Virus record (IMG/VR): IMGVR_UViG_3300037104_000796
Span: 98,359-162,358 of that record
Length of the DNA stretch: 64,000 nt
Direction: 5' to 3' (one strand)
DNA from: a virus
In this document: one piece after another, positions 1-64,000 of the stretch
Layout of the letters: every line of letters starts with the position of its first letter
How positions within the stretch are numbered: position 1 is the stretch's first letter
Notes under the pieces: generated by a model
Database searches by the model: none
What the model was told of the DNA's origin: nothing
What the model saw: only the letters and a program-made list of their open reading frames with translations
Translations under genes and position numbers: made by a program

Positions 1-360
1 TGAATCTGTGTCCATATAAATTGTTAAAGTTTTTTCAGTTATTTTGTTTGCGTGTGTTATTCCAAGTGCTTCATGAAGTTTCTTATCTTTATGCCAAAAT
101 TCAAAGAAATATTCATCAATAGCTCTACTTGCGTATTTTGCCACATCTTGGCCTTGTAACGTAACTGCTTCAGCTACATTGACATTATAACATTCAAAAT
201 ATGCAGAACCTGTAGCCCCATAAACTGAGTTTATAAACACCTTAAGAGACTGCTCGAGACCATGATATTCTTCTTTTAAATTATTTAATTTTTGAATCTC
301 TTCTTCCAATTCTTCTATACTACAATTATAAGGATCTATAGTTGTTAATTTAAATTCCAT
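1..360 (-). CDS. Family B DNA polymerase, C-terminal half (gp43B-like), runs off window
   Basis: Not in ORF track. Manual translation from ATG at 360: MEFKLTT...LEQSLKVFINSVYGATG...TIYMDTDS, containing PolB motif B (KxxxNSxYG) and motif C (YxDTDS). Confidence 0.92.
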   Translation of the reverse strand, partial: MEFKLTTIDPYNCSIEELEEEIQKLNNLKEEYHGLEQSLKVFINSVYGATGSAYFECYNVNVAEAVTLQGQDVAKYASRAIDEYFFEFWHKDKKLHEALGITHANKITEKTLTIYMDTDS

Positions 361-373
361 AATATATTTTATT

Positions 374-401
374 TTTATATACACAAAAATTAATCAAGTT
401 T
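374..401 (-). promoter_or_regulatory. Middle-type promoter AAACT-N17-TATAAA upstream of polB C-half
   Basis: Same motif and spacing seen upstream of several replication genes. Confidence 0.6.
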
Positions 402-432
402 TAAATTTTGTTAATTATTTTAAATTAATGAA

Positions 433-460
433 AAACTTTGTTCGTTGTTAGATATATAAA
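433..460 (+). promoter_or_regulatory. AAACT-N17-TATAAA promoter overlapping a GATATATA late-type box
   Basis: aaact ttgttcgttgttagata tataaa, 9 nt before ATG 470. Confidence 0.55.
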
Positions 461-469
461 ATAAAAACA

Positions 470-1531
470 ATGAACAAACAAAATGTAATAAGCGCTATCA
501 CTAAACATTTAAAAATTAATAATAAAATAATGGGCTTTAAATCTAAGAAAAATATTATTTTTATAAATTGGATAAATGATTATTTTAAAAATTCAGAAAT
601 AGCAACATCTAGTTTTTTAGAAAAAGTGTGGGTAATAACACACAACGATAATATAGAACATTGCGCTACTTGTGGAATTAAATCTGTTTTCGGAAATTTT
701 AATGTTGGTTATCGAAGTAAACATTGTAAAAAATGTGCATCTCCTGAGGGATATAGAAGATTAGCACAAAAAAGAAAAGAAGAATCTCCGGAAATAATAG
801 TTACAAAAAATTGTAAAGAGTGTGATATAATTTTTTCATATAAAACGCACAAATTAAATAACACAATAAATAAAGAATTTTGCTCTAAATCTTGTGCGGG
901 CATTTACAATCAGAATAATATGTCCGTAGAAACTATAAAAAATAAAAATGAGAAAACAAATAAAACCAATGTAGAAAAATATAAAGACCCGTGGGTAGTT
1001 AATTCAAAATATACACGAAATATAACAAAAGAAAAATTAGGTGTAGAATATCCATTTCAAGATCCAAAAATTATAAAAAAATGCAAAGATACATTATATG
1101 AAAATACCGGATATACAAATCCTCTCAAAAATCCTAAAACTCTTAAAAAGATGCTAAATACAAAAATAGAACGTTATGGAGATTTATTAATTCCTATGGC
1201 CAAATATAAAGATTTTAAAATGCCTTCAGGGAAAGTTGTTAAAGTTCAAGGAAATGAAAGCTACGGATTGAATATTCTTCTTGAAAAATATAATGAAACT
1301 GATATATTTGTTGGAAGAAAAAATATAGAAAACGAAATAGGACAAATACATTATATTGGAAAAGATCACAGACAACACATATACTATCCTGATATTTACA
1401 TTAAATCACAAAATAAAATATTTGAAGTTAAATCTAATTTCACATATAAAATTCATAAAGAAACTAATGAATTGAAAAAACAAGCCGTTTTAGAAAAAAA
1501 TATAGAATTTGAATTTATGATAATCAATTAA
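470..1531 (+). CDS. Putative free-standing homing endonuclease (Zn ribbons, KYG/NP repeats, C-terminal PD-(D/E)xK domain)
   Basis: CxxC pairs and YYPDIYIKSQNKIFEVKS motif; paralogous to 12250 and 48566. Confidence 0.7.
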   Translation: MNKQNVISAITKHLKINNKIMGFKSKKNIIFINWINDYFKNSEIATSSFLEKVWVITHNDNIEHCATCGIKSVFGNFNVGYRSKHCKKCASPEGYRRLAQKRKEESPEIIVTKNCKECDIIFSYKTHKLNNTINKEFCSKSCAGIYNQNNMSVETIKNKNEKTNKTNVEKYKDPWVVNSKYTRNITKEKLGVEYPFQDPKIIKKCKDTLYENTGYTNPLKNPKTLKKMLNTKIERYGDLLIPMAKYKDFKMPSGKVVKVQGNESYGLNILLEKYNETDIFVGRKNIENEIGQIHYIGKDHRQHIYYPDIYIKSQNKIFEVKSNFTYKIHKETNELKKQAVLEKNIEFEFMIIN

Positions 1532-1887
1532 TTTATGTGATACTTTTCGCCCCACAATAATAAATATGTAAAGCCTTTATCATCTTCAAAAATTAATTTT
1601 TCACGAATATCATCATTAGAAGTATATCGAGTAATTATAAATATGTAATCTCTACCGTCGGCATCAAATGCGCCATATTCTGAACGACGTCTTTTAAACT
1701 TTCCAGATATTGTTTTGTAAATTAGCGAACTTAAAAATTCACGTACTTTATTATCATACTGATTTTCAATTTTCAAATCTTGAATATACTTCAAAATATC
1801 TATTTTTCCAATACCCATATCAGTGATAGGATCACTATCTTCTGTGAAGCCCATTCTTTCATCAATATGTTCTCTAACTAATTTCAT
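1528..1887 (-). CDS. DPxxDMGIG-leader family protein (putative internal head protein)
   Basis: N-terminus MKLVREHIDE-RMGFTEDSDPITDMGIG. Confidence 0.65.
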   Translation of the reverse strand: MKLVREHIDERMGFTEDSDPITDMGIGKIDILKYIQDLKIENQYDNKVREFLSSLIYKTISGKFKRRRSEYGAFDADGRDYIFIITRYTSNDDIREKLIFEDDKGFTYLLLWGEKYHIN

Positions 1888-2543
1888 TAAAAACCTCTTT
1901 CTTCAACTATAAATCTATAATCGAATTTCTTTTTAGATACTATCATGCGTCCATTGGTGCCTCCATAGAGTGTCGTATTTCCATGAGTTTTAAAATAGTC
2001 ACGGGATATATCCATTTGTTCTTTGTTGTTATATTTTTTAAAACGTAAATCTTTATAATTTGTGCCATATCGTATAACATTGTATATGACAATATATGAC
2101 TCTGGATAAAGTTTTAATCCTGAGTGCCACGATGTAAATTGGCCTGATTGATTTTTAGTTACTGCAAAACCCATTCTTTTGGCTTTAAGTACTGCACCGG
2201 GTTTGAGAGTTTCATATGAGAACCCGCCAATACCCATATCAGAAATGGGATCAGAATCTGCATCAGTAAAAGCTTCATCTAATCCAGGCCAACCACCATT
2301 TGGAGGTACATCATCTAAAGCATCTTCAGGTAATTCGTTAAAAATTTTCATCCAATCAAACGCAGGATATTTTTTATGGAATCTACGAATTATTTGTTCA
2401 TATTCATATTGAATATCATCTTCAGTTTTTGCAGCTCTTTTTAATTGTTTAATAAATTTAGACATAAGTCCTATTCCTAAATCTTGAATAGGATCAGATT
2501 CAGCTTTAAATTTCTCGTATAATTGTTCTCTAACTAATTTCAT
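1887..2543 (-). CDS. DPxxDMGIG-leader family protein with two leader copies
   Basis: MKLVREQLYE-KFKAESDPIQDLGIG and internal GLDE-AFTDADSDPISDMGIG. Confidence 0.65.
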   Translation of the reverse strand: MKLVREQLYEKFKAESDPIQDLGIGLMSKFIKQLKRAAKTEDDIQYEYEQIIRRFHKKYPAFDWMKIFNELPEDALDDVPPNGGWPGLDEAFTDADSDPISDMGIGGFSYETLKPGAVLKAKRMGFAVTKNQSGQFTSWHSGLKLYPESYIVIYNVIRYGTNYKDLRFKKYNNKEQMDISRDYFKTHGNTTLYGGTNGRMIVSKKKFDYRFIVEERGF

Positions 2544-2908
2544 TCTTCAATGAATATTTTTTTATCATCGTAAGGAATAGTGTAAGAAGCTTTTTCTTCA
2601 GTATCAAAAACACTTAATCCGTGTGAATCTTCATCAAATTCATTTATTTTACCAACATATATTGTGTATTTTCCCCAACCTTTTCCAGTTTTAATTGAAT
2701 CGTTTTTAACCACAAGCATCTGATTAAATTCGCCTGTTATATGTTTATTTAAGAGTGCATCTTTAAAAGTTTTAATGAAATTTTCACGATATTCTTTTTT
2801 TAATCGCGAACGTGTTCTTCCCGCATTAAAACCGCCGATTCCCATATCGTGAACGGGATCGCCTTCTTCACTAAATTTTTCGTATAAATATTCTCTTACT
2901 TTTTTCAT
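2540..2908 (-). CDS. DPxxDMGIG-leader family protein
   Basis: MKKVREYLYE-KFSEEGDPVHDMGIG. Confidence 0.65.
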   Translation of the reverse strand: MKKVREYLYEKFSEEGDPVHDMGIGGFNAGRTRSRLKKEYRENFIKTFKDALLNKHITGEFNQMLVVKNDSIKTGKGWGKYTIYVGKINEFDEDSHGLSVFDTEEKASYTIPYDDKKIFIEE

Positions 2909-3288
2909 TAGTCATCTATTTGATTATCTAATCCCGCTTTTCCACTTTTCATAGCTTCTTCAGGTGTATTCCATTTATATGGCCCATCTCCCATATAAGG
3001 TTCTCCAGTATCTGGAATTGCAATATAAAATGTTTTAACTATCGTTCCCTGTTTATCTCTTAATACTCCTAAAGCATTTACTTGTACAATTTTAAGATGA
3101 AGACTTCGATATTCAATTATGTCAATTATTTTTTCTTTAACCGGAAATTCATAAGCGCGCACACTCCAATCCCATTCATATTGTTTGTCCAATTTAGCCA
3201 TTTGAGCATCATGTCCAATCTCCATATCTTTTATAGGATCTGAATCTTCGGTAAAGCCTAATGCTTCATATATAAATTGTGCTCTCAT
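2908..3288 (-). CDS. DPxxDMGIG-leader family protein
   Basis: MRAQFIYE-ALGFTEDSDPIKDMEIG. Confidence 0.65.
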   Translation of the reverse strand: MRAQFIYEALGFTEDSDPIKDMEIGHDAQMAKLDKQYEWDWSVRAYEFPVKEKIIDIIEYRSLHLKIVQVNALGVLRDKQGTIVKTFYIAIPDTGEPYMGDGPYKWNTPEEAMKSGKAGLDNQIDD

Positions 3289-3683
3289 TACTTTATAAGA
3301 TAATTTTCTTCAGGCAATACCCTGTAAATGTTAAATACTGCATCTCGTGAAGATGTTGCCTCGGCCTTTTTATCAAAAAAATATAATTCGGCTCCATTTA
3401 AATAGCTGTTATAATCATTTATAGTAAAAGTTATTCTATTAGTTTTTTTAAATGGCTTTTCTCTTACTGCTTTAACTTGTTCAAATATTCCAGAAATGAT
3501 TTTTCCTTTTAATGAATTTAAAAAAACTTGCCATTTATCACGTTTCTTTCCAAAATCTTTAATTTTATCATTTTGTATAGTTTTAAGAGCTTCTGTTTTA
3601 AAATTTACATTGCTTCCAATACTCATATCATGAACAGGGTCACTTACTTCATCAAACTTTTCAAATACAAATTGTGCTTTCAT
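3288..3683 (-). CDS. DPxxDMGIG-leader family protein
   Basis: MKAQFVFE-KFDEVSDPVHDMSIG. Confidence 0.65.
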   Translation of the reverse strand: MKAQFVFEKFDEVSDPVHDMSIGSNVNFKTEALKTIQNDKIKDFGKKRDKWQVFLNSLKGKIISGIFEQVKAVREKPFKKTNRITFTINDYNSYLNGAELYFFDKKAEATSSRDAVFNIYRVLPEENYLIK

Positions 3684-6211
3684 TTCGGTATTTTGTATAT
3701 TTTATTTTTATACATTACTCTTAATCCACGCATTTTATTCTCATCCAAAATATCTGCATCTCCCTTAGGAACAAAAATCATAGAAGCATTTGCATATCTA
3801 TTGAATTTCACTAGAACAGTTTTTACTTGTCCTTCAGTTAAAGAATGCGTTAGACTTCCTGATTGATTTTCTTGTTCTATACTTTGCAATGCTATGTCAT
3901 ATCCTATTCCCATATCATGTATCGGGTCTGATTTTTCAGTAAACTTTTCATTAAGTTGTGGATAAAAATTATCCGGTTGCAACTCTTCTGCTAAGTTTTC
4001 TATTTCAGTTATCCTTTGAACTTCAATATTTACTTGAATGCTTTTATCTGTTCTTCTCGTTCCTTGATTAACACGAATTTGAATAACAACACTATAAAGA
4101 ATTTCTGCAGTAACAATATAATATTTTATTTCAAGTCCGGCGTTGTTATTTCCATCTTTTATGAAAATCTTTCCATCATAATCTTCATACGCTTTATTGT
4201 ATAAACTTACACCACCGTTTTGTGGAAATTTATGAATCTTAACTTTATTAGGATCGCCATCTTTATTCCCTTGAAATTTAAAGAATGCTGGATTTTGTCC
4301 TAAGCTCAAACTATACGCGGCCAAACTGATAAACATGTTATCTTCAGCAACTTTTTCTAAAAGATAATTTAACATCTTTAAAGATCCGTATTTTGCTTTT
4401 GCCGCTGTAGAATCACTAAATCCTTCAACTGTTCCTTCAAGTCGATAATTAAATGAATCGGCTTCTTTTAATTTTGATATATTTGTAGGAATTTTATTTC
4501 TTTGATTAATGATTTCGGTCATGAATCGTTCGGGAGTCCACGTTTGTTCTTCTTTTGTTAAATTATAACGATCAGACACTGTCTCGTGTTTTGAAATATA
4601 ACTCTTTCCTTTTCCACCTTGAGCAGTTTGTTCTTTTAATGAAATGGCTAATGCCAAAATATTTTGGTTTTCAGTTTCTAAATCATCTGCAAAAATATTA
4701 TTGTAATCGCCGAGTTTAAGTTGTTCAGTTTCTTTTTGTGCGGCTTCGGTCCAACGATCAAGAATTTCTTGTTTTTTGCCCGGTTTAACAAGCATCATAT
4801 CCATTGGATTCCATTTGTCTACTGCATTAGCAGCAAATCCGATTCCTTTAGCAGCTTCTTTTTTAATATCAGTAAAGAATTTATCACGATATATTTCCCA
4901 ATCTGAAAAATTTGTTTCTTTTAATTTCTTTCCAATTGACATTGCATTAAAAATACTGTTTACGAAAAGTAAATTGTATTTGTCGCCTTCTTGTGTTAAA
5001 GTTCTAAGAATATAATCAGTATCCTTTTCATCCATGCCTTTAATGCGATTATCAGTTATATCTTTAACAATTTTTTCAATCGTATTAAAATAATTGGCTT
5101 TCTTCTCTTCTTCTTTGCCGATTTTCTTAAATGGTTCATATTCTTCTTCTGTTTGGAAGAAATAAACAACCAAACCTTCTTTAAAAACTGTAGGAGTTTG
5201 CGTCATTTGACCACCTGAAGAAACACCGGAATATTTTACTCCGTATTTATTTCCATCTAATGTGTAAAGCAAACCTGGGAATTTTCCTGATACAGCTCCT
5301 GGCTGTCCGGGATAGACGAGTCTCATTGAACTTTTATCAAGGTCTAAATTAAATTCATCTGATACCTCAGTAAAGTCTTTTACGAATTGATCATCGGAAG
5401 TTTTTGCAATATTTTCAATACGTTTTCCTGTGCTATATTTGTATTTTGCAGGATATTTTTTTGCCACTTCTCTTAATAAAAATGTATTTCCGGTTCCTTT
5501 GGTATATAATTTGGAATCAACTTCATTTAATGATGGGTAAAATGGTTCATGAACGCTTTCATCACCAAGAGTTGCCATCTGCCATTGACGTTTTGATTTA
5601 TATTTAGGACTTTTTGAACCAAAACCATACGGCACTTCTTTTTTGCCTGCGCCTGGAGGAATTAAGTGTTTGATTTGTAATTCTTCTGGATGTCTTTCAT
5701 ATTTTTTATTATATTCATCAGGAGTAACAAATTTTTGAGTTTTTGCATCCGGGTGCCAATCTCCCCAAACTGGAAATATTGCATAATAATCATCATTAAC
5801 TGGTCTTGTGGGATATTTTTTAAGTTTTTTGAAATTTTTAGAAGGAACTTCTATTTTCCATTCACCATCGAAAAAGTCAACTTTTACTTCATCTTCTTGA
5901 AGTTTAATATTTAAATCTTGTAATACTTTTTTAAGCTTTTCTTTATTCTCGGGGAAATGCCAAAACGTTACGATTTTAAAATCAAAGAAAAGTCTTCCCG
6001 CATATTGACCACGACCATCACCATAATATTCTTCTGGATAATCATCAAGATATTTCATATCATCGTGTGTTGTTTGACGCTCACCGATAAGTAATTTTTC
6101 ATTGTAATAAGAAAAAGGCATCGTGTTCGTATCATCCCAGTCTATTGCACGATTCTTCTTTGGATCATATATTGAGTTTGGATTTTCGAATAATCGTGGG
6201 TATAATGACAT
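3680..6211 (-). CDS. 843-aa putative polyprotein with three YPxLxE sites, a central nuclease-like domain and a C-terminal DPxxDMGIG module
   Basis: YPRLFE (E9), FYPSLNE (E230), FYPQLNE-KFTEKSDPIHDMGIG (E755); DKWNPMD...ISLK motif. Confidence 0.6.
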   Translation of the reverse strand: MSLYPRLFENPNSIYDPKKNRAIDWDDTNTMPFSYYNEKLLIGERQTTHDDMKYLDDYPEEYYGDGRGQYAGRLFFDFKIVTFWHFPENKEKLKKVLQDLNIKLQEDEVKVDFFDGEWKIEVPSKNFKKLKKYPTRPVNDDYYAIFPVWGDWHPDAKTQKFVTPDEYNKKYERHPEELQIKHLIPPGAGKKEVPYGFGSKSPKYKSKRQWQMATLGDESVHEPFYPSLNEVDSKLYTKGTGNTFLLREVAKKYPAKYKYSTGKRIENIAKTSDDQFVKDFTEVSDEFNLDLDKSSMRLVYPGQPGAVSGKFPGLLYTLDGNKYGVKYSGVSSGGQMTQTPTVFKEGLVVYFFQTEEEYEPFKKIGKEEEKKANYFNTIEKIVKDITDNRIKGMDEKDTDYILRTLTQEGDKYNLLFVNSIFNAMSIGKKLKETNFSDWEIYRDKFFTDIKKEAAKGIGFAANAVDKWNPMDMMLVKPGKKQEILDRWTEAAQKETEQLKLGDYNNIFADDLETENQNILALAISLKEQTAQGGKGKSYISKHETVSDRYNLTKEEQTWTPERFMTEIINQRNKIPTNISKLKEADSFNYRLEGTVEGFSDSTAAKAKYGSLKMLNYLLEKVAEDNMFISLAAYSLSLGQNPAFFKFQGNKDGDPNKVKIHKFPQNGGVSLYNKAYEDYDGKIFIKDGNNNAGLEIKYYIVTAEILYSVVIQIRVNQGTRRTDKSIQVNIEVQRITEIENLAEELQPDNFYPQLNEKFTEKSDPIHDMGIGYDIALQSIEQENQSGSLTHSLTEGQVKTVLVKFNRYANASMIFVPKGDADILDENKMRGLRVMYKNKIYKIPK

Positions 6212-6226
6212 ATCGATACTTTATTT

Positions 6227-6234
6227 TATATATT
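6227..6234 (-). promoter_or_regulatory. Late-type promoter AATATATA heading the leader-family operon
   Basis: RATAWATA followed by an A-tract before ATG; resembles T4 late TATAAATA. Confidence 0.45.
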
Positions 6235-6251
6235 TAAGACAGGATAAACAA

Positions 6252-6283
6252 AAAAGCTCGATCATTTTAGTAATCGAGCTTTT
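6252..6283 (-). terminator. Rho-independent terminator after sliding clamp gene
   Basis: aaaagctcgat / atcgagctttt stem with U-tract on minus strand. Confidence 0.75.
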
Positions 6284-6302
6284 AAGTAGTAGAATTGTAT
6301 TG

Positions 6303-7079
6303 TTAATCTTTATCTTCTGCTTTTGATATAACTGTTGTGGTCTCGCTATCTTTTGAGATAAATACGAGTCTATCTTCTCCAAGATTGACATCATAATTTT
6401 CTACATCTAATGTTGAGAATTGATCTTTAAAAATACTTAATTCAGCTGTTGTAAGTTGTTTTTCTGCAATTACTCTTTCATATGCTTTTCCTGATACAAT
6501 AACTTCACCTTCTTTAAATGCTATTTGCATAAATCTATGGTCGTTATCCAAGCCATTAAGTGAATTGATATTTTCAAGAACTGCTTTCGGTAATTCGAAA
6601 CTTCCAATTGTTTGAATTGTTGCGATACTATCTACAAACAATTGATCGGGAATATATTTGAAAATATTTAATGAAGTACAATCAACATTCATTTTCAAAT
6701 TCTTATTTTTCAAAAGAATCTTTTCACCTGCATATTGAGTGTCTGCCTCGTTTATCATTTCCTGATATTCGATCGTTATTGTGAATTCGACATCATTAAA
6801 CTGATCCATAATTTTAATCAATCTTGGAATGTTGAATATACCAACTTTTACTCTTTTCGGATCTTTAGTTACTGTTGCTGCTAATCCTGCTTCATCAAAT
6901 TTAATTGAACTCATTTTTACTACAGAACGTTCTTCGTTATATGTCTTTGCGATGAACATTGATTTCTGTTGATCGATCTCTAAGAGTAATGAGTTGTCAA
7001 TCGTAGAAAATCTTTTGAGCCATCCTGTAAATGCTTTTACGTTTTTTGCTGTAAATTCTACTGTTTTTTTCGTAGCCAT
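6303..7079 (-). CDS. DNA polymerase sliding clamp (T4 gp45-like)
   Basis: 258 aa; LKRFSTIDNSLLL and VGIFNIPRLIKIM resemble the gp45 LKNFATIN / IYDL motifs; middle-type promoter upstream. Confidence 0.65.
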   Translation of the reverse strand: MATKKTVEFTAKNVKAFTGWLKRFSTIDNSLLLEIDQQKSMFIAKTYNEERSVVKMSSIKFDEAGLAATVTKDPKRVKVGIFNIPRLIKIMDQFNDVEFTITIEYQEMINEADTQYAGEKILLKNKNLKMNVDCTSLNIFKYIPDQLFVDSIATIQTIGSFELPKAVLENINSLNGLDNDHRFMQIAFKEGEVIVSGKAYERVIAEKQLTTAELSIFKDQFSTLDVENYDVNLGEDRLVFISKDSETTTVISKAEDKD

Positions 7080-7113
7080 GGTGTTAAAAATTATAATTTA
7101 TGTTTGTACAAGT

Positions 7114-7141
7114 ATTATACATCTCAAAAGGAGGAAAGTTT
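7114..7141 (-). promoter_or_regulatory. Middle-type promoter AAACT-N17-TATAAT
   Basis: aaact ttcctccttttgagatg tataat on minus strand. Confidence 0.65.
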
Positions 7142-7182
7142 TAAGCTTTCACTCCTTTATTATATTTTTAACAAAGTTTTAA

Positions 7183-7431
7183 TTATTTGTGTTTTTCTCG
7201 GTCATTGTTAGGTTCTTCCCAATCTACTTCATTTAAAGCTTCATTAATTACTTCTTGAAGTTCATCAAATTCAAATCCTACAACTGCCGCTTCATAAAAT
7301 AATTCTGTCAATTCCATTACTAAACCTTTGCGATCTTTTGCATCATATGATGATCCGCCATCTTCTTTATCACCTTCAAACCAATCTAAATCTGATTCGT
7401 TAAGTTTTTCTTTTACAAATTTACCTTTCAT
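7183..7431 (-). CDS. Acidic small protein with LxE propeptide-like N-terminus
   Basis: MKGKFVKEKLNE-SDLD. Confidence 0.6.
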   Translation of the reverse strand: MKGKFVKEKLNESDLDWFEGDKEDGGSSYDAKDRKGLVMELTELFYEAAVVGFEFDELQEVINEALNEVDWEEPNNDREKHK

Positions 7432-7467
7432 GTTTTCTTGATTATTTTCTTTTTAAGATTTATTTAT

Positions 7468-8907
7468 TTATTCATCATCTTCTTCAGAATTTTCATCATT
7501 TTCATCGTAAACATCTTGGCCATCCCAAATTGTAACATCATCTATTACTTCAATATCATCTGTTTCGAATAAGTTAACTACATTAGTTTTATGTCCGACT
7601 CCTCTAACAATAGTTGGGTCTGTATAAGCGTTATATGATTTTTCAGCTACCTTTAACTCTACTTCTTTATCCTTAAGTTTCTTTATTAACTCTTTTATTT
7701 CAATTTTAGTTGAAATTAACTCATCAGTAGTAAATTTTCGAGCTGTCATTCTCTCTAATCTTTCTTGAATTTCTTTCTCATAAGTCTTTAACCATGTGTC
7801 AATTTCAGCATTTGATCTTTTCTTAGCGAGTATAAAAGCGATAAACAATTCCTTTGCATAATTAAATGTAAGATCAAATTGAAGTTTATCACGTTCGTAT
7901 AAAGTATTTTTATGTTTAAGTCTTACAACTTGCCATTTATAATCTTCAAGATATTGTTCAATTGAATCATAAGTTAGTACTGTGCCGTCTTTTACAAATA
8001 CAAGATTTTCTGTAACTATAATCGAAAAGGCTTTATGAACAAATTTTTGAATATCTTCCCAATCTTTGTCACTGCGTCCTTTATAAATGATATCGATATT
8101 TACATTAACTTTTGAATTATCTTCAATACGAATAACTCCTTCGTATTTGTTAAAAAGATAATCAAATTTCTTTATTACAGATTCATATTTAAGAATTGGT
8201 GGAATTTCACGTATTAGCAATTTCTTCCCTTCAACCGCAACTTTTGAAGAAATTATCCACGATTTATCAATGTTTTTGTACTTTTCAATAGTTCCAGTGA
8301 ATCCTTCAAAATAAGGTTTTGCAGATTTACGAGTTCCAGCCAAAAAGTCTTTGATATCACTTAATTTACGTGGAAGTATTGTAGTTTTATAACCTACAGC
8401 GATACCAACAATGGGTGAAACAAGTCCTAATGGAATGTCTAACCACAATGGATCGTACGGCCCTTCCGGTTCTCTCGTAGTAAGGTAATTGTATTTGCCT
8501 AAGATACCATTGGTAGCAGAAGATAAACGCACCGAAGTGTATCGTGCTGCTGCAGGGGAGGGACTTACTTCTGTACCAAAAAATCCATCTCCTTCAAGAA
8601 TGCACATAGCATTTCCAAAAGGACGAGTCAATTTATTGATAGCTTTTTCAAGAGATGCATCACCGTGGTGATAACCATCCGAAATAACTTTCCCTACTAT
8701 AGTTAAAGTCTTTACATAATTTGTAGGAGTATTTTTGACGATATAGCGTTGAACTGGAGTCAACGCATCATAAAAGTTTGGAATCCCTCGAGATTCAAGA
8801 ACATACACAGCATAATCTCGGTATTTTGAATCAATAAACTTTGAGATTGGAAGTCGAATGATCTTTTCTTTACGTTTGGGTTTCGTTAAATCTTTTGATT
8901 TACGCAT
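7468..8907 (-). CDS. DNA topoisomerase II, GyrA/gp52-like subunit
   Basis: YHHGD, catalytic AAARYT and GIAVGY motifs. Confidence 0.93.
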   Translation of the reverse strand: MRKSKDLTKPKRKEKIIRLPISKFIDSKYRDYAVYVLESRGIPNFYDALTPVQRYIVKNTPTNYVKTLTIVGKVISDGYHHGDASLEKAINKLTRPFGNAMCILEGDGFFGTEVSPSPAAARYTSVRLSSATNGILGKYNYLTTREPEGPYDPLWLDIPLGLVSPIVGIAVGYKTTILPRKLSDIKDFLAGTRKSAKPYFEGFTGTIEKYKNIDKSWIISSKVAVEGKKLLIREIPPILKYESVIKKFDYLFNKYEGVIRIEDNSKVNVNIDIIYKGRSDKDWEDIQKFVHKAFSIIVTENLVFVKDGTVLTYDSIEQYLEDYKWQVVRLKHKNTLYERDKLQFDLTFNYAKELFIAFILAKKRSNAEIDTWLKTYEKEIQERLERMTARKFTTDELISTKIEIKELIKKLKDKEVELKVAEKSYNAYTDPTIVRGVGHKTNVVNLFETDDIEVIDDVTIWDGQDVYDENDENSEEDDE

Positions 8908-8916
8908 ATAACGCTT

Positions 8917-9192
8917 TTATTTTTGTTTTGGAAAAAGTGATGCATCAGCAAAACGAGAAAATCTATCTTTTGGTTCAGGCTGAGGTTCGCTTACTGAAAT
9001 ACTGAAATAAACTTCTTTCTTTTTATTGCCATCTGTAAGTGTTGCAAATTCTTCTTTTCGACCTGAATTAGGATTGCCTGACGCAAGTTGTGAACTAAGA
9101 GATTGAATCAATTCAATAGCCTCTTTGTTATTGAGTCTTACCATAAATCCGGGTGTTCCATCTTTAATCTTACTAAAATCAAATATTTCCAT
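8917..9192 (-). CDS. Hypothetical protein
   Basis: ORF in co-directional operon. Confidence 0.6.
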   Translation of the reverse strand: MEIFDFSKIKDGTPGFMVRLNNKEAIELIQSLSSQLASGNPNSGRKEEFATLTDGNKKKEVYFSISVSEPQPEPKDRFSRFADASLFPKQK

Positions 9193-9193
9193 G

Positions 9194-9406
9194 TTATTTT
9201 TGTTTAAGACAATTTTTTATAGTGTTGTTTGTATAAAATGCACATCCGGTTTTAAAATAGAGTCCGCATTCATCACATATTTTTTGACGATCTTTTTTAC
9301 CCCTTTTAACTTGTTTGGTTTCATCATAAGAAAAATCTTCGTTCCAATGTGATAATGGGCCTATATTGTCATTATCATCTTCTAACCAATGATCAAACCA
9401 ACCCAT
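9194..9406 (-). CDS. Hypothetical Cys-containing small protein
   Basis: ORF tightly packed between neighbours; CxxC. Confidence 0.55.
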   Translation of the reverse strand: MGWFDHWLEDDNDNIGPLSHWNEDFSYDETKQVKRGKKDRQKICDECGLYFKTGCAFYTNNTIKNCLKQK

Positions 9407-9407
9407 C

Positions 9408-9533
9408 TTATTTCCAAATATATTCGATTAACATTTCTAGTAGCACTAGTCCTACCGTACCGACAATTATGCCAAAAACAATCCATTTGGTTTTATCAAG
9501 TTCAGGTTTAACTTCACTATATGATTTTTTCAT
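9408..9533 (-). CDS. 41-aa single-pass membrane protein
   Basis: Manual translation MKKSYSEVKPELDKTKWIVFGIIVGTVGLVLLEMLIEYIWK; fills the gap and overlaps the upstream stop (TAATG). Confidence 0.55.
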   Translation of the reverse strand: MKKSYSEVKPELDKTKWIVFGIIVGTVGLVLLEMLIEYIWK

Positions 9534-10102
9534 TATGCTAATTTTTTGCCTCTTAATAATTCTCTTAAAAAAAGATTTTTTTCGCCTCCTAAAAATTTAA
9601 CCCATTCAGGGTACCATTCAGGAAACATTATTTTAAGTTCTTCAGATGTTTTTCCTTTAAGCATTATGTAGTTTTGAGCTGGCATTTGTTCTGCAGCATC
9701 AACTGTCATTTTAACTTCAACGATAAAATCAAAAAAGTTAGGATAATTTTTGTAATCCCATACTCTTTCATCTGCAAGAAAACATACTGCAGTAAGAGCA
9801 TCATTGAGATCGGGTTCATAAAAACTTGATATGTCAATGTTATTTTTTTGTAAATTTTCCTGAATTTGATTCAATGTTCCAAACGGAAGCATGATCTCTT
9901 CATCAATTTTTGAATTTGTCGTTCCACCATTAAGAACTACCCAAGTCTTATCATCATCCATAAAGTGTATAAGTTCAGGACGAAGTTGGTGCGTGTACAC
10001 ATATTCCATGCCTGCGTGGCCTGCCTGTATCGCCTGTTGAATAGGTGAAATATTGTAGGGTACAAAAAAGTACATCCTATAAGCTAATCTTTTTTCTTCC
10101 AT
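9533..10102 (-). CDS. PTH2-like (peptidyl-tRNA hydrolase fold) phage protein
   Basis: QQAIQAGHA, VVLNGG and EPDLNDALTAVC motifs. Confidence 0.65.
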   Translation of the reverse strand: MEEKRLAYRMYFFVPYNISPIQQAIQAGHAGMEYVYTHQLRPELIHFMDDDKTWVVLNGGTTNSKIDEEIMLPFGTLNQIQENLQKNNIDISSFYEPDLNDALTAVCFLADERVWDYKNYPNFFDFIVEVKMTVDAAEQMPAQNYIMLKGKTSEELKIMFPEWYPEWVKFLGGEKNLFLRELLRGKKLA

Positions 10103-10106
10103 AGTA

Positions 10107-10146
10107 CTAATATAATCAATTTTTCTGACAAATAAAAATATTTGAC
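10107..10146 (-). promoter_or_regulatory. Early-type promoter (TTTGTCRG...TTATATTWG)
   Basis: One of 14 copies of a conserved intergenic motif. Confidence 0.75.
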
Positions 10147-10149
10147 CAT

Positions 10150-10632
10150 TTATTTTATGTCACGTCTAACTTTCATCAAAACCTTCCCAAGAAGATTAAG
10201 GCCATTCCAGTTCTTTTCGTCCAATATTCGATCATCGTCCCATTTTATTTTAACACCCCAAATTGGGTCAAAAGGAGTTCCTTCAACAAGAATTTTATTG
10301 CCAGTTTCCAGAAGTTGTTTTTTAAGTTTTGAACTTGATTCAAATTTAGCTCGTATAGCAATATACATAGAATTTTCACGATATTTTGACCATTCTTCTT
10401 CATTGTAATTCTTAACAGTTCTTCCTAAATCTTTTGCTGTTTTAGGATCACCACCGTATTGAACAATATTCAGAGCTGAATTCTCATCTTTAAAATGTTT
10501 TGCTTTTAAGTACATGAACAATTGTTCCGAATTTGTAAATATATGACCTTCATAAGGAATAGTCATGTCATTGGGAATCCAGTTCGATAGGTATGATCCC
10601 CAAAAATAAATGTGTGTATCAGTTATTCTCAT
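10150..10632 (-). CDS. NADAR (YbiA-like) family hydrolase
   Basis: SEQLFMYLKA, LVEGTPFDPIWG and GLNLLGKVLMKVR motifs. Confidence 0.92.
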   Translation of the reverse strand: MRITDTHIYFWGSYLSNWIPNDMTIPYEGHIFTNSEQLFMYLKAKHFKDENSALNIVQYGGDPKTAKDLGRTVKNYNEEEWSKYRENSMYIAIRAKFESSSKLKKQLLETGNKILVEGTPFDPIWGVKIKWDDDRILDEKNWNGLNLLGKVLMKVRRDIK

Positions 10633-10777
10633 TTTTTTCTAATTTTTCTAATTGTTCTTTAAAAGAATGATATTGTTGGCAAAGTTGATGTGATGCATAA
10701 GCATTTCCTGCTTCAGCCATACATTCCCATGTTTCTTCAGTTTCTTTCATTGCTGCTTTTAATTCTTCTGTATTCAT
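10619..10777 (-). CDS. Small hypothetical protein (likely start MNTEEL)
   Basis: ATG overlaps the stop of the PTH2 gene. Confidence 0.5.
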   Translation of the reverse strand: MNTEELKAAMKETEETWECMAEAGNAYASHQLCQQYHSFKEQLEKLEKNENN

Positions 10778-11226
10778 AATAGTGTTAATTTTCCGGTTAT
10801 CGTGTCTATTTTTTCTGATGCGCAAGGTCCGATAGCGCATGCCGTTATTGTTATTTCTCCACCAAATTCAGTAAGTCCTTTATCCTCAATAAGAGAACAT
10901 GGAAGACCGGCAGCTTTTGCAGTTTGATAAATGTTAACCAATTCGGCAAGTGAATCAACACCAACTACGATTTTCTTGAACATTCCAGTCATCCATTCAT
11001 ACATTTCATCACCATTATCTCCAAGAGGAAGAGTTATTTTTAATTCTTTCTGTTTATAATTCAGTTCAATAGGACTGGCGTTTTCAATTGGTTTGTTCAA
11101 ATAATTTGGGTACATATAATTGAATATGACTGCCATAGAAGCGTGACTTCCTTGAGCCACCATTTTGCCTTTTCTCATATTTAAATCCTTTCGGAGTATT
11201 ATGACTTGTTTTACGTCTTTATTCAT
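10774..11226 (-). CDS. pth2: Peptidyl-tRNA hydrolase PTH2 (archaeal/eukaryotic type)
   Basis: QVIILRKDLNMRKGKMVAQGSHA, KKIVV, DKGLTEF, IGP and ITGKLTLL motifs. Confidence 0.92.
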   Translation of the reverse strand: MNKDVKQVIILRKDLNMRKGKMVAQGSHASMAVIFNYMYPNYLNKPIENASPIELNYKQKELKITLPLGDNGDEMYEWMTGMFKKIVVGVDSLAELVNIYQTAKAAGLPCSLIEDKGLTEFGGEITITACAIGPCASEKIDTITGKLTLL

Positions 11227-11615
11227 TAAAATAAGGGTTTTATATTTTTCTTTTGTTGTAATTGTAATAACTTTTCATCTTTATAATTCCATTCAGGAAC
11301 TTCAATGCCAATACTTTCTTGAATCCATTTGGCCACGATACGTCGGTGACAAAATTCTCCTGGGTCTTCCCAACATAGCAATACATTCTTATTAAACATA
11401 CTTAGAATTGTTTGTGGGTCTAATTTTCCAAGAGTATTTTCTCTATAAAGTTTTTCATATTCCTTTTGAGTCAATTGACCATTTTTAATTGCAAAAAAGA
11501 TATCCCTTTCGGGTTCAAGTGCTGGAAATCTTAGACCTGACCAATCAATTGGAGGATATAAACAAATGGCCACTCCCATTTCTCCTGTGTAATATTTAAA
11601 GCAACTTGTCTTCAT
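11226..11615 (-). CDS. DUF488-family protein
   Basis: MKTSCF start; LLCWEDPGEFCHRRIVAKW motif. Confidence 0.75.
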   Translation of the reverse strand: MKTSCFKYYTGEMGVAICLYPPIDWSGLRFPALEPERDIFFAIKNGQLTQKEYEKLYRENTLGKLDPQTILSMFNKNVLLCWEDPGEFCHRRIVAKWIQESIGIEVPEWNYKDEKLLQLQQKKNIKPLF

Positions 11616-12237
11616 CAAAAGGTACTCCTGCAAGTTTCCATTTCATATCTTTGGCTCTTTCATTTTTCTCTAAACAATCCCAACAACATGTATAAACCCA
11701 ACCACGAGTTCTTCCTACGTTATTTGTTGTTCCACAAGTTTCACATGTTCTATAAGAAAGAGATTGAGCGTAATCAACCATGCCTTCAATAACTTTATCG
11801 CCGCCACTGTAATAGAAACAAAGCCCGCCAAATTTTTCTTTAATCTGATTTACAGATACTGTGATAGGAGTTTGTTTTTTTCTTGGGGCTTTATTGTAAA
11901 GCCATTCAGCAAAAGCAAAAAGTTTTTTCTTTTTGTAGTGTTTTCTGCGAAGATATGCCTGTAATTTCCACATCCACTTATATTGAAATTCATTGTCTCG
12001 ATTACGATTTTCATTTTCAAGGTGCCATTTAATATTAGCCATGAGTGTATCAAGAATAAGATACCAACCATTTCCTACTTCCATTCCGAACTGTATTGGT
12101 TCTACAATTTCTTTTTGTTTCGCTAAGTCTTTAACTTCTTCTATCATTGGTTTTTCTCCAATGTAAATTTTTTGCTTAGTGTGTGAAAAAAATTCTGGGT
12201 ATTTATTTAATAATTTTCTTTGTAGATTTGTGTCCAT
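11596..12237 (-). CDS. Conserved phage protein (QIKEKFGGL motif, Zn ribbon)
   Basis: GNGW, QIKEKFGGLxFY and CETCG motifs. Confidence 0.7.
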   Translation of the reverse strand: MDTNLQRKLLNKYPEFFSHTKQKIYIGEKPMIEEVKDLAKQKEIVEPIQFGMEVGNGWYLILDTLMANIKWHLENENRNRDNEFQYKWMWKLQAYLRRKHYKKKKLFAFAEWLYNKAPRKKQTPITVSVNQIKEKFGGLCFYYSGGDKVIEGMVDYAQSLSYRTCETCGTTNNVGRTRGWVYTCCWDCLEKNERAKDMKWKLAGVPFDEDKLL

Positions 12238-12249
12238 ATTTATAAGTTT

Positions 12250-13146
12250 TTAATTAAGTTCAATGTAATTTTTATCAACTATCATAATATAATTAAATCC
12301 GGCAGTGATAGTAGCTTTTTTCTTTTCTTCTATTTGATTTATTCCTTGTAATTCAATTATCCAACTACTTTTTATTTCAACTATAAGATTTAATGATGGT
12401 ATGAAAAAATCTGAATAATAAACTTTATGCTTATCACCAACAACATATTTAATTGAAAGTCCTCTTTGTATGTCTGGATATTTATCATAATATTTTTCTA
12501 GAAAATCAAATTCAAATGTTCCCTGATACCAAATATTAGTATCTCTAAATTTTTTTATTTTATATCCAGATTTTTGAGCTTTTTCAAAAATTTCTTTATT
12601 TTGTATTGGATTTTTAACATTGTAGTTTTTGAAGCAAGTTTCTTCTTTCTTCTTTTTTATTTCATTAGATTGTGATATATTTTCTACACCATAATTTTTT
12701 AATAACGTGCCTTTTATTTTTTCCTTTATTTCTTCAGATTGCCACGGATTATCTACACCATAATGTTCTTTAAGTGTTTTTTTACAAGTTTCTTGATTCC
12801 AGCCATTAGGAACACATTTTAAAGAACAATATTGATTAGGCACACCTCTTGTAAATTTTACAGGCTTTCCGCAAGTTTTACATATTGGATTTCCATATTG
12901 TATAATGTAATTTTTCTCTCTCCATTTTGGGCCTTTATGCCCTACAGCAAAATCATGAAAAATATTATCTCGATATTCCGGTATTTCGTTGCAATATCCG
13001 CATTTACATATAGGCTTAATTCCGTTTAAAATATACTCTATATGATAGTCCAGTGGAGATAAATTATGACATTGTTTTAGATGATTATTAAATTTTCTTA
13101 AATCTAAAAATTCTTCATTACAAACTTTACATTCATTAGAATTCAT
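12250..13146 (-). CDS. Putative homing endonuclease (Zn fingers, YGVxNP repeats, PD-(D/E)xK)
   Basis: YYSDFFIPSLNLIVEIKS; paralog of 470 and 48566. Confidence 0.7.
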   Translation of the reverse strand: MNSNECKVCNEEFLDLRKFNNHLKQCHNLSPLDYHIEYILNGIKPICKCGYCNEIPEYRDNIFHDFAVGHKGPKWREKNYIIQYGNPICKTCGKPVKFTRGVPNQYCSLKCVPNGWNQETCKKTLKEHYGVDNPWQSEEIKEKIKGTLLKNYGVENISQSNEIKKKKEETCFKNYNVKNPIQNKEIFEKAQKSGYKIKKFRDTNIWYQGTFEFDFLEKYYDKYPDIQRGLSIKYVVGDKHKVYYSDFFIPSLNLIVEIKSSWIIELQGINQIEEKKKATITAGFNYIMIVDKNYIELN

Positions 13147-13213
13147 TTTTATTTTATATATCCTATCTAATTCAAAATTGTAATGAATGCGGTGTTAAAT
13201 TTTTGTTAATGTT

Positions 13214-13528
13214 TTATTCAATACCCGCATGTAAGTGTTTCATTGATTTTTGTTTCTTTTCAAAAACATCTTCTATAGGAGTAGAAACATAATGTGAATC
13301 TTTTATATGTGAATATGGCTCTACATCTTCAATCTTTAACATAAAATTTCCATTCTTATCCCACCCACCGAAAGTTCCTATACTATAAAAATTAAATGGC
13401 ATTTGTACATAAAATTTCTTATTATATGTTTCAGATTTTTCGTATAATTCAACAATACGTTTAGCATCAAAATATTCCTTAAATGTTGGCGAAATTTTGT
13501 TAATTTGTTTAATTATTTTTTTATTCAT
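13214..13528 (-). CDS. Hypothetical protein
   Basis: ORF in operon. Confidence 0.6.
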   Translation of the reverse strand: MNKKIIKQINKISPTFKEYFDAKRIVELYEKSETYNKKFYVQMPFNFYSIGTFGGWDKNGNFMLKIEDVEPYSHIKDSHYVSTPIEDVFEKKQKSMKHLHAGIE

Positions 13529-13534
13529 AATATT

Positions 13535-14752
13535 TTAATTTCCGAAGCCTATTCGTTTTGTTTTTTTGGCATTTGAATTATTATCTGATCCGTAGTAATA
13601 AATATCTGCAAGAGACATCGGTTCTTTTACTTCTATTTCTCCGTTACCCAATTTAGCTAATAAGTTATGTGATTTAATAACGGAAAGTTTTTCAAAATTA
13701 TAGTTCATTAAAAGTCTTCCTTTACGAGTAAGAGCTTCATCGATATTCTTTTCTTTTGTATTGAAAGTTGCTACAATAGAGATATTCAAACAATCTGAAA
13801 GCAATCCATCAGTTAAGTTAAGAACATTTGATACTGCGCTACTTCTTCCACCATTTCCTCGTTTTTCAAGAACAGGTTCTGCATCTTCTATTATAAGAAT
13901 TGAATCATTATTCTTCATTAAAAATGGAATGAAAGCTGGATCAGTAATTGAATCCACCATGTCTGGAGATATAAAAATGATGTTCTTTTTAAGTTTTGAA
14001 GTAAGATAACGAATATAAGTTGTTTTGCCTGTTCCTGTTTCACCTGGCAAAATAACGAGATTTGTTTTATTCTTACTATTTAGTCCTTCGAGTATTCGCC
14101 CTGAAATTTCAGCGAATCCGTCATTATAATTTTCTTCCAGATCAACTTTTACTTTTTTAACGTTAAAGCCCATTTTATCATATCCATGATTTGTCTTATA
14201 AACAATATAGATTTTATTTTTAGGAACTTTAGGACGTTTGCTATTTTTAAGCAATCCAAAAAGTGTATATAAGAATGAATTGGGATCGTGATCGTCTTTA
14301 GGATCGTAATAAATAATACCTTTATCAGTTCCATCAACATACATCCACGTTTTCTCCGAGAATCCTATGAGCAATGATGTCACAACAGATTCGGTACTAT
14401 TTTGGAATGAGGTTTTGATATATGCTGTTGTGGGAATTTCATAATATTTGAACATATTTTTAATAAACAAATTAACATCAAATTGTTCAAATCTATATGT
14501 GTACGGATGAATCTTGTTATGTTTTTGGTAACAATAAACGTAATAGTTTAATTCTGAATATGCATCAACATAAGCTGCCTGACTATCTTCAGGGCATATT
14601 AAGGGATGTATATTAAAAAAGGGAATCTCTTTAACATCGGCAAATTTAAGCACTGGAATTTTTGAAATATCAAGCGCTACATTTTTCCAATCTTGTTCAT
14701 CTTCGATTATATTGCCCTCATCATCGTATTCATCATATTTTTCTAAGTTCAT
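13535..14752 (-). CDS. AAA+ ATPase
   Basis: Walker A GETGTGKT, Walker B ILIIED, SRH DEALTRKGR. Confidence 0.9.
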   Translation of the reverse strand: MNLEKYDEYDDEGNIIEDEQDWKNVALDISKIPVLKFADVKEIPFFNIHPLICPEDSQAAYVDAYSELNYYVYCYQKHNKIHPYTYRFEQFDVNLFIKNMFKYYEIPTTAYIKTSFQNSTESVVTSLLIGFSEKTWMYVDGTDKGIIYYDPKDDHDPNSFLYTLFGLLKNSKRPKVPKNKIYIVYKTNHGYDKMGFNVKKVKVDLEENYNDGFAEISGRILEGLNSKNKTNLVILPGETGTGKTTYIRYLTSKLKKNIIFISPDMVDSITDPAFIPFLMKNNDSILIIEDAEPVLEKRGNGGRSSAVSNVLNLTDGLLSDCLNISIVATFNTKEKNIDEALTRKGRLLMNYNFEKLSVIKSHNLLAKLGNGEIEVKEPMSLADIYYYGSDNNSNAKKTKRIGFGN

Positions 14753-14838
14753 ATCGTTTGATTGTTCGTTAATTTATCTTAAAATATCAGGAGTTACATC
14801 AATACAATTATATCCCGGAATACGTATGTCTCCTTTTT

Positions 14839-16650
14839 TTATTTGCCCTCTAGCCATACTTTGCGTTTTTTAGCTGAATCACCAAACGCAATGTCTAAAA
14901 ATTTACTGGCACTTCTATCGTTTATAATTGAAAAAAGCGTTTTGTTTTCCATTACGTATTGCCAATCTTTTAATGAAAGTGATCCAAGTCCTTTCAAGTA
15001 TTTCACTCCTGAAACTTTATTTTTCGTGGAAAAATTTTGAAATTCTTCAAATGTAAAGAAATATTTTCTCTCTTTGCCTGCATCACATGAAACTAATGGA
15101 GTAATAATTCTATAAAGTCTTTTATCTTCAATGATTTGTGGGAACCATCGATGGAAAAAACTTATGATTAAAGAACTAATGTGTTGACCATCAGCATCCT
15201 CATCAGTCGCAATGATAATTTTATCATATACAGGAAGTTTTTTGTTTCCTGGCTCAATTTCAAGTATACTCATAATGTCTAACCATTCTACATTTCCAGT
15301 AAGATCAGATAACTTACGAGCATTTTTAACTTTTCCTTTAAGAGCATATATTGCATCAGTTTCAGAATCTCTGGCTTGTTTAACTGAACCTGCGGCAGAA
15401 AGCCCTTCTGTAATATAAATGTTTTGCTTAAATCTTGAAGCAGGACTAAACTTTTCTGAAATCTTACGTTTTGATTGTCTTCCAGCTTTTTTAATTTTAT
15501 TCATATTATCATTATGCATACGATCTTCAATAGCTTGCTCAATATTTCTAGCGATTGCAGATTTTTTCAACAGTTTCATTTGTTTATCCATGAAACGTTC
15601 TTTCATATCATCTTCAAGTTCCCAACGACCTGTTACAAGTTTGGTTTTGTTTTGATCTCCAAATCTCATAAGAGTTGATGGAACATTAAGAGATATCAGT
15701 GTTTCATAGAAATGGTGAGCCAAATTGTATTTAAAGTATTCATTAACCCAATCATTTACAACTTTCTGGTGTATTCCTGTGCATTGAGAACCGTTAATAA
15801 ATGACAATGAACAAGAATTTTCATACGCTTCCCAAAGATACATAGTGCCATAACTATTCGATACTACAACATGTTCCGTAGGGATAAATCCAGCTGTAAT
15901 AGGAACAGGTAATTCTTTTCCGTTTTTGATATAATATCCGTGAATGTTAAGTTTACTAATCACCGGATCGCTTTTTATCAAAAACGTTTTGTATGATAAA
16001 TATGTCGTAACAATATCAAAATCCCATTTGTAATCAGGAAACATTTCCTTTAAGGGGATGAAAGTAATTTTTGTTCCAAATTTATCTGATGGAACTTTCT
16101 TTCGTATTTCTTCATCAACAATTTTAAAGTTATCCCATTTAAATCTTACATAATGGGTTTTATTAACAGTCTCAATACTAAATGTTTCAGCTAAAATGTT
16201 AACAACTGCAGCACCTACGCCATGTGTTCCAAGAATGTTTGTGCTTGTATCAATAAAATTCGAACCTGCATGCAATTCTTCTAATGCCGTACGAACAACA
16301 TTCTTTTTCGTTTTAGGATGCTTTTTAGCAGCATTATGAAAACCAAGACCTTCATCAATTACAGTTACTTCATTATTGTCAAAATTGACTTTAACTGTAA
16401 TGTTTTTCATTTTCCCCTTACAACGTTTTGCTTCATCCAATGCGTTCTCTACTATTTCAACAAGAAGTTGCATAAAACCTGGCGACCATTTTTTCTCAGC
16501 TGCAATAAGCTTTCCGTCTATGATTAATGGAAGTTTTTCTTCTATGGGAGATATTTGGCCAATTTGTTGAGTAGGACGTAAACGAACAGATTCAAACGTA
16601 TTAAGAGCAATGATCTCTTTTGAGTTTTTCTGATCTATTTTTATTGGCAT
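14839..16650 (-). CDS. DNA topoisomerase II, GyrB/gp39+60-like subunit
   Basis: EIVENALDE, GTHGVG, EGLSA, TDEDADG and YLKGLG motifs. Confidence 0.95.
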   Translation of the reverse strand: MPIKIDQKNSKEIIALNTFESVRLRPTQQIGQISPIEEKLPLIIDGKLIAAEKKWSPGFMQLLVEIVENALDEAKRCKGKMKNITVKVNFDNNEVTVIDEGLGFHNAAKKHPKTKKNVVRTALEELHAGSNFIDTSTNILGTHGVGAAVVNILAETFSIETVNKTHYVRFKWDNFKIVDEEIRKKVPSDKFGTKITFIPLKEMFPDYKWDFDIVTTYLSYKTFLIKSDPVISKLNIHGYYIKNGKELPVPITAGFIPTEHVVVSNSYGTMYLWEAYENSCSLSFINGSQCTGIHQKVVNDWVNEYFKYNLAHHFYETLISLNVPSTLMRFGDQNKTKLVTGRWELEDDMKERFMDKQMKLLKKSAIARNIEQAIEDRMHNDNMNKIKKAGRQSKRKISEKFSPASRFKQNIYITEGLSAAGSVKQARDSETDAIYALKGKVKNARKLSDLTGNVEWLDIMSILEIEPGNKKLPVYDKIIIATDEDADGQHISSLIISFFHRWFPQIIEDKRLYRIITPLVSCDAGKERKYFFTFEEFQNFSTKNKVSGVKYLKGLGSLSLKDWQYVMENKTLFSIINDRSASKFLDIAFGDSAKKRKVWLEGK

Positions 16651-16663
16651 ATAATTTTTGTAT

Positions 16664-16690
16664 ATTATATGAAGATTATTAATTAAGTTT
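16664..16690 (-). promoter_or_regulatory. Middle-type promoter AAACT-N16-TATAAT
   Basis: Motif match with a 16-nt spacer. Confidence 0.5.
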
Positions 16691-16966
16691 CATAGCATCT
16701 TCTGCGATTGCCTTCTCAATATTATCGAGAATATCTTCCTGTTGTTCTTTAGACAAAGCATTATATGCATCTCGTCTCTTTTTTCTTGCTTCTGCAGAAT
16801 AAGAAATTTCTGTTTGTTTAAGAATGTCAAAATAATTAACTACACCACCAAGAGTTATTAAAGATACAAAAAATCCAGGTGCTATCCAATTGTGATAAAA
16901 CATTACAGCTGCTATGATCACCATACCTATGATAGCAATCATATACAAAGTTTTTCCTAATTTCAT
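16679..16966 (-). CDS. Two-TM membrane protein
   Basis: Two hydrophobic segments. Confidence 0.65.
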   Translation of the reverse strand: MKLGKTLYMIAIIGMVIIAAVMFYHNWIAPGFFVSLITLGGVVNYFDILKQTEISYSAEARKKRRDAYNALSKEQQEDILDNIEKAIAEDAMKLN

Positions 16967-16967
16967 A

Positions 16968-17234
16968 TTATCGAGTTTCTTTAAAAGTTATTTCGCCTTC
17001 TAAAATTCCGCGTTTGCTTTTTTCTTTAAATAAAGATGTTTTTGGAATATCTGTTGATTCCATTGGAACGGTTAAATACCAAAGATTGTCATCTTTCCAT
17101 GTAACATTAACTAATTTTTCATTAGCTTTAAGTTCAATGGTCATTTTGCCACCATATTTTTTAACTCTTGTATTTTTGCATGAAGTAAAAGAAACAAGAC
17201 TAATAATTGCAAGTAAAATAAAAATTCTTTTCAT
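16968..17234 (-). CDS. Small lipoprotein
   Basis: Signal peptide with FTSC lipobox; KLVNVTWKDDNLWYLT. Confidence 0.7.
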   Translation of the reverse strand: MKRIFILLAIISLVSFTSCKNTRVKKYGGKMTIELKANEKLVNVTWKDDNLWYLTVPMESTDIPKTSLFKEKSKRGILEGEITFKETR

Positions 17235-17527
17235 TATTTGATAGGTTTAAGTTGTTTGTATGTTTCAATATTTTCTAGGGCATCGGAACGGTGCGAATCC
17301 CAATCATAACTTCTGGTAATTTCACCACTATATTTGCTACTCCAAAAAGGAGACCATCCAAAAATAATATGAAGCATTTCGGGTCTGTAAAAAGTGATTG
17401 TTCCTTTTTTCTTTTCAGCTACGCGAAAAGCTGCTGTTGCAGGGAACCATTTAAGCCAAACGATAAAGGCTGCAAAAAATAATGCAATGCCTATAATTAC
17501 GAGTATTGATGCGAGTGTTTCTGACAT
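17234..17527 (-). CDS. Membrane-anchored hypothetical protein
   Basis: N-terminal TM helix. Confidence 0.6.
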   Translation of the reverse strand: MSETLASILVIIGIALFFAAFIVWLKWFPATAAFRVAEKKKGTITFYRPEMLHIIFGWSPFWSSKYSGEITRSYDWDSHRSDALENIETYKQLKPIK

Positions 17528-17557
17528 GTTTTTATGTGTTAATGGGTTTATATTGTA

Positions 17558-17577
17558 GAGAGACCCGAAGGTCTCTC
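17558..17577 (-). terminator. C(UUCG)G tetraloop hairpin
   Basis: gagagacc-TTCG-ggtctctc on minus strand; weak U-tract. Confidence 0.55.
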
Positions 17578-17592
17578 GTATTTTCTTGTGAA

Positions 17593-18453
17593 TTACTGAG
17601 CCAATTCAGGTGTCATATATGATTCAGCTATTTCCCAAAGTTTCTTATTGAAATCGATATGGCGAGCTGCATTATTGATACCTCTTGGTTTTGTCCTACG
17701 ACCGTTCATTGTCTGACGATCAAATTCACCTTTTACAAGTCTTTCCTGTATAACATTGAATATCGTCCAAAGGTCTTCCTTTGCATCTTCTCCACGAAGT
17801 GGTTCAACTATCTGTGAAGGTTTTATGATAAAAGTGGCTTTCTTCATGTCTATCGTTCCGTCTTCTTTTACGAAAACGTGAGGTTCTCTGGCTGCAACTG
17901 CTTTTATAACGAACATTTCTCTTTCGTCTTGATTCAATTTAACCTGCTGCATTTCCTCAATATGTGAACCAATAGTGTTGTACTGATTAGCAACAACTTC
18001 CATGAGTTGTTTAAGTTCAGTCATATCGATACCTACGTGACGTAATCTTACTGATGTGAACATACCTGGCATTGCGACTACAAGTCCGTTGGTACAAACC
18101 AGACGGAAAAGACCCATGTGAATTTGTGCGTTTGACATTCCATTATGGGAGTTGTCGAGAACAATCTGAGGTTTAACCTTATCAGATCTGAGGTCCATGA
18201 AGCCAAGTTTGGGATTCGTTAAACGAACCATGTGGCGAGCGTAAGGGCCTGTACCATTTTGTCTGGCGTATGTCGGATTCCATCCGAGTAATTCAAATGC
18301 GTTAAGTAAATCGAGGGTTGGTACGAATGAGTACCTGGGAGAAACTTTTGGGCTTTCATGGGCTGAAAAAGCAGCCGGAGCATAGTTACGAATTTCATCA
18401 ATAGATGCTACCTTGTAACCGATACTGGTAATTGGATTGACTTGAGTTGTCAT
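17593..18453 (-). CDS. DUF932 (DUF945) family protein
   Basis: SPRYSFVPT, NSHNG, GLFRLVCTNGLV and LWTIFNVIQE motifs. Confidence 0.88.
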   Translation of the reverse strand: MTTQVNPITSIGYKVASIDEIRNYAPAAFSAHESPKVSPRYSFVPTLDLLNAFELLGWNPTYARQNGTGPYARHMVRLTNPKLGFMDLRSDKVKPQIVLDNSHNGMSNAQIHMGLFRLVCTNGLVVAMPGMFTSVRLRHVGIDMTELKQLMEVVANQYNTIGSHIEEMQQVKLNQDEREMFVIKAVAAREPHVFVKEDGTIDMKKATFIIKPSQIVEPLRGEDAKEDLWTIFNVIQERLVKGEFDRQTMNGRRTKPRGINNAARHIDFNKKLWEIAESYMTPELAQ

Positions 18454-18483
18454 AATGTGAGTGATAAATTAATTTCTATAATA

Positions 18484-18531
18484 CTAATATAATAAAATAA
18501 TCCGACAAATAAAAATATTTGACGGATTATT
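18484..18531 (-). promoter_or_regulatory. Early-type promoter embedded in a near-perfect palindrome
   Basis: ctaatata...AATAATCCGACAAATA aaaa TATTTGACGGATTATT. Confidence 0.75.
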
Positions 18532-18553
18532 TTCAGATTTTTGTTTTTAATAA

Positions 18554-19759
18554 TTAAAGGGCGGCTATGTCGGTTGCTATTAAAGCCTCGTTGTATATTT
18601 TAAAATTGGTTATAGTTCCATTATAATTCATATACGAGTCTCCATCATTGCCAACATATACACCGTATGATGCTACTTCTACTCCTGATGATGCTGATGA
18701 AATTAATGCTCCATCGACATAAAGAGACATAATAGAACCGTCATAGCTTATAACTACTTTGTGTTTTCCGTTCCAAACTGTAGAATTTGCATAAACAACT
18801 TCCGTTACATTAGTTACCGAAGGTACACCTGTTGCACCGACTTGATATCTCTTATATGAAATTCCGCTTGTAGATAATTCTAATTTTATACAACCATTTC
18901 CAGCATCATTAAAATTATGTCCACCAGGACTAACTCCACCTTCGTCAGTAACTACTGTAAGTAAAGCTGCTTTAAGACTTCCTGCAGACCCATTATTTAA
19001 ATCTCTATTAATATGATTTCCGGCAGTTTCATAAGTAAATGATACTGAAAATCTATTACGACCTCTGAAAAGACCGCTATATGTTGAAAGAATAGAAGCT
19101 GGTGTTGTTGATGTGTACATTGTCTGTACGGCAGGTTGAGTAATAACAACTGATAATGTAGCAGTTTGTTGTTTGCTATCAGTAACGGTAACTAAATATG
19201 TTCCTGCATGTAAATTATTAAAAGTACAACCTGAACCTACTATTAAGGTACCTGCAGTTATGACTCCAACTGCATCAGTAGACGTATATGCATAAGGATA
19301 TGTACCAGTGTTAACTCTGACTTCCAAAGAACCTGTTTTTAAATTATAAATGTCAACATTAACCTGTTTTTGAAGATAAATTGCTAATGGTGTAATAACT
19401 GCAACAAATGGTGGCACTACCACATCTTGAGAAGCTACTGTACCTTTACTGTCTTTAACAGTTATTGTATATGTTCCAGCTGATAAATTAACGAATTTAG
19501 GGAATTCCATTGTCGCAAAGTCGGCAGTTCCTATTTTATAGGTATAAGGTTCAACTCCAGAAGAAACAACAATAGAAATGATTTCGTTAGTTCCATTATA
19601 AATGGCTGTATTGGTTAAAGTTGCCGTAAAAATAACGGGGGTAGCAGGAGTAACAACCGCTGGAGGTTCAGACGGCGTAATAACCGGGTCCATGTCGGTA
19701 GGTTTTGAACATGACGCAAATAATAAACTCATCAATAATAAAAATCCAAATTTTTTCAT
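18554..19759 (-). CDS. Lipoprotein with SprB-like repeats and a C-terminal LamG/ConA-like domain
   Basis: FASC lipobox; NLSAGTYTITVKDS-type repeat twice; SYDGSIMSLYVDG and GTITNFKIYNEAL. Confidence 0.75.
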   Translation of the reverse strand: MKKFGFLLLMSLLFASCSKPTDMDPVITPSEPPAVVTPATPVIFTATLTNTAIYNGTNEIISIVVSSGVEPYTYKIGTADFATMEFPKFVNLSAGTYTITVKDSKGTVASQDVVVPPFVAVITPLAIYLQKQVNVDIYNLKTGSLEVRVNTGTYPYAYTSTDAVGVITAGTLIVGSGCTFNNLHAGTYLVTVTDSKQQTATLSVVITQPAVQTMYTSTTPASILSTYSGLFRGRNRFSVSFTYETAGNHINRDLNNGSAGSLKAALLTVVTDEGGVSPGGHNFNDAGNGCIKLELSTSGISYKRYQVGATGVPSVTNVTEVVYANSTVWNGKHKVVISYDGSIMSLYVDGALISSASSGVEVASYGVYVGNDGDSYMNYNGTITNFKIYNEALIATDIAAL

Positions 19760-19795
19760 TTTTTTAATTTTAATTGTTTTTTTTAATGTTATAGA

Positions 19796-19838
19796 TAAAT
19801 ATAATCATTATTTCTGACAAATAAAAATTTTTGATGGA
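19796..19838 (-). promoter_or_regulatory. Early-type promoter
   Basis: taaatataat...ctgacaaataaaaatttttg. Confidence 0.7.
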
Positions 19839-19854
19839 TTATTTTAACAATTTC

Positions 19855-20091
19855 TTAATTATTTTTATAAATATTTTCTTGATGTACAAGGAGTGTATTA
19901 TGCGGGCTTTTACCTGTATGAAACTTTAGACACTGAGGACACTTGTAAGCCACCTGTTTGTGTATAAATTTAGGGTTTTGGTTCATTCTTTTGGCCCAGT
20001 TTACGGCTTCCTCGAAGATCGAGAATGTTTTCTTGGGCCGGCCTGTAGCTTTGCTTATGCATTGCCTTACGGGATTAGAACAACTTTGCAT
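19855..20091 (-). CDS. Small Zn-binding phage protein
   Basis: K..F..EEA and AYKCPQCLKFHT. Confidence 0.65.
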   Translation of the reverse strand: MQSCSNPVRQCISKATGRPKKTFSIFEEAVNWAKRMNQNPKFIHKQVAYKCPQCLKFHTGKSPHNTLLVHQENIYKNN

Positions 20092-20092
20092 A

Positions 20093-20842
20093 TTATTTTT
20101 CGTTTCTAATTGCTTCTATTAACATTTCTCTTGTTTTTGTTTCGTAGTGTGTTACTACGAATCTATCTGCAAATAACATTCGTTGTTCTGACGTGAATTT
20201 GTAGTTAAATTCAGTTTCATATTCTTGCATATAAATTTCAGGAGTAATAGATGTACCGGCGTTCTGGAATTTTTTTATTCTTTGATTAAATGATGCTGTT
20301 GTCATTAATGTACATGCAAATTTTAAAAGATATTTCTGCATATCTTCATAAGTATTAATTTTTTTAGTGTATACAAGATATGCTCCATTTACGCCTATAT
20401 CAGTTCTTCCTCCAAAATGGTCGGCTGTTTTAGCCCCATGAGGAATAGGGATATTAAGTATACTATTTATTGAATATTCTTTTGTATCTGATATATCATA
20501 AGGATAATGACGTATATCATAAAATATGCCGCTTAGGATTTGCTTAATAGTACGTCCTTTGGCAATATTATCTCGTATTTGATCAATTGAAGAATTCAAA
20601 TTTATAAGAATTTTCTCGTGTTGCATTTGAGTAATAATTTTTTTATCCTCAACTTTTATATCGTCAGCTTCTTTTTTAGCTGCAGCTTTATTGAGTTTAT
20701 TCTGAGCCCATACTTCTTTTTGTGCTATCCAAGCTTTTGCTTTTTCAGCTTTTTTAGCATCTCGTTTTTCTTTATCAATCCTACGTATTTCTTTACGTTG
20801 TGCAACTTCTAATTTGTGTAATTCCCTTTCACTTTTAGTCAT
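20093..20842 (-). CDS. Hypothetical protein with Lys-rich coiled N-terminus
   Basis: ORF downstream of an early-type promoter. Confidence 0.65.
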   Translation of the reverse strand: MTKSERELHKLEVAQRKEIRRIDKEKRDAKKAEKAKAWIAQKEVWAQNKLNKAAAKKEADDIKVEDKKIITQMQHEKILINLNSSIDQIRDNIAKGRTIKQILSGIFYDIRHYPYDISDTKEYSINSILNIPIPHGAKTADHFGGRTDIGVNGAYLVYTKKINTYEDMQKYLLKFACTLMTTASFNQRIKKFQNAGTSITPEIYMQEYETEFNYKFTSEQRMLFADRFVVTHYETKTREMLIEAIRNEK

Positions 20843-20880
20843 TTTCTTTAGTTTTAAATGATTTAATTACTATTACAATA

Positions 20881-20920
20881 CAAATATAATCATTTTTCTG
20901 ATATAAAAAAATATTTATGC
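20881..20920 (-). promoter_or_regulatory. Early-type promoter with perfect TATATTTG box
   Basis: caaatataat...ctgatataaaaaaatattt. Confidence 0.7.
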
Positions 20921-20932
20921 CATTATTTTCAT

Positions 20933-21364
20933 TTATTTACGTAACGGGCTTATTAATTTATGCGGTCTGATGGTATTTTTTAACGTAGTTTTTATCAATG
21001 CATCTATCTCGGGAATATGAGCGAGTATAACATTAAAGAACTTAGTTGCATATTCACCAAAATCCTCAGCATATAATTGTCTATCGATCGGGTAGCCAAT
21101 AACTTCATCCATCCTATCCGTTAAGATATCTGCCAAATAATCATGAACTTTCATTGTGCATTCATTTACATTATAAGTATCTTCATGTCTTGGAGTTCCT
21201 TCACACAAAATGAAATTGCATAAAGCTGTTGAAATACCTATATGAATATCAGCTCTTTCAGAACCATCAAATCTTCCTTTAGAGTTACACATCATATATC
21301 TGATGCAATAAAAGTCCAAAAGATAATGGAGCATCCAGATTTCTCTCTTTGTTAAATTTTTCAT
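20933..21364 (-). CDS. Hypothetical protein (likely start MKNLTK)
   Basis: Start placed downstream of the early-type promoter at 21384. Confidence 0.6.
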   Translation of the reverse strand: MKNLTKREIWMLHYLLDFYCIRYMMCNSKGRFDGSERADIHIGISTALCNFILCEGTPRHEDTYNVNECTMKVHDYLADILTDRMDEVIGYPIDRQLYAEDFGEYATKFFNVILAHIPEIDALIKTTLKNTIRPHKLISPLRK

Positions 21365-21383
21365 GATAATTTTAATTCTATAG

Positions 21384-21423
21384 CAAATATAACAAAAATA
21401 CTTGACAAATAAAAATATTTTGG
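21384..21423 (-). promoter_or_regulatory. Early-type promoter with perfect TATATTTG box
   Basis: caaatataac...cttgacaaataaaaatattt. Confidence 0.7.
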
Positions 21424-21461
21424 CCGTTATTTTATGAATATATACAAAAAGAAGCATTTTT

Positions 21462-21914
21462 ATGCATGCACGACTTATAAATGAGAAATTTACTGAACAA
21501 TCTGATCCCATTCAGGATATGGGTTTGGGTTTGAAAAACAATCCTAAAATTCTTTTGCCTATGGTTATTAAAAAGCTAAAGGAATTTGGAATTAATGCCG
21601 AAGTCAAAAAATCTTTTGAATTTGGTAATGGCCACTACGAAATTTACGTAAATGGAAATTCCGATGATGAAGTTTTGGAGGTTCAATATTTTTATTCTAC
21701 TGATAAAGCTGCTCATGAAGAAGGTTGGAAAGGTGGATTCGCATTATCTGATGATGGTGGAGCTGATTTATGTAAAGTTTCGCATGATCCAATGGTGTCT
21801 ATAAAAGTTTTACTGAAAAGAAAATATGGAACTAAAGCAAAAATTGCAAAATATATTGACAAAGCTGAAAAGAAAATAGCATTTTTAAAAGAAGTAGAAA
21901 AAATAATAGATTAA
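21462..21914 (+). CDS. DPxxDMGIG-leader family protein (dispersed copy)
   Basis: MHARLINE-KFTEQSDPIQDMGLG; AATATATA box at 21437. Confidence 0.65.
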   Translation: MHARLINEKFTEQSDPIQDMGLGLKNNPKILLPMVIKKLKEFGINAEVKKSFEFGNGHYEIYVNGNSDDEVLEVQYFYSTDKAAHEEGWKGGFALSDDGGADLCKVSHDPMVSIKVLLKRKYGTKAKIAKYIDKAEKKIAFLKEVEKIID

Positions 21915-21917
21915 GAT

Positions 21918-22310
21918 ATGATACTCCCAGGAAACGAATCAAAAACACTCCCTATAATTATCTATGAAGAAATGAGGGGAACAATAGTAATAAAAGGTAG
22001 ATCAATTTCTCCAGAAGTAGAAAGTTATTTCGCTGATTTTACGCCTTATCTAGATGAATGCGTATCAAAAAATCCCATGGATTTGAAAATAGATATTGAT
22101 CTCGAGTATTTCAATACCAAAACTGCTAAAATCATGATTAAAATGCTTGACACACTTAAAAAAGTAGTAGAGACAGGTTTTAAAGTTGATGTAACGTGGT
22201 TTTACGAAGCAGATGATGAAGATATGTATGACGCAGGATTAGATTATGAAGAACTATCAAAATTAAAATTCAATTTTGTTGAAAAACCAAGCACAGAAAA
22301 ACCCGATTAA
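21918..22310 (+). CDS. SiaC/DUF1987 family regulatory protein
   Basis: IKGRSISPE, LEYFNTKTAK and VTWFYEADDEDMYDAGLDY motifs. Confidence 0.85.
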   Translation: MILPGNESKTLPIIIYEEMRGTIVIKGRSISPEVESYFADFTPYLDECVSKNPMDLKIDIDLEYFNTKTAKIMIKMLDTLKKVVETGFKVDVTWFYEADDEDMYDAGLDYEELSKLKFNFVEKPSTEKPD

Positions 22311-22321
22311 CTCGGGTTTTT
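22297..22321. terminator. Bidirectional terminator between convergent genes
   Basis: aaaaacccga-ttaac-tcgggttttt. Confidence 0.75.
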
Positions 22322-22324
22322 GTT

Positions 22325-22600
22325 TTATTCTGCATCTATATTTTGTGCATATTCAAAATTCATGAAATATTCTCGCTTATCAAGCAATTGATTTAGAATG
22401 TTATGATCTTCTATTCCAAACTGAGACATAAAATAATCATAAAGATCGCCATCTGTACTATTTTCATCATTTTCTAATGAAGATACTATATTGTACCAAG
22501 GCAAGCTTGGATTTTTTGTTGTTATGTCTTCATACCAAGCAACAAATTCGTCTACTGTCATTCGTGGGTACATACTTTCATTTACTAATTTTGCTTTCAT
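22325..22600 (-). CDS. Acidic small protein with LxE-type N-terminus
   Basis: MKAKLVNE-SMYP; AATATATA box at 22621. Confidence 0.6.
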   Translation of the reverse strand: MKAKLVNESMYPRMTVDEFVAWYEDITTKNPSLPWYNIVSSLENDENSTDGDLYDYFMSQFGIEDHNILNQLLDKREYFMNFEYAQNIDAE

Positions 22601-22616
22601 AATGTGTAAGTTTCTT

Positions 22617-23480
22617 TTAGTATATATTCACCTTTATAAATTCTTTAAACATCTTTACACTAAGATATTGAGTCGTGGTTGAGCGAGATTTTATTTCTTC
22701 ATAGTGTTTATCACGAAACGTTGAGAGAAATTTCTCGAATTTTGGGCGTAACTTTTCATCAAGAAGATTAACACCTAAGCTAACTTCAAATTGAGGCTCT
22801 TTTGAAACGTTGCCAACTGCATATCCATAAGCAGCAATGTAATACTGCCAGTGTTCATCAATCATACGTGAAAGATGATACTCTTTGATCGAAAAGTCTT
22901 TATCGATTCTTGCATCAGTTGTGTCATAACTGTTTCTTGGTGAGATGCTTTGATACACGTTAACACAAGTTTTGACTTTTTGTGAAAGTCCTCCACGATC
23001 TTTAGCTCCAGTGAATGTGATCTTTCCAAGCTGATCACTCTTAATCAGTTGAAGTGTTGGAACAGGATGCTTAACGTTGTAGAAGTACACAGGAGAGATG
23101 AAAACGACGTAATCTCCAAGTTCTGAAGCTTTCTTAGCGAAAGCAAGCCAGAGCTTACTGCCAGTGCCGTAAGGAGGTCCGGTGATAATGAGACGACCAC
23201 GTTTGTAGGTCATCGGATTGTTATGAAGAAAGTCTTGCTTTTTAATTTTGGGATCGTCGGGATCAAGATCGTAATAGTGTACAGGAATGTTCAATTCGTG
23301 TGAGAGTTTGTCAAGATAGGGCCCGAATGCTAGATCACCTGCTGCGGGTTCTACGATGTCTGTAAGTTTATCAAGAGGGATATACTGACGTACCATTTCG
23401 AACACATGATCAAGAAGCTCAGGTGGAGCATAGTATTTGTCCATTGTGTTAACTGCTTCGAATACAAATTGAGCTTTCAT
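22617..23480 (-). CDS. Amino (N6A/N4C) DNA methyltransferase-like protein with MKAQFVFE tag
   Basis: YYAPPE, EPAAG (motif I), QDFL, ITGPPYG (NPPY variant); elevated GC. Confidence 0.75.
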   Translation of the reverse strand: MKAQFVFEAVNTMDKYYAPPELLDHVFEMVRQYIPLDKLTDIVEPAAGDLAFGPYLDKLSHELNIPVHYYDLDPDDPKIKKQDFLHNNPMTYKRGRLIITGPPYGTGSKLWLAFAKKASELGDYVVFISPVYFYNVKHPVPTLQLIKSDQLGKITFTGAKDRGGLSQKVKTCVNVYQSISPRNSYDTTDARIDKDFSIKEYHLSRMIDEHWQYYIAAYGYAVGNVSKEPQFEVSLGVNLLDEKLRPKFEKFLSTFRDKHYEEIKSRSTTTQYLSVKMFKEFIKVNIY

Positions 23481-23586
23481 ACAAGGTTTGTTTTATTTAT
23501 CTTTAACTTTACATTAACTATTTTAACAAAACCCTAACACTCAAGTTCATATAACTTAAGTACTTAAGCAACTCGGAATGTATACT

Positions 23587-24093
23587 CTATACTGTGTATC
23601 TCTTTACAAAATTTCCCAAATAACTTTGATTTTCCCTCAAATATTGTTCGATAAAGAAATATCTACTTGAGTTTCCCTCTTCTTCAGATACTCTTAATAT
23701 GGGTTTATTAACATTCAAACATTCACGAAATCTATCTGTATTGATAAAAATCAATTCTGAAGGATTATCCGGAATATTGAAGATGATGAACATTGATTTT
23801 GAATCATCTAATGTATTTTTGAGATTATTGTCGTATAAAGTAAAAGATTTTGCCCACTTTACATCAATCGCAATACTTTCAATAATTCTTCCTTCACTAT
23901 TTCGAAAAGGCTTGCTGCCTTCTTTAAAAGTTATTATGTAGTCAAATTTTTCTTTCATATCCTGATAACGTGAAGCTGGCATAACTTCTACTTCGTATCC
24001 TTGAGATTGAAAAAGTCTTCTAACTTTATGAGCTATAAACGGTTGTTGTCGAATACCATCTCGTTTATGCTGGTTGCTTCCATACATATTCAT
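23587..24093 (-). CDS. Putative PD-(D/E)xK nuclease
   Basis: QDMKEKFDYII...IAIDVK. Confidence 0.5.
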   Translation of the reverse strand: MNMYGSNQHKRDGIRQQPFIAHKVRRLFQSQGYEVEVMPASRYQDMKEKFDYIITFKEGSKPFRNSEGRIIESIAIDVKWAKSFTLYDNNLKNTLDDSKSMFIIFNIPDNPSELIFINTDRFRECLNVNKPILRVSEEEGNSSRYFFIEQYLRENQSYLGNFVKRYTV

Positions 24094-24365
24094 TTTTTTC
24101 GTAATTTAGGTGATGCCGGCATACCTGCAGCCGACAAATATATTTCCGTCAGGAACTTTTGCATGTTAGCCAATTGGTATATATTGCCTGCAGTTAATGT
24201 GTACTGGAATGCCTTCTCTTTAGACACGGATGTATCTGGATTGTAAAGGATACGTTTCAATTCATGCTTCAATTGTTCAAGACTATACTTATTAATGTTG
24301 ATAATAATAGGTTCCAATTGTTTACCTACTGCCATGCTACTTTCAATTCGTGTTAAATCTCTCAT
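24090..24365 (-). CDS. Hypothetical protein
   Basis: ORF downstream of a promoter-like element. Confidence 0.6.
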   Translation of the reverse strand: MRDLTRIESSMAVGKQLEPIIININKYSLEQLKHELKRILYNPDTSVSKEKAFQYTLTAGNIYQLANMQKFLTEIYLSAAGMPASPKLRKK

Positions 24366-24410
24366 AATACATATTTTATGTTACATATTTATTGTAAATA
24401 TAACAACAAA

Positions 24411-24437
24411 AACCCAATAAGAAAAACTTATTGGGTT
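24411..24437 (-). terminator. Terminator hairpin adjoining an early-type TTATATTTA box
   Basis: aacccaataag-aaaaa-cttattgggtt. Confidence 0.65.
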
Positions 24438-24455
24438 AAATGTTTGTTAATTTAT

Positions 24456-25436
24456 TTAGTTGAGCGTAATATCTATTTGATGAACTGTAACGTTAACATC
24501 TGCGGAAGTAATAGTTTGGCTATCATACCATCCTAATTTCGTTGTATGCAATGTTATTTTTGATGCTTTACCTGGCATACCAAATTCGGATGCTGGAACA
24601 GTAAGTGTAATTACACTACCATTAACACCGGGAGAAGATGATGAAGGAGCTTCTGTAATAGTTATAACAACCTCACCAAAAACTTTCTTATCAGTACCAA
24701 AATAAAGAGGAAGGTCTCCTGTATTATTAGGAACTGTTACAGTTGTTGATACTGCAGCACCATATAATATGTCAGAAAAATCAAGAGCACCAGTTACACC
24801 AGTTGTGTTTGGGCCGGTTGCAGTTGATAATGTGCTTAATTCAGTTCCAGCAATATTGACAGGTTTTAAATCAAATTTTACAGTAATTGTAAGATTTGCA
24901 CCGGGGAGTTTTGTTAATGCTTCAGTATTAATTGTGAAGAAATCACCAAGTCTTTTACCAACAACTGTTAAAGGAAAATGTGCCTGTGTTGGATTAAAAT
25001 CAAGAACGCCAAGATAATTGATGCGACCATCACTATCTTTTGTTTCCATAACTAATCTTACAGGTTCTGCCGGGGTTAAGTTAGAATAAACAGCCTGATT
25101 AGCTCCAAATACAATAGGGTTATTGCTTGGCGTGCTCCACCAAATATTAGCAGCAGAACCATTAAGAAATTCCAAACCTTTTACAAGAGCAAAAGCTTGA
25201 TTGCCATAAAATGGAGAATTAATAGCATACATAATCCAATTACGTGTAACGGCTGCGGGAGCTTCAAATGGTCCGAGAGATTTAGAGATGCTTACGTTCG
25301 CGTCTTGAGCAAGAAATGAACCATTAACTGTTCCAACATATTGTGTTGATGGATTAAGGTCAGTTTTCTTGCAATTAGTTAGTCCTACCAACATAACTGT
25401 TGCGATTAAAATAAAAAGAAATTTAATGTTTTTCAT
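24456..25436 (-). CDS. Beta-rich lipoprotein
   Basis: LTNC-KK lipobox. Confidence 0.7.
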   Translation of the reverse strand: MKNIKFLFILIATVMLVGLTNCKKTDLNPSTQYVGTVNGSFLAQDANVSISKSLGPFEAPAAVTRNWIMYAINSPFYGNQAFALVKGLEFLNGSAANIWWSTPSNNPIVFGANQAVYSNLTPAEPVRLVMETKDSDGRINYLGVLDFNPTQAHFPLTVVGKRLGDFFTINTEALTKLPGANLTITVKFDLKPVNIAGTELSTLSTATGPNTTGVTGALDFSDILYGAAVSTTVTVPNNTGDLPLYFGTDKKVFGEVVITITEAPSSSSPGVNGSVITLTVPASEFGMPGKASKITLHTTKLGWYDSQTITSADVNVTVHQIDITLN

Positions 25437-25480
25437 GTTTGTGATTTTTTGTTAATAATGTTAATATTTAAATGTAATAG

Positions 25481-25523
25481 TAAATATAACAATAAAACTC
25501 GACAAATAAAAATCTGTCGAGTT
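25481..25523 (-). promoter_or_regulatory. Early-type promoter overlapping a hairpin
   Basis: taaatataac...aactcgacaaataaaaatctgtcgagtt. Confidence 0.65.
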
Positions 25524-25542
25524 AAATGTTTGTTAAAGTATG

Positions 25543-26055
25543 TTATTTTTTAACTGTTGCTGATGTAGTTGAAATTACACTACCTAAAGCTGACTCAAGA
25601 CCTTTTTTATCTATAGGAGTATCATATGTAAGAGTTACAACATTGTTTGTGTTTTCAACAATAGTAGTAAATCCTGAAATATAATATCGTGGGTCCTCGA
25701 TCTTATATTGAATTATTATAGGATCATTAGATGGCAAAACTTTAAGAGATATTTTGATTTTAGTAATGCTTGCATCCACTACAGTTTTAGCTGTTATTCC
25801 TCCGGCAGGGGCAATTTTATCAAATTTATCGGTTCTCACTATTGACGAACCAACATAGCAATCAACCCAAACTTCATATACTGAATTATCAAGGAGTGGG
25901 TCACCACCTTGATTAGGAACTAAAGGCATGTTGTTGGCAATTTGATATGTTGTAGTTGTAACTTTTTCTTTGCCTCCACAGGAATTTAATCCGATAGTCA
26001 TAATTATTACTGCAAATATTGCAAGTAATGTTCTCAAAAATGTTAATTTTTTCAT
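25543..26055 (-). CDS. Lipoprotein
   Basis: LNSC-GG lipobox. Confidence 0.7.
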   Translation of the reverse strand: MKKLTFLRTLLAIFAVIIMTIGLNSCGGKEKVTTTTYQIANNMPLVPNQGGDPLLDNSVYEVWVDCYVGSSIVRTDKFDKIAPAGGITAKTVVDASITKIKISLKVLPSNDPIIIQYKIEDPRYYISGFTTIVENTNNVVTLTYDTPIDKKGLESALGSVISTTSATVKK

Positions 26056-26094
26056 TTAATTTGTTTTGTTTTTAGATTTGTAATTGATTTATTT

Positions 26095-26970
26095 TTATTT
26101 TACGTCGTAACTTTCAGGAAGTCCGAGTTTTTCTTTTAATTTTTTGTTATAAGCCTGTGCATCTTTATTAGCCACATCAGGAGAGTAATAATGAGCTGGT
26201 TTCTTTTTATCAGAATTCATTATCATCATATATGATACTGTTCCTGCAGCTATACATCCTGTGAGAACACCTATTTCAAATCCACCTGCTGTAGTTCCTG
26301 CTTGGTGTAAGAATGGTTTCTTAACAAGCATATCTGCTATTAATGTACCACCTATAAGTAAACTACCTAAAAATACGCCTGCTCCAATATTTGTCATTTT
26401 TGTTATTCTAGCATTATCAGCAGCATTTCTTTGTAATATTGGCTGATTTCCTGCTAAAGTAGCTAAACTCATTTCACTTATTTCTTTAACACCACCTTGA
26501 ATAATCTTAAAATCAGATACTTGGTTTGTAACAGTATTAGAACTACTATAACCGTAATATCCGTAATAACCTGGGTACATTGAGCTTTTTCCTGTAGTTG
26601 TGCTTACATTTTTGGTTGAGAAAACAACTTCTAGTTTAGAGTTATTATATTCTTGACGTTGAGGAGTTTTTGCTTCCATCACTTTTTCTTGTACCTGACC
26701 AGTATTTTTAATAAGAACTGTAGTTGTTTCTCCAGCTTTTATTTCTACTAAGTCACCATATACACTTACAGTTCCAAGAAGTACTTTAAGATAATGACTT
26801 CCAACTGGTACAGCTTTGATTTCTTTCACATCTGTTCCTTGTTTTGCATCATCAAGATATACAGAGATTCCGGTCAATTCAGAAAAGACTTTAAGCGTGC
26901 CGGTTTTCGTCTGACTGAACAGAGAAAGACTTAAAATCATTAATAATAAAATACTTGCTAATTTTTTCAT
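26095..26970 (-). CDS. Secreted/membrane protein with PEGA-like N-terminal domain and two C-terminal TMs
   Basis: Signal peptide MKKLASILL; TGTLKVFSE...VYLDD...VGSHYLK; paralog of 26999. Confidence 0.7.
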   Translation of the reverse strand: MKKLASILLLMILSLSLFSQTKTGTLKVFSELTGISVYLDDAKQGTDVKEIKAVPVGSHYLKVLLGTVSVYGDLVEIKAGETTTVLIKNTGQVQEKVMEAKTPQRQEYNNSKLEVVFSTKNVSTTTGKSSMYPGYYGYYGYSSSNTVTNQVSDFKIIQGGVKEISEMSLATLAGNQPILQRNAADNARITKMTNIGAGVFLGSLLIGGTLIADMLVKKPFLHQAGTTAGGFEIGVLTGCIAAGTVSYMMIMNSDKKKPAHYYSPDVANKDAQAYNKKLKEKLGLPESYDVK

Positions 26971-26998
26971 TTGTTTAATTTGTTTAATTTGTTTGTTT

Positions 26999-28018
26999 TT
27001 AATATTGATAATTGTTAATTTTGATTTTTTTGTCATGTGCTTCCTTTAATAAAGGCGCATATTCATATCCGACTCCTACTACCATAGCTTTTGTATATGC
27101 TATCATTAAAGTTGCTACGTTTCCATTTGGAATTATCCAAGCTGTTTTTATAGTAGCTTGATGTTTTTTTATTGCTTCAACTTCACGTCCATCACCATCT
27201 TTATAGCCTCCAGTAAAATCTCTTTGAATTGTTGTAGGTTGTCCGTAAGTGGATAATAACGTTTCATTTATTTCATTATAGTCGGATACTGGTATGCTAA
27301 GTTTATCAACTTTTTGTTGAACTAAATCTATAGCAACATATCCTACGATAATATTGAATAATTTGTCATCGAGTAATCGAATTTCAAGAAAAAATGGTTT
27401 CTGAGTATTGTTATCCATAGAAAAGGTTATAAATCCCTTTCCTTGACCAATGTATACACCACCAAGTTGATTAATTATGAGATTACTAGCAGTGACTCTA
27501 TCCATTCCCCAAGCTAATCCGAAAATACCATCCATATCAGGAGATAATTTTCCATCTACTTGCCCTATATTAATGACTTGACCAATATCAGTCAACAGTT
27601 CTTCTTTAGGCACATATGAATCAGGTTCGTCAGTAGGTGGATCAATCTTAATAGAATTAGAATTAGGATTATAAGTAACCACTCCTGTATTTTCCTCTTG
27701 TTTTGCAATTGGCTTTACAATTGGTTTTTCACCCGTTTTGTTACTAACTCCTTTAATAAGAACAGTAGTAACTTCACCAATTTTTATTTCAACGATTTCA
27801 CCATAAATAGCAGTACCATTTGATAAAGCTTTAAGATAATGGCTTCCAACTATAACATTGGTTATTACTTTTGTGCCATCTTCCTGTTTTACTTCATCAA
27901 GATATAAAACAGTGCCGGGCACTTCGGTAAAAATTTTAAGTGTGCCCGTTTTGGCCTGGCCAAATAAGACAGACACACTTAATAATACCAATGCCAAAAA
28001 ACATAACGTTTTCTTCAT
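26999..28018 (-). CDS. Secreted protein with PEGA-like N-terminal domain
   Basis: Signal peptide; KTGTLKIFTE...LYLDE...VGSHYLK; FGLAWGM motif. Confidence 0.7.
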   Translation of the reverse strand: MKKTLCFLALVLLSVSVLFGQAKTGTLKIFTEVPGTVLYLDEVKQEDGTKVITNVIVGSHYLKALSNGTAIYGEIVEIKIGEVTTVLIKGVSNKTGEKPIVKPIAKQEENTGVVTYNPNSNSIKIDPPTDEPDSYVPKEELLTDIGQVINIGQVDGKLSPDMDGIFGLAWGMDRVTASNLIINQLGGVYIGQGKGFITFSMDNNTQKPFFLEIRLLDDKLFNIIVGYVAIDLVQQKVDKLSIPVSDYNEINETLLSTYGQPTTIQRDFTGGYKDGDGREVEAIKKHQATIKTAWIIPNGNVATLMIAYTKAMVVGVGYEYAPLLKEAHDKKIKINNYQY

Positions 28019-28037
28019 TTGTGTTTGTTTTTAAAAA

Positions 28038-28394
28038 TTAATTACATTTTGAACATGAAGAATAACCACCTGCATGACATGCATCAGCAGATGAAAAACA
28101 TTTATTACCACCTCTCCAAGGTGTACTACCACTGCAACCATTATTGCAACCAGTGCCACCGCCGCCACCGCCGCCAGCACAACAGTATACGCCGGCAGCG
28201 CCTGAACTACAGCCAGAACCTCCGCTATGTGATGGAGAACCACCACCCGGACAAGAATAACAACTGCCATCGTTACCAGCTAATTCGCCAGTGCCGCAAA
28301 CAGGTTCGCATCCAACAAGACCCCAAATAGTAAAAGCTGATAATATCAGTCCTAAACTAAATGTTACTAAAATTTTTAATAATTTTGTTTTCAT
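28038..28394 (-). CDS. Gly/Cys-rich lipopeptide (12 Cys after the lipobox Cys)
   Basis: LVGC lipobox, 13 Cys in total, poly-Gly. Confidence 0.7.
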   Translation of the reverse strand: MKTKLLKILVTFSLGLILSAFTIWGLVGCEPVCGTGELAGNDGSCYSCPGGGSPSHSGGSGCSSGAAGVYCCAGGGGGGGTGCNNGCSGSTPWRGGNKCFSSADACHAGGYSSCSKCN

Positions 28395-28426
28395 TTTTTT
28401 GATTTGTTTAATTTATTTTTGTTTAT

Positions 28427-29386
28427 TTATTTATTGTTTATATTTGCTATTACGCTTTCGAATACGAAAGGAGATGAGAGTTGTCCAGATGCAACTATTT
28501 TTATTGTATCATGTTCCACATAGAATGCAGTTGGATAAGTGAATGTTAGTTTATCCATTGCATTAGAACTTAATATAGTGACAGGAAAATCCTGTTTAAA
28601 TTTATCTTCAAAAATAAGTCTATCTTTATCATTTCCTACTGTTAATATTATAACACTGTCAACAACATTAGTTTTAATGAAACTCCTTAAATTTTCAATT
28701 GAGTTCCAACAATAAGGACATGTGTATGAAAAACAGAAAATTAAATATGTACTATCTTTTGATGTTTGAACATATTTATTGAATTCTGTGTTTTTGATAT
28801 TTTGGTTTTTCATTTTCATTTCTGGTTCTTCAACATTGATAAACCTGGTTGTTTGTGCAAATAATGGAGAAGAAGTTGTCTTACCTGATATAAAAGTAAA
28901 AATAATCAAAGACGATATAAGTATATATTTTTTCCAACTTGGAGTAATTCTACATCTCAGAGTTTTAGGATATAATTGCCATACACTCAATGACATTATT
29001 ATCAATATAACATTGCGAATAAATGAAAATAAAGGTGGAAAGTTTGTGTTTTTGATAGCCCCAAAACATCCACAATCATTAATTCCATGTGCAAAGTGTG
29101 CATAAGCAAATAATGCGGTAAACACTACCAACATACCGAGTGAAATTATTGAATCTCTTTCAGGATTAACTAATAAAAGTAATGAGAATCCTAATAGTAT
29201 TTCAAATAAAATAATTACGGGAGCTAATGGAGCAAATAATCCCAATCCATATTGTCCGATAAGAGCAGTAAATGCAGCTACATCAATAGCCTTTCCGATT
29301 CCTGAAAAAATGAATATCGCTCCAATCATGATTGAAATAACATTCAAAGTTTTCTTATCAAAAATACTTTTAAGAAATGTGTTCAT
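28427..29386 (-). CDS. MauE/DoxX membrane protein fused to a thioredoxin-like domain
   Basis: FSGIGK, EILLG, DCGCFG, RN motifs; C-terminal CPYC. Confidence 0.85.
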   Translation of the reverse strand: MNTFLKSIFDKKTLNVISIMIGAIFIFSGIGKAIDVAAFTALIGQYGLGLFAPLAPVIILFEILLGFSLLLLVNPERDSIISLGMLVVFTALFAYAHFAHGINDCGCFGAIKNTNFPPLFSFIRNVILIIMSLSVWQLYPKTLRCRITPSWKKYILISSLIIFTFISGKTTSSPLFAQTTRFINVEEPEMKMKNQNIKNTEFNKYVQTSKDSTYLIFCFSYTCPYCWNSIENLRSFIKTNVVDSVIILTVGNDKDRLIFEDKFKQDFPVTILSSNAMDKLTFTYPTAFYVEHDTIKIVASGQLSSPFVFESVIANINNK

Positions 29387-29415
29387 TTGTATGTATTTAA
29401 TGTAATTTAATGTAA

Positions 29416-30081
29416 TTATGATTCGTCAATTATTTTTTTCAAGTCTGATGCAGCAAGTTCAATGTTATTGTAAACATCAATAATCATATCAGAGTTAAAC
29501 ACTTTGCGTGTAAATTTTGAAGATTTAACACCTTGATCATGACCAGTATCGAATGCATCTACAATTGTTTTGTAAGTTGCTTCAAGAAGACCATCGTTAA
29601 CATTATCAGGAATCCCTGCACTTCTTAAAACATGTGTGTATTTTCTTTTAAAGTCCATAAGACTTACAAGGCGTACATATCCATCTGCACTTACGTATTT
29701 ATATTCAAAGGGTTTAACATTTAGTACTTGAGGACGATTATTTTTTGGGCATTCTTTGTAATAAGGATCGCCCCAATCATTTTTCCTATAAATCATCTTT
29801 TTAAGAAGACGCTCATATTCAATGATTTCTTTTGCAATTTTAACCGTGCCTCTTGCAGGGTCTTTAACTACCCATATAAGTTGTGCTTCGGCTGTGGATG
29901 CTGGAATTACAAATACGCGTTTAAACATAATTTTTTTAACCGATGATAAGAAAATATCGTTCCAATAGTTTGGAAGTATTTCTGATAAAGGCCCAAATAT
30001 GTTTTTACGGTTGATATATTTTCCGCTTACTTTTACAACGAAAGCTTCAACTTTCTTTTGATAATTCTGGTCTGTTAACAT
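29416..30081 (-). CDS. Hypothetical protein
   Basis: 221-aa ORF. Confidence 0.65.
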   Translation of the reverse strand: MLTDQNYQKKVEAFVVKVSGKYINRKNIFGPLSEILPNYWNDIFLSSVKKIMFKRVFVIPASTAEAQLIWVVKDPARGTVKIAKEIIEYERLLKKMIYRKNDWGDPYYKECPKNNRPQVLNVKPFEYKYVSADGYVRLVSLMDFKRKYTHVLRSAGIPDNVNDGLLEATYKTIVDAFDTGHDQGVKSSKFTRKVFNSDMIIDVYNNIELAASDLKKIIDES

Positions 30082-30298
30082 ATTCTTTGTTTTTAAAAAT
30101 TTCCATTACTATTTCTGTAGCACAGTCGAGACAAAATAAATTTTCTACTGTGCCCTTTTCATTTTTTAATAAATTTTGCTTAATTATCTTGCGACATTTA
30201 TGACATAAAAAAGCTCCACGACCACCATTGAATTTGATGATAGGCTTTAACTTTTTATTAGTCAAAGGGTTACATAATAATTTTTTTATCTTATACAT
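30047..30298 (-). CDS. Small Zn-finger protein
   Basis: KFNGGRGAFLCHKC...FCLDC. Confidence 0.6.
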   Translation of the reverse strand: MYKIKKLLCNPLTNKKLKPIIKFNGGRGAFLCHKCRKIIKQNLLKNEKGTVENLFCLDCATEIVMEIFKNKEYVNRPELSKES

Positions 30299-30662
30299 AA
30301 GATTCGAATTTATTTCCCTGCATGTCGTATCCTACCAATGTGATGCTATCTAAATAACATTTGTCTTGGTAGTCATTTTGTGGGTCATTAGGCACATTGT
30401 CATATGCGTTGGCCATTTCTTTATTGTATTCTTCAAGTATTTCATCATATTTCATTTCACTTTCCAAAACGGTTTTAAGATTTTGATAAAATTCAATTTG
30501 AGTTTTTATTTCACCAAGGTGCTTTTCATACTCTGAAAATGGAAAAGGCATTAAGAATTCTTGTGGGTGTTCGGTATCAGCATCTCCACCAGCAAACATT
30601 ACAAATATGTAAAAATTGTTGGCTCTGCTTTTTTCTTTAAGGGTAAATTTAATAGTTCTCAT
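30291..30662 (-). CDS. Hypothetical protein
   Basis: ORF with overlapping start/stop. Confidence 0.6.
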   Translation of the reverse strand: MRTIKFTLKEKSRANNFYIFVMFAGGDADTEHPQEFLMPFPFSEYEKHLGEIKTQIEFYQNLKTVLESEMKYDEILEEYNKEMANAYDNVPNDPQNDYQDKCYLDSITLVGYDMQGNKFESYV

Positions 30663-30964
30663 TTATATTCAAAATTTAATTCATCAATTTTTTTCCAAAA
30701 GCTTAAATCCCATTGTTTTTCAACGGCTTCTTTATCGGCAATAAGTGTTTGTCCATGTAACAATCCAAATACATTATCATGTCCAAGCCAATAAATTTCA
30801 TCACCTTCTCGAAAACTTTTTTTAAAAATAGTCCAAATTAATTTAGACGGATCTAAACGTTCTCTGTGATGTCCTGTTTTATCATAAAGAAAAAGAAGAT
30901 TACGATTTTCAATAATCTCTCTTTCTCGTTTCCAATGTTTAACGTAATGTACTATTCCGAACAT
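30659..30964 (-). CDS. Hypothetical protein
   Basis: ORF downstream of the early-type promoter at 30983. Confidence 0.6.
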   Translation of the reverse strand: MFGIVHYVKHWKREREIIENRNLLFLYDKTGHHRERLDPSKLIWTIFKKSFREGDEIYWLGHDNVFGLLHGQTLIADKEAVEKQWDLSFWKKIDELNFEYK

Positions 30965-30982
30965 ATTTTATTTTGTTTAATA

Positions 30983-31020
30983 CAATATAATCAATTTTCT
31001 TGACACTAAAAAATTTTATG
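30983..31020 (-). promoter_or_regulatory. Early-type promoter
   Basis: caatataatc...cttgacactaaaaaatttt. Confidence 0.6.
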
Positions 31021-31024
31021 CCAT

Positions 31025-31717
31025 TTATTTTTTATTTTTTTGTTTTGCTAATCGTATGTTTCTTTTATGTTCTTCTGTTCTTGGTGGTTTTTTCTTTCCA
31101 ATTAATTTTTTACTTAAATTGTCTTTATGCGTTTGTGATAGTGGCTTATCTTTTTTCGCATCTACCATTTTTTGACGAGATTCTTCAAAGATGTTATGTT
31201 TTTTTCCTTTTTGTTGTATTTGTTTCTGTTTTATATGTTCATTGTATTTTTGTGTTCCATCTTCAATACCATATTTTTCAATCCAAACATCCTTTAGTTT
31301 TCTTCCTTTCATTTTTGAAGGGAGTCCCTTTAAAGATTGACTTCTTAATTCACGCGTTATTTTCGATACAAATCTTCCTTGTTCAGATTTACTTATTTTA
31401 TCTTTTGTATCTTGAGAATGACAGCCATTAACACCGATACCACCCTTAGGACTAATATTATACCCATTTGGTGTTAACGTATTGTATTGAATGATATATT
31501 TTGATTGAGCATTAAATGCTTCTAATTTTGTATTAAATGTTTCTAAAATTATCTTTTTAAAATTTCTTCGAGTGTATTTTTTAATAGCAGCTTTTATTAA
31601 ATTTCCGCTACCTAAGTAATACCAGTGTTTATCGATATTATTTGTAACAGAATCACCAATATATTGTTTTCCGTTAACTAAATTCGTTGTTACGTAAACA
31701 TAAAAAACTTGTGCCAT
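31025..31717 (-). CDS. GIY-YIG homing endonuclease (NUMOD3 repeats)
   Basis: YVYVTTNLVNGKQYIG, YLGSG, PNGYN. Confidence 0.9.
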   Translation of the reverse strand: MAQVFYVYVTTNLVNGKQYIGDSVTNNIDKHWYYLGSGNLIKAAIKKYTRRNFKKIILETFNTKLEAFNAQSKYIIQYNTLTPNGYNISPKGGIGVNGCHSQDTKDKISKSEQGRFVSKITRELRSQSLKGLPSKMKGRKLKDVWIEKYGIEDGTQKYNEHIKQKQIQQKGKKHNIFEESRQKMVDAKKDKPLSQTHKDNLSKKLIGKKKPPRTEEHKRNIRLAKQKNKK

Positions 31718-31726
31718 ACTTTTTTA

Positions 31727-31754
31727 ATTATATATTCGTAGTAAGCACAAGTTT
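31727..31754 (-). promoter_or_regulatory. AAACT-N17-TATAAT promoter
   Basis: aaact tgtgcttactacgaata tataat. Confidence 0.6.
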
Positions 31755-31767
31755 TTACCTTAATCAA

Positions 31768-32016
31768 TTATTTTCCTTTATTGAGATCATAAGTTCTTGA
31801 TTTCGCTTTAAACGATAATCTGTTGAATTGAGCACGAGTAATTCGTACACCAACTGGCATAGTTCCTCTTGCAACATATACAAATCCTTCAATCAATTGA
31901 GCTGGATTCAATACTGAGTATGTAACGTCTGCTTCTTTAAGAAGATCGATTGCATTTTCTGGAAGAGTGTAATTGTCATCCAAAATAGGAACTGTTTCTA
32001 AACCTATTTCATTAAT
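31768..32016 (-). pseudogene. RNA ligase (DRB0094/Rnl5-like) catalytic subunit, C-terminal fragment detached by the inversion
   Basis: INEIGLETVPIL...IEGFVY...LSFKAKS (ligase motifs IV and V). Confidence 0.85.
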
Positions 32017-32025
32017 TAACTGAAC
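32017..32025 (+). repeat. Left 9-bp inverted repeat TAACTGAAC (inversion breakpoint)
   Basis: Reverse complement at 34046-34054. Confidence 0.9.
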
Positions 32026-32240
32026 CAGAACGTGAAGTTATCAAGGCTAAAATGGCTGAAATCTCTAAATTAAATACTCGTCCAGAATTCGAATTCCTTC
32101 GTGCTGTTAAATTTCACATCAAAACTCGTAGAATTTTAGGTGAAATATCATGTGGCATAGTATTTCCTATTTCAATCTTAAACAAAATTGGTAAAATATC
32201 TGAAAAGGACGGAAAACTTTTCTTGGAATTGGATATATAA
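32026..32240 (+). pseudogene. RNA ligase N-terminal (OB-like) subunit, second fragment
   Basis: PEREVIKAKMAE...PEFEFLRAVKFHIKTRRILGEISCGIVFP continues the 34319 ORF after flipping. Confidence 0.85.
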
Positions 32241-32252
32241 TATAAAAACATT

Positions 32253-33059
32253 ATGAATACTAGGAGAGGTTACATCTATGTGATACTAAATAAAATAAAT
32301 GGAAAGTATTACTATGGAAAAACTTTTAACATAAAAAACAGATGGAATAAACATATTTTTAATGCTAATAAAAAAATTAATAGACACCTTTATGACGCAA
32401 TGAATCATTATGGATATGAAAATTTTTCTATACATCAAATAAGTGAAATAATTGAAAATAAAGATATAATAACTAAAAAATTAAATGAATTAGAAACATC
32501 TTTTATATCATTAACAAATGCGCAAGACTCTAATTTTGGATATAATATGTCAAAAGGCGGTGATGGAGGATATTTAGGTGAAGAGGCCGTAGAAAAAATG
32601 GCTGCAAAAAAACGAGGAGTTGCATTATCTAAAGAACATAAAGATAATATTGGAAAAGGAAATAAAGGAAAAAATAAAGATAAACATCGAACTGAAGAAG
32701 AAAAACAACATTTAAGTAATTTGTACGAAGGAAAAACTTATGAAGAAATATACGGAGAAGAAACTGCAAAATTAAAAAAAGAACACGCCAGCAAAACCAT
32801 GAAAGGAAGAAAACGAAAACCTTTTTCAAAAAAATGGAAAGAAAATATCGGAAAGGCTTCGGCAGAACGTTTTAAAAAACAAAGAGAATTAAAAATATCA
32901 TCTATAGATACTGATGAAATAGAGAATTTATTAAAAAACAACATAAAGTCTAATGAAATACCAAATATATTTAAAGTTGATATACGCATGCTTAACTTTA
33001 TATTTATAAAAAAATATGGTATGACATTATACAAATATTCGCAAACAATGAAAAAATGA
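32253..33059 (+). CDS. GIY-YIG homing endonuclease
   Basis: GYIYVILNKINGKYYYGKT, GYNMSKGGDG; AAACT-N17-TATAAT at 32214-32241. Confidence 0.9.
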   Translation: MNTRRGYIYVILNKINGKYYYGKTFNIKNRWNKHIFNANKKINRHLYDAMNHYGYENFSIHQISEIIENKDIITKKLNELETSFISLTNAQDSNFGYNMSKGGDGGYLGEEAVEKMAAKKRGVALSKEHKDNIGKGNKGKNKDKHRTEEEKQHLSNLYEGKTYEEIYGEETAKLKKEHASKTMKGRKRKPFSKKWKENIGKASAERFKKQRELKISSIDTDEIENLLKNNIKSNEIPNIFKVDIRMLNFIFIKKYGMTLYKYSQTMKK

Positions 33060-33063
33060 AATC

Positions 33064-33480
33064 ATGAAAAAACTATCTTTATTACTAATTTTAATATCAC
33101 TGGGAATATTTTTTAATTCATGTAATAATAACAATCGTGAATTAAAAGCTTATATGAAAAAAGCTGCAATTGAATATGATGCAAAAATTAATCCCCTTAA
33201 AAAAGGAATGGATAGGACACAAAAAGATATTGATTCTTGCTTAAATTCTTGGACTGTTTATGATAACAATAAAGATATTCTTAATATGACTGAAAAAGAA
33301 TTTAAGAAATATACAATTATTAAAGAAGAAAGAGAAAAATTCGTAGATAATCTTTTCACAAAATTTGATAGTTTAAAACATGAAATTGAAAAAATATCTC
33401 CTGAGTATTTTTTAACAACCGAAGAAATAACGGAAATACATTATAAAGCAAAAGAGATGGTAAGACAATTATCAAAATAA
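33064..33480 (+). CDS. Lipoprotein
   Basis: FNSC lipobox. Confidence 0.7.
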   Translation: MKKLSLLLILISLGIFFNSCNNNNRELKAYMKKAAIEYDAKINPLKKGMDRTQKDIDSCLNSWTVYDNNKDILNMTEKEFKKYTIIKEEREKFVDNLFTKFDSLKHEIEKISPEYFLTTEEITEIHYKAKEMVRQLSK

Positions 33481-33487
33481 GTAAAAT

Positions 33488-34075
33488 ATGAAACAATTAA
33501 TAGAATTATACGACGGAGTCGATCTTACTGATATACTTGGTGTTATTCAGTATGTTGCGCCGGACCCAGCAATTATGGGTGGAGATGCTGCTGGAACTCT
33601 TACAGGTGTTGGTCTTCTTATTTCTGATGAAGAAAGATTGGAAAACCTTAATGCCAAATACGAAGTTATGAGATTATTTCAGTACTACAAAACTGAAAAA
33701 CTTGAAGGAACTTCTTTCACAGCATATTTAAAAGATGGAAAATTTGGAGTTTGCGGTCGTACTGTTGACTTCCAAGTTCCTGATGAAGATGATCCTTTTG
33801 AAGGATTGAACTCTTACTGGAAAACTGCAATAAGATTTGGTATGGAAGAAAAATTGAGAACTATTTGGGTTCTTTCGGATGATGAATCTGATCTTTTTGC
33901 TCATAAGTTAGATAACATTGCCATCCAAGGCGAACTCATTGGAGAAGGCATTCAGGGTAACATTTACAAACTTAAAGGACAAGTGGTTAAGTTTTACAAT
34001 GCTTTTTACATTGACAAACAAGAATATATGCCTTTCGATAAATTCGTTCAGTTACTTTTGACATTTGCTTGTTAA
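33488..34075 (+). pseudogene. RNA ligase catalytic subunit, N-terminal fragment (truncated by the inversion)
   Basis: DLTDILGV, DEERLENL, TEKLEGTS (motif I), IQGELIGEGIQGNIY. Confidence 0.85.
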
Positions 34076-34319
34076 GAGCTCTCCATTCTTCTTTCTTTTC
34101 AACAGTCAATCCATCAGGCATAATTGAGTCTGTCTCGACATATACGCATAAATCTCCGATCTTAAAATCCTTTTTCTTTACTACAACCCACCAGCCACGA
34201 ACTCTAGCGTGTTCAATATTATCAGCACCGACAATAGGCTTAATTTCTTCTATACGAGCGATAGTTGCTAATTTTCGAATATCAGCAGTTTCATTAGTTA
34301 AATTTATATTTTCTGTCAT
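33987..34319 (-). pseudogene. RNA ligase N-terminal subunit, first fragment
   Basis: RKLATIARIEEIKPIVGADNIE...GWWVVVKK..FKIGDLCVYVETDS (DRB0094-family N-terminus). Confidence 0.85.
34046..34054 (-). repeat. Right 9-bp inverted repeat (GTTCAGTTA)
   Basis: Reverse complement of 32017-32025. Confidence 0.9.
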
Positions 34320-35032
34320 ATCTTTTTGTGTTTGCAGTTATCACCATGAAATTGTTTATATGGGCTTGGCTGTGTTAATTTTCCGCACCATTCACATTGT
34401 ATTTTTGGAATATTTTTATGGGATTCACTTAATTTGCTAATAATTTTCTCTGTACGTTCGTAAGATGTATGGGCCGAATTTAGACTAATTTTATTTTTCC
34501 ATTCAATAAGTTTTTTATCAGCAATTTCTTTCCCGTATTTATCTACCCATATATTATATGCATTTGTGCCGAACATTCCGTTTTTTTCTCCAGAGGTTTT
34601 TTTATTTTGTTTTCTTGTAAAAGAAATTTTGTCAATCGATTCTTTTTTATGTTTTTTATCAAACATTGGATTTTTATCGCCATTATGATCAACATTTTCT
34701 TTTTGTTCTGGCGTCCATTTGTAACCTATGCATCCTCGACCTCCTAAATTAAGATTATATCCGCCTTCGCTTACATGAGAATGAAAATATTTTATCCAAA
34801 ATTGTTCTTTTTCACTCCAATCGATTAAGTCGATATATTCTATAATTCCCATTATAAAATTATCGGGTTTATATTTTTTAATTGCTGCATCTAATGTTTT
34901 ACTGCTCCCATAATATTTGTCTTTGTCAAATTCTTTATTTGAAGCGTGAAAGCCTACATAACATTTTTTGTTTATCATGTTTTTAATCATGTAAATAAAA
35001 TGATATTTATATGCGCTTTCTACATTAATCAT
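34316..35032 (-). CDS. GIY-YIG homing endonuclease
   Basis: FIYMIKNMINKKCYVG, YYGS, GYNL. Confidence 0.88.
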   Translation of the reverse strand: MINVESAYKYHFIYMIKNMINKKCYVGFHASNKEFDKDKYYGSSKTLDAAIKKYKPDNFIMGIIEYIDLIDWSEKEQFWIKYFHSHVSEGGYNLNLGGRGCIGYKWTPEQKENVDHNGDKNPMFDKKHKKESIDKISFTRKQNKKTSGEKNGMFGTNAYNIWVDKYGKEIADKKLIEWKNKISLNSAHTSYERTEKIISKLSESHKNIPKIQCEWCGKLTQPSPYKQFHGDNCKHKKI

Positions 35033-35247
35033 TTACTTTTTCTTCCATGTTTTTTAACAATAATGGTTCCTTCTAATTTATGCCAATCACGTTGACATAC
35101 GTTGTGTGTTCCACCAGACCAATCACCTTCGAGTTCAACTTGGTCAGGTTTGACTCGTAATCCAACGACTAAGAAAGTTTCATTCCCGTGATAAATATCC
35201 GGGTGACAAACTTGGTCGTATAATTCAATTTTATTTTTGTTTCCCAT
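35029..35247 (-). CDS. Small hypothetical protein
   Basis: ELEGDWSGGTHNVCQ; likely start MGNKNK. Confidence 0.55.
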   Translation of the reverse strand: MGNKNKIELYDQVCHPDIYHGNETFLVVGLRVKPDQVELEGDWSGGTHNVCQRDWHKLEGTIIVKKHGRKSK

Positions 35248-35509
35248 CGTCTTGGTAATATGCTTTGTAATTATATGGATCGTATATGTTTTTGGCTTTA
35301 ACATATTCCCAAGGACAAATACTCATTTCACTTTCCTGAGGACTTAATAATTTAAGTTTTGCACATTCAGCAGGAGGATTGTTTTTGATATTAATTACTG
35401 CGTAATCTACTTCGTATAAATACGAACCATCCATCCTTGATTTTCCTAATGCGTTAAATCTTGGATCGTTGATGGGCTTTTTAACTGAAATTACTGCGTT
35501 GTGATTCAT
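35231..35509 (-). CDS. Hypothetical protein
   Basis: ORF in operon. Confidence 0.55.
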   Translation of the reverse strand: MNHNAVISVKKPINDPRFNALGKSRMDGSYLYEVDYAVINIKNNPPAECAKLKLLSPQESEMSICPWEYVKAKNIYDPYNYKAYYQDDGKQK

Positions 35510-35510
35510 A

Positions 35511-35714
35511 TTAAATTTCGATTAGTGAGTTTTCCGGCAATTCAAAAAATGGGGTTTCATCGAGTTTGTCAGATACAGGAATTCCGTTGAATCCTATGCA
35601 TCCGTAGGTGTACCCACTGTAATAATAAACAGTCTCACCTTCTTTATATGTTCTTTCAAGCCACGGACATTCCTTCTTGGTAACATCTCGTGTAAGTCTG
35701 TATTTTCTCATCAT
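35511..35714 (-). CDS. Small hypothetical protein
   Basis: ECPWL, TYGCI, PFFELP. Confidence 0.6.
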   Translation of the reverse strand: MMRKYRLTRDVTKKECPWLERTYKEGETVYYYSGYTYGCIGFNGIPVSDKLDETPFFELPENSLIEI

Positions 35715-35956
35715 AATATTGTATCTATGTTAAGATTTTCAATCACATTGTCATCAATAATTTGAATGATTTCATTAATCTTTAACATATCAACTCCATC
35801 ATAACGTTCATAAGTCATAATAAGATCATTCTTATCTTTGCAGTATACTGGAAAATCATCCCAATCAAAAGTATCACATACTGAAATGATAAATTGACAT
35901 TTTTTTTCTTTTGCCGTTTTAATCCAGCGATCGACATCTTCTCTACCTACTGCCAT
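35711..35956 (-). CDS. Small hypothetical protein
   Basis: VCDTFDWDDFPVY. Confidence 0.6.
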   Translation of the reverse strand: MAVGREDVDRWIKTAKEKKCQFIISVCDTFDWDDFPVYCKDKNDLIMTYERYDGVDMLKINEIIQIIDDNVIENLNIDTIL

Positions 35957-35976
35957 GATTTTACGTATTAAAATCG

Positions 35977-36168
35977 TTATTTCTTTTTAGGATTGTTTAT
36001 TGACTCAATCTCTTTATTGATACGAGTTTTGTCACCTTCTGTTAAGGGTATCATCTTAGAAGTTGTTTTGCCATCAACTTTTTCTGGTTTTGTTCCTCTT
36101 AACAATTCTGCTTCTAATAAGCCTTTAGCACTTGCTCTTCTGTTTCTAATTCCTAATGCGCCTTTCAT
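35977..36168 (-). CDS. Small basic protein
   Basis: ORF in operon. Confidence 0.55.
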   Translation of the reverse strand: MKGALGIRNRRASAKGLLEAELLRGTKPEKVDGKTTSKMIPLTEGDKTRINKEIESINNPKKK

Positions 36169-36185
36169 ATTTTATGTTTTAGTGA

Positions 36186-36482
36186 TTAAAGTTCAATAAT
36201 TTCCCATTCATCTAATGGAACGTTTATAGTTTTATCAAAATTATATTGATCTTTATAGGCCGGAATTGGCGAATAAGGTTCAATTTTAAAATGCTTTATA
36301 AGAGCCTGTTCTCTTTTTGAAGTTCCTTTTGACCACTGCAATAAAACTCTTACACCGTGTTCAACCCATTTAAGTGAAGGCTTTTTATCATATATTTTTC
36401 CATTAATAGAAAAGTTTCCTGTTCCTCTTGATGGTGTAAAAAACAATCCAGTCGGTTTGTGTAAAATTTTGTAGACTTTCAT
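36186..36482 (-). CDS. Hypothetical protein (likely start MKVYKI)
   Basis: Follows the early-type promoter at 36501. Confidence 0.6.
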   Translation of the reverse strand: MKVYKILHKPTGLFFTPSRGTGNFSINGKIYDKKPSLKWVEHGVRVLLQWSKGTSKREQALIKHFKIEPYSPIPAYKDQYNFDKTINVPLDEWEIIEL

Positions 36483-36500
36483 ATTATAAGTTTTATAAAG

Positions 36501-36540
36501 CAAATATAAACAAAATACCTGACATAAAAAAATATTTATG
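36501..36540 (-). promoter_or_regulatory. Early-type promoter with TATATTTG box
   Basis: caaatata...cctgacataaaaaaatattt. Confidence 0.7.
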
Positions 36541-36549
36541 GACTTATTT

Positions 36550-36981
36550 TCAAATTATTCTAAACGTTTTGGTCTCGTTAACAGGCCAGAAATATTTTCC
36601 ATCATTAAATCCTTCGTCGCCTGGAAATTTAGGAAGATAGAATTCTTTGTCCTTTTCAATTAAGCGTGCACGCATGGCTCTATGAAAGTTTTTATCACCT
36701 ACCCACCACGGATCTTCATTTTGATGATCAACATCATATTTTATCATTGTGTTTTTGTACCCGCGTCTTACCCATTCGTCAATACAGCAATTTGTGTAAT
36801 ATTTAAGAGAATTGGTGTAGCCCACCCACATTTTAACTGCTGGGTGATTTTGCCATCTTGCCGGTTTTCCTTCAAGAATGTCGACGATTTGTCGAGCTTC
36901 AACTCGTTGTTTTCCTAAACGTTTCATATCCAAAGATTGTACACTTCGGATAAAATTAGGGTACGGAAGAAAAGTTTGCAT
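36550..36981 (-). CDS. Pyrimidine-dimer DNA glycosylase / DenV-related protein (MSMEG_6728-like)
   Basis: MQTFLPY, LDMKRLGKQRVEARQI, NHPAVKMW and EWVRRGYK motifs. Confidence 0.88.
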   Translation of the reverse strand: MQTFLPYPNFIRSVQSLDMKRLGKQRVEARQIVDILEGKPARWQNHPAVKMWVGYTNSLKYYTNCCIDEWVRRGYKNTMIKYDVDHQNEDPWWVGDKNFHRAMRARLIEKDKEFYLPKFPGDEGFNDGKYFWPVNETKTFRII

Positions 36982-37002
36982 TTAAGAGATGTTTTGTGTA
37001 AG

Positions 37003-37040
37003 CTAATATAATCAAAAAGCCTGATTTAAAAAAATCAGGC
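37003..37040 (-). promoter_or_regulatory. Early-type promoter overlapping a terminator hairpin
   Basis: ctaatataatc...gcctgattt-aaaa-aaatcaggc. Confidence 0.6.
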
Positions 37041-37064
37041 GTGTTAAATGTTTGTTAAAGAATG

Positions 37065-37508
37065 TTATAACAATTCTTGTGATCCGCCCCATGATTTTTT
37101 AAAATCACGATCATCACGATTAAAATCATCACCATTAAATTCTTCACCGGCTTCGTCGTTTGTATCTTCAGCAGATTCTTCATCATCTTCGTCTTCATCC
37201 TCGTCTTCCCAATCATCAGAACCTTCTCTTACCATTCCCCATTCATCTGAGAAATCAGTATAATCAACTTCCAATTCATCCAATATTTCTTCTACTTCAC
37301 CTGGGAAATATCCTTCTTCATCTTTATCACGATTTGTAAGTCCTGTTATTTCATTCCAATTAGTATCAATAAATGATGCCAAATCTGAGGGGCTAACATC
37401 GCCCAAATCTCTAATTTCGTATTCTCCTACAAATAGTTTTGCCCAATAATTTTGTACAAAATTCATTTTTGCAGCATCCGATATTTCATTTATAACTTTT
37501 GCTCTCAT
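37065..37508 (-). CDS. Highly acidic protein with IxE-type N-terminus
   Basis: MRAKVINE; D/E-rich tail. Confidence 0.6.
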   Translation of the reverse strand: MRAKVINEISDAAKMNFVQNYWAKLFVGEYEIRDLGDVSPSDLASFIDTNWNEITGLTNRDKDEEGYFPGEVEEILDELEVDYTDFSDEWGMVREGSDDWEDEDEDEDDEESAEDTNDEAGEEFNGDDFNRDDRDFKKSWGGSQELL

Positions 37509-37526
37509 ATCATTAATTTATTTTAA

Positions 37527-37871
37527 TTACACTACAAGAATTTCATCGTATGGTATGCCCAATTCATTGGCTACTTCAGCTATGATTTTTTCCCCTATCT
37601 TTCCAATTTCATCAGAATCGATATTGCCTAAGCCCTTTTCAACAACGTCAGGTTCCCAACCTTGTTCAACTACTTTCATCCACCAAATATTTCTGCAATC
37701 TTCAATAGTCTCTTCGTCATTTGAATCATTCCAAGGAAGATAATCTTTAAATACTTTTTCCATTTTTGCTTTCCATGCTCTATAAATTTGTGCATGATAT
37801 CTTTGATAAAAAGCACGAACTTTTTTGTCGGCTGAATATTCATCTAAAGCTTCTTTAACTAATTTTTTCAT
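37527..37871 (-). CDS. Small protein with LxE-type N-terminus
   Basis: MKKLVKEALDE. Confidence 0.6.
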   Translation of the reverse strand: MKKLVKEALDEYSADKKVRAFYQRYHAQIYRAWKAKMEKVFKDYLPWNDSNDEETIEDCRNIWWMKVVEQGWEPDVVEKGLGNIDSDEIGKIGEKIIAEVANELGIPYDEILVV

Positions 37872-38329
37872 ATCGATATTTTATTTTTAATTCCTCTTAA
37901 TTCGGGTTCTTTCCAAGTCATTTCCATTGCGTTGAAAATTTCTTCCTCATTTTCTCCTGCAATGAATTCGCGGGTTTCTCTATCATACAAGCCTTTTTGA
38001 TTTAAAAGCATTCCTTTGCGTTTTGCTTTGGCTCTCATTATGATGTTAAATTCCTGAGGTCCTGTTAAAAACAAAAGCATTGCACCAAAATTCTCAGGAT
38101 CAGTTCTGTAAATATCAACTTGTTCACCATCAATAGTGTAACGAGTAATATCTTTGCCTTTAACAAAAGCTACTTGGCCTGGAATCATTGGAACTTTTTC
38201 TCCCATATACACAACATCCAAGTCATGCAAATCCTCTTTTTTTCCACGTCTTGCAGAACCTGCAATGTAGAAATTATCATCTATTGATTTAAGATAATCA
38301 AAAATTTTGTGAGCTTTTTCTGCATTCAT
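37868..38329 (-). CDS. Minimal DNA polymerase X-family nucleotidyltransferase
   Basis: IAGSARRGK..HDLDVV, QVDI, LFLTGPQEFN, LNQKGLY and PELR motifs. Confidence 0.88.
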   Translation of the reverse strand: MNAEKAHKIFDYLKSIDDNFYIAGSARRGKKEDLHDLDVVYMGEKVPMIPGQVAFVKGKDITRYTIDGEQVDIYRTDPENFGAMLLFLTGPQEFNIIMRAKAKRKGMLLNQKGLYDRETREFIAGENEEEIFNAMEMTWKEPELRGIKNKISI

Positions 38330-38330
38330 C

Positions 38331-38714
38331 TTAAAATGATTTAGCGTTTTCTTTACCACAAATTAATTTTGCAATAATATATTCTTTGCTTAAAGAATCA
38401 GGAAGACCTTCTCCATCATCGTCGTTGAATTCAGTTTCAAAGAAATCTGCATAATCACCTAAATCTTCATAAGAAAGTTCTGTTTTAGGCGATTCCAGAA
38501 TTTCTTGAATTCCCGCATCGATATGTTCTAACATGTCTTCCAATGTCATATCATATGCATCTGGATTGAATTCATCACCCATAGCTGCAACTTCAGAACC
38601 ATCTGGTGTTGACATACAAAACATACTGTCATCATATTTATCGGGCTTTGGAATTGATTTTAGAATTTTATCTAAATCAGATTCATTTAAACTTTCTTTT
38701 ACTAATTTTTTCAT
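38331..38714 (-). CDS. Acidic protein with LxE-type N-terminus
   Basis: MKKLVKESLNE-SDLD. Confidence 0.6.
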   Translation of the reverse strand: MKKLVKESLNESDLDKILKSIPKPDKYDDSMFCMSTPDGSEVAAMGDEFNPDAYDMTLEDMLEHIDAGIQEILESPKTELSYEDLGDYADFFETEFNDDDGEGLPDSLSKEYIIAKLICGKENAKSF

Positions 38715-39916
38715 AACGTTTCTAAATATTTTAATGTTTCATTTTTATTCTTCCAATCAAATTTATTCATCAATGCGTCTTTATACATCATACTCATAAT
38801 GTTTCCAACTTCTTCATTCTTAACACCAAATTTGTCCATGATATCATTACCATTAACCGGGATATCACCTAATTTCATTGGTATTTTTCCTGCTTTCATT
38901 TCCTTAATAACTTTCCAAGCTGTTTCAGGCATAACTAATGCATCTTTAAGTGAAGGAGCGGTTCTTAACATCTGGAACACATTCCATTTCGTTTCTGCTT
39001 CAGATTTTTTCATACCTGGCGCAAAATCAATGAATTTGCCAAAATAAGCTTCCAAAGTTTGTAATGCTTTAATTATAACAAATTCACCTTTAAGTCTTTG
39101 TTTGTAAAACTGTGAAGGCGTTACTCCACCAAGAACTCCAAGTATGTAGTAGAAAGAAACTTCATCTAATCCTTCAAAATCTGAAAAATCAGTGTTTATG
39201 AATTTTTTTCCAAACAAAGCTTTATCCATATCACTTTTGTGCATACATTCAAACGCAATCTTTGTGCTTCCGTTTTTATGAAGTATTTTTTGAAATTCTT
39301 CAAGTATACGTTCTCCAGATATTTCTTTAAGCAAATTAGCATTTTTCTTCATTAACTGAAGTGTATTTGGCTCAATATCAAAACGGAATCTTGCTGTAAA
39401 CTGTATAGCACGAACCATACGAAGTGCATCTTCAACAAATGCATTCTTATCAGTTGCTCTAAGTATTTTAGCTTGTAAATCTTTACGACCATTAAATGGG
39501 TCAAGGATTTCATTTGTTTTAACGTTAACAGCTATTGAGTTAACTGTAAAATCTCTACGTTTCAAGTCATCAACTATAGTAACACCTTCTGTGGAAATTT
39601 CGAATCCTTTGTGTCCTGTACCTATTTTTCTATCTACTCTTGGAACTGCAATATCAAAATCTTCTCCTGCGTGATATGTAGGACGAAATTTAATTACAGA
39701 AAATGATTGACCAACAATACTTGTTTTTCCGTAATGTCTTAACAATTCTTTAATATCATCTATTCCTAAGCCGGTAACAACAATATCTATATCCTTAGGA
39801 GATTTATTCATGAATGCATCACGAACACAACCTCCAACAATATATACATTACCTTTTCTTAAAAGAATTTTGATCCAATCTTGAGAACGAAGATCATTTA
39901 TGAGATTTTTTACCAT
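38711..39916 (-). CDS. cca: tRNA nucleotidyltransferase (CCA-adding enzyme family)
   Basis: VGGCVRD..DIDI, DLKRRDFTVN, EDALRMVRA and ISGERI motifs. Confidence 0.9.
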   Translation of the reverse strand: MVKNLINDLRSQDWIKILLRKGNVYIVGGCVRDAFMNKSPKDIDIVVTGLGIDDIKELLRHYGKTSIVGQSFSVIKFRPTYHAGEDFDIAVPRVDRKIGTGHKGFEISTEGVTIVDDLKRRDFTVNSIAVNVKTNEILDPFNGRKDLQAKILRATDKNAFVEDALRMVRAIQFTARFRFDIEPNTLQLMKKNANLLKEISGERILEEFQKILHKNGSTKIAFECMHKSDMDKALFGKKFINTDFSDFEGLDEVSFYYILGVLGGVTPSQFYKQRLKGEFVIIKALQTLEAYFGKFIDFAPGMKKSEAETKWNVFQMLRTAPSLKDALVMPETAWKVIKEMKAGKIPMKLGDIPVNGNDIMDKFGVKNEEVGNIMSMMYKDALMNKFDWKNKNETLKYLETL

Positions 39917-39942
39917 TAAGTCTTTTGTTTATTTATCTTTAT

Positions 39943-39987
39943 CTAATATAACAAAAAAATCCGACAAATAAAAATATTTGACGGATT
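39943..39987 (-). promoter_or_regulatory. Early-type promoter in a palindrome, with a tandem GATAAATA late-type box at 39930
   Basis: ctaatataac...aatccgacaaataaaaatatttgacggatt. Confidence 0.7.
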
Positions 39988-40013
39988 ATTTTTGAGGGGT
40001 TTGTTTGGGGTGT

Positions 40014-40319
40014 TTATTCGTCTGATCTTGGAGGAAATAAGTAATGTTCCTTCTTAATTAAGTTTCTATTGGTTACTTTAACCAATATGTATATTTCATT
40101 TTCATTCATTTCAACTATTTTTCCTTGAGCACCATACTCAGAAGCAATTCGTACTTCGTCTCCAGATTTTACTGATTTACGAAATTTCTTTATCTTTAGA
40201 GAGGTTGAAATGTTTTGCCATACGATAAAGCCTATGCCTATCACACATATTGCGATTAATACCCACATTAAAATAGCAATAGTTTCAGGTGTTTGATTTT
40301 TTAAAAATTTTTCTATCAT
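40014..40319 (-). CDS. Membrane protein, YajC-like architecture
   Basis: N-terminal TM then SVKSGDEV...GAQGKIVE. Confidence 0.5.
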   Translation of the reverse strand: MIEKFLKNQTPETIAILMWVLIAICVIGIGFIVWQNISTSLKIKKFRKSVKSGDEVRIASEYGAQGKIVEMNENEIYILVKVTNRNLIKKEHYLFPPRSDE

Positions 40320-40327
40320 GATTTTTA

Positions 40328-40909
40328 TTATTTGATTATGTGTATTTTGTGTACTAAATAAGATGAACCAATTCCAATTAATGCTCCTCCAATAACATCA
40401 GAAGGGTAGTGTGCTCCAAGTTCCATTCGTGAATAACCTACACTTCCGGCCCAAATATAAGCTGGTGCGGCAACATACCATTTAGGATATTGCATACTAA
40501 GTGAAGTTGCTAATGAAAATGCGATTGAAGTATGTCCGGAAGGAAATGAAGGGTCTTTAATAGATTTATATGTATGATTAACAATAATTCCGGGATATTT
40601 ATTGAAAGGTCTTTCTCTTTTAACAGTATATTTTAATCCCATTGTAAATCCTGTTGTAATTGCTACTCCAGCAAATGCTTCGCATCCATTACGAGTTAAG
40701 GTTCTATTTTTAGCTATTAAACCGGCTAAAGCCATTCCAGCAGGAACTCCAAAAGATATAATTGCATCAGAATTTGAGATAAATCTAAAAAAATGATCCT
40801 GATATCTCGGTTGAGTGGAATTAATGTGCTTTAAAATATTCACATCAATATTTTGAGAAAACAAGGATATTGGGACTAATAAAAAAAGCAATATAATAAA
40901 TTTTTTCAT
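40328..40909 (-). CDS. PAP2 family phosphatase
   Basis: KxxxxRERP, PSFPSGHT and SRMELGAHYPSD motifs. Confidence 0.92.
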   Translation of the reverse strand: MKKFIILLFLLVPISLFSQNIDVNILKHINSTQPRYQDHFFRFISNSDAIISFGVPAGMALAGLIAKNRTLTRNGCEAFAGVAITTGFTMGLKYTVKRERPFNKYPGIIVNHTYKSIKDPSFPSGHTSIAFSLATSLSMQYPKWYVAAPAYIWAGSVGYSRMELGAHYPSDVIGGALIGIGSSYLVHKIHIIK

Positions 40910-40917
40910 CTTCGAAT

Positions 40918-41385
40918 TTAATATTTAGTTGTCCACTTTGGATCGGGTAAGTAGTTATTTTTCTCGCACGATAATAAATAAGTGTATAATTGTTCCCATT
41001 CTACTTCAGGATTAAATCCGGCTTTATCATCAAGCATTATGTTACAATAAAATTTCTTTTCATAAAATCCGAAATTTCCATTTTTGGAACTTATTCCAGG
41101 ATTTTCATTAACTCCATCAAAAAATATTTCATCTTCTTTGAATTTTTCCACGTATTCTTCAATCTCATGTGGAAATGACGAAGTCCAAAGAATCATTTTT
41201 ATGTCAGGTCTTTTTGTTAAAAGTTGAAGAGTTTTCTTGGCATAAGGATAATATTCTGCAGGCCAGGAAACATCTTTATAATTTGGCTTTACGATTGTTC
41301 CGTGTAGATCAATTGCCCAATACGTTTCATACCATTCCTTTTTAAAGGAGTTTGCAAACATTTTTTGTATGTAATCTATCATCAT
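40918..41385 (-). CDS. HAD-superfamily hydrolase-like protein
   Basis: AIDLHGTIV, ILWTS, VNENP and LDDKAG motifs. Confidence 0.75.
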   Translation of the reverse strand: MMIDYIQKMFANSFKKEWYETYWAIDLHGTIVKPNYKDVSWPAEYYPYAKKTLQLLTKRPDIKMILWTSSFPHEIEEYVEKFKEDEIFFDGVNENPGISSKNGNFGFYEKKFYCNIMLDDKAGFNPEVEWEQLYTYLLSCEKNNYLPDPKWTTKY

Positions 41386-41401
41386 ACTAATGATGCGGGT
41401 A

Positions 41402-41641
41402 TTAAAAGATTATGAGTAAACAAGCAAGTAATGTGCTAAAAATAACTATATGTTCAAATATAGCTGCAAACAATAAAATTATTTGTACTTTAGGTTTTCT
41501 TGTCGAATAAAGCATCTCCATAGCATCAATTACCTTTTGATCTTTCTTTTGAATTCGTATAAAACTTATTGTCCAAGAACCAATTTTCCACGCATAAATT
41601 ATGAGTGAAAAGATTAAGCCAATTAATAAGAGGGTCTTCAT
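41402..41641 (-). CDS. Two-TM membrane protein
   Basis: Hydrophobic termini. Confidence 0.6.
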   Translation of the reverse strand: MKTLLLIGLIFSLIIYAWKIGSWTISFIRIQKKDQKVIDAMEMLYSTRKPKVQIILLFAAIFEHIVIFSTLLACLLIIF

Positions 41642-41814
41642 ATTTTTGTAATTATCTGTAATGCAAGTGCGTGATGCTTTTCAGGAATTTTACTGAAATC
41701 GTATACACAATCATAAGGAATATTCATAAATCCGACAATATTATGTTGTCTTCGAATTGTAACAGTTTGATTTGATATAATTGTCAATTTTTCGGATGAG
41801 TCTAAAGTTATCAT
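41638..41814 (-). CDS. 58-aa hypothetical protein
   Basis: Manual translation MITLDSSEK...LQIITKI; ATGA overlap with the next gene. Confidence 0.5.
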   Translation of the reverse strand: MITLDSSEKLTIISNQTVTIRRQHNIVGFMNIPYDCVYDFSKIPEKHHALALQIITKI

Positions 41815-41817
41815 ATT

Positions 41818-42600
41818 TTAGTTTTTATATGTTCCGTAAGTTACAATTTTTACTCCTTTTTTCTCTGCAGCTTTCATTTTACTGGAGGTTGAATTCAAAT
41901 CATCAGTTATAAGGAAGTTACAATTTTTGTCTGTAACTGATACTTCAACCAAGTTTGGGAATTTTGTTATGAACTCCTCTTTTGTTTTGAATCCGAATGC
42001 TTTGGGTGAGCCAGTCATACAAACGTATATAGTTCCGGCTACTTCCTTTTTATCTTCGGGTTTATCAATCGTTATACCGAGTGATTCGAGTTCACTTACA
42101 AAATATTTGATATTTGATACTATTTCAGGTTCCTGAAGTTTTCTTACAAGTGCTTTTTCAATAGAAGCATAATCAGGAGTTAATCCACAATACTCTCTAG
42201 CTGCTTGTTCAGAAACTTTTCTTCCAATACCATCATATCCTTGAATAAGAATAACCTGAGAATATTTAAGAGATTTGATATTTTTGAAAGCATTTACGAA
42301 AATTTCTTCTGAACGTGAACCCATTGGGATTCCGTATTTCAACATGTTGATGTTATTCTGATTCTTAAGAACCCAAACCATAAGATCGTACATGTTATAA
42401 AAATCCTGAGCAAATGGTTCAATTGTTTTTCCACCAATTCCTTTAAGATCGAGTACTCCAACTGCAGCTCCTAATTTACGAGCGATTCTTCCTTCACAAT
42501 TTTTATTGTTACACATAAGGTGTATGCCATCAAATGTAAGAGGTTCTCCACATGCAGGACATACTGAAGGCATATATTTTTGTAATTCTTTATCTATCAT
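41818..42600 (-). CDS. ligA: NAD-dependent DNA ligase, C-terminal part (Zn finger, HhH, BRCT)
   Basis: MPSVCPACG...CNNKNC, LKGIGGK, GIGRK; BRCT VCMTG...FLITD..SSKMKAA. Confidence 0.88.
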   Translation of the reverse strand: MIDKELQKYMPSVCPACGEPLTFDGIHLMCNNKNCEGRIARKLGAAVGVLDLKGIGGKTIEPFAQDFYNMYDLMVWVLKNQNNINMLKYGIPMGSRSEEIFVNAFKNIKSLKYSQVILIQGYDGIGRKVSEQAAREYCGLTPDYASIEKALVRKLQEPEIVSNIKYFVSELESLGITIDKPEDKKEVAGTIYVCMTGSPKAFGFKTKEEFITKFPNLVEVSVTDKNCNFLITDDLNSTSSKMKAAEKKGVKIVTYGTYKN

Positions 42601-42623
42601 AATAATTTATTTTAATTGTATAG

Positions 42624-42663
42624 TAAATATAACAATAATTTCTGACACTAAGAAATATTTTGC
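42624..42663 (-). promoter_or_regulatory. Early-type promoter for the ligase C-half
   Basis: taaatataac...tctgacactaagaaatattt. Confidence 0.65.
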
Positions 42664-42666
42664 CAT

Positions 42667-43335
42667 TTATTTTTTAATAATTTTTCCTATTCCCAACTCC
42701 CAGCCATTATCTAAATAATAATTAAGATTTTCTTTTTTAATCATTTTACGTTTTTCATCCGAATGAACCCATATTCGTTCTTTTGTAGCTTTTCCACTAC
42801 ACCAAGATTTTTTTTGTTCTGGCGTAAGCTTATATCCTACATGAGATTTCGAAAGTTGATCTATATGTTCTTTTGAAAATTTTAATCGTCCCAATTTCCA
42901 TCCATTATGTAAAAAATCTTGTAAATTTTCTGGGCAAATCGTTATATTTTTTTCGCCATTATTTATCCATTTACGGAGTTTAGCTTTATTGCTTATTTGT
43001 TTAACTATTTGATTATAATTTGGATGAAAAGTTAGGCCATTATATTGTTTTTCAATATTATAACCACTTTTTATAGAATCATAAAAATCAATATAATAGT
43101 CTTCTCGATCTTTTAATGTTTTTTTATCTGAAGGAAGTACTTCAATTATTTCTTTTTTGAAATTTTCAACACCATATTTTCGAATAGCATTATAAAATTT
43201 TGTTCCACTTCCCAATTTTGCATTTACTATATGTGATCCCCATCTTTTATAAATATTTACACTACAACCTACATATTTTTTATCATTTACGATATTTGTC
43301 CATAAGTAAATTCCTGAAATGATTTCCTTTTTCAT
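42667..43335 (-). CDS. GIY-YIG homing endonuclease splitting ligA
   Basis: SGIYLWTNIVNDKKYVG, GYN. Confidence 0.9.
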   Translation of the reverse strand: MKKEIISGIYLWTNIVNDKKYVGCSVNIYKRWGSHIVNAKLGSGTKFYNAIRKYGVENFKKEIIEVLPSDKKTLKDREDYYIDFYDSIKSGYNIEKQYNGLTFHPNYNQIVKQISNKAKLRKWINNGEKNITICPENLQDFLHNGWKLGRLKFSKEHIDQLSKSHVGYKLTPEQKKSWCSGKATKERIWVHSDEKRKMIKKENLNYYLDNGWELGIGKIIKK

Positions 43336-43380
43336 AACAATTTTAATTTATATATTCTTTTATGAAGCAGGAGATATCAT

Positions 43381-44538
43381 CTATTCAGGGGACAGTGGTG
43401 TAAAAGAAGTGCCATCTAAAGAAATTATTTTTTGTATAGCCGGAATTATATCACCGCGTTTACATATACTAACAAAAGTTCCTTCCGTTATTTTATTTCT
43501 AAGTATATATCCAGCGTTATATCCAGAAGCTCTTTTAACTGAGGTTCCAGCTAACTGTACGGGTTTCAACTTTACAACTGGGGTTAATTCGCCGGTTTTT
43601 CCAAGATTCCATTCAATTCCGATAACTGGAGTGACTGCTTCTTCAGGAACAAATTTGATTGCGATTGCCCATTCGGGATCGTGATCATTTTCACCAAGCT
43701 GTTCTCTGAATTCAACTGGAAGAGCAAAAACGATTCCATCCAACTGGAATTCGAAGTTTTCACGTAAACCTTCCATGTATTTAACTGAAGACATGTAGTC
43801 TTTTACAGTTGCACGTATTTTTGTAGAATGGGTGTGTCCGAAGATAGGATAATCATAGGTAAGTTCATCCAAATAATGAATTTCCTGAGGTTTTCCATTG
43901 ATAAGGAAAAGAAGAGGAACGAGGGTAAGGTCACCAACTTTTTCAACACTGTAATCATCTTTACCAAGAATACCTGCAACGATATTACGAGCGTTTGCAA
44001 ATTCGGCAGCATATTTCTTTTGGAATGTTGATTTAAGCATTACACATTCACAACGTATTTCTATAATTTCTGTAGTATGTTCTGGAATTGGGAAACTTGC
44101 TGGCAAATGTTTTCTGAATCTATCTGAAATGTCTTTTCCAACTTTTCCATCACCTCTTGTAAGAACTGATTCAAGTTTGCCATCACGATAAACTATATTG
44201 ACACTACTACCATCAAATTTGGGTGTATAGTACATGTATTCGAATTTAGCATTAACTGATGCTTCTCTTTTTGAAAGCCAAGTACTGAATTCTGCTTCAC
44301 GGTAGTTTGTAACACCTTTTTCAGATTCAGTTTGGAATTTTGCTAAAGATTTTAAAGGAGTGGGATGTGGAAAGTCAAAATCTTTTCTTTTTGAACCGAC
44401 CTGTTCAATTACCTTTGAACCAGCGTCTTTAAGTTCTTTTTCGATAACATCAAAAGCGGCATCTGACATAATCGGATGACCTTCATAATAGGCAACTTTG
44501 GCCTTAAGATATTGGGTTTCGAGATTCAATATATTCAT
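43381..44538 (-). CDS. ligA: NAD-dependent DNA ligase, N-terminal part (adenylation and OB domains)
   Basis: YYEG.PIMSDAAFD, PKFDG, TRGDG, ANARN, DGIV, WAIAIKF and KRGDIIP motifs. Confidence 0.92.
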   Translation of the reverse strand: MNILNLETQYLKAKVAYYEGHPIMSDAAFDVIEKELKDAGSKVIEQVGSKRKDFDFPHPTPLKSLAKFQTESEKGVTNYREAEFSTWLSKREASVNAKFEYMYYTPKFDGSSVNIVYRDGKLESVLTRGDGKVGKDISDRFRKHLPASFPIPEHTTEIIEIRCECVMLKSTFQKKYAAEFANARNIVAGILGKDDYSVEKVGDLTLVPLLFLINGKPQEIHYLDELTYDYPIFGHTHSTKIRATVKDYMSSVKYMEGLRENFEFQLDGIVFALPVEFREQLGENDHDPEWAIAIKFVPEEAVTPVIGIEWNLGKTGELTPVVKLKPVQLAGTSVKRASGYNAGYILRNKITEGTFVSICKRGDIIPAIQKIISLDGTSFTPLSPE

Positions 44539-44559
44539 ATAATATCTAATTTGATAGTA

Positions 44560-44600
44560 CTAATATAATCAATTTTTCTGACAAATAAAAATTTTTGATG
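44560..44600 (-). promoter_or_regulatory. Early-type promoter for the ligase N-half
   Basis: ctaatataatc...ctgacaaataaaaatttttg. Confidence 0.7.
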
Positions 44601-44602
44601 GA

Positions 44603-45034
44603 TTAATTTTCAAAAATATGCTTTTGTGATAACTCGGGAATAGCTGAAAAGTTCTTTTCATCTTCAAGTTGTTTTTTAGCTTCTTTTTCAAATTTCTTAG
44701 CCATTTCACCCATAACATTCATTAAAGCTGTAAGTGATTCCGTTATAACAGGATCATTAAATATTTCACGTAATTCAATTTGTACACGCATTCTTCCAAT
44801 AAAATAGAGTTCGAGAATAGTTTTATCATATTCTACAATACCCGCGTCTTTTAAAAGGAGTATGATTTTGTTAATTTGAGGATGCGAAAATATCCTGTCA
44901 TCACCGTGTTTAACACCGTATATAATATCATTGGCAAATCTCTTCATTCCTTCAGAAGGTTCTTCTGTGCGAGGAGCTTCTTTGTCAAACCAAAAATTTA
45001 AAAGTTGAATGAAAAGTTCTGTTGACGGTTCCAT
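44603..45034 (-). CDS. Hypothetical protein (likely start MEPSTE)
   Basis: Follows the early-type promoter at 45058. Confidence 0.6.
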   Translation of the reverse strand: MEPSTELFIQLLNFWFDKEAPRTEEPSEGMKRFANDIIYGVKHGDDRIFSHPQINKIILLLKDAGIVEYDKTILELYFIGRMRVQIELREIFNDPVITESLTALMNVMGEMAKKFEKEAKKQLEDEKNFSAIPELSQKHIFEN

Positions 45035-45057
45035 ATTACTTATGTTTAATTGTATAG

Positions 45058-45098
45058 TAAATATAACAAAAATACTTGACAAATAAAAATATTTACGG
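45058..45098 (-). promoter_or_regulatory. Early-type promoter
   Basis: taaatataac...cttgacaaataaaaatattt. Confidence 0.7.
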
Positions 45099-45115
45099 AA
45101 CTATTTAACAGAAAT

Positions 45116-45982
45116 TTAACAAATTATGTCGTTTCCATAACCAGCTTTAAGGTTATGACCATCAAAAACTAACGATTCATGAATATCTGACGGTTTACAG
45201 GTATTTTTGGTGTATACTCGAATAATATTTTCAAATTTCTTAGGGATGTAAAAATAGTTATGGCAAACACACATATCTTTATATTTTAATGTTTTTACCT
45301 GATTAAATCTTTTACTTTGCAAATTCATATCTCTAAAATCAATAAATTGATCAAGACAATATTGATTTATGGGCATAAGAGAAATAAAGCCTACAGAATT
45401 GGCTCCTATTTTTCTGGCCTTTTCTAAATACGCGTACGCGCGGGCCTTGCTGTCAATGTAACCTTTTATTAAATTACAACTTAAATGTATCATATCAGGA
45501 ATCTCTTCATTCCATTTTTTAATCTCATTGGCTGAAATGCTATTAAATCCTAATATTTCGTTGTTGATTTTGTCGATATAATGATGCCTGCTTAATGATA
45601 TGTTGTCCATACGAATATCATCTGTTAAAACTTTGTTAAGGTGATATCCATTTGAGTTTAAAACAAAAAACGAATTAGGACAGATTTGCGCGGCTATGTC
45701 TACTACTTTTCGGAACTTTTTGTAATCAAGTGTAGGTTCTCCACCAGTAAAAGCTATTTTGTTTATTCGAATTTTTTCTTTAAGTCCTTTTAAGACTATA
45801 GCAAACTTGAGTTCGTCAAAAAAGGCTGCATCATTTTGAAATTCACAGAATTTACAACTAGCGTTACAGCCTTTAAATCTTACGTATAAATTTATGTAGG
45901 GTTCTTTTATTTCCTGAGGTTCATTATCATACAACTGACAATAATGAGTTCGTAAAGAAATTTCCTTTCCAAACAGTTCCAT
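45116..45982 (-). CDS. Radical SAM protein
   Basis: CNASCKFC, FTGGEPT, NSNG and SLSRHHY motifs. Confidence 0.9.
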   Translation of the reverse strand: MELFGKEISLRTHYCQLYDNEPQEIKEPYINLYVRFKGCNASCKFCEFQNDAAFFDELKFAIVLKGLKEKIRINKIAFTGGEPTLDYKKFRKVVDIAAQICPNSFFVLNSNGYHLNKVLTDDIRMDNISLSRHHYIDKINNEILGFNSISANEIKKWNEEIPDMIHLSCNLIKGYIDSKARAYAYLEKARKIGANSVGFISLMPINQYCLDQFIDFRDMNLQSKRFNQVKTLKYKDMCVCHNYFYIPKKFENIIRVYTKNTCKPSDIHESLVFDGHNLKAGYGNDIIC

Positions 45983-46000
45983 TAATTTTATTTTTAGAGA

Positions 46001-46357
46001 TTAACAACCCGGTGTTGAATATCCGCCTCCACAACTACCGCTACTACCACGCATATTTTTTCTTGCTTGTGTTGCGCAATTTTCCGGTTCTCCACAGCCT
46101 GAAGCCGGCATAAATGTAGAGTGTGGTCGTTTAAGAGATTTCACAGGCGAAGTTACAGTTTTAGCTCTACTTCCGATAGTTGCTCTTTTAATTTTATTAG
46201 CTCTAACAAAATTCATTACTAAATCAAAATCTACATCACCCTTGCCAAGTAATACGTCAATCTGCGCGAAGAATTTATTTGCTTGTTCTGCTTCATCATA
46301 AGCTTCTTTACAGTAATCCCAAAGATTTTGAAGACTCTTTTTGGTTATTTCTTTCAT
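46001..46357 (-). CDS. Protein with Gly/Ser/Cys-rich C-terminal tail (possible radical SAM substrate)
   Basis: ASGCGEPENC...SSGSCGGGYSTPGC; directly upstream of the radical SAM gene. Confidence 0.55.
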   Translation of the reverse strand: MKEITKKSLQNLWDYCKEAYDEAEQANKFFAQIDVLLGKGDVDFDLVMNFVRANKIKRATIGSRAKTVTSPVKSLKRPHSTFMPASGCGEPENCATQARKNMRGSSGSCGGGYSTPGC

Positions 46358-46393
46358 GATATTTTTTATTTTATTTATTCAGGAAAAATTATG

Positions 46394-47044
46394 TTAATGT
46401 TGAGTTTGTAATTCGTTTATTTGATTCTGTAAATTTGTTAAAATTTTCAAAAGTGATAATCCATTAATTATTACATTGCCATCTGCTTGTATTAAAAATG
46501 AATATTCGTTATAATTTCCTGATGTTATTCCTAAAATTGGGCGGTTTGTTAATTTAGTTCCACCAAAATTTCTTCCATCTAAAATGATCAATGGAATATT
46601 TGAAGAAACATCGTTTCCGGCTACTCCAACGAAATATAGGCCAGCATCCTTTTCATCACTTCCTATTCCTATAATCTCAGGAACAAACCCATGTGTTGTT
46701 CCGTTTCCCATTGAGAATCCATACGAACCATCACCCACATGAAAAGCTGTAATTATTGTATTTGCGGGTACAGCAATATCTACTTTATAATTATGTAATG
46801 GTTGACGTCCTAATCCGATTCTTCCTTTGTCGTAATATATATCTGTACCGATGAACTGATTATTCACCAAAATATTAAGACTGAGATCAATATCTAACCA
46901 TCTTATACTTCCATCAAGTTGTCTTATAAGTGTTTGGGGTTTAAAACCTTGATCATAAACAGGAACAAATTCTTTAAAAGAAAGTATTGAATTATCATTA
47001 TCAACAATAATTTGTGTTAATAAAATATTGTCATTATTGTTCAT
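46394..47044 (-). CDS. Fibre-like structural protein
   Basis: GRIGLG...YKVDI, ADGNV and C-terminal LQNQINEL coiled coil typical of fibre proteins. Confidence 0.45.
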   Translation of the reverse strand: MNNNDNILLTQIIVDNDNSILSFKEFVPVYDQGFKPQTLIRQLDGSIRWLDIDLSLNILVNNQFIGTDIYYDKGRIGLGRQPLHNYKVDIAVPANTIITAFHVGDGSYGFSMGNGTTHGFVPEIIGIGSDEKDAGLYFVGVAGNDVSSNIPLIILDGRNFGGTKLTNRPILGITSGNYNEYSFLIQADGNVIINGLSLLKILTNLQNQINELQTQH

Positions 47045-47834
47045 TTGTTTGTTCATTTGTTTGTTCATTTGGCTGTTCTCCTGTTGAATCGGTCTTTTTA
47101 AGACGAGGTTTCTTTATAGCTTTGGCCCAATCCTTTATTATTTTATTTATGTTGGTGCAAATCTCGTAATCTTCTTTAGTTTGAAATTTATTCAAAATGG
47201 TTTGTAAAAAAAGGTTAACTTTTAACGTTTCAATAATTATTACAGCCTTTTTGTCGGCATATATAGTAAATGGCTCTTTTTCTTGTTTATTTTCGTTAAT
47301 GTAGTTATAAGTTCTTTGACAAAATTTGTAAAATTCGTCATGTGTATAAAATTCTTTTGTTTGATCATCAGGATTATATGTGAACAAAATTCTTTTATCA
47401 TCTGTAGCTCCTAAAGTAACTAACTGAGGAAGATGATCAGCTTTACTTGTATATTCTTCAGAATGACTAAATTCATTCATAATGTTTCCGGCAACATCAT
47501 CAATTACCTTTTTCATCATTACTATAAATTCATCATAACTTTTATACAAAATATTATCAGTAGCATTCCAATTAGGATTAATTTCGGAATCATGGATAAA
47601 CAAGGCATGAGAGAAAACAGATTCTCTGACAATATCCGATACAATTCTATTATATTCTGTTGGATCGCTATTGCCTTCACCAAATATACACCAAGTATTA
47701 ATTAAATTAGGAATACGTACAGTTTTTATTCCTGCGAATTCTGTGAATAACTTCACAAGTTCCTCTTCCGTAAAAACTAATTTAGCGGGTCTATAATCTT
47801 CCGTAATTCCGTTTGAATATAGTAATGCTCCCAT
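47034..47834 (-). CDS. Hypothetical protein
   Basis: 266-aa ORF. Confidence 0.65.
   Translation of the reverse strand: MGALLYSNGITEDYRPAKLVFTEEELVKLFTEFAGIKTVRIPNLINTWCIFGEGNSDPTEYNRIVSDIVRESVFSHALFIHDSEINPNWNATDNILYKSYDEFIVMMKKVIDDVAGNIMNEFSHSEEYTSKADHLPQLVTLGATDDKRILFTYNPDDQTKEFYTHDEFYKFCQRTYNYINENKQEKEPFTIYADKKAVIIIETLKVNLFLQTILNKFQTKEDYEICTNINKIIKDWAKAIKKPRLKKTDSTGEQPNEQTNEQTNEQ
47040..47070. repeat. 12-bp tandem repeat ttcatttgtttg (NEQT repeats)
   Basis: About 2.5 copies at the 47034/46394 gene overlap. Confidence 0.7.
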
Positions 47835-47835
47835 A

Positions 47836-48081
47836 TTATACTTTTTTTGGTAATTGACTTAATTCAAATTTAATATCTGTTATAAGTCTTTCAATTAATT
47901 CTAATTCTGCATCACGATGATATATGTTTTTAAGCGCTTCGCTCCAAACTTGAAATTTTATGCGTAATAAATTTCCGTCATAATAAATAGAACAAGTTCC
48001 CACTCCGATATTACCGGCCATCTCTTTCATTTGAATATCATGACCCGGAAAGGCTTTTTTTAATTTTTTTACTACGTCCAT
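47836..48081 (-). CDS. Hypothetical protein
   Basis: ORF in operon. Confidence 0.6.
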   Translation of the reverse strand: MDVVKKLKKAFPGHDIQMKEMAGNIGVGTCSIYYDGNLLRIKFQVWSEALKNIYHRDAELELIERLITDIKFELSQLPKKV

Positions 48082-48090
48082 ATTTTTCTT

Positions 48091-48579
48091 TTATTTTTCA
48101 AATCTTTTTCTTGCAGCATCTGTGATAAAAATGTATTCTGCTTTGCCAATAAAATCATCTAATGTTTTAGCATTACAATAACTCATTGCCGATCTTAAAT
48201 AATCTTTAAAGTTTTCTGTCCATTGTTCTAATGTGTATTCAACTTTTTGATATTTTGTAATTCCTTCAGCCGTTACTAAATCTGTCTTTCCCCATTTTCT
48301 TTGTACTGCTTTGGTACTCATACCTCTGTATTTCTTTTTAATTGGGAATCCCCATCTCCAGAGTAATCCAGCCGTTTTATTATTTATTCGCATTTTCCAG
48401 AGATAATTAAATCCCGCTGATTCGATGGATTTATTAAATGTTGATCCAATCATCACATAATCTGAGTTATGAACAATAATTCCGTTGACATTATACGAAT
48501 GATTATCTTCTACTTCTAAATCATACACATTGCCTGAATATGTATAAATTTTTTTTGATTTAATTTCAATTAATTTCAT
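48091..48579 (-). CDS. IMPDH/GMP reductase C-terminal part with split-intein C-half
   Basis: VYDLEVEDNHSYNVNGIIVHN|SDYVMIGS, YRGMST, AEG and LRSAMSY motifs. Confidence 0.92.
   Translation of the reverse strand: MKLIEIKSKKIYTYSGNVYDLEVEDNHSYNVNGIIVHNSDYVMIGSTFNKSIESAGFNYLWKMRINNKTAGLLWRWGFPIKKKYRGMSTKAVQRKWGKTDLVTAEGITKYQKVEYTLEQWTENFKDYLRSAMSYCNAKTLDDFIGKAEYIFITDAARKRFEK
48466..48579 (-). mobile_element. Split intein C-half (38 aa)
   Basis: Blocks F/G ending HN, followed by Ser+1. Confidence 0.92.
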
Positions 48580-49714
48580 ATTTTATACTTTTAGTTTTTT
48601 TATCGATAACTTTAATTTCATAAAAATATCCAGCTTCTTTAGCATATTTTTGTTTTAATAATATATTTTTTAAATATTTTTCCTGGGATGTCCATTCGCT
48701 TTTAACTTCTATAATTTTATTTTGTGATTTTAAAAATATATCAGGAATATGATAATGTTCTTTTTCATTTTCATCTTTCCATTTTATTTTAGGACAATCT
48801 AAATTAGTTAATATATCATTTTCATTTATTTCTGATTTAATTAAAATATCTAACATTATATTTTCATACCCTAACACATAAGTTATTCTGCCTGATTTAA
48901 ATTTATATTCTTTAATTTTAAAACTATTTCTAAATATTTTATTCTGAATTATATTACTTTGAAATCCGTATTCACAATTATATAATTCTAACATTTTTTC
49001 TTTTGAACGTTTAATACAAATATCTAATAAAAATGCATTTTTTACTCCATATTTAGTAATCATAATATTTTCAACCTTTTCTTTTATTAACCGAGTTTGC
49101 CATGGATATTCTACTCCATAATTTTTAAGAGAAGTTTGAATTTTTTTATTTTTTATTTCATCTGATTTACTCGGATTATCTACACCGAAATGTTTTAAAC
49201 ACGTTTGTTTATATTTTTTCTGATTATTAAAATTTTCATCGCCATATCTTTCTTTTTTAGTTTTTTTACTTTTTTGTTTAATTTCATTAGATTGAAAAAT
49301 ATTTGTAGATACATCGTATTTTTTTAATAAAATTGTTTTACATTCGTTTGTAGCTAAATACGATGTAACACCAAATTTTTTTATACACGTTTCTTTTTGT
49401 TTTTTTGAATTATTATATTTTTCATCTCCATATTTTTCTTTTTTTGTTTGTTTTCTTTTTTTCTCATCAGCAAACGCTGCTTTAAACCCATATTTAGTAA
49501 TGCACGTTTCTTCTATTTTTTTTCTTATAATTGGAGATTTTTGTATTTCTGATTGAGTTTTTTTGGGGATATTATATTTTTTAAAATAATATTCTATATT
49601 TCCTCTTGAAACATCTAATTCTTTTTCAATCATACTGATTGAATATTCTTTAACTAAATATAAATGTTTTAAAATTTCTTCAGATAATTCTTTTCTTTTA
49701 CGATAGTTTTTCAT
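48566..49714 (-). CDS. Free-standing endonuclease between the intein halves (KYG repeats, PD-(D/E)xK)
   Basis: HYHIPDIFLKSQNKIIEVKS; N-terminal HTH. Confidence 0.75.
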   Translation of the reverse strand: MKNYRKRKELSEEILKHLYLVKEYSISMIEKELDVSRGNIEYYFKKYNIPKKTQSEIQKSPIIRKKIEETCITKYGFKAAFADEKKRKQTKKEKYGDEKYNNSKKQKETCIKKFGVTSYLATNECKTILLKKYDVSTNIFQSNEIKQKSKKTKKERYGDENFNNQKKYKQTCLKHFGVDNPSKSDEIKNKKIQTSLKNYGVEYPWQTRLIKEKVENIMITKYGVKNAFLLDICIKRSKEKMLELYNCEYGFQSNIIQNKIFRNSFKIKEYKFKSGRITYVLGYENIMLDILIKSEINENDILTNLDCPKIKWKDENEKEHYHIPDIFLKSQNKIIEVKSEWTSQEKYLKNILLKQKYAKEAGYFYEIKVIDKKTKSIKYEIN

Positions 49715-50102
49715 GTAATTTTTTAAATAATTTTAGATATAATATATATATCTTTGAAAAAATATTTTTAAAATACATTTGCATACGGTGCGGTAAATTG
49801 ATATTTTTTTCTATTAATAAATAATCTGAATTTAAATCTTCTGCTGCAATCCATTCAGCATATTTATCGATATTTTTTTCAGTAACTAAATCTTTATGTT
49901 TTTTATGAATTACATAATAATGATGATTATTTGTAGAAAAAATTCCATTTATAGAAATAATATCTTTATTATTTTCATATTTAAATTTATTAATAACTTT
50001 TTTGTATTCGCCCGTGTGCGTATAAACAATTTCGCCGACATTGATATTTTGAATTTGTTTAAATCCATTTTTAGTATACACTAATGTTGAAGGAAGAAAA
50101 CA
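49698..50102 (-). mobile_element. Split intein N-half
   Basis: CFLPSTLVYT (block A), STNNH (block B), WIAAEDL. Confidence 0.92.
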
Positions 50103-50795
50103 TCCAAGAGCTAATGCCTTTATTATATCTGCATAGTTTTTCATTCCACCATCAGTAACTATCTTTGTAGTAATACCATATTGTTTTCTAAGACTATAAC
50201 ACTCTGATATTAAAGAACCCAGTGGATAATTTATTGAAACATTAGCTGCTGTAGTGCATCCTGCGCCAGTTCCAACACTACATCTTACATAATCGGCACC
50301 AGCCATGCCAAGATTTATAAAGGTTTCTGGGTTGGCCACATTGCCAATCATAAGATTACAAGTAGGCGCATATTTTTTTATTTGCTTAACAATATCTATA
50401 AGTTTAATCATGTGTCCATTGGCTATATCAATAAGAATATTAGGATAGCTGTAAAATGGATCTCTTACGTAATCACCGTGTAAAGTAATTTTATCTAAAA
50501 TTTTTAGTTGTTCTTCAATTTCTGATAAACTAAATGATTGAAAATAAAGTGGCGAACCAACTAAAAATTTTTTAACTAATCCACGTGGAATACAAGGAAT
50601 TATTCCCTGTTGAATATATTTTGTATAATTTTGTCCTGAAACAACAGTATCCATTGGAGAAGCCATCAAAGGCAATCTTGCTCCATACGTAAAATCTGAT
50701 TCTATTTGGCATTCTTTTCTACTGCTGATTTCACTTTGTTCACTCGGAATCAAAACGATATCGTTTAAATCCCATTTCAGTTTTTCTATATTCAT
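49698..50795 (-). CDS. IMPDH/GMP reductase N-terminal part with split-intein N-half
   Basis: DIVLIP, ASPMDTV, IDIANGH, GNVA, GAGCTT, DGG and KALALG|C motifs. Confidence 0.92.
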   Translation of the reverse strand: MNIEKLKWDLNDIVLIPSEQSEISSRKECQIESDFTYGARLPLMASPMDTVVSGQNYTKYIQQGIIPCIPRGLVKKFLVGSPLYFQSFSLSEIEEQLKILDKITLHGDYVRDPFYSYPNILIDIANGHMIKLIDIVKQIKKYAPTCNLMIGNVANPETFINLGMAGADYVRCSVGTGAGCTTAANVSINYPLGSLISECYSLRKQYGITTKIVTDGGMKNYADIIKALALGCFLPSTLVYTKNGFKQIQNINVGEIVYTHTGEYKKVINKFKYENNKDIISINGIFSTNNHHYYVIHKKHKDLVTEKNIDKYAEWIAAEDLNSDYLLIEKNINLPHRMQMYFKNIFSKIYILYLKLFKKLHEKLS

Positions 50796-50807
50796 ACTAT
50801 TTTTGTT

Positions 50808-50835
50808 ATTATATGTATAAAACATTATACAGTTT
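50808..50835 (-). promoter_or_regulatory. Middle-type promoter AAACT-N17-TATAAT
   Basis: aaact gtataatgttttataca tataat. Confidence 0.65.
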
Positions 50836-50863
50836 TTGTCATATAATTAATAAATACACTTTT

Positions 50864-51508
50864 ATGGAATTAATTCATTACGTTTATATAACTACAAACA
50901 TTATAAATGGCAAACAATATGTTGGTGATCGTTCATGTTTATGTGATCCAAATGAAGACAAATACTTAGGAAGTGGAAGACCATATTTCAAAAATGCTTT
51001 GAGAGAGTATGGAAAGGAAAATTTTAAAAAGAAAATTTTAGAATTATTGCCAACACGTATAGATGCTTTTAATGCACAGGAAAAATATATTCAAAAATAC
51101 AATACATTAGTTCCTAACGGGTATAATATTAGTCCTAAAGGTGGCCACAATGTTATCAATTCAATGTCTAAAGAAACAAGAAACAAAATTAGTGTGAAAA
51201 AGAAAGAATTGTTTAAAGATAAAATGAAACATCCTATGTTTCATAAAGGATATTTAATATCAGGAGAAAACAATGGAATGTATGGAAAAAATCATTCGTC
51301 TGATTCTATTCAAAAAATAAAAAATTCCAAGAAAAATATATCTGAAGAAACAAAGAAAAAACTAAGAGGGCCTAAATCTATGGAATGCAGAAAAAATATG
51401 TCAAAATCTGCTAAAGGAAGAATTTCTCCTAGAAAAGGCGTAACACTTTCAAAAGAAATTAGAGATAAAATTAGTAAGGGCTTACGATTACGTAATCATA
51501 AATATTAA
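50864..51508 (+). CDS. GIY-YIG homing endonuclease
   Basis: YVYITTNIINGKQYVG, YLGSG, PNGYNISPKGG; close paralog of 31025. Confidence 0.9.
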   Translation: MELIHYVYITTNIINGKQYVGDRSCLCDPNEDKYLGSGRPYFKNALREYGKENFKKKILELLPTRIDAFNAQEKYIQKYNTLVPNGYNISPKGGHNVINSMSKETRNKISVKKKELFKDKMKHPMFHKGYLISGENNGMYGKNHSSDSIQKIKNSKKNISEETKKKLRGPKSMECRKNMSKSAKGRISPRKGVTLSKEIRDKISKGLRLRNHKY

Positions 51509-52575
51509 ATTTGATCTGCTTCTATATTTTCAAGGTCTCTTCCTTTATCTATTATACCTTTGGGTTTGACTTTAGTTTTTATAGGTTGTTCTTTTATATG
51601 CTGGCCAATATTTTGCATTCTATTTGCGGGGATTTTGAATTCTGCACCACCCGGTCCTTTAGCGAAGAAACTGCCTGTAGTTGGGTCTTCTCCAGTTATT
51701 TCAACTTCTACATTTTCTCCTTTTCTATTCAAATAATTTCTCTTATCACCTACTTGTAAATAATCGCCTTCTTCATTATTTGACTTTTGAATTCTATTTT
51801 CTTTTTCAGCAAATTCAGGTTCTTCTGATAATTCCCATCCTCTACCCATACGTTTTAATTCTTTGATAACTTCTTTAGGAACCATTTCAATATCTCTTGA
51901 AGCTCCTGTTTTTGCATTAACAAAATGATACATCATTGTTTGATCAGTACTTTCGATAGGTTTAACCTTTTCAACATGTGCCACTGGTTGTTTTGTATCA
52001 ATATCTACAGGATTACCATCAATATCAAGTTCTGGTTGATCAACTTCACCTGGTTCTGTGATAGGCTGTTCAACAGGTTGTTCAATAGGTTGTTCTGTTG
52101 GTTCTTCTGAAGGAATTTCCTCACCTTTAGGTTTAATAGCTACATCACCACCTTCTGGTTTATCTTTAACCATGATAACTGGCTTTCCTGTTTCTTCATC
52201 TTTGTCCAAAACAATTTCTTTACTACGTTGAGATACACTTCGCCAATCTTTTTTCTCAAGATCGTAAAATGTAGCTACTTTTTTAGATGAAGGACGAATT
52301 CCTTGTGGGTGTTGTGATTGCGGCACATATTTCATAAGTGTTGTCCCACGAGCCGGTCTTACTTCGCCATCTAACTTAATAAATTGAAAATTAATAATTT
52401 TTTTATGCAATAAAGATCGTAATTCGGGAACTGTAATTGGCTGTCCATATAGCAATTTTTCACATAAAAGATTATCGTATAAATAGTTAACAATCCATCT
52501 ATCTTCTAACGATTCACATATTCTATTTTCAAATAAAATTTCCGATATAGTATTTTTTATAAGTAATTCAGTCAT
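51505..52575 (-). CDS. SH3/WYL_2 (DUF2693-like) domain protein with a P/E-rich linker
   Basis: FQFIKLDGEVRPARGT...FYDLEKKDWRS; EQPI/EQPV repeats. Confidence 0.65.
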   Translation of the reverse strand: MTELLIKNTISEILFENRICESLEDRWIVNYLYDNLLCEKLLYGQPITVPELRSLLHKKIINFQFIKLDGEVRPARGTTLMKYVPQSQHPQGIRPSSKKVATFYDLEKKDWRSVSQRSKEIVLDKDEETGKPVIMVKDKPEGGDVAIKPKGEEIPSEEPTEQPIEQPVEQPITEPGEVDQPELDIDGNPVDIDTKQPVAHVEKVKPIESTDQTMMYHFVNAKTGASRDIEMVPKEVIKELKRMGRGWELSEEPEFAEKENRIQKSNNEEGDYLQVGDKRNYLNRKGENVEVEITGEDPTTGSFFAKGPGGAEFKIPANRMQNIGQHIKEQPIKTKVKPKGIIDKGRDLENIEADQI

Positions 52576-53304
52576 CTATTTGTTTATTTTTAATCCTTTA
52601 TTCCAAGGAATTTTTCTTTTACCAACTATATATAGTTTTTCTTTAATTTTAGGTCTTTGCATTGCCAGTATTGTGTTAGCACTTATTTTATCTTTTGTAT
52701 ATTGAGACATATTTAATTTAGATATACGCATATTTTCTATCCATTCTTTATATTTTTTATTTCCTTCAATTTCTCCGTATCTTTTTATAAAAATATCTTT
52801 CTTTGATACACCCTTTTGTTTTTTAATAATTTTTTCTATTGTTTCAGAAGATACATCGTGTCCTAATAATGCTTTGTTTCTTTTTTCTTTTGTATCTTTA
52901 GATTGAGGTTTTCTAAATTTTGCTTTATCTCTCATTAACTGTTTTGATTCTTCTGAATGTGTTCTATCTCCATTACAGGTTCCTCCATCCCAACATACAT
53001 TATATCCACCTTGAGATATATGAGTTTTATATAATCGTATATAATATCCTTGTTTATCTCCTGCTTCTTTTCTTGTATCACATATTTCTAATACTTTTTT
53101 AGTAAAATTTCTTCTACCATATTTTAATTTAGCTATTCTAATTTCTCTTCCGCTTCCTAGATATCTATCTTTTTCTGGTTCGATAAATGTACTTCTGTCA
53201 CCTACATACTGCTGTCCGGTAATATTATTTGTCGTTAAATATACATAATGATAAAGTTTATTAACTACATCAGCATTTTCTATAGATTCTCTTACCAGTT
53301 TCAT
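52576..53304 (-). CDS. GIY-YIG homing endonuclease with MKLVRE N-terminal tag
   Basis: MKLVRESIE then YVYLTTNNITGQQYVG and YLGSG. Confidence 0.88.
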   Translation of the reverse strand: MKLVRESIENADVVNKLYHYVYLTTNNITGQQYVGDRSTFIEPEKDRYLGSGREIRIAKLKYGRRNFTKKVLEICDTRKEAGDKQGYYIRLYKTHISQGGYNVCWDGGTCNGDRTHSEESKQLMRDKAKFRKPQSKDTKEKRNKALLGHDVSSETIEKIIKKQKGVSKKDIFIKRYGEIEGNKKYKEWIENMRISKLNMSQYTKDKISANTILAMQRPKIKEKLYIVGKRKIPWNKGLKINK

Positions 53305-53328
53305 ATAAGTTATATATTCTCAAAACAA

Positions 53329-53350
53329 AAGCTCTAATTTCTTAGAGCTT
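53329..53350 (-). terminator. Rho-independent terminator
   Basis: aagctctaa-tttc-ttagagctt with U-tract on minus strand. Confidence 0.65.
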
Positions 53351-53356
53351 CATTTT

Positions 53357-53974
53357 TTATTTTTGTTTGTGTTTTTCTTTTTCCATATTCAACATAACTC
53401 TTTCTAATGCTGTTTCAATATCAGGAAATCTTCCCATAAGATTCTGTTTAAGACTTTTAGAATTTAATTTATCTGGATTGCTATCAACATATTTTAAAAA
53501 TGCTTTAAGTTGTTCATCTTTTGTTTTTCCATAGCCTATTCGATACCCTTGTACATAATGACCTTTATTTTTCGGATCCATTTCATACCAATTTTTAACT
53601 GTATCATTCGAATCCATTCCGTACCAAACTTTTCTTAAAGAAATTGGATCTTCCCAATTTGTATACGTAAATGTATATCGGATTTCTTCAACAATTGCCG
53701 GCCATTTTAATTGATCATATGACATTATCATAGGATAATACACTGTGAGAGAAATATATGGTGTTTTGTTTTTATTAATTCCAAATTCATAACCTTTTTC
53801 TTTCGCAAACGCTTGTATCTTTTTTATATCTTCAGCATTTTCACCTGTTGAAAGTTTACGTGGTGTGTATTTTGGATTTGTTGTTCCAAAAGTATAATGT
53901 TGTTTGTAATCATCTCCGAATACACTATCCATTTCATTATCTTCGTTTAAAGATTCTTTAACTAATTTTACCAT
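53357..53974 (-). CDS. Protein with LxE-type N-terminus
   Basis: MVKLVKESLNE; GATATATA box at 53991. Confidence 0.6.
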   Translation of the reverse strand: MVKLVKESLNEDNEMDSVFGDDYKQHYTFGTTNPKYTPRKLSTGENAEDIKKIQAFAKEKGYEFGINKNKTPYISLTVYYPMIMSYDQLKWPAIVEEIRYTFTYTNWEDPISLRKVWYGMDSNDTVKNWYEMDPKNKGHYVQGYRIGYGKTKDEQLKAFLKYVDSNPDKLNSKSLKQNLMGRFPDIETALERVMLNMEKEKHKQK

Positions 53975-54000
53975 ATTGCCTATTTTGTTTTATATATCTC

Positions 54001-57000
54001 TTAGCATTTTGAATAAGAGCAACTATCGCAATGAACACATGCTTCTTCTCTTATCATATTTCCCCCACATTCTGGACATTTTTCCTGAAGTACTTCAGTT
54101 TCTACATATTTTCCTAAAATTCTTCTACATACAGAACTAAATCCTGTAATGTTTTCATCAACCTTTTTAGCTACATGAACAATATGCTCAATTGGAGCTC
54201 TGTGTCGAAGCAACATGCTCAAGAAAATAGTGTGTGCTTTTTGCTCTATTTTATCTGAAGCTAATTGAAGATTTTCGATTTCAAATTCGTGATTAACAAA
54301 TTTATAATGACCCTTTTTAACTTTAATAATTCTGCCATCAGTATTTTTATCCATAGGCGGATTTTCAAATGCAAATATTTCATAAGGTTTTCTTGTATCT
54401 TTATACAAACCTACAATTACTGCATATTTGATTCCATTGGCTGTGGCAACATAGTAATCAGCTTTTAATTCTCTAGGCCTCTTCAAAGCATTCACAGGTG
54501 TAAAATCATCTTCTTCTTTTTTATTCGTTAACAATACTCCTTGTCTTGAACCCTCTCGGTAAATTGTACAACCTTTACAACCTGACTTCCATGCCTGAAA
54601 ATAAATTTTGTTTACTTCTTCAATTGAAATATTTTGAGGTAAGTTGTGTGTTACTGAAATACTATGATCTATCCATTTTTGAATTACACCTTGCATATTA
54701 ACTTTTTCCATATAATCAATAGTATGTGACTCAGAACCTGCCCAAGGAGATTCTGCAACTAATTTAGTTACAGTTTCATCAGATAATAATTCCATCATTT
54801 TAAGAACATCATCTGTAGATTTTTCTTGGAAATTTTCAAATAAATGAACTTTTGTGTTTTTAGCCCAATTAATAAATTCAGGGTGAAATACATTGTATTC
54901 TTGCCAACAATCACCATTCTCATCTTTATAATCTACTTTAACTCCGGCCTCACTCGGATTTATTTTTCTTCTTCTTTTGTAATAACATTTAAAGACAGGT
55001 TCAATGCCCGAAGTTGTTCTTGCTAATATAGCAAGTGATCCTGTAGGCGCTATAGATAAAGTAGCAATGTTTCGTCTTCCATATCGTAAATAGTCATTGT
55101 ACTCTTGTGTAGTAAAATGATTGCTAATTACTCGAATAATAAAAGGATTTTGTGATTCTTTATCTGCATTCCAAATTGGAAAGCAACCTCTTTCTTTTGC
55201 AAGTTGAACCGATTCTCTATATGAATTAACAGCAATAGTTTCAAATACTTTATCAATAATAAGTGTAGCATCCTTTGTCCCGTATCTAACTCCAAGTTTT
55301 GCGAGCATATCGCCCAATCCAAGAACTCCGATACCTGTTCTTCTTCCTTTGTTTAAAACTTCAAGAACTTTTGTCCATACATTTAATTCTGTTCTCTTTA
55401 ACTCTGGATCTTCAGGATCACTTTTTATTTTTTTAATAATATCCTTTATCTTTTCTTCTTCCAGTGACACGAGATCATCCATGATTCTTTGCGTAAATCG
55501 AATTACCTCAGTTAATAAAGCATAATCGATCTTTGCTTTGTCCGTATACGGATCTTTCACCATGTTACTTAGATTCATTGAACCAAGACGACATGAATCA
55601 TAAGGTGATAGTGGCACTTCCCCACAATTTTTGATAGAAATACCTGATGATGTAATAAATAAAGGATCGACATTAGCAGTTATAACGTTATAATTGTGAT
55701 TATCGTCTACTGTTAAATTGTATACATCTTCGTATCCGTAAAATTCTACTGATACAACTTTATGATTATTAACTACTTGATTTTTAAAATTATCAAATGA
55801 AGTAAACCTAAAATTATTAGCGATATTTTGAGGATAACCATGTTCTTCAGCATATTTTCTCCAGTCACTTCTAATAAATTTTCCTTTTTGAAGAAAAAGT
55901 TCTTTTGCGCCTTGTAATATTTGCGCGTTTGTAACGGGAATATATGTATGATTTTTTTCACCTGGATGTGACGCAAATTTAAACTTTGATTCTTTACTCA
56001 TTTTATAATAAGGATTTTTGTCTCCTCTCATTCGTGCAGCGTGAAATTCAATATGTTCTTTACGCAACATTTTTTGTAAATTCTCAGGTCTATCATTTTT
56101 ATTGTTAAAATCATAATGATGTATAGAATATAATTTATGATCTACATTTTCATCTTGATTATAAAACCCATAAATTAAGTGATACTGTCTTCTATTTCTA
56201 AATGCGCCGCCAATCATTTTAGCGCCAGTTCTTGCGATTTGTCTATAACCATTTGACGCAAATGAATAAAAAGGAACAAGAGATTCACCTGGAGTTAAAT
56301 CTTTTAATTGTTTGTAATTAAGTTTTGATGTTAAAATTTGGTGATCTGGAGTCGCAATAAGTTCTGAACCATCATCTAATTTTAATTTCCATACTTCAAC
56401 ATTTTTCTTTGTTAATCTGGGTTCTCTTCCCCATTTAATTTCAGTTTGTCCAGTTTCAGGATTTGATGAATAAACAGGAACGTCTTTTCCTTCTTCAGTT
56501 AACTGTTTTATTGATACTGCGTTTCTTCCGTCTGCAACCGCAATAAGTGTATCACCGACAACACAAGGATTTGTTCCTTTAGTTGTAAAGCCATCAGACG
56601 CGTAACAATCTGCTGGTGATTCTTTAATAATGTTGTCCCAAAATAATACGCCGGGTTCAGCAGTTTTGTGCGCTTGTTTGATTAACAAATCCCATACTTC
56701 ACGCGCCTTAACTTTCATTATGTATGAACCATCTTCGCGTTTGTATAATTTGTTGTATACAAGTTGATCAAGAATAAGAGGTTGATCATTTTGAACTGGC
56801 CAACGAAGAATGTAATCTGCATCACCTTCTACAGCTTTCATAAATTCGTCTGTCACTTTCACAGACACATTGGCGCCTGTTACTTTTGTGAGATCATCCT
56901 TTTTAACAATGAATTGTTTTATATCAGGGTGATTGATATGCATACTGAGCATTAAAGCTCCTCTTCTACCATCTTGTGCAACCTCACGAGTTGAATGTGA

Positions 57001-57495
57001 ATAGCGATCCATAAAAGACACAGCACCTGTTGAAGTTTGCGCAGCATTATTTACTTCAGCTTGGGATGGTCTGAGATTTTCAAGAGTTATACCTACTCCA
57101 CCTCTACGTTTCATAAGTTGAACCATAGATTCGTCAATATTGAATATGGCACCATAAGAATCTGCTCCATTATCAATGAAAAAGCAATTTCCTAATGATG
57201 ATACTTGATGTTTATTTCCAAGACCAAATAAAATTGAGCCTCCGGGAATAAAGTATTTAAAGTGTTCTAAATGTTTTTGTATTGTTTCTTTTGGCAAAGG
57301 ATTAGGAAATTTAAGTTCCATTCGATAAAATTCATCGATCATTCTCTGAATTGTTTCTGTGGGGTGTCCTTCTTCCCATTTGCCATTCTTTTTGAGTGCG
57401 TACTTTTTTGCCCACACGTCGGAGGCGAGAGAATCGTTTTCGAAGTATGTTAAGCCTGCACTTATTAAATCTTTTTCGTTATATTCTTTTTCCAT
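54001..57495 (-). CDS. nrdJ: Class II (B12-dependent) ribonucleotide reductase with intein
   Basis: SLGNCF, RRGGVG, GRRGALM, TNP|C..|CGE, SCRLGS, IAPTG, KGCTIYREGSR; C-terminal CPECG...CDSC. Confidence 0.93.
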   Translation of the reverse strand: MEKEYNEKDLISAGLTYFENDSLASDVWAKKYALKKNGKWEEGHPTETIQRMIDEFYRMELKFPNPLPKETIQKHLEHFKYFIPGGSILFGLGNKHQVSSLGNCFFIDNGADSYGAIFNIDESMVQLMKRRGGVGITLENLRPSQAEVNNAAQTSTGAVSFMDRYSHSTREVAQDGRRGALMLSMHINHPDIKQFIVKKDDLTKVTGANVSVKVTDEFMKAVEGDADYILRWPVQNDQPLILDQLVYNKLYKREDGSYIMKVKAREVWDLLIKQAHKTAEPGVLFWDNIIKESPADCYASDGFTTKGTNPCVVGDTLIAVADGRNAVSIKQLTEEGKDVPVYSSNPETGQTEIKWGREPRLTKKNVEVWKLKLDDGSELIATPDHQILTSKLNYKQLKDLTPGESLVPFYSFASNGYRQIARTGAKMIGGAFRNRRQYHLIYGFYNQDENVDHKLYSIHHYDFNNKNDRPENLQKMLRKEHIEFHAARMRGDKNPYYKMSKESKFKFASHPGEKNHTYIPVTNAQILQGAKELFLQKGKFIRSDWRKYAEEHGYPQNIANNFRFTSFDNFKNQVVNNHKVVSVEFYGYEDVYNLTVDDNHNYNVITANVDPLFITSSGISIKNCGEVPLSPYDSCRLGSMNLSNMVKDPYTDKAKIDYALLTEVIRFTQRIMDDLVSLEEEKIKDIIKKIKSDPEDPELKRTELNVWTKVLEVLNKGRRTGIGVLGLGDMLAKLGVRYGTKDATLIIDKVFETIAVNSYRESVQLAKERGCFPIWNADKESQNPFIIRVISNHFTTQEYNDYLRYGRRNIATLSIAPTGSLAILARTTSGIEPVFKCYYKRRRKINPSEAGVKVDYKDENGDCWQEYNVFHPEFINWAKNTKVHLFENFQEKSTDDVLKMMELLSDETVTKLVAESPWAGSESHTIDYMEKVNMQGVIQKWIDHSISVTHNLPQNISIEEVNKIYFQAWKSGCKGCTIYREGSRQGVLLTNKKEEDDFTPVNALKRPRELKADYYVATANGIKYAVIVGLYKDTRKPYEIFAFENPPMDKNTDGRIIKVKKGHYKFVNHEFEIENLQLASDKIEQKAHTIFLSMLLRHRAPIEHIVHVAKKVDENITGFSSVCRRILGKYVETEVLQEKCPECGGNMIREEACVHCDSCSYSKC
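55627..56565 (-). mobile_element. 313-aa intein with HNH endonuclease at the NPCGE active site
   Basis: CVVGDT, ATPDH, HHYDFNNKNDRPENL, VYNLTVDDNHNY...IKN|C. Confidence 0.92.
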
Positions 57496-57514
57496 TAGAA
57501 AAATTTATTTTTGT

Positions 57515-58084
57515 TTAGTGTACATTAATTTTAGTTGCATTATTGTTTCCGAGTAATTTTTTTGCAATTTTTTGTTTTGTAATATCACTTGCGTGTTTTC
57601 CTTCGCGGGATTTACGCATTCTTTCTCTTGTGATTTCAGAAATTACGATATTTTTTCGGTTTTCTAATTGTTCTTTTGATAATTTTTTCCCCGTCAAATG
57701 CTGTTTATGTTCTTCAGATAAATGCCTTCCTGTTAAAGTATTTTTAATTTTTTCTCGTATTTCATCAGGTCTAGGTATTGTATGTAATAATTCTTTATCA
57801 TATGCATAATCTCTTGACGACACTCTATAATTTAACTTTTTACTAAAAGTCATTCTATGAAATGCGCAGGCAATTTTATAATTACCTTTGTAAATATACG
57901 TTAATAATTTATGACAAATGTAGTGTTCTCTGGCGGTTAATAGAACTAAATTTTCTTTACTGTTTGTTCCGCCCACACATATCGGAATGATGTGGTGATT
58001 TTCATTATAATGTTTTTCATGTTTGATTCTATTTTCCGATTTTGCTCGGGTAATAATATCATCATAAACTTTATTATAATTCAT
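57515..58084 (-). CDS. HNH homing endonuclease (NUMOD3)
   Basis: ENHHIIPICVGG..NLVLLTAREHYICH; TATAAATA at 58114. Confidence 0.9.
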   Translation of the reverse strand: MNYNKVYDDIITRAKSENRIKHEKHYNENHHIIPICVGGTNSKENLVLLTAREHYICHKLLTYIYKGNYKIACAFHRMTFSKKLNYRVSSRDYAYDKELLHTIPRPDEIREKIKNTLTGRHLSEEHKQHLTGKKLSKEQLENRKNIVISEITRERMRKSREGKHASDITKQKIAKKLLGNNNATKINVH

Positions 58085-58155
58085 TTTAGATAGGAAATTT
58101 TATTTTGTTTGTTTATTTATACAATTTTAATTTTCTTTAACAGACATATTTCGCG

Positions 58156-59589
58156 TTAAAGAACCGCTTGTTTTTTCCTTTCCACAAGTATATGCTGGAG
58201 TGTATCTGCCTCTTTTTCAGCATCTAAAGATACTTTCTTTGCTTCTTTTCTTTGTTTATAATATTGAGTTAAGATTTCAGCTATAAGTGGTTCATACGAA
58301 GAATCAAAGACACTTCCACTTGCAGTTTTTATTTCATCTTTTGTTGGAATATGATTTTTATCTTTGAATTTAAAATTTTCTACTGAAAGTTTAAACTGTC
58401 TCATGATTGAAGGATAAAGAGACGCAAAGTCAAAAGATGCCACCCATTCATATAAGTTGGGATCGGGTTCGAAAACAAAAGCTCCTTCAAAACTTTCCCT
58501 TTCTTTACGATCTTCTCTTTTTGGAAAAACTTGTCCTCTTAAATATGCAAATCTCGTTAAAGTTGCTTCCAACATTTGAATTGGAGAAAATGCAGTCATA
58601 CCTTCAACTCTTGTGATATTTGCTAATCCTAAGAAAGTACCCATTGTTTTAAGTTTCGTATTTAACATGTGAACAATGACACTATCGATTCCACTGTAAT
58701 AAACAAATTGTGTATAATCTTTGTTATACAATTCTTGAAGTGTTCCTGGATATTTAACTTTATTAAGTCCTAATGCAGATTCTGCTACAAAATCTAATGT
58801 ATCATTTTCTTTTACTTCAACAGTTCTATCCCATTTCTGGTAGATTGCCATGTAGTCAACAATAAGTTTATGTTGAGGTAATTGAATATGCACATCTGAA
58901 TTTTTTTCTTTAATTTTAAAATCAAACCATTGTCCTGTTGGAGAAATCCATGAAACATCCATATTAAGTTTCTTACATCTATTCATAATGTATCTCCAAT
59001 CATATCCCCAAAAGTTCCAGCCCGAAATAAGTGGATTTGGTTTTACATAATTCATAAGAAAGTCATAAATCATATCTGCTTCATTCGCATGATATTTGTA
59101 AATGAATTGCCAAGTTTGTCCAAACTTTTTAACGTGTTCATTTATTTTATCTCCAATTTCACCACATTCTTGCCCTGTTAAAGGTTTACTTCCTAAAACT
59201 GTTATGTAAGGATATTGTGCAAATGAGATTGCAGTTATTCTATTTCTAGCATTATCAGGATCGGCAAAGCCTTCGTCCGTTACTTCTACTTCAATATCTG
59301 CTGCTGAGAAAATAGGCATATTCGGTTCAAACAGATGCTTTACGTTTTCTTCGCCAGCATCCATAAAGAATTCTTGAATACGATGTCTATTAATGAATTG
59401 TGTAGGTACTTTTCTAACGGGTCTAAAATCCCAAGATTGTAACCCTGGAATGCCTCTTCCTCTTTGATCATACATATAAATGTATTGATGATTTGAAGGA
59501 ATTGTTAATTGTGAAAATCCTAAAGTTCCATCTTTCTTTATGTATGATATGATAAGTTTGCCTTGCCTCTGTTCAATACTAATCACCAT
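58156..59589 (-). CDS. Family B DNA polymerase, N-terminal half (exonuclease and motif A)
   Basis: DIE (ExoI), GWNFWGYD (ExoII), YSGID (ExoIII), FEGAFV, SFDFASLYPS; ends after QRKEAKK. Confidence 0.93.
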   Translation of the reverse strand: MVISIEQRQGKLIISYIKKDGTLGFSQLTIPSNHQYIYMYDQRGRGIPGLQSWDFRPVRKVPTQFINRHRIQEFFMDAGEENVKHLFEPNMPIFSAADIEVEVTDEGFADPDNARNRITAISFAQYPYITVLGSKPLTGQECGEIGDKINEHVKKFGQTWQFIYKYHANEADMIYDFLMNYVKPNPLISGWNFWGYDWRYIMNRCKKLNMDVSWISPTGQWFDFKIKEKNSDVHIQLPQHKLIVDYMAIYQKWDRTVEVKENDTLDFVAESALGLNKVKYPGTLQELYNKDYTQFVYYSGIDSVIVHMLNTKLKTMGTFLGLANITRVEGMTAFSPIQMLEATLTRFAYLRGQVFPKREDRKERESFEGAFVFEPDPNLYEWVASFDFASLYPSIMRQFKLSVENFKFKDKNHIPTKDEIKTASGSVFDSSYEPLIAEILTQYYKQRKEAKKVSLDAEKEADTLQHILVERKKQAVL

Positions 59590-60307
59590 TTTTATACCTC
59601 CATTTAAATTTTTTGTGTGTATTTCTTTTTCCTTTTAAACAGGCACATATATTGGTGCCTAAAAATCCCGCATTACTTGCTGCATTAATTGATGGCCATT
59701 CATTAATTATATTATCATTTATATCTAATTGAATTATAGGTTTTGAATGTGCTAATGCCGTTTTTTCAATCCATTGTTTATATCGTTTAATTCCTTCATC
59801 TTCTCCATATATTTTAATCATTTCTGACTTAAGAGTTTTTCCTTTTCTATTTTTCTCTATATATGATATAAAATTACAGTTTTCTCCAGAATTTGTTCCT
59901 AAATGAGATTGCCTATTTTTTTCTTTAAATTCTGTAGATCGTTTTCTTCCTGTTAAAGTTTTACGTATTTTATTTATTACTTCTAATGTTGGAGAACCAC
60001 CTTCTCCACCCAAAGTCATATTATAACCATGTTCTTTTAAATATGTTTTGTCCTCTTTTATCCAATATTTTTCACGTTCACCTAAAATCTTTTTAAGTTG
60101 GTGATTATTTTCAGCAAAATGTTTTTCGATTATTTTCCACATAAAATTATCAAAACCATATTTTCTGATAGCGGTATAAAATAATGTTGTTTTTCCAGCA
60201 TAGGCATTTCTATAATGCGTTTGCTTACGATTATCAAAATTTAAACTAAACCCGTAATATTTTTTATTAGAGGGCGACGTCGCACAATAAATTATGCCTT
60301 CGATCAT
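59579..60307 (-). CDS. GIY-YIG homing endonuclease (NUMOD1 C-terminus)
   Basis: GIIYCATSPSNKKYYG, GYNMTLGGEG, EWPSINAA. Confidence 0.88.
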   Translation of the reverse strand: MIEGIIYCATSPSNKKYYGFSLNFDNRKQTHYRNAYAGKTTLFYTAIRKYGFDNFMWKIIEKHFAENNHQLKKILGEREKYWIKEDKTYLKEHGYNMTLGGEGGSPTLEVINKIRKTLTGRKRSTEFKEKNRQSHLGTNSGENCNFISYIEKNRKGKTLKSEMIKIYGEDEGIKRYKQWIEKTALAHSKPIIQLDINDNIINEWPSINAASNAGFLGTNICACLKGKRNTHKKFKWRYKNGD

Positions 60308-60323
60308 AATTGTACTTTTGTTT

Positions 60324-60351
60324 ATTATATAGGTTGAGACAACAAAAGTTC
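60324..60351 (-). promoter_or_regulatory. Middle-type promoter GAACT-N17-TATAAT for the HEG-polB operon
   Basis: gaact tttgttgtctcaaccta tataat. Confidence 0.6.
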
Positions 60352-60383
60352 AACTTTGAGTGTTAAACTTTGTTTAATGTTTT

Positions 60384-60794
60384 TTAAAGTTGTGCGTCGT
60401 ATAGCACTATTTCCGAGGAGAATTGAACAATGTTTTTCACCATATCTTCAATTGTATCAAAATGAAACATTGGAATTCCTTTTTCTTTGCAGAATGCTTC
60501 TTCCTGATCTGCCCCAGGACTTGGAATTTCTACACCGAAATTATCTTTTGGATGTAATCTGATGGCCATATCGCAATTTTCTAACCAAGGGAGATCGATT
60601 TCACCAACCCAATCAATATTAAGATTTACATCCATATCATCGTGTTGTTGATGCACAAAATAATGATAAACCGGCATATAAGGATTAAATCCTAACATTA
60701 ATAAATGATAGCAAGCATCCATTTGGAGTTGCACATTTTGTTCTTTATCACCACTTGTGAATGGTGAAGCGATGTAAATTTTTGTTTTCCTCAT
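60384..60794 (-). CDS. Nucleoside deoxyribosyltransferase-like protein (DUF4406/DUF1937-like)
   Basis: IYIASPF, WLENCD, SPGADQE..GIP. Confidence 0.7.
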   Translation of the reverse strand: MRKTKIYIASPFTSGDKEQNVQLQMDACYHLLMLGFNPYMPVYHYFVHQQHDDMDVNLNIDWVGEIDLPWLENCDMAIRLHPKDNFGVEIPSPGADQEEAFCKEKGIPMFHFDTIEDMVKNIVQFSSEIVLYDAQL

Positions 60795-60798
60795 GAAA

Positions 60799-61056
60799 TT
60801 AAGAGTTTAGCTGTATAGGTTTTTTATCAAGTTCTTCTAATATTATAACGCCTAATCCTTTAAGAGTTTCAAATGCTAATTTAACATTTGTGGGCGCATG
60901 TCCATAAGATGATTCGTTGTATTCCAATGTGACTTTAAGCATAGTTTGAAGTGCATATTGTGTTAAGCTATTATCAATTGAAAGTCCGCCAGGTAAATTT
61001 GCTTGACTGGCATACTTTATTGATAATTGTTGAAGTTTGTCAAGATCGATTTTCAT
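60799..61056 (-). CDS. Hypothetical protein (likely start MKIDLD)
   Basis: ORF in operon. Confidence 0.55.
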   Translation of the reverse strand: MKIDLDKLQQLSIKYASQANLPGGLSIDNSLTQYALQTMLKVTLEYNESSYGHAPTNVKLAFETLKGLGVIILEELDKKPIQLNS

Positions 61057-61066
61057 TTTTTTAAAT

Positions 61067-61582
61067 TTATTTTTGATTTGAAGAGCCAAATCCATCAGCT
61101 CCACGCGTGGTTGTTCTATCATAAAATGATGAGGGTATTAAATTTTCGAATATTTCTATTTCTGATGTAAATATTGGCGTTTCTAAAAATTGCAATATTT
61201 TTTGTCCCGGAATAATTTCGCATGATCCATGTCCTGTATAAATAAGACTTATGTGTATTTCTCCTTGATATTCATAGTCAACAACTTGAGCTCCAAATAT
61301 AAGACCTAATTTTGTAGCTACTCCTGATTTATTGCATGCTATTAATGCTCTGTCATGATCGAACATTTGACAATATATGCCTGAAGGAATTAGAACTCTT
61401 TGGCCCGGTTCAAGAACGATATTAAAATTTGAAATATAAACGTCAGGATTTTTAGCTTTAAGATCATTTACAAAATCAGATGTAAACTCGGGCACATAAA
61501 AATCAATACCCGCGTCAAAACGATTCGCGCGACTTGGAGATTTTACTACTCTTGTCTTTAAAAATTTAATTGTTGCTGCCAT
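61067..61582 (-). CDS. dut: dUTPase
   Basis: AGIDF, KSG, VVDYEYQGEI, KILQ and RGADGFGSS motifs. Confidence 0.93.
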   Translation of the reverse strand: MAATIKFLKTRVVKSPSRANRFDAGIDFYVPEFTSDFVNDLKAKNPDVYISNFNIVLEPGQRVLIPSGIYCQMFDHDRALIACNKSGVATKLGLIFGAQVVDYEYQGEIHISLIYTGHGSCEIIPGQKILQFLETPIFTSEIEIFENLIPSSFYDRTTTRGADGFGSSNQK

Positions 61583-61612
61583 ATAATTTACTTTATTGTT
61601 TAAATTGTAGTA

Positions 61613-61640
61613 ATTATATTGACAAAGAATTAAAAAGTTT
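61613..61640 (-). promoter_or_regulatory. Middle-type promoter AAACT-N17-TATAAT
   Basis: aaact ttttaattctttgtcaa tataat. Confidence 0.65.
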
Positions 61641-61858
61641 TAAGCGTCACATTCTAATTTTGATTTTTCGCTAAAAGCGATTGCTACAGCTTGTTTTTGA
61701 CCTTTTTTGGTTTTTGGAACTTTCTTATCTGATTTTCCTATGTGTTGATCACCTTCTTTCCAGTGATGCATAACTTTAGAAAATTTCTTTTCACCTTTGG
61801 ATGGTTTTTTGGCTTCGAATAAAAATTCGTCTAAATTTGTATTAACGAGGTTTTTCAT
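61640..61858 (-). CDS. Small basic DUF6496-like protein with acidic LxE propeptide
   Basis: MKNLVNTNLDEFLFE-AKK; KVMHHWKEG...KQAVAIAFSE. Confidence 0.65.
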   Translation of the reverse strand: MKNLVNTNLDEFLFEAKKPSKGEKKFSKVMHHWKEGDQHIGKSDKKVPKTKKGQKQAVAIAFSEKSKLECDA

Positions 61859-62072
61859 GATCAGTTTTATTTTTATTTTTTAAATATTGTTCACGAGTAA
61901 TATAATGTACGCCGCCGGGACGATTCTTATAGTGAATTACATCTGAACCGTGTTTATAGTGAATACCACCGGGTCTTGTTTTATATTTAGGTTTTATGTA
62001 TGTTAATTTTATTAAAACCGCAACAACAGCAATAAAAACACATACTAATATAATAAGAGTTTTAACAGTCAT
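61842..62072 (-). CDS. Small membrane protein with RPGGxHY repeats
   Basis: N-terminal TM; RPGGIHY / RPGGVHY. Confidence 0.55.
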   Translation of the reverse strand: MTVKTLIILVCVFIAVVAVLIKLTYIKPKYKTRPGGIHYKHGSDVIHYKNRPGGVHYITREQYLKNKNKTDHEKPR

Positions 62073-62077
62073 TTATT

Positions 62078-63205
62078 TTATTTATTTTCGTTTATCTTTT
62101 GAACAAATTCATCTAATGTAATTATTTGGTGTTCAAACTTTTGCTGCTTCATAGCATTTTGATTTCCTTTACTTTTCTTTTTCTTAAATGGAGTTGCAGC
62201 TCCAACTTTTTTAGCCATTGCCATTCCTAGTTTATCGTAAGGATTGATGTTATCTTCTTCAAGTTTTTTCTTTCTTTTCCTTTTGGCTTCTTGAGTATAA
62301 GGCTTTTTGTTGATTTTATTATCCCATCTATCTCCTGAACCAACTTTACCAGGGCCCGGAGGAACGGCACTACCCATTCCTGGCGTATTCATTGGTGTAG
62401 ACATTGGGGCACTAACGCCACCCATATCTTCTTTTACCAATTTATTTGGACTAAATTTGTTAAAATATTGTTTTGCGATCATAGATGTTATCCTTTCGTA
62501 TTCTTTTTTTAAATCTTTATACACTCGTGAATTTGGTCTTATTTCGTTCCCAAAAACATTTCGTTTAAGTCTTTTTGGTTTGGTTTGTAATTCACGCATT
62601 ATATTTTGATATTGCTTTTTTAGTTTTATTAAATCTGTCAATGATAAACCATTATAATCACTTACATGCCCTTCGACTAATCTTGTTTTAATACCTTGAA
62701 TACCTGCAGCTATTGCAATATTTTTAGGATCATCGTCAAAGAATACAACTTTATTATATTGTTTAGTCATTTTCGTAAGGATTTTTCGTTTTTCTTCAGA
62801 TATATCGATTTTTCCTGCATCATCACCTATAGTGATAATATGTTTCATATCAATATCTATACCATGTTGTTTAAGATACTCATATATAGCTGACTTAACA
62901 TGCATAGATCGTGCTGTAAGAATAAAAATAGTTGAATTGCTTTTGCCCGTTTTAATAGCATCGCTTATATTTTTCATTACAGGCCACATTTTATATCTTT
63001 TTGCATTTAGAATCATCTCATCATTCTTAAAATCTTTAAAATCAAATTTATCATGAGGACCATGTTTGTAAAAATTAAATTCTTTAGATGTCAATGATCG
63101 GTAGAAGGCACCGTTACGATAAACGTGGATTTTAGCTTCAGTTTTAACTAATGTTTCGTCAAAATCGAAACAATAAGCCTTTTGTTTTATTTTATTTGTT
63201 GTCAT
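62078..63205 (-). CDS. HAD-family phosphatase with low-complexity C-terminal extension
   Basis: FDFDETL, ILTAR and FFDDDPKN motifs. Confidence 0.8.
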   Translation of the reverse strand: MTTNKIKQKAYCFDFDETLVKTEAKIHVYRNGAFYRSLTSKEFNFYKHGPHDKFDFKDFKNDEMILNAKRYKMWPVMKNISDAIKTGKSNSTIFILTARSMHVKSAIYEYLKQHGIDIDMKHIITIGDDAGKIDISEEKRKILTKMTKQYNKVVFFDDDPKNIAIAAGIQGIKTRLVEGHVSDYNGLSLTDLIKLKKQYQNIMRELQTKPKRLKRNVFGNEIRPNSRVYKDLKKEYERITSMIAKQYFNKFSPNKLVKEDMGGVSAPMSTPMNTPGMGSAVPPGPGKVGSGDRWDNKINKKPYTQEAKRKRKKKLEEDNINPYDKLGMAMAKKVGAATPFKKKKSKGNQNAMKQQKFEHQIITLDEFVQKINENK

Positions 63206-63822
63206 ATCAGTACTGTCCAATTTTTATGGTGATTTCGTTTTCCTTTTATAACGGGCGTAAAACAATTTCCACCAGTATGTTCTCGTTGTGCTAAATCGAA
63301 TTTACAACCTTCGAATATTTCTCCTGTTTTTAAATTGTAAAATTTGTATATAGTAGAATCAAAATGTGAATTACTTTTTCCAACCCCACATTTTTTCTCT
63401 TTTTTGGTTTTTGACATATTTTCTCGTGATTCTTTTGTATGTTTAATTCCATACATACCGTTATTACATCCTTTAGCGATATTTCTTTCAATACGTACTT
63501 TACTCATTAATTTTTTAGATGCTTCTGAAAATATTTTTCTAATTCCACCTTCGCCACCATCAGTTAAATTATAGCCATTTGGGTATTTTGTATGTTTTTC
63601 ATTAATCCAGAAAATTTCTCTTTCTTCCCAATTAACATCATCACCTAATATTTCTAATATTTCTCGTTTAAAATTTTTACGACCGTATTTTTTTATTGCG
63701 CATTTAATTAATTGACCGCTGCCTAAATATCTATCCGTTTCTAAATTTTCAGTTGAATGATATCCGACATAGCATGTGTTGTTTATTAAATTTTTTGTTA
63801 AATAAATTATTTTAGAGCGCAT
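63202..63822 (-). CDS. GIY-YIG homing endonuclease
   Basis: IIYLTKNLINNTCYVG, YLGSG, PNGYNLTDGG. Confidence 0.9.
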   Translation of the reverse strand: MRSKIIYLTKNLINNTCYVGYHSTENLETDRYLGSGQLIKCAIKKYGRKNFKREILEILGDDVNWEEREIFWINEKHTKYPNGYNLTDGGEGGIRKIFSEASKKLMSKVRIERNIAKGCNNGMYGIKHTKESRENMSKTKKEKKCGVGKSNSHFDSTIYKFYNLKTGEIFEGCKFDLAQREHTGGNCFTPVIKGKRNHHKNWTVLI

Positions 63823-63851
63823 TATGTGTTTTATTTTATATATTCAAAACA

Positions 63852-63877
63852 AAAGGGACAGAATATTCTGTCCCTTT
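63852..63877 (-). terminator. Terminator hairpin
   Basis: Perfect palindrome aaagggacagaatattctgtcccttt. Confidence 0.75.
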
Positions 63878-63898
63878 GAGTTGTTATGTATTAAATTC

Positions 63899-64000
63899 TT
63901 AGTAAGATTCTTTAACTTCTTTATCTTCAACTTTGGTTTCATCTTTGTCGCCAATGCCTGAAAAATCGATTTCGTCATCGCCAACTTCTTCTTCACCTTC
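63899..64000 (-). CDS. Acidic C-terminus of a gene entering from the right
   Basis: EGEEEVGDDEIDFSGIGDKDETKVEDKEVKESY-stop. Confidence 0.6.
   Translation of the reverse strand, partial: EGEEEVGDDEIDFSGIGDKDETKVEDKEVKESY

What the first reader, a model, noticed from the sequence alone, without database searches (positions are those of the whole stretch)
1528..6211. Array of unrelated proteins sharing a conserved E|KFTExSDPIxDMGIG leader: candidate virion packaging/ejection tag system
Seen: six translationally coupled genes (TAATG/ATGA overlaps) plus a dispersed copy at 21462-21914 carry 8 copies of [LIVF]xE-(K/A/R)..F(T/S/K/D)ExSDP(I/V)xD(M/L)(G/E/S)(I/L)G. The sequence after the motif looks unrelated between copies. 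Codons vary synonymously, so the constraint is on the peptide rather than the DNA. Known: T4 prohead protease gp21 cleaves after (I/L)-x-E, and T4 internal proteins share an N-terminal capsid-targeting peptide. Inference: cleavage would expose a common ~15-aa mature N-terminus that could act as a capsid-docking or ejection signal, so diverse payloads (anti-defence, host takeover) get packaged and injected. A late-type box sits upstream of both loci.
Basis: partly seen in the sequence, partly recalled or inferred. Interest (0 to 1): 0.9.

Follow-up and report, generated by a model that had tools for sequence, protein, structure and literature searches.

The report
Shared leader-plus-tag on phage cargo proteins
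A huge uncultured phage puts the same short head-loading-style leader plus a near-invariant 15-residue tag in front of dozens of small, fast-evolving proteins, so it probably loads many cargo proteins into its head; cutting and packaging have not been shown.

Summary
Six overlapping-stop/start genes (1528-6211, minus strand) and one dispersed gene (21462-21914) carry 8 copies of [LIVM]-x-E, a 1-4 residue spacer, then F-x-E-x-S-D-P-I-x-D-M-G-I-G. Codons vary synonymously.

The 162-kb record has 24 copies. A complete 405-kb relative has 82-88. A profile finds 1,675 protein clusters, with up to 10 tags per protein.

The element has two parts:
- A leader, MKLVRExLxE, matches the phage T4 capsid-targeting sequence in length and key positions.
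- A clade-specific tag follows it. AlphaFold models it as disordered, ahead of well-folded bodies of different kinds.

The complete relative encodes a T4 gp21-family prohead protease fused to a scaffold. That protein is the most [LIV]NE-rich untagged protein in its genome.

"Unrelated bodies" is only partly right. Three of the five small array proteins form one family; the other bodies are distinct.

My best reading (about 0.55) is head-targeted cargo cut by the prohead protease, each piece keeping the tag as a docking peptide. Nothing is experimentally shown.

The scan had already noted this motif in other windows of this same genome. I class it as a new variant of the T4 internal-protein system.

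The parts
6252..6283 (-). Terminator-like hairpin that ends the upstream unit, just before the array's promoter box
   Evidence: 13-pair stem followed by a T run
6220..6235 (-). Promoter-like box AAATATATAAAATAAA, 15 nt before the start of the 843-aa gene
   Evidence: 32 of 55 [AG]ATATATA hits in the record lie 0-45 nt upstream of same-strand starts (about 20-fold enrichment). The box also precedes the portal gene and large structural genes.
3680..6211 (-). 843-aa multi-module protein that heads the array: a 9-aa leader MSLYPRLFE, an extra N-domain, a conserved ~525-aa core, then a tagged 73-aa C-module
   Evidence: The G001 ortholog starts MSFYPRLLE and runs straight into the core (42% identity to G000 residues 224-770). 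No Pfam, PHROG or PDB match.
6185..6211 (-). Leader MSLYPRLFE (YPxLxE cassette 1)
5522..5542 (-). Internal junction FYPSLNE (YPxLxE cassette 2), at the boundary where the G001 ortholog begins
3902..3970 (-). Junction NFYPQLNE followed by the tag KFTEKSDPIHDMGIG inside the 843-aa protein
3288..3683 (-). 131-aa tagged protein with leader MKAQFVFE; type-A body (helix plus small beta-barrel)
   Evidence: AF2 gives pLDDT below 50 for residues 1-22 and 77-94 for the body.
2908..3288 (-). 126-aa tagged protein with leader MRAQFIYE and an acidic body that has no detected relatives among the other modules
2540..2908 (-). 122-aa tagged protein with leader MKKVREYLYE; a distant type-A body
1887..2543 (-). 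218-aa two-module protein with tags at residues ~10-26 and ~88-107; body 1 is helical and body 2 is a beta-rich small barrel
   Evidence: The same body 2 occurs elsewhere as a stand-alone gene, or as the 1st, 2nd or 3rd module.
1528..1887 (-). 119-aa tagged protein with leader MKLVREHIDE; type-A body, last gene of the array
   Evidence: hhalign 92% to the 3288-3683 family
21436..21450 (+). Promoter-like box GAATATATACAAAAA upstream of the dispersed tagged gene
21462..21914 (+). 150-aa dispersed tagged protein (MHARLINE, then the tag) with a singleton body

Best explanation
The array encodes cargo proteins for the phage head, marked by a two-part N-terminal address.

Part 1 is an 8-10 residue leader (MKLVRExLxE or MKAQFVFE; in the large protein, YPxLxE). 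It works like the T4 capsid-targeting sequence. It takes the protein to the assembling prohead core and ends in [LIVM]-x-E, the site type cut by the gp21-family (S77) prohead protease.

Part 2 is an acidic, disordered 15-residue tag (KF-x-E-x-SDPI-x-DMGIG). After the cut it becomes the new N-terminus of every module. Most likely it is a position-independent docking or sorting peptide for one conserved head component.

Because the junction works inside a chain as well as at its start, modules can be strung into polyproteins of 2 to 10 modules, loaded as one unit, and then cut into single ~120-residue proteins.

The bodies are mostly basic and evolve fast. They include ankyrin repeats, small beta-barrels and helical bundles, and would be delivered with the DNA to act on the host.

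Shown here: the motif, its peptide-level constraint, its modular shuffling, the disordered tag ahead of folded bodies, and the protease, scaffold and MCP context in a complete relative.

Inferred: targeting, cleavage, retention of the tag, and ejection.
For: 1. T4 IPII and IPIII, read from NC_000866, begin MKTYQEFIAE|A. The leader here, MKLVRE(S/Q)L(N/Y)E|KF, has the same length and the same M1, K2, E6, [IL]8 and E10. PMC9026906 assigns T4 CTS processing to residues 8 and 10.
2. All 24 tags in this record follow [LIVM]-x-E. So do 548 of 557 tags in 178 database proteins.
3. The complete 405-kb relative G001 (median 58% aa identity, syntenic) has tagged genes, then a 781-aa protein with an N-terminal Peptidase_S77 domain, then a Gp23-family MCP. 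The MCP has ALNE|AAMGG near residue 43. The protease-scaffold is the most [LIV]NE-enriched of 416 untagged proteins (10 sites against 1.0 expected, P 1.7e-7), and N is the usual P2 residue at tag junctions.
4. Leader-only proteins exist: 3-4 by a strict PSSM against 0.19 expected, and more by pattern.
5. LR756500, a 462-kb tagless relative, has its own leader, even closer to T4's, MKYIKEYEEF(I/L)xE|A, on about 25 proteins. Six of ten tested are LRR proteins.
6. AF2 gives pLDDT below 50 for all three modelled tags and 74-94 for the bodies, which differ in secondary-structure class. Eight of 65 tagged ORFs are ankyrin proteins.
7. One body module occurs as a stand-alone gene and as the 1st, 2nd or 3rd module, always joined at the tag. 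A YPxLxE duplication brackets an inserted domain in the 843-aa protein.
8. 71% of bodies have pI above 8, against 43% of other proteins (P 9e-4). Tagged proteins are 28-43% identical between the two genomes, against 77% for the portal. T4 internal proteins are likewise basic and poorly conserved.
9. In this record two tagged genes follow the portal gene, once the homing endonuclease genes are set aside.
Against: - There is no proteomic or biochemical evidence of cleavage, packaging or ejection.
- The S77 protease and the MCP lie outside this 40%-complete record, so they are known only from the relative.
- 82-88 modules per genome is far beyond any known set of phage internal proteins, which raises a capacity question.
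- T4 needs no second tag, so the tag's role is a guess.
- [LIV]-x-E is a common tripeptide.
- The promoter box is not specific to tagged or structural genes. It heads units holding about 40% of all genes, and in G001 the association is not significant.
- A GIY-YIG endonuclease-like protein (52576-53304) also starts MKLVRESIE, and such a protein is not an expected head cargo.
- The nearest relatives have the same protease type but no tag, so the protease alone does not explain the tag.
Confidence: 0.55

Rival explanations
1. The whole leader plus tag is a removable propeptide. A phage papain-like (C1) cysteine peptidase cuts after ...M-G-I-G, with Ile in the P2 position that this protease family prefers. 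This releases the bodies and, from polyproteins, free tag peptides. The processing need not occur in the head.
For: A Peptidase_C1 protein is encoded at genome 54171-54920. Its G001 ortholog sits directly between tagged genes. The final Gly is invariant and Ile at -2 is 23 of 24. The same protein gives a sub-threshold Peptidase_C39_2 match.
Against: Residues after the GIG are not conserved. The upstream [LIVM]-x-E is kept in 98% of tags even at internal positions, which this model does not need. In this record the peptidase gene is not next to tagged genes. Lak-A2 has a partial match to the peptidase but no tags.
Confidence: 0.12
2. The tag is a short linear motif, such as a degron or chaperone handle, read in the cytoplasm by a phage or host machine. 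One candidate is the MoxR-type AAA+ ATPase with its DUF2201 metallopeptidase/VWA partner. In this view the tag times or regulates many small proteins and has no role in the virion.
For: The tag is disordered and near-invariant. A MoxR-like ATPase and a DUF2201 protein lie next to a tagged gene at genome 45229-49264.
Against: DUF2201 is also present in Lak-A2 and LR756500, which have no tag. The ATPase here, and the DUF2201 protein in LR756500, carry head-type leaders themselves, so they look like cargo rather than readers. This model does not explain the constant [LIVM]-x-E or the likeness to the T4 CTS.
Confidence: 0.1
3. The tag anchors small display modules on the outside of the virion, as decoration or fibre-like appendages, by docking to a capsid or neck protein. 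The [LIVM]-x-E is incidental.
For: Many multi-RBP and decoration systems share a conserved N-terminal anchor ahead of variable domains (general knowledge). Ankyrin and small-barrel bodies are binding modules.
Against: The leader has the T4 CTS layout, which is a signal for the interior. The bodies are basic. Beads-on-a-string polyproteins of up to 10 unrelated modules do not fit a stoichiometric surface lattice.
Confidence: 0.08
4. The conserved stretch acts at the nucleic-acid level, as a recombination junction for cassette exchange, a homing target or a translation-initiation enhancer. The peptide itself is a by-product.
For: Modules are clearly shuffled at the tag. The genome is full of homing endonuclease genes.
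Against: Mean nucleotide identity over the core is 67%, with free synonymous variation at invariant residues. Internal copies cannot serve in translation initiation.
Confidence: 0.05
5. All tagged modules are one fast-evolving domain family, and the motif is simply the best-conserved first element of their fold.
For: Some bodies are paralogs (clusters of 19, 12, 8 and 6). Two modelled bodies both give weak small-beta-barrel matches.
Against: The tag has pLDDT below 50 and is not packed on the body in either model. The bodies include ankyrin repeats, a helical bundle and beta-barrels. The major clusters are unrelated by profile-profile comparison, at 1.4% probability or less.
Confidence: 0.03

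Closest known systems
Phage T4 internal proteins IPI, IPII, IPIII and Alt with their capsid-targeting sequence, processed by prohead protease gp21
   Same: Both have a 10-residue N-terminal leader that begins MK and ends [L/I]-x-E. Both put it on diverse, basic, poorly conserved small proteins in variable loci, in a phage lineage with a gp21-family protease.
   Different: There is no sequence homology to the T4 IPs. A second, near-invariant 15-residue tag follows the cut site. The junction also works inside chains, giving polyproteins of up to 10 modules. The scale is 24 copies in a 162-kb fragment and 82-88 in a full genome, against a handful in T4. Cleavage and packaging are unproven here.
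Processed head and ejection proteins and head paralog families of giant phages phiKZ, 201phi2-1 and SPN3US
   Same: Many head proteins are cut after Glu at a short motif by a gp21-related protease. Both have expanded paralog families of inner-head proteins, and propeptides thought to target proteins to the prohead.
   Different: Those phages use S/A/G-x-E sites and long, non-uniform propeptides. They have no common tag retained on the mature proteins and no multi-cargo polyproteins. They are an unrelated phage lineage.
Encapsulin cargo-loading peptides (recalled from general knowledge, not tested here)
   Same: Both are short, disordered, conserved peptides on otherwise unrelated cargo that dock it inside an HK97-fold shell. 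The Gly-Ile-Gly-type core is reminiscent.
   Different: Encapsulin peptides are usually C-terminal, involve no protease and sit in a non-viral compartment. Binding of this tag to any shell protein is untested.
Leader MKYIKEYEEF(I/L)xE on LRR proteins of the uncultured megaphage LR756500
   Same: It is a related megaphage (MCP 41.5% identical to G001's) with an S77 protease and about 25 proteins sharing a T4-like leader that ends in [IL]-x-E.
   Different: It has no tag, no internal copies and no polyproteins. Its payloads are LRR rather than ankyrin or small-barrel proteins.

Membership tests
T4-type CTS-bearing internal head proteins (functional class) | Short (10-19 aa) N-terminal propeptide shared by otherwise unrelated proteins | tested here: met
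   Leaders of the MKLVRExLxE and MKAQFVFE types occur on tagged and untagged proteins. They have the same length and key positions as T4 MKTYQEFIAE.
T4-type CTS-bearing internal head proteins (functional class) | Propeptide ends in a hydrophobic-x-Glu prohead-protease site | tested here: met
   24 of 24 tags here and 548 of 557 in database proteins follow [LIVM]-x-E. This shows the sequence only, not cleavage.
T4-type CTS-bearing internal head proteins (functional class) | Phage encodes a gp21-family (Peptidase_S77) prohead protease | tested here: met
   It is absent from this 40%-complete record. It is present in the complete syntenic relative G001, fused to a scaffold-like region and next to the MCP.
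T4-type CTS-bearing internal head proteins (functional class) | Proteins are cleaved at the site and found inside virions, then ejected | not testable with these tools
   This needs virion proteomics or biochemistry.
T4-type CTS-bearing internal head proteins (functional class) | Sequence homology of the payloads to T4 IPI, IPII, IPIII or Alt | tested here: not met
   No Pfam or PHROG family matches and there is no tblastn match in 50,697 phage records. The likeness is functional and architectural, not one of family descent.
Encapsulin-type cargo-loading peptide | Short, conserved, disordered peptide on unrelated cargo | tested here: met
   pLDDT is below 50 for three tags ahead of confident bodies. 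The bodies fall in 53 BLAST clusters.
Encapsulin-type cargo-loading peptide | Peptide binds the interior of the HK97-fold shell | not testable with these tools
   No complex prediction or binding assay is available.
Double-glycine (C39-processed) leader peptides | Gly-Gly, Gly-Ala or Gly-Ser at positions -2/-1 of the leader | tested here: not met
   Position -2 is Ile or Leu in 24 of 24 copies; only -1 and -3 are Gly.
Double-glycine (C39-processed) leader peptides | Dedicated C39 peptidase or ABC exporter | tested here: inconclusive
   The only sign is a sub-threshold Peptidase_C39_2 match (20.6 bits against a cut-off of 24) on a Peptidase_C1 protein.
Virus polyprotein with repeated processing junctions | Several independent domains in one ORF separated by a conserved junction | tested here: met
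   There are 8 modules in the 918-aa ORF, up to 10 in database proteins, and two separately folded bodies in the 218-aa protein.
Virus polyprotein with repeated processing junctions | Junctions are cut by a cognate protease | not testable with these tools
   This is inferred from the S77 family's preference for cutting after Glu.

The most novel reading that the evidence does not exclude
The tag is a position-independent cargo-loading peptide that docks on one conserved head component (MCP inner face, scaffold or portal). The phage could then load beads-on-a-string polyproteins and cut them into dozens of different effector modules per virion. That would be a natural plug-and-play protein-delivery platform with over 1,600 distinct cargo clusters in nature. 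It would combine T4-style targeting and cleavage with encapsulin-style docking.
Probability: 0.3. Interest if true: 0.85.

Novelty: new variant of a known kind. Interest (0 to 1): 0.7.

Why it matters
If the reading holds, this clade has turned the T4 internal-protein idea into a very large modular system. One short address would serve for about a tenth of its genes and would be usable at chain starts and inside chains.

That would explain a large block of dark matter in megaphage genomes. It would point to a big reservoir of injected host-takeover or anti-defence proteins (ankyrin repeats, small barrels). It would also offer a compact, portable signal for loading foreign proteins into large capsids.

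The idea is directly testable. Semi-tryptic peptides beginning at K-F-x-E in particle proteomes would settle both cleavage and packaging at once.

Tried and rejected
- Pfam and PHROG scans of all seven tagged window proteins gave nothing above threshold.
- tblastn of the 843-aa and 150-aa proteins against 50,697 phage records gave nothing.
- A PDB sequence search with the 843-aa protein gave nothing. The ESM Atlas gave only unnamed viral clusters and weak restriction-enzyme leads at 0.86, which I did not pursue.
- The T4 late box TATAAATA is not enriched (32 found against about 63 expected). The real upstream box is [AG]ATATATA, and it is not specific to tagged genes.
- Foldseek and VIA searches with both models gave no strong match. 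The best were weak small-beta-barrel rows (E 0.03 or worse; Z 5.6).
I reran it on 20 clusters.
- A word-based homolog search for the 131-aa protein found only one relative, so the alignment used for AF2 was shallow.
- Literature searches for strings from the motif found nothing relevant.
- PTm1 has neither the leader nor the tag.
- The MoxR/DUF2201 pair as a tag-specific partner is rejected, because DUF2201 also occurs in tagless relatives.
- The one-shared-fold reading is rejected. A DNA-level role for the conserved stretch is made unlikely by the codon variation and is kept only as a low-confidence rival.

Full report
**What is in the window.** The minus strand carries six genes at 1528-1887, 1887-2543, 2540-2908, 2908-3288, 3288-3683 and 3680-6211. 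Their stops and starts overlap as TAATG or ATGA at all five junctions. A strong terminator-like hairpin (6283-6252) is followed by a promoter-like box and then the 843-aa gene, so the six genes look like one unit. A six-frame scan finds exactly eight copies of the motif, including one in the plus-strand gene 21462-21914. Codons at invariant residues vary freely: four Gly codons, four Pro codons and both Ser codon classes. Mean nucleotide identity over the core is 67%. The constraint is therefore on the peptide.

**Scale beyond the window.** The window is the last 64 kb of a 162,358-bp IMG/VR record that CheckV rates 40% complete. The record holds 24 tags in 15 ORFs. One 918-aa ORF has eight tag-headed modules about 105-127 residues apart.
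- A profile of the tag finds 72 loci on about 35 viral contigs.
- It finds 82-88 copies in 60 ORFs of a complete 405,016-bp relative with terminal repeats, here called G001.
- It finds 1,675 protein clusters among 1.84 billion representatives, with up to 10 tags per protein.
- Across 178 retrieved proteins the spacing between tags has a median of 124 residues.

**The element has two parts.** Alignment of the 24 copies shows an invariant Glu preceded by L, I, V or M two residues earlier. A spacer of 1-4 residues follows, usually Lys. Then comes F-x-E-x-S-D-P-I-x-D-M-G-I-G. At chain starts the Glu closes an 8-10 residue leader (MKLVRExLxE or MKAQFVFE).

I read T4 IPII and IPIII from the T4 record; both begin MKTYQEFIAE followed by Ala. 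The leader here has the same length and the same M1, K2, E6, I/L8 and E10. The T4 literature places processing determinants at residues 8 and 10 and targeting determinants at residues 4 and 7. It describes the internal proteins as a diverse, basic, poorly conserved set united only by this sequence.

The leader also occurs without the tag. A strict position matrix finds 3-4 such untagged proteins against 0.19 expected. A looser pattern finds about a dozen, among them a MoxR-type AAA+ ATPase and the methyltransferase-like protein at 22617-23480.

In the 843-aa protein a related cassette, YPxLxE, occurs three times. The G001 ortholog begins with that cassette and runs straight into the conserved core. 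The protein here has an extra 215-residue domain bracketed by a duplicate of the cassette, and the modules after the tag differ between the two genomes.

**Protease context.** This fragment has a T4-type portal gene but no S77 protease or Gp23 match. In G001 (median 58% aa identity, syntenic) two tagged ORFs sit directly upstream of a 781-aa protein whose N-terminus is a Peptidase_S77 domain, followed by a 590-aa Gp23-family capsid protein.
- The capsid protein has ALNE followed by AAMGG near residue 43, where a propeptide boundary is expected.
- The protease-scaffold protein has ten [LIV]NE sites against 1.0 expected. That is the strongest enrichment among 416 untagged proteins (P 1.7e-7).
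- Asn is also the commonest middle residue at tag junctions, yet it makes up only 7-9% of [LIV]-x-E sites genome-wide.

Proteases of this family cut after Glu at a short motif in T4, phiKZ and SPN3US.

**Tag versus body.** AlphaFold2 with shallow alignments gave pLDDT below 50 for all three modelled tags: residues 1-21 and 79-107 of the 218-aa protein, and residues 1-22 of the 131-aa protein. The bodies scored 74-94. They are a helical bundle, a beta-rich domain, and a helix plus small barrel. Fold searches gave only weak small-beta-barrel rows.

The 106 bodies of the two genomes fall into 53 BLAST clusters, the largest with 19, 12, 8 and 6 members. The large clusters are unrelated by profile comparison. 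Eight of 65 tagged ORFs are ankyrin-repeat proteins and the rest have no Pfam family.

Within the window, the bodies of 1528-1887 and 3288-3683 are homologous (92%, E 6e-7). The body of 2540-2908 aligns with them through a shared GKxITGxF segment and C-terminal strand. So "unrelated" holds for the set as a whole but not for three of the five small array genes.

One body, the second module of the 218-aa protein, is found elsewhere as a stand-alone gene and as the first, second or third module of longer proteins. It is always joined at the tag.

Bodies are basic: 71% have pI above 8, against 43% of other proteins. They diverge fast, at 28-43% identity between the two genomes against 77% for the portal. 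The tag itself is almost unchanged between the genomes.

**Relatives.** By capsid protein, the nearest GenBank records are the Prevotella Lak megaphages (48%), the uncultured 462-kb phage LR756500 (41.5%), and Tenacibaculum, Chryseobacterium and Flavobacterium phages (25-30%). This points to Bacteroidota hosts.
- Lak-A2, LR756500 and PTm1 all have an S77 protease.
- None of the three has the tag, while the same search finds 88 copies in G001.
- PTm1 also lacks the leader.
- LR756500 has its own leader, MKYIKEYEEF(I/L)xE followed by Ala or Asn, on about 25 proteins. It is found only at N-termini, never inside chains. Six of ten tested payloads are leucine-rich-repeat proteins and one is the DUF2201 protein.

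So the T4-like leader is shared, in lineage-specific forms, with at least one tagless relative, and it sits on repeat-type binding proteins. The tag and the polyprotein habit are an addition found only in the G000/G001 clade among the genomes searched.

**Promoter box.** The T4 late box TATAAATA is not enriched. [AG]ATATATA is: 32 of 55 hits lie within 45 nt upstream of a same-strand start, against 2.9% of positions. It precedes the portal gene, large structural genes, the 843-aa gene and the 21462 gene. It also heads units that contain about 40% of all genes. The link to tagged genes is significant in this record (10 of 12 against 79 of 191) but not in G001. Its timing class is unknown.

**Rivals.**
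- A papain-family peptidase (genome 54171-54920) could cut after M-G-I-G, and its G001 ortholog lies between tagged genes. However, this does not explain the constant upstream Glu site, and the residues after the tag are not conserved.
- The MoxR/DUF2201 pair is not tag-specific. DUF2201 also occurs in the tagless relatives Lak-A2 and LR756500, and the ATPase here and the LR756500 DUF2201 protein carry leaders themselves.
- A DNA-level role is made unlikely by the codon analysis, and a single-fold reading is rejected by the models and the ankyrin payloads.
- An external-display role cannot be excluded, but it fits the leader and the basic bodies poorly.

**Verdict.** This is a new variant of the T4 capsid-targeting/internal-protein system, not a member of the T4 protein families by descent.

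Earlier notes of this scan on other windows of the same genome reached a similar reading. I tested several of their claims. The claim that the ATPase-protease pair is linked to the tag did not hold up as tag-specific.

Noticed in passing
window 21918-22310 (+): The gene right after the dispersed tagged gene encodes a SiaC-family regulatory phosphoprotein (PF09345, E 6.8e-25), which is unusual in a phage.
   Followed up: partly
window 470-1531 (+): A DUF7487 protein (E 2e-29) with a weak TnsA-like endonuclease N-terminal match converges on the end of the array and has its own [AG]ATATATA box. It is probably a mobile nuclease gene inserted at this variable locus. The syntenic locus in G001 lacks it and has one tagged gene instead of five.
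   Followed up: partly
window 52576-53304 (-): A GIY-YIG (SegE-like, sub-threshold) endonuclease-like protein starts with the head-type leader MKLVRESIE. Either it captured the 5' end of a cargo gene, or the leader is not strictly a packaging signal.
   Followed up: partly
window 7183-7431, 22325-22600, 22617-23480, 37065-37508, 37527-37871, 38331-38714 (all -): These proteins carry the leader (MKGKFVKEKLNE, MKAKLVNE, MKAQFVFE, MRAKVINE, MKKLVKEALDE, MKKLVKESLNE) but no tag. None has a Pfam family.
   Followed up: partly
LR756500.1 (loci L117-L136), e.g. L117:13446-14279: A related 462-kb uncultured phage has its own T4-like leader MKYIKEYEEF(I/L)xE on about 25 proteins. Many are LRR proteins, and they cluster at 11-17 kb and 313-318 kb.
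   Followed up: yes
G001 363311-364087 (locus L098): A papain-family peptidase gene is embedded between tagged genes in the complete relative. It carries no leader or tag itself.
   Followed up: partly
genome 45229-48597 (L005:5229-8597, -): A MoxR-type AAA+ ATPase with the leader MKKLVPESIEE lies next to a DUF2201 metallopeptidase/VWA protein. In LR756500 the DUF2201 protein carries that phage's leader. The pair may itself be head cargo.
   Followed up: partly
genome 78440, 94924, 95278 (L001/L002, -): Three tagged ORFs appear to start at TTG or GTG, giving (M)EPIKENLYE and (M)KLV(R/K)E, so ATG-only gene calls truncate them past the tag.
   Followed up: no
whole record and G001: [AG]ATATATA followed by an A-rich stretch, 5-30 nt before start codons, is the dominant promoter-like motif (55 hits here, 243 in G001). 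The classic T4 late box is not enriched.
   Followed up: partly
genome 60201-65138 and 73692-74270 (L001): Several HNH and GIY-YIG homing endonuclease genes interrupt the head/tail gene block between the portal gene and its neighbours.
   Followed up: no

What the first reader, a model, noticed from the sequence alone, without database searches (positions are those of the whole stretch)
31768..34319. Clean 2.0-kb inversion between 9-bp inverted repeats switches off both subunits of a split RNA ligase
Seen: TAACTGAAC (32017-32025) and GTTCAGTTA (34046-34054) flank a block of plus-strand genes in a minus-strand region. Flipping 32026-34045 joins ...KQMSKVTE|PEREVIKAKMAEISK...PEFEFL (a 162-aa N-terminal subunit) and ...FDKFVQL|INEIGLETVPILDDNY...LSFKAKS (a 271-aa catalytic subunit), both exactly in frame with no bases lost. 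No recombinase gene is visible in the window. Inference: this is a phase-variable ON/OFF switch for RNA repair, a one-off microhomology inversion (possibly triggered by the enclosed GIY-YIG nuclease), or an assembly/amplification artefact.
Basis: seen in the sequence. Interest (0 to 1): 0.82.

Follow-up and report, generated by a model that had tools for sequence, protein, structure and literature searches.

The report
Phage RNA ligase broken by inversion
In an uncultured giant phage, a 2-kb piece of DNA has flipped at a chance 9-base inverted repeat and cut both halves of an already two-part RNA repair ligase; several independent assemblies show it, so it is a real but ordinary one-off mutation and not a genetic switch.

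Summary
TAACTGAAC (32017-32025) and GTTCAGTTA (34046-34054) bound a 2,020-bp block. Flipping it in silico restores four same-strand genes: a 162-aa OB-fold subunit, a 268-aa GIY-YIG homing endonuclease, a 138-aa lipoprotein-like ORF and a 271-aa nucleotidyltransferase subunit of an Rnl5-type (DraRnl/NgrRnl) RNA ligase.

Close relatives read straight across both junctions. All 85 related loci are collinear. Three of them (L006, L007, L097) carry the same split as OB subunit, GIY-YIG gene, catalytic subunit.

- **Not an assembly artefact:** the inverted junctions recur in two Logan contigs from different runs (SRR11593519; SRR23247740, which has 2 SNPs) and in an ENA scaffold.
- **Un-inverted allele not found:** no un-inverted copy of this strain turned up in the collections searched.
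- **Repeat is at chance level:** there are 44 such 9-bp pairs in the locus against 43.8 expected. Relatives do not conserve it, and it is not enriched in the genome.
- **No recombinase:** no serine or tyrosine recombinase is encoded in the 162-kb record.
- **No decay:** the ligase pieces show none, so the event is recent.

Verdict: a heritable, apparently fixed microhomology inversion that inactivates a dispensable split ligase. The scan has found similar one-off inversions on other DNA. Interest is low to moderate.

The parts
31768..32016 (-). 3' piece (C2, 82 aa plus stop) of the catalytic (nucleotidyltransferase) subunit. It carries the ..LIEGFVYV.. and ..RLSFKAKS.. stretches, which I take to be motifs IV and V.
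   Evidence: 91% identical to the end of P0002/L009 and immediately collinear with C1 there (gap 1 nt). C1 aligns to NgrRnl residues 110-260 only, so Glu312 and Lys326, both essential in NgrRnl (PMC7261155), must fall in this piece. That last step is inferred.
32017..32025 (.). Left copy of the 9-bp inverted repeat, TAACTGAAC. The crossover lies somewhere within it.
   Evidence: The identical junction is present in L090 (Logan SRR11593519) and L093 (ENA ERZ28663975).
32026..34045 (.). The inverted 2,020-bp block. It is the only plus-strand block in this minus-strand region that breaks genes.
   Evidence: Strand map. The other plus-strand units checked in the window are whole genes. All 85 related loci keep the four ligase pieces on one strand.
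32025..32240 (+). 3' piece (N2, 71 aa plus stop) of the OB-fold subunit, including the split-specific tail ..NKIGKISEKDGKLFLELDI.
   Evidence: PF21189 positions 49-92. The tail is conserved in the 162-aa subunit of L006/L007 and in P0108/P0109.
32253..33059 (+). Free-standing GIY-YIG homing endonuclease gene (268 aa) that splits the ligase.
   Evidence: PF01541 at 6.6e-11, TIGR01453 at 7e-15, phrog_314. It is 46% identical over its full length to the GIY-YIG gene at the same site in L006 and 70% identical to that of L097.
33064..33480 (+). 138-aa ORF with a lipoprotein-like leader (..FFNSC). It is a lineage-specific passenger between the endonuclease gene and the catalytic subunit.
   Evidence: No credible Pfam match (weak sub-threshold hits only) and no NCBIfam or PHROG family. 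Absent at this position in L006, L007 and L097. Singleton cluster.
33488..34054 (+). 5' piece (C1, 189 aa) of the catalytic subunit, with motif I (KLEG) and motif III (QGE). It now runs on into 6 foreign codons, giving a 195-aa chimeric ORF.
   Evidence: PF09414 at 1e-10. TIGR02306 positions 108-272. NgrRnl 5cot/6vt3 at 7.5e-19, residues 110-260.
34046..34054 (.). Right copy of the 9-bp inverted repeat, GTTCAGTTA.
   Evidence: The identical junction is present in L090 (SRR11593519) and L092 (SRR23247740).
34047..34319 (-). 5' piece (N1, 91 aa) of the OB-fold subunit. It now runs on into 19 foreign codons, giving a 110-aa chimeric ORF.
   Evidence: PF21189 at 8e-21, positions 1-64. TIGR02306 positions 2-59.
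31025..31717 (-). Flanking GIY-YIG (SegE-like) homing endonuclease gene downstream of the ligase. It is outside the inversion.
   Evidence: PF19835/PF01541, phrog_314. Absent at this position in L009 and L097.
34316..35032 (-). Flanking GIY-YIG-like homing endonuclease gene upstream of the ligase. It is outside the inversion.
   Evidence: phrog_314 at 1e-27. Absent at this position in L008 and L097.

Best explanation
This is a real, heritable, one-off inversion. The ancestor of this phage carried, all on the minus strand, an Rnl5-type RNA ligase already split by a GIY-YIG homing endonuclease gene into an OB-fold subunit (162 aa) and a nucleotidyltransferase subunit (271 aa). A lipoprotein-like ORF lay beside the endonuclease gene. 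Ordinary codon drift produced a 9-bp inverted repeat, one copy in each subunit gene. A single illegitimate exchange or template switch within that 9-bp microhomology flipped the 2,020 bp between the copies. The flip cuts the OB fold after residue 91. It also separates motifs I and III of the catalytic subunit from its last 82 residues, which hold the inferred motifs IV and V, so neither subunit can be made and ligase function is lost. The flipped endonuclease gene and ORF138 now lie antisense to the operon and have no recognisable promoter, so they are probably silent. The inverted form is the dominant or only form of this strain. It is young, because the pieces show no decay. It is tolerated because the ligase is dispensable. 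Shown here: the inversion, its breakpoints, the ancestral order, and its recurrence in independent data. Inferred: the molecular route (recombination versus template switching), the loss of activity, and the silencing.
For: The flip restores ORFs of 162, 268, 138 and 271 aa. The restored N subunit aligns end to end with the 162-aa subunit of L006/L007, including the split-specific tail. Relatives read through both junctions without indels. All 85 related loci are collinear, and L006, L007 and L097 have OB subunit, then GIY-YIG gene, then catalytic subunit on one strand. The repeat is at chance level (44 pairs against 43.8 expected). Relatives do not share it: they read TAGCTGAAC or TAACTGAAG at the N site and GTTAAATTG or GTTAAAATG at the C site. 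It occurs 2+2 times in 162 kb. No PF00239 or PF00589 recombinase was found in the record. Independent data carry the inverted junctions. The Logan SRR11593519 contig of 12,321 bp is 100% identical to window 27662-39982 and runs through both junctions. The Logan SRR23247740 contig of 1,649 bp covers the right junction and has 2 SNPs. The ENA ERZ28663975 scaffold covers the left junction. No allele of 271 or 162 aa at about 100% identity exists in the 15-billion-protein collection; the nearest are 81% identical. Only 1 private substitution was found at 410 well-conserved columns, so there is no decay. Rnl5 assignment and essential residues.
Against: No reads could be examined, so a minority un-inverted subpopulation cannot be excluded. 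I cannot tell whether SRR11593519, ERZ28663975 and the JGI record come from one biosample. If they do, they are independent assemblies but not independent samples, and only SRR23247740 (2 SNPs, right junction only) is clearly a second library. The record is about 40% complete by CheckV, so a recombinase could lie in the unseen part. Complete absence of decay is also what a reversible element would show.
Confidence: 0.8

Rival explanations
1. Reversible ON/OFF inversion (phase variation) of phage RNA repair. The block flips back and forth, driven by a recombinase encoded elsewhere in the phage or host, or by the phage's general recombination system, so that part of the population makes the ligase.
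For: The flip is perfectly conservative and both halves are undecayed, so reversion would restore function. 9-bp inverted repeats do serve as sites in a known switch (E. coli fimS; from my own knowledge). About 60% of the genome is unseen.
Against: No serine or tyrosine recombinase in 162 kb. The repeat is one of 44 chance 9-bp pairs and is not the longest. Similarity beyond the 9 bp is at chance level: 2 of 7 and 1 of 7 bases match in the flanks (read). Neither split nor unsplit relatives conserve it. It is not repeated elsewhere above chance. None of 85 relatives is inverted. Only the inverted form of this strain appears in four assemblies and two protein searches. The Logan contig runs unbranched through both junctions.
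Confidence: 0.06
2. Artefact of assembly, amplification or library preparation. The phage is really collinear and the inversion was created in vitro or in silico.
For: Chimeras formed at short microhomology are known from whole-genome amplification (from my own knowledge). No reads could be inspected. Several of the assemblies may derive from one read set.
Against: Both reciprocal junctions are present and exact. Three further assemblies besides the JGI one reproduce inverted junctions, and SRR23247740 is a different run with 2 SNPs. A 9-bp repeat is far shorter than assembler k-mers, so it cannot cause graph confusion (inference). No collinear copy of the strain was found anywhere.
Confidence: 0.05
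3. A real one-off inversion, but triggered by a homing-endonuclease double-strand break and then favoured by selection, for example because it silences the endonuclease, ORF138 or the ligase. This differs from the best explanation only in cause.
For: The locus is exceptionally rich in GIY-YIG genes: one inside the split and two flanking it, where relatives have none flanking. The inverted form is seen in more than one run.
Against: The breakpoints lie about 215 bp and about 560 bp away from the inserted genes, not at an endonuclease gene boundary. Nothing here measures cleavage or fitness. A neutral loss explains the data equally well, and the nearest unsplit relative also carries an in-frame TGA in its ligase.
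Confidence: 0.09

Closest known systems
Spontaneous inversions between short inverted repeats or microhomologies. Examples are the recA-independent inversions at 12-23-bp repeats in E. coli (Schofield, Agbunag & Miller 1992, cited from memory) and microhomology U-turn or short-repeat inversions in organelle genomes (PMC4417113 and PMC8486006, titles and abstracts seen).
   Same: Breakpoints lie exactly on a short chance inverted repeat. The exchange is conservative and reciprocal with no bases lost. No dedicated recombinase or conserved site is involved. The result is gene disruption.
   Different: Here it is seen in a natural population of an uncultured jumbo phage, not in a selection experiment. 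It cuts two genes at once, because the target was already a split gene with a homing endonuclease inside.
Homing-endonuclease 'genes in pieces' of T4-like phages: Aeh1 nrdA split by mobE, T4 topoisomerase genes 39/60 split by mobA, and phage 25 gene 43 (PMC2988022, read; Friedrich et al. 2007 as cited there).
   Same: The restored locus is a contiguous enzyme gene cut between two domains by a free-standing GIY-YIG endonuclease gene. Unsplit homologues exist in close relatives, and the split is kept across diverged relatives.
   Different: The enzyme is an Rnl5 RNA ligase, and I did not search specifically for reports of a split Rnl5. Assembly of the two subunits was not tested here. In this phage the split gene has been further wrecked by the inversion.
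Rnl5 nick-sealing RNA ligases DraRnl and NgrRnl (PMC4408790 and PMC7261155; PDB 5cot, 6vt3).
   Same: An N-terminal OB domain (PF21189) plus a nucleotidyltransferase domain (PF09414). Motif I KLEG aligns to NgrRnl 170-KLDG and QGE aligns to motif III Glu227.
   Different: It is encoded as two polypeptides, carries a roughly 40-residue insert in the OB domain that only close relatives share, and is now interrupted.
Programmed invertible segments: phage Mu G/Gin, P1 C/Cin, Salmonella Hin and E. coli fimS with FimB/FimE (from my own knowledge).
   Same: A DNA block bounded by inverted repeats whose orientation decides whether intact genes exist.
   Different: There is no recombinase gene, the site is neither conserved nor extended, only one orientation was observed, and relatives never invert. 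It resembles these in geometry only.

Membership tests
Microhomology / short-inverted-repeat inversion (one-off illegitimate rearrangement) | Both breakpoints coincide with one short inverted repeat, and the exchange is conservative. | tested here: met
   the flip restores exact frames, and homologues are colinear across both joints.
Microhomology / short-inverted-repeat inversion (one-off illegitimate rearrangement) | The repeat is of chance length and is not a conserved site. | tested here: met
   44 pairs against 43.8 expected. Relatives differ at 1 and 4 of the 9 positions. Genome count is at expectation.
Microhomology / short-inverted-repeat inversion (one-off illegitimate rearrangement) | A derived state confined to one lineage. 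| tested here: met
   0 of 85 related loci are inverted. The inverted junctions occur only in contigs 99.9-100% identical to the window.
Programmed invertible switch (serine invertase or tyrosine recombinase type) | A recombinase gene in or beside the element, or elsewhere in the genome. | tested here: not met
   PF00239 and PF00589 are absent from the 162-kb record while the controls were positive. The record is only about 40% complete.
Programmed invertible switch (serine invertase or tyrosine recombinase type) | Specific, conserved inverted-repeat sites longer or better than chance. | tested here: not met
Programmed invertible switch (serine invertase or tyrosine recombinase type) | Both orientations coexist in a population. 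| not testable with these tools
   No reads are available. At assembly and protein-collection level only the inverted form was found.
Assembly or amplification artefact | The junctions are confined to one assembly or library. | tested here: not met
   JGI record, Logan SRR11593519 (both junctions), Logan SRR23247740 (right junction, 2 SNPs) and ENA ERZ28663975 (left junction).
Rnl5 RNA ligase (DraRnl/NgrRnl, TIGR02306) | N-terminal OB domain followed by a nucleotidyltransferase domain with no C-terminal appendage. | tested here: met
   PF21189 on N1 and N2, and PF09414 on C1. TIGR02306 positions 2-59 and 108-272. The protein ends shortly after the KAK stretch. Met only after the in silico flip and across two polypeptides.
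Rnl5 RNA ligase (DraRnl/NgrRnl, TIGR02306) | Motif I lysine nucleophile (KxDG) and motif III glutamate. | tested here: met
   The alignment to 6vt3/5cot places own KLEG on KLDG and QGE on QGE. The residue roles come from PMC4408790 and PMC7261155.
Rnl5 RNA ligase (DraRnl/NgrRnl, TIGR02306) | Motif IV glutamate and motif V lysine. | tested here: inconclusive
   C2 alone finds no solved structure. The assignment of EG and KAK rests on colinearity with relatives and on position beyond NgrRnl residue 260.
Rnl5 RNA ligase (DraRnl/NgrRnl, TIGR02306) | Whole-protein score above the curated cut-off (151 bits). | tested here: not met
   Only pieces could be scored, at 48 and 49 bits. The joined sequence was not submitted.
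Homing-endonuclease split gene ('genes in pieces') | A free-standing endonuclease gene lies between two halves whose homologues are one gene elsewhere. | tested here: met
   No group I intron was found, and the spacers are only 4-12 nt.
Homing-endonuclease split gene ('genes in pieces') | The two polypeptides assemble into an active enzyme. | not tested
   Inferred only, from conservation of the split form and its tail across relatives that are 57-81% identical.

The most novel reading that the evidence does not exclude
The block is a low-frequency reversible inversion, either recombinase-free or using a recombinase in the unseen 60% of the genome. It would let a jumbo-phage population keep a reservoir of OFF and ON states for its split RNA-repair ligase, and simultaneously for the enclosed homing endonuclease and lipoprotein gene. 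The OFF state would happen to dominate in the sampled environments.
Probability: 0.06. Interest if true: 0.7.

Novelty: new member of a known kind. Interest (0 to 1): 0.3.

Why it matters
It is a clean natural example of how short chance inverted repeats rearrange phage genomes and remove dispensable accessory genes. It also shows that such a rearrangement in a metagenome-assembled genome can be checked against independent public assemblies without access to reads. For annotation, the four ORF fragments (110, 62, 195 and 71 aa) should be labelled as pieces of one disrupted two-subunit Rnl5 ligase, not as separate genes. The restored locus and its relatives add an Rnl5 RNA ligase to the enzymes that survive being split by a homing endonuclease. 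That is the more useful lead for biochemistry.

Tried and rejected
- **Megablast of the locus against 50,697 phage records:** no match.
- **Single-protein scan of viral contigs:** no relative found. An alignment-based scan was needed instead.
- **Exact 27-28-mers next to each junction:** none in viral contigs or JGI metagenome contigs, so no further copy in either orientation there. The own record is withheld from these scans.
- **Group I intron as the cause of the split:** no Rfam hit, and the spacers are too short.
- **Promoter evidence for the flipped genes:** the sigma-70 scan, the Bacteroidota -7 box and the TTATATTWR box are all at chance level. The one plus-strand TTATATTTA inside the block (32998) lacks the conserved upstream half of the phage's early promoter element. 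No promoter can be claimed.
- **C2 piece alone against solved structures:** nothing meaningful.
- **Literature search for the run, sample and assembly accessions:** nothing found, so sample independence could not be settled.
- **Other plus-strand units in the minus-strand region:** the window units checked by Pfam (470-1531, 21462-22310, 50813-51508) are intact genes, not further gene-breaking inversions. The short plus-strand ORF at 35993-36199 and five plus-strand units upstream of the window were seen only on the strand map.
- **Complex prediction:** none was run. Whether the two subunits bind is not the claim at issue, and the restored sequences are not unaltered window sequences.
Full report
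**Observation.** TAACTGAAC lies at 32017-32025 and its reverse complement GTTCAGTTA at 34046-34054. The 2,020 bp between them carry four plus-strand ORFs inside a long run of minus-strand genes. Replacing 32026-34045 by its reverse complement gives four uninterrupted minus-strand ORFs of 162, 268, 138 and 271 aa. The window is bases 98359-162358 of a 162,358-bp linear IMG/VR virus record that CheckV rates about 40% complete. It is therefore part of a large uncultured phage.

**What the genes are.**
- The 5' N piece (34047-34319, minus strand) matches the PHA02142 OB-fold domain PF21189 (8e-21). The 3' N piece (32025-32240, plus strand) matches the end of the same domain.
- The 5' C piece (33488-34054, plus strand) matches RNA_ligase PF09414.
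- Both large pieces match TIGR02306, the DRB0094-type RNA ligase.
- C1 aligns to Naegleria gruberi RNA ligase (5cot/6vt3) residues 110-260 at 7.5e-19. The window's KLEG falls on motif I KLDG, and QGE falls on motif III.

This is the Rnl5 family: an N-terminal OB domain plus a nucleotidyltransferase domain (PMC4408790). In NgrRnl, Glu312 (motif IV) and Lys326 (motif V) are essential (PMC7261155). They lie beyond the part covered by C1, so by position they belong to the separated 82-aa C2 piece (31768-32016, minus strand). This last step is an inference, because C2 alone finds no structure.

The gene between the halves is a GIY-YIG homing endonuclease. The 138-aa ORF has a lipoprotein-like leader and no family.

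**Ancestral order.**
- Close relatives read straight through both joints. P0006/L008 and P0109/L097 cover the N joint, and P0002/L009 and L097 cover the C joint. None has an indel.
- The restored 162-aa subunit aligns end to end with a 162-aa protein of L006/L007, including a tail that exists only in split forms.
- In L006, L007, L097 and L098 the order is OB subunit, GIY-YIG gene, catalytic subunit, all on one strand. Their endonucleases are 46% and 70% identical to the window's over the full length.
- Stand-alone catalytic subunits of about 260-266 aa (P0003, P0005, P0007, P0008) and stand-alone OB subunits (P0108, P0109, P0113-P0115) are common. Other close relatives are unsplit (P0002, P0004, P0006).

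So the two-subunit ligase is an established homing-endonuclease 'genes in pieces' allele of the kind reviewed in PMC2988022. No group I intron is present. Across 85 related loci, every detectable ligase piece lies on one strand in the order N1, N2, C1, C2, and none is inverted. The window's arrangement is therefore derived and unique.

**Is the repeat special?** No.
- The restored locus holds 44 exact 9-bp inverted pairs against 43.8 +/- 10.4 in shuffles, and it also has longer ones.
- The 9-mer occurs 2+2 times in 162 kb, about as expected.
- The bases flanking the two copies do not match beyond chance (read).
- Relatives have TAGCTGAAC or TAACTGAAG at the N site and GTTAAATTG or GTTAAAATG at the C site. 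The repeat therefore arose by codon drift in this lineage.

What is significant is that both breakpoints fall on one such pair. That is the signature of a homology-guided illegitimate exchange or template switch.

**Real or artefact?** Exact look-ups of the junction-specific chimeric ORFs found them outside the JGI record.
- A 12,321-bp Logan contig from SRR11593519 is 100% identical to window 27662-39982 and runs through both junctions.
- A 1,649-bp Logan contig from a different run, SRR23247740, covers the right junction. It differs from the window by two SNPs, at 35303 and 35306.
- An ENA scaffold (ERZ28663975, labelled SAMN07125057) covers the left junction.

Four assemblies and at least two sequencing runs thus agree. 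A 9-bp repeat is too short to confuse k-mer assemblers (inference). The un-inverted allele of this strain was not found. The best other match to C1 is 81% identical and the best other match to N1 is also 81% identical. Exact junction-adjacent 27-28-mers occur nowhere else in the viral or JGI contig collections. The caveat is that I could not inspect reads or sample metadata. Some of these assemblies may therefore share one read set, and a minority orientation would be invisible.

**Switch or accident?**
- No serine or tyrosine recombinase is encoded in the 162 kb.
- The site is not conserved, extended or repeated.
- Only one orientation is seen.
- The ligase pieces are undecayed, with 1 private change at 410 conserved columns. 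This shows the event is recent, but on its own it does not separate a switch from a young mutation.
- The nearest unsplit relative (L008) has an in-frame TGA in its ligase. This fits a gene that is dispensable and repeatedly lost.

The evidence favours a fixed or dominant one-off inversion (confidence 0.8) over a switch (0.06) or an artefact (0.05). A trigger by one of the three local GIY-YIG nucleases is possible but untestable here (0.09). The breakpoints lie about 215 and about 560 bp from the inserted genes.

**Consequences (inferred).**
- The OB fold is cut after residue 91.
- The catalytic subunit loses its last 82 residues.
- Four fragment ORFs of 110, 62, 195 and 71 aa remain.
- The endonuclease gene and ORF138 now face the operon's transcription. 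I found no copy of the phage's early promoter element in front of them, so they are probably silent.

**Comparison and novelty.** The rearrangement works like the spontaneous inversions at short inverted repeats described in bacteria and organelles. The underlying gene is a new example of a homing-endonuclease-split enzyme. Earlier notes of this scan report several similar one-off inversions on other DNA and a separate note on the split itself. This is a new member of a known kind. It is well documented, but of modest interest.

Noticed in passing
L008:3674-3676: The closest unsplit relative of the ligase (P0006, JGI 3300043311) has an in-frame TGA (..LQRIYEL*DFAFQGE..), after which the frame continues with conserved ligase sequence. 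This may be a second, independent inactivation of the gene in this clade, a sequencing error, or recoding.
   Followed up: partly
window 33064-33480 (+): A 138-aa ORF with a lipoprotein-type leader (..FFNSC), inserted between the endonuclease gene and the catalytic subunit only in this lineage. It has no credible Pfam match, no NCBIfam or PHROG family, and forms a singleton cluster.
   Followed up: partly
window 31025-31717 (-), 32253-33059 (+), 34316-35032 (-): Three GIY-YIG homing endonuclease genes lie within 4 kb around one ligase. Relatives L008, L009 and L097 lack the two flanking ones. The downstream and middle genes share a 20-nt stretch at 95% identity (31293-31312 and 32799-32818). 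This stretch is now in inverted orientation and could seed further rearrangement.
   Followed up: partly
proteins P0009, P0011, P0015, P0028 and others: Several related RNA-ligase catalytic domains carry an intein splicing domain (PF14890). Inteins as well as free-standing endonucleases therefore invade this ligase family.
   Followed up: no
proteins P0113-P0115: More distant relatives have 110-aa stand-alone OB subunits ending ..NYGK.(I/V)YEN(N/D)IPK... The split between the OB and catalytic domains is therefore widespread and may have arisen more than once or spread by homing.
   Followed up: no
window 10107, 18484, 19796, 20881, 21384, 25481, 36501, 39943, 42624, 44560, 45058 (-): An early-promoter-like element with a conserved upstream half (aaataa..gtcaaatatttttatttgtcag..) about 9 nt before TTATATT(A/T)(G/A). 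It is seen as near-identical copies on the minus strand only.
   Followed up: partly
window 36550-36981 (-), 38711-39916 (-): A DenV-type pyrimidine-dimer glycosylase and a CCA-adding/poly(A) polymerase family enzyme lie just upstream of the ligase. The polymerase-ligase neighbourhood is conserved in L006, which suggests an RNA/tRNA repair module.
   Followed up: no
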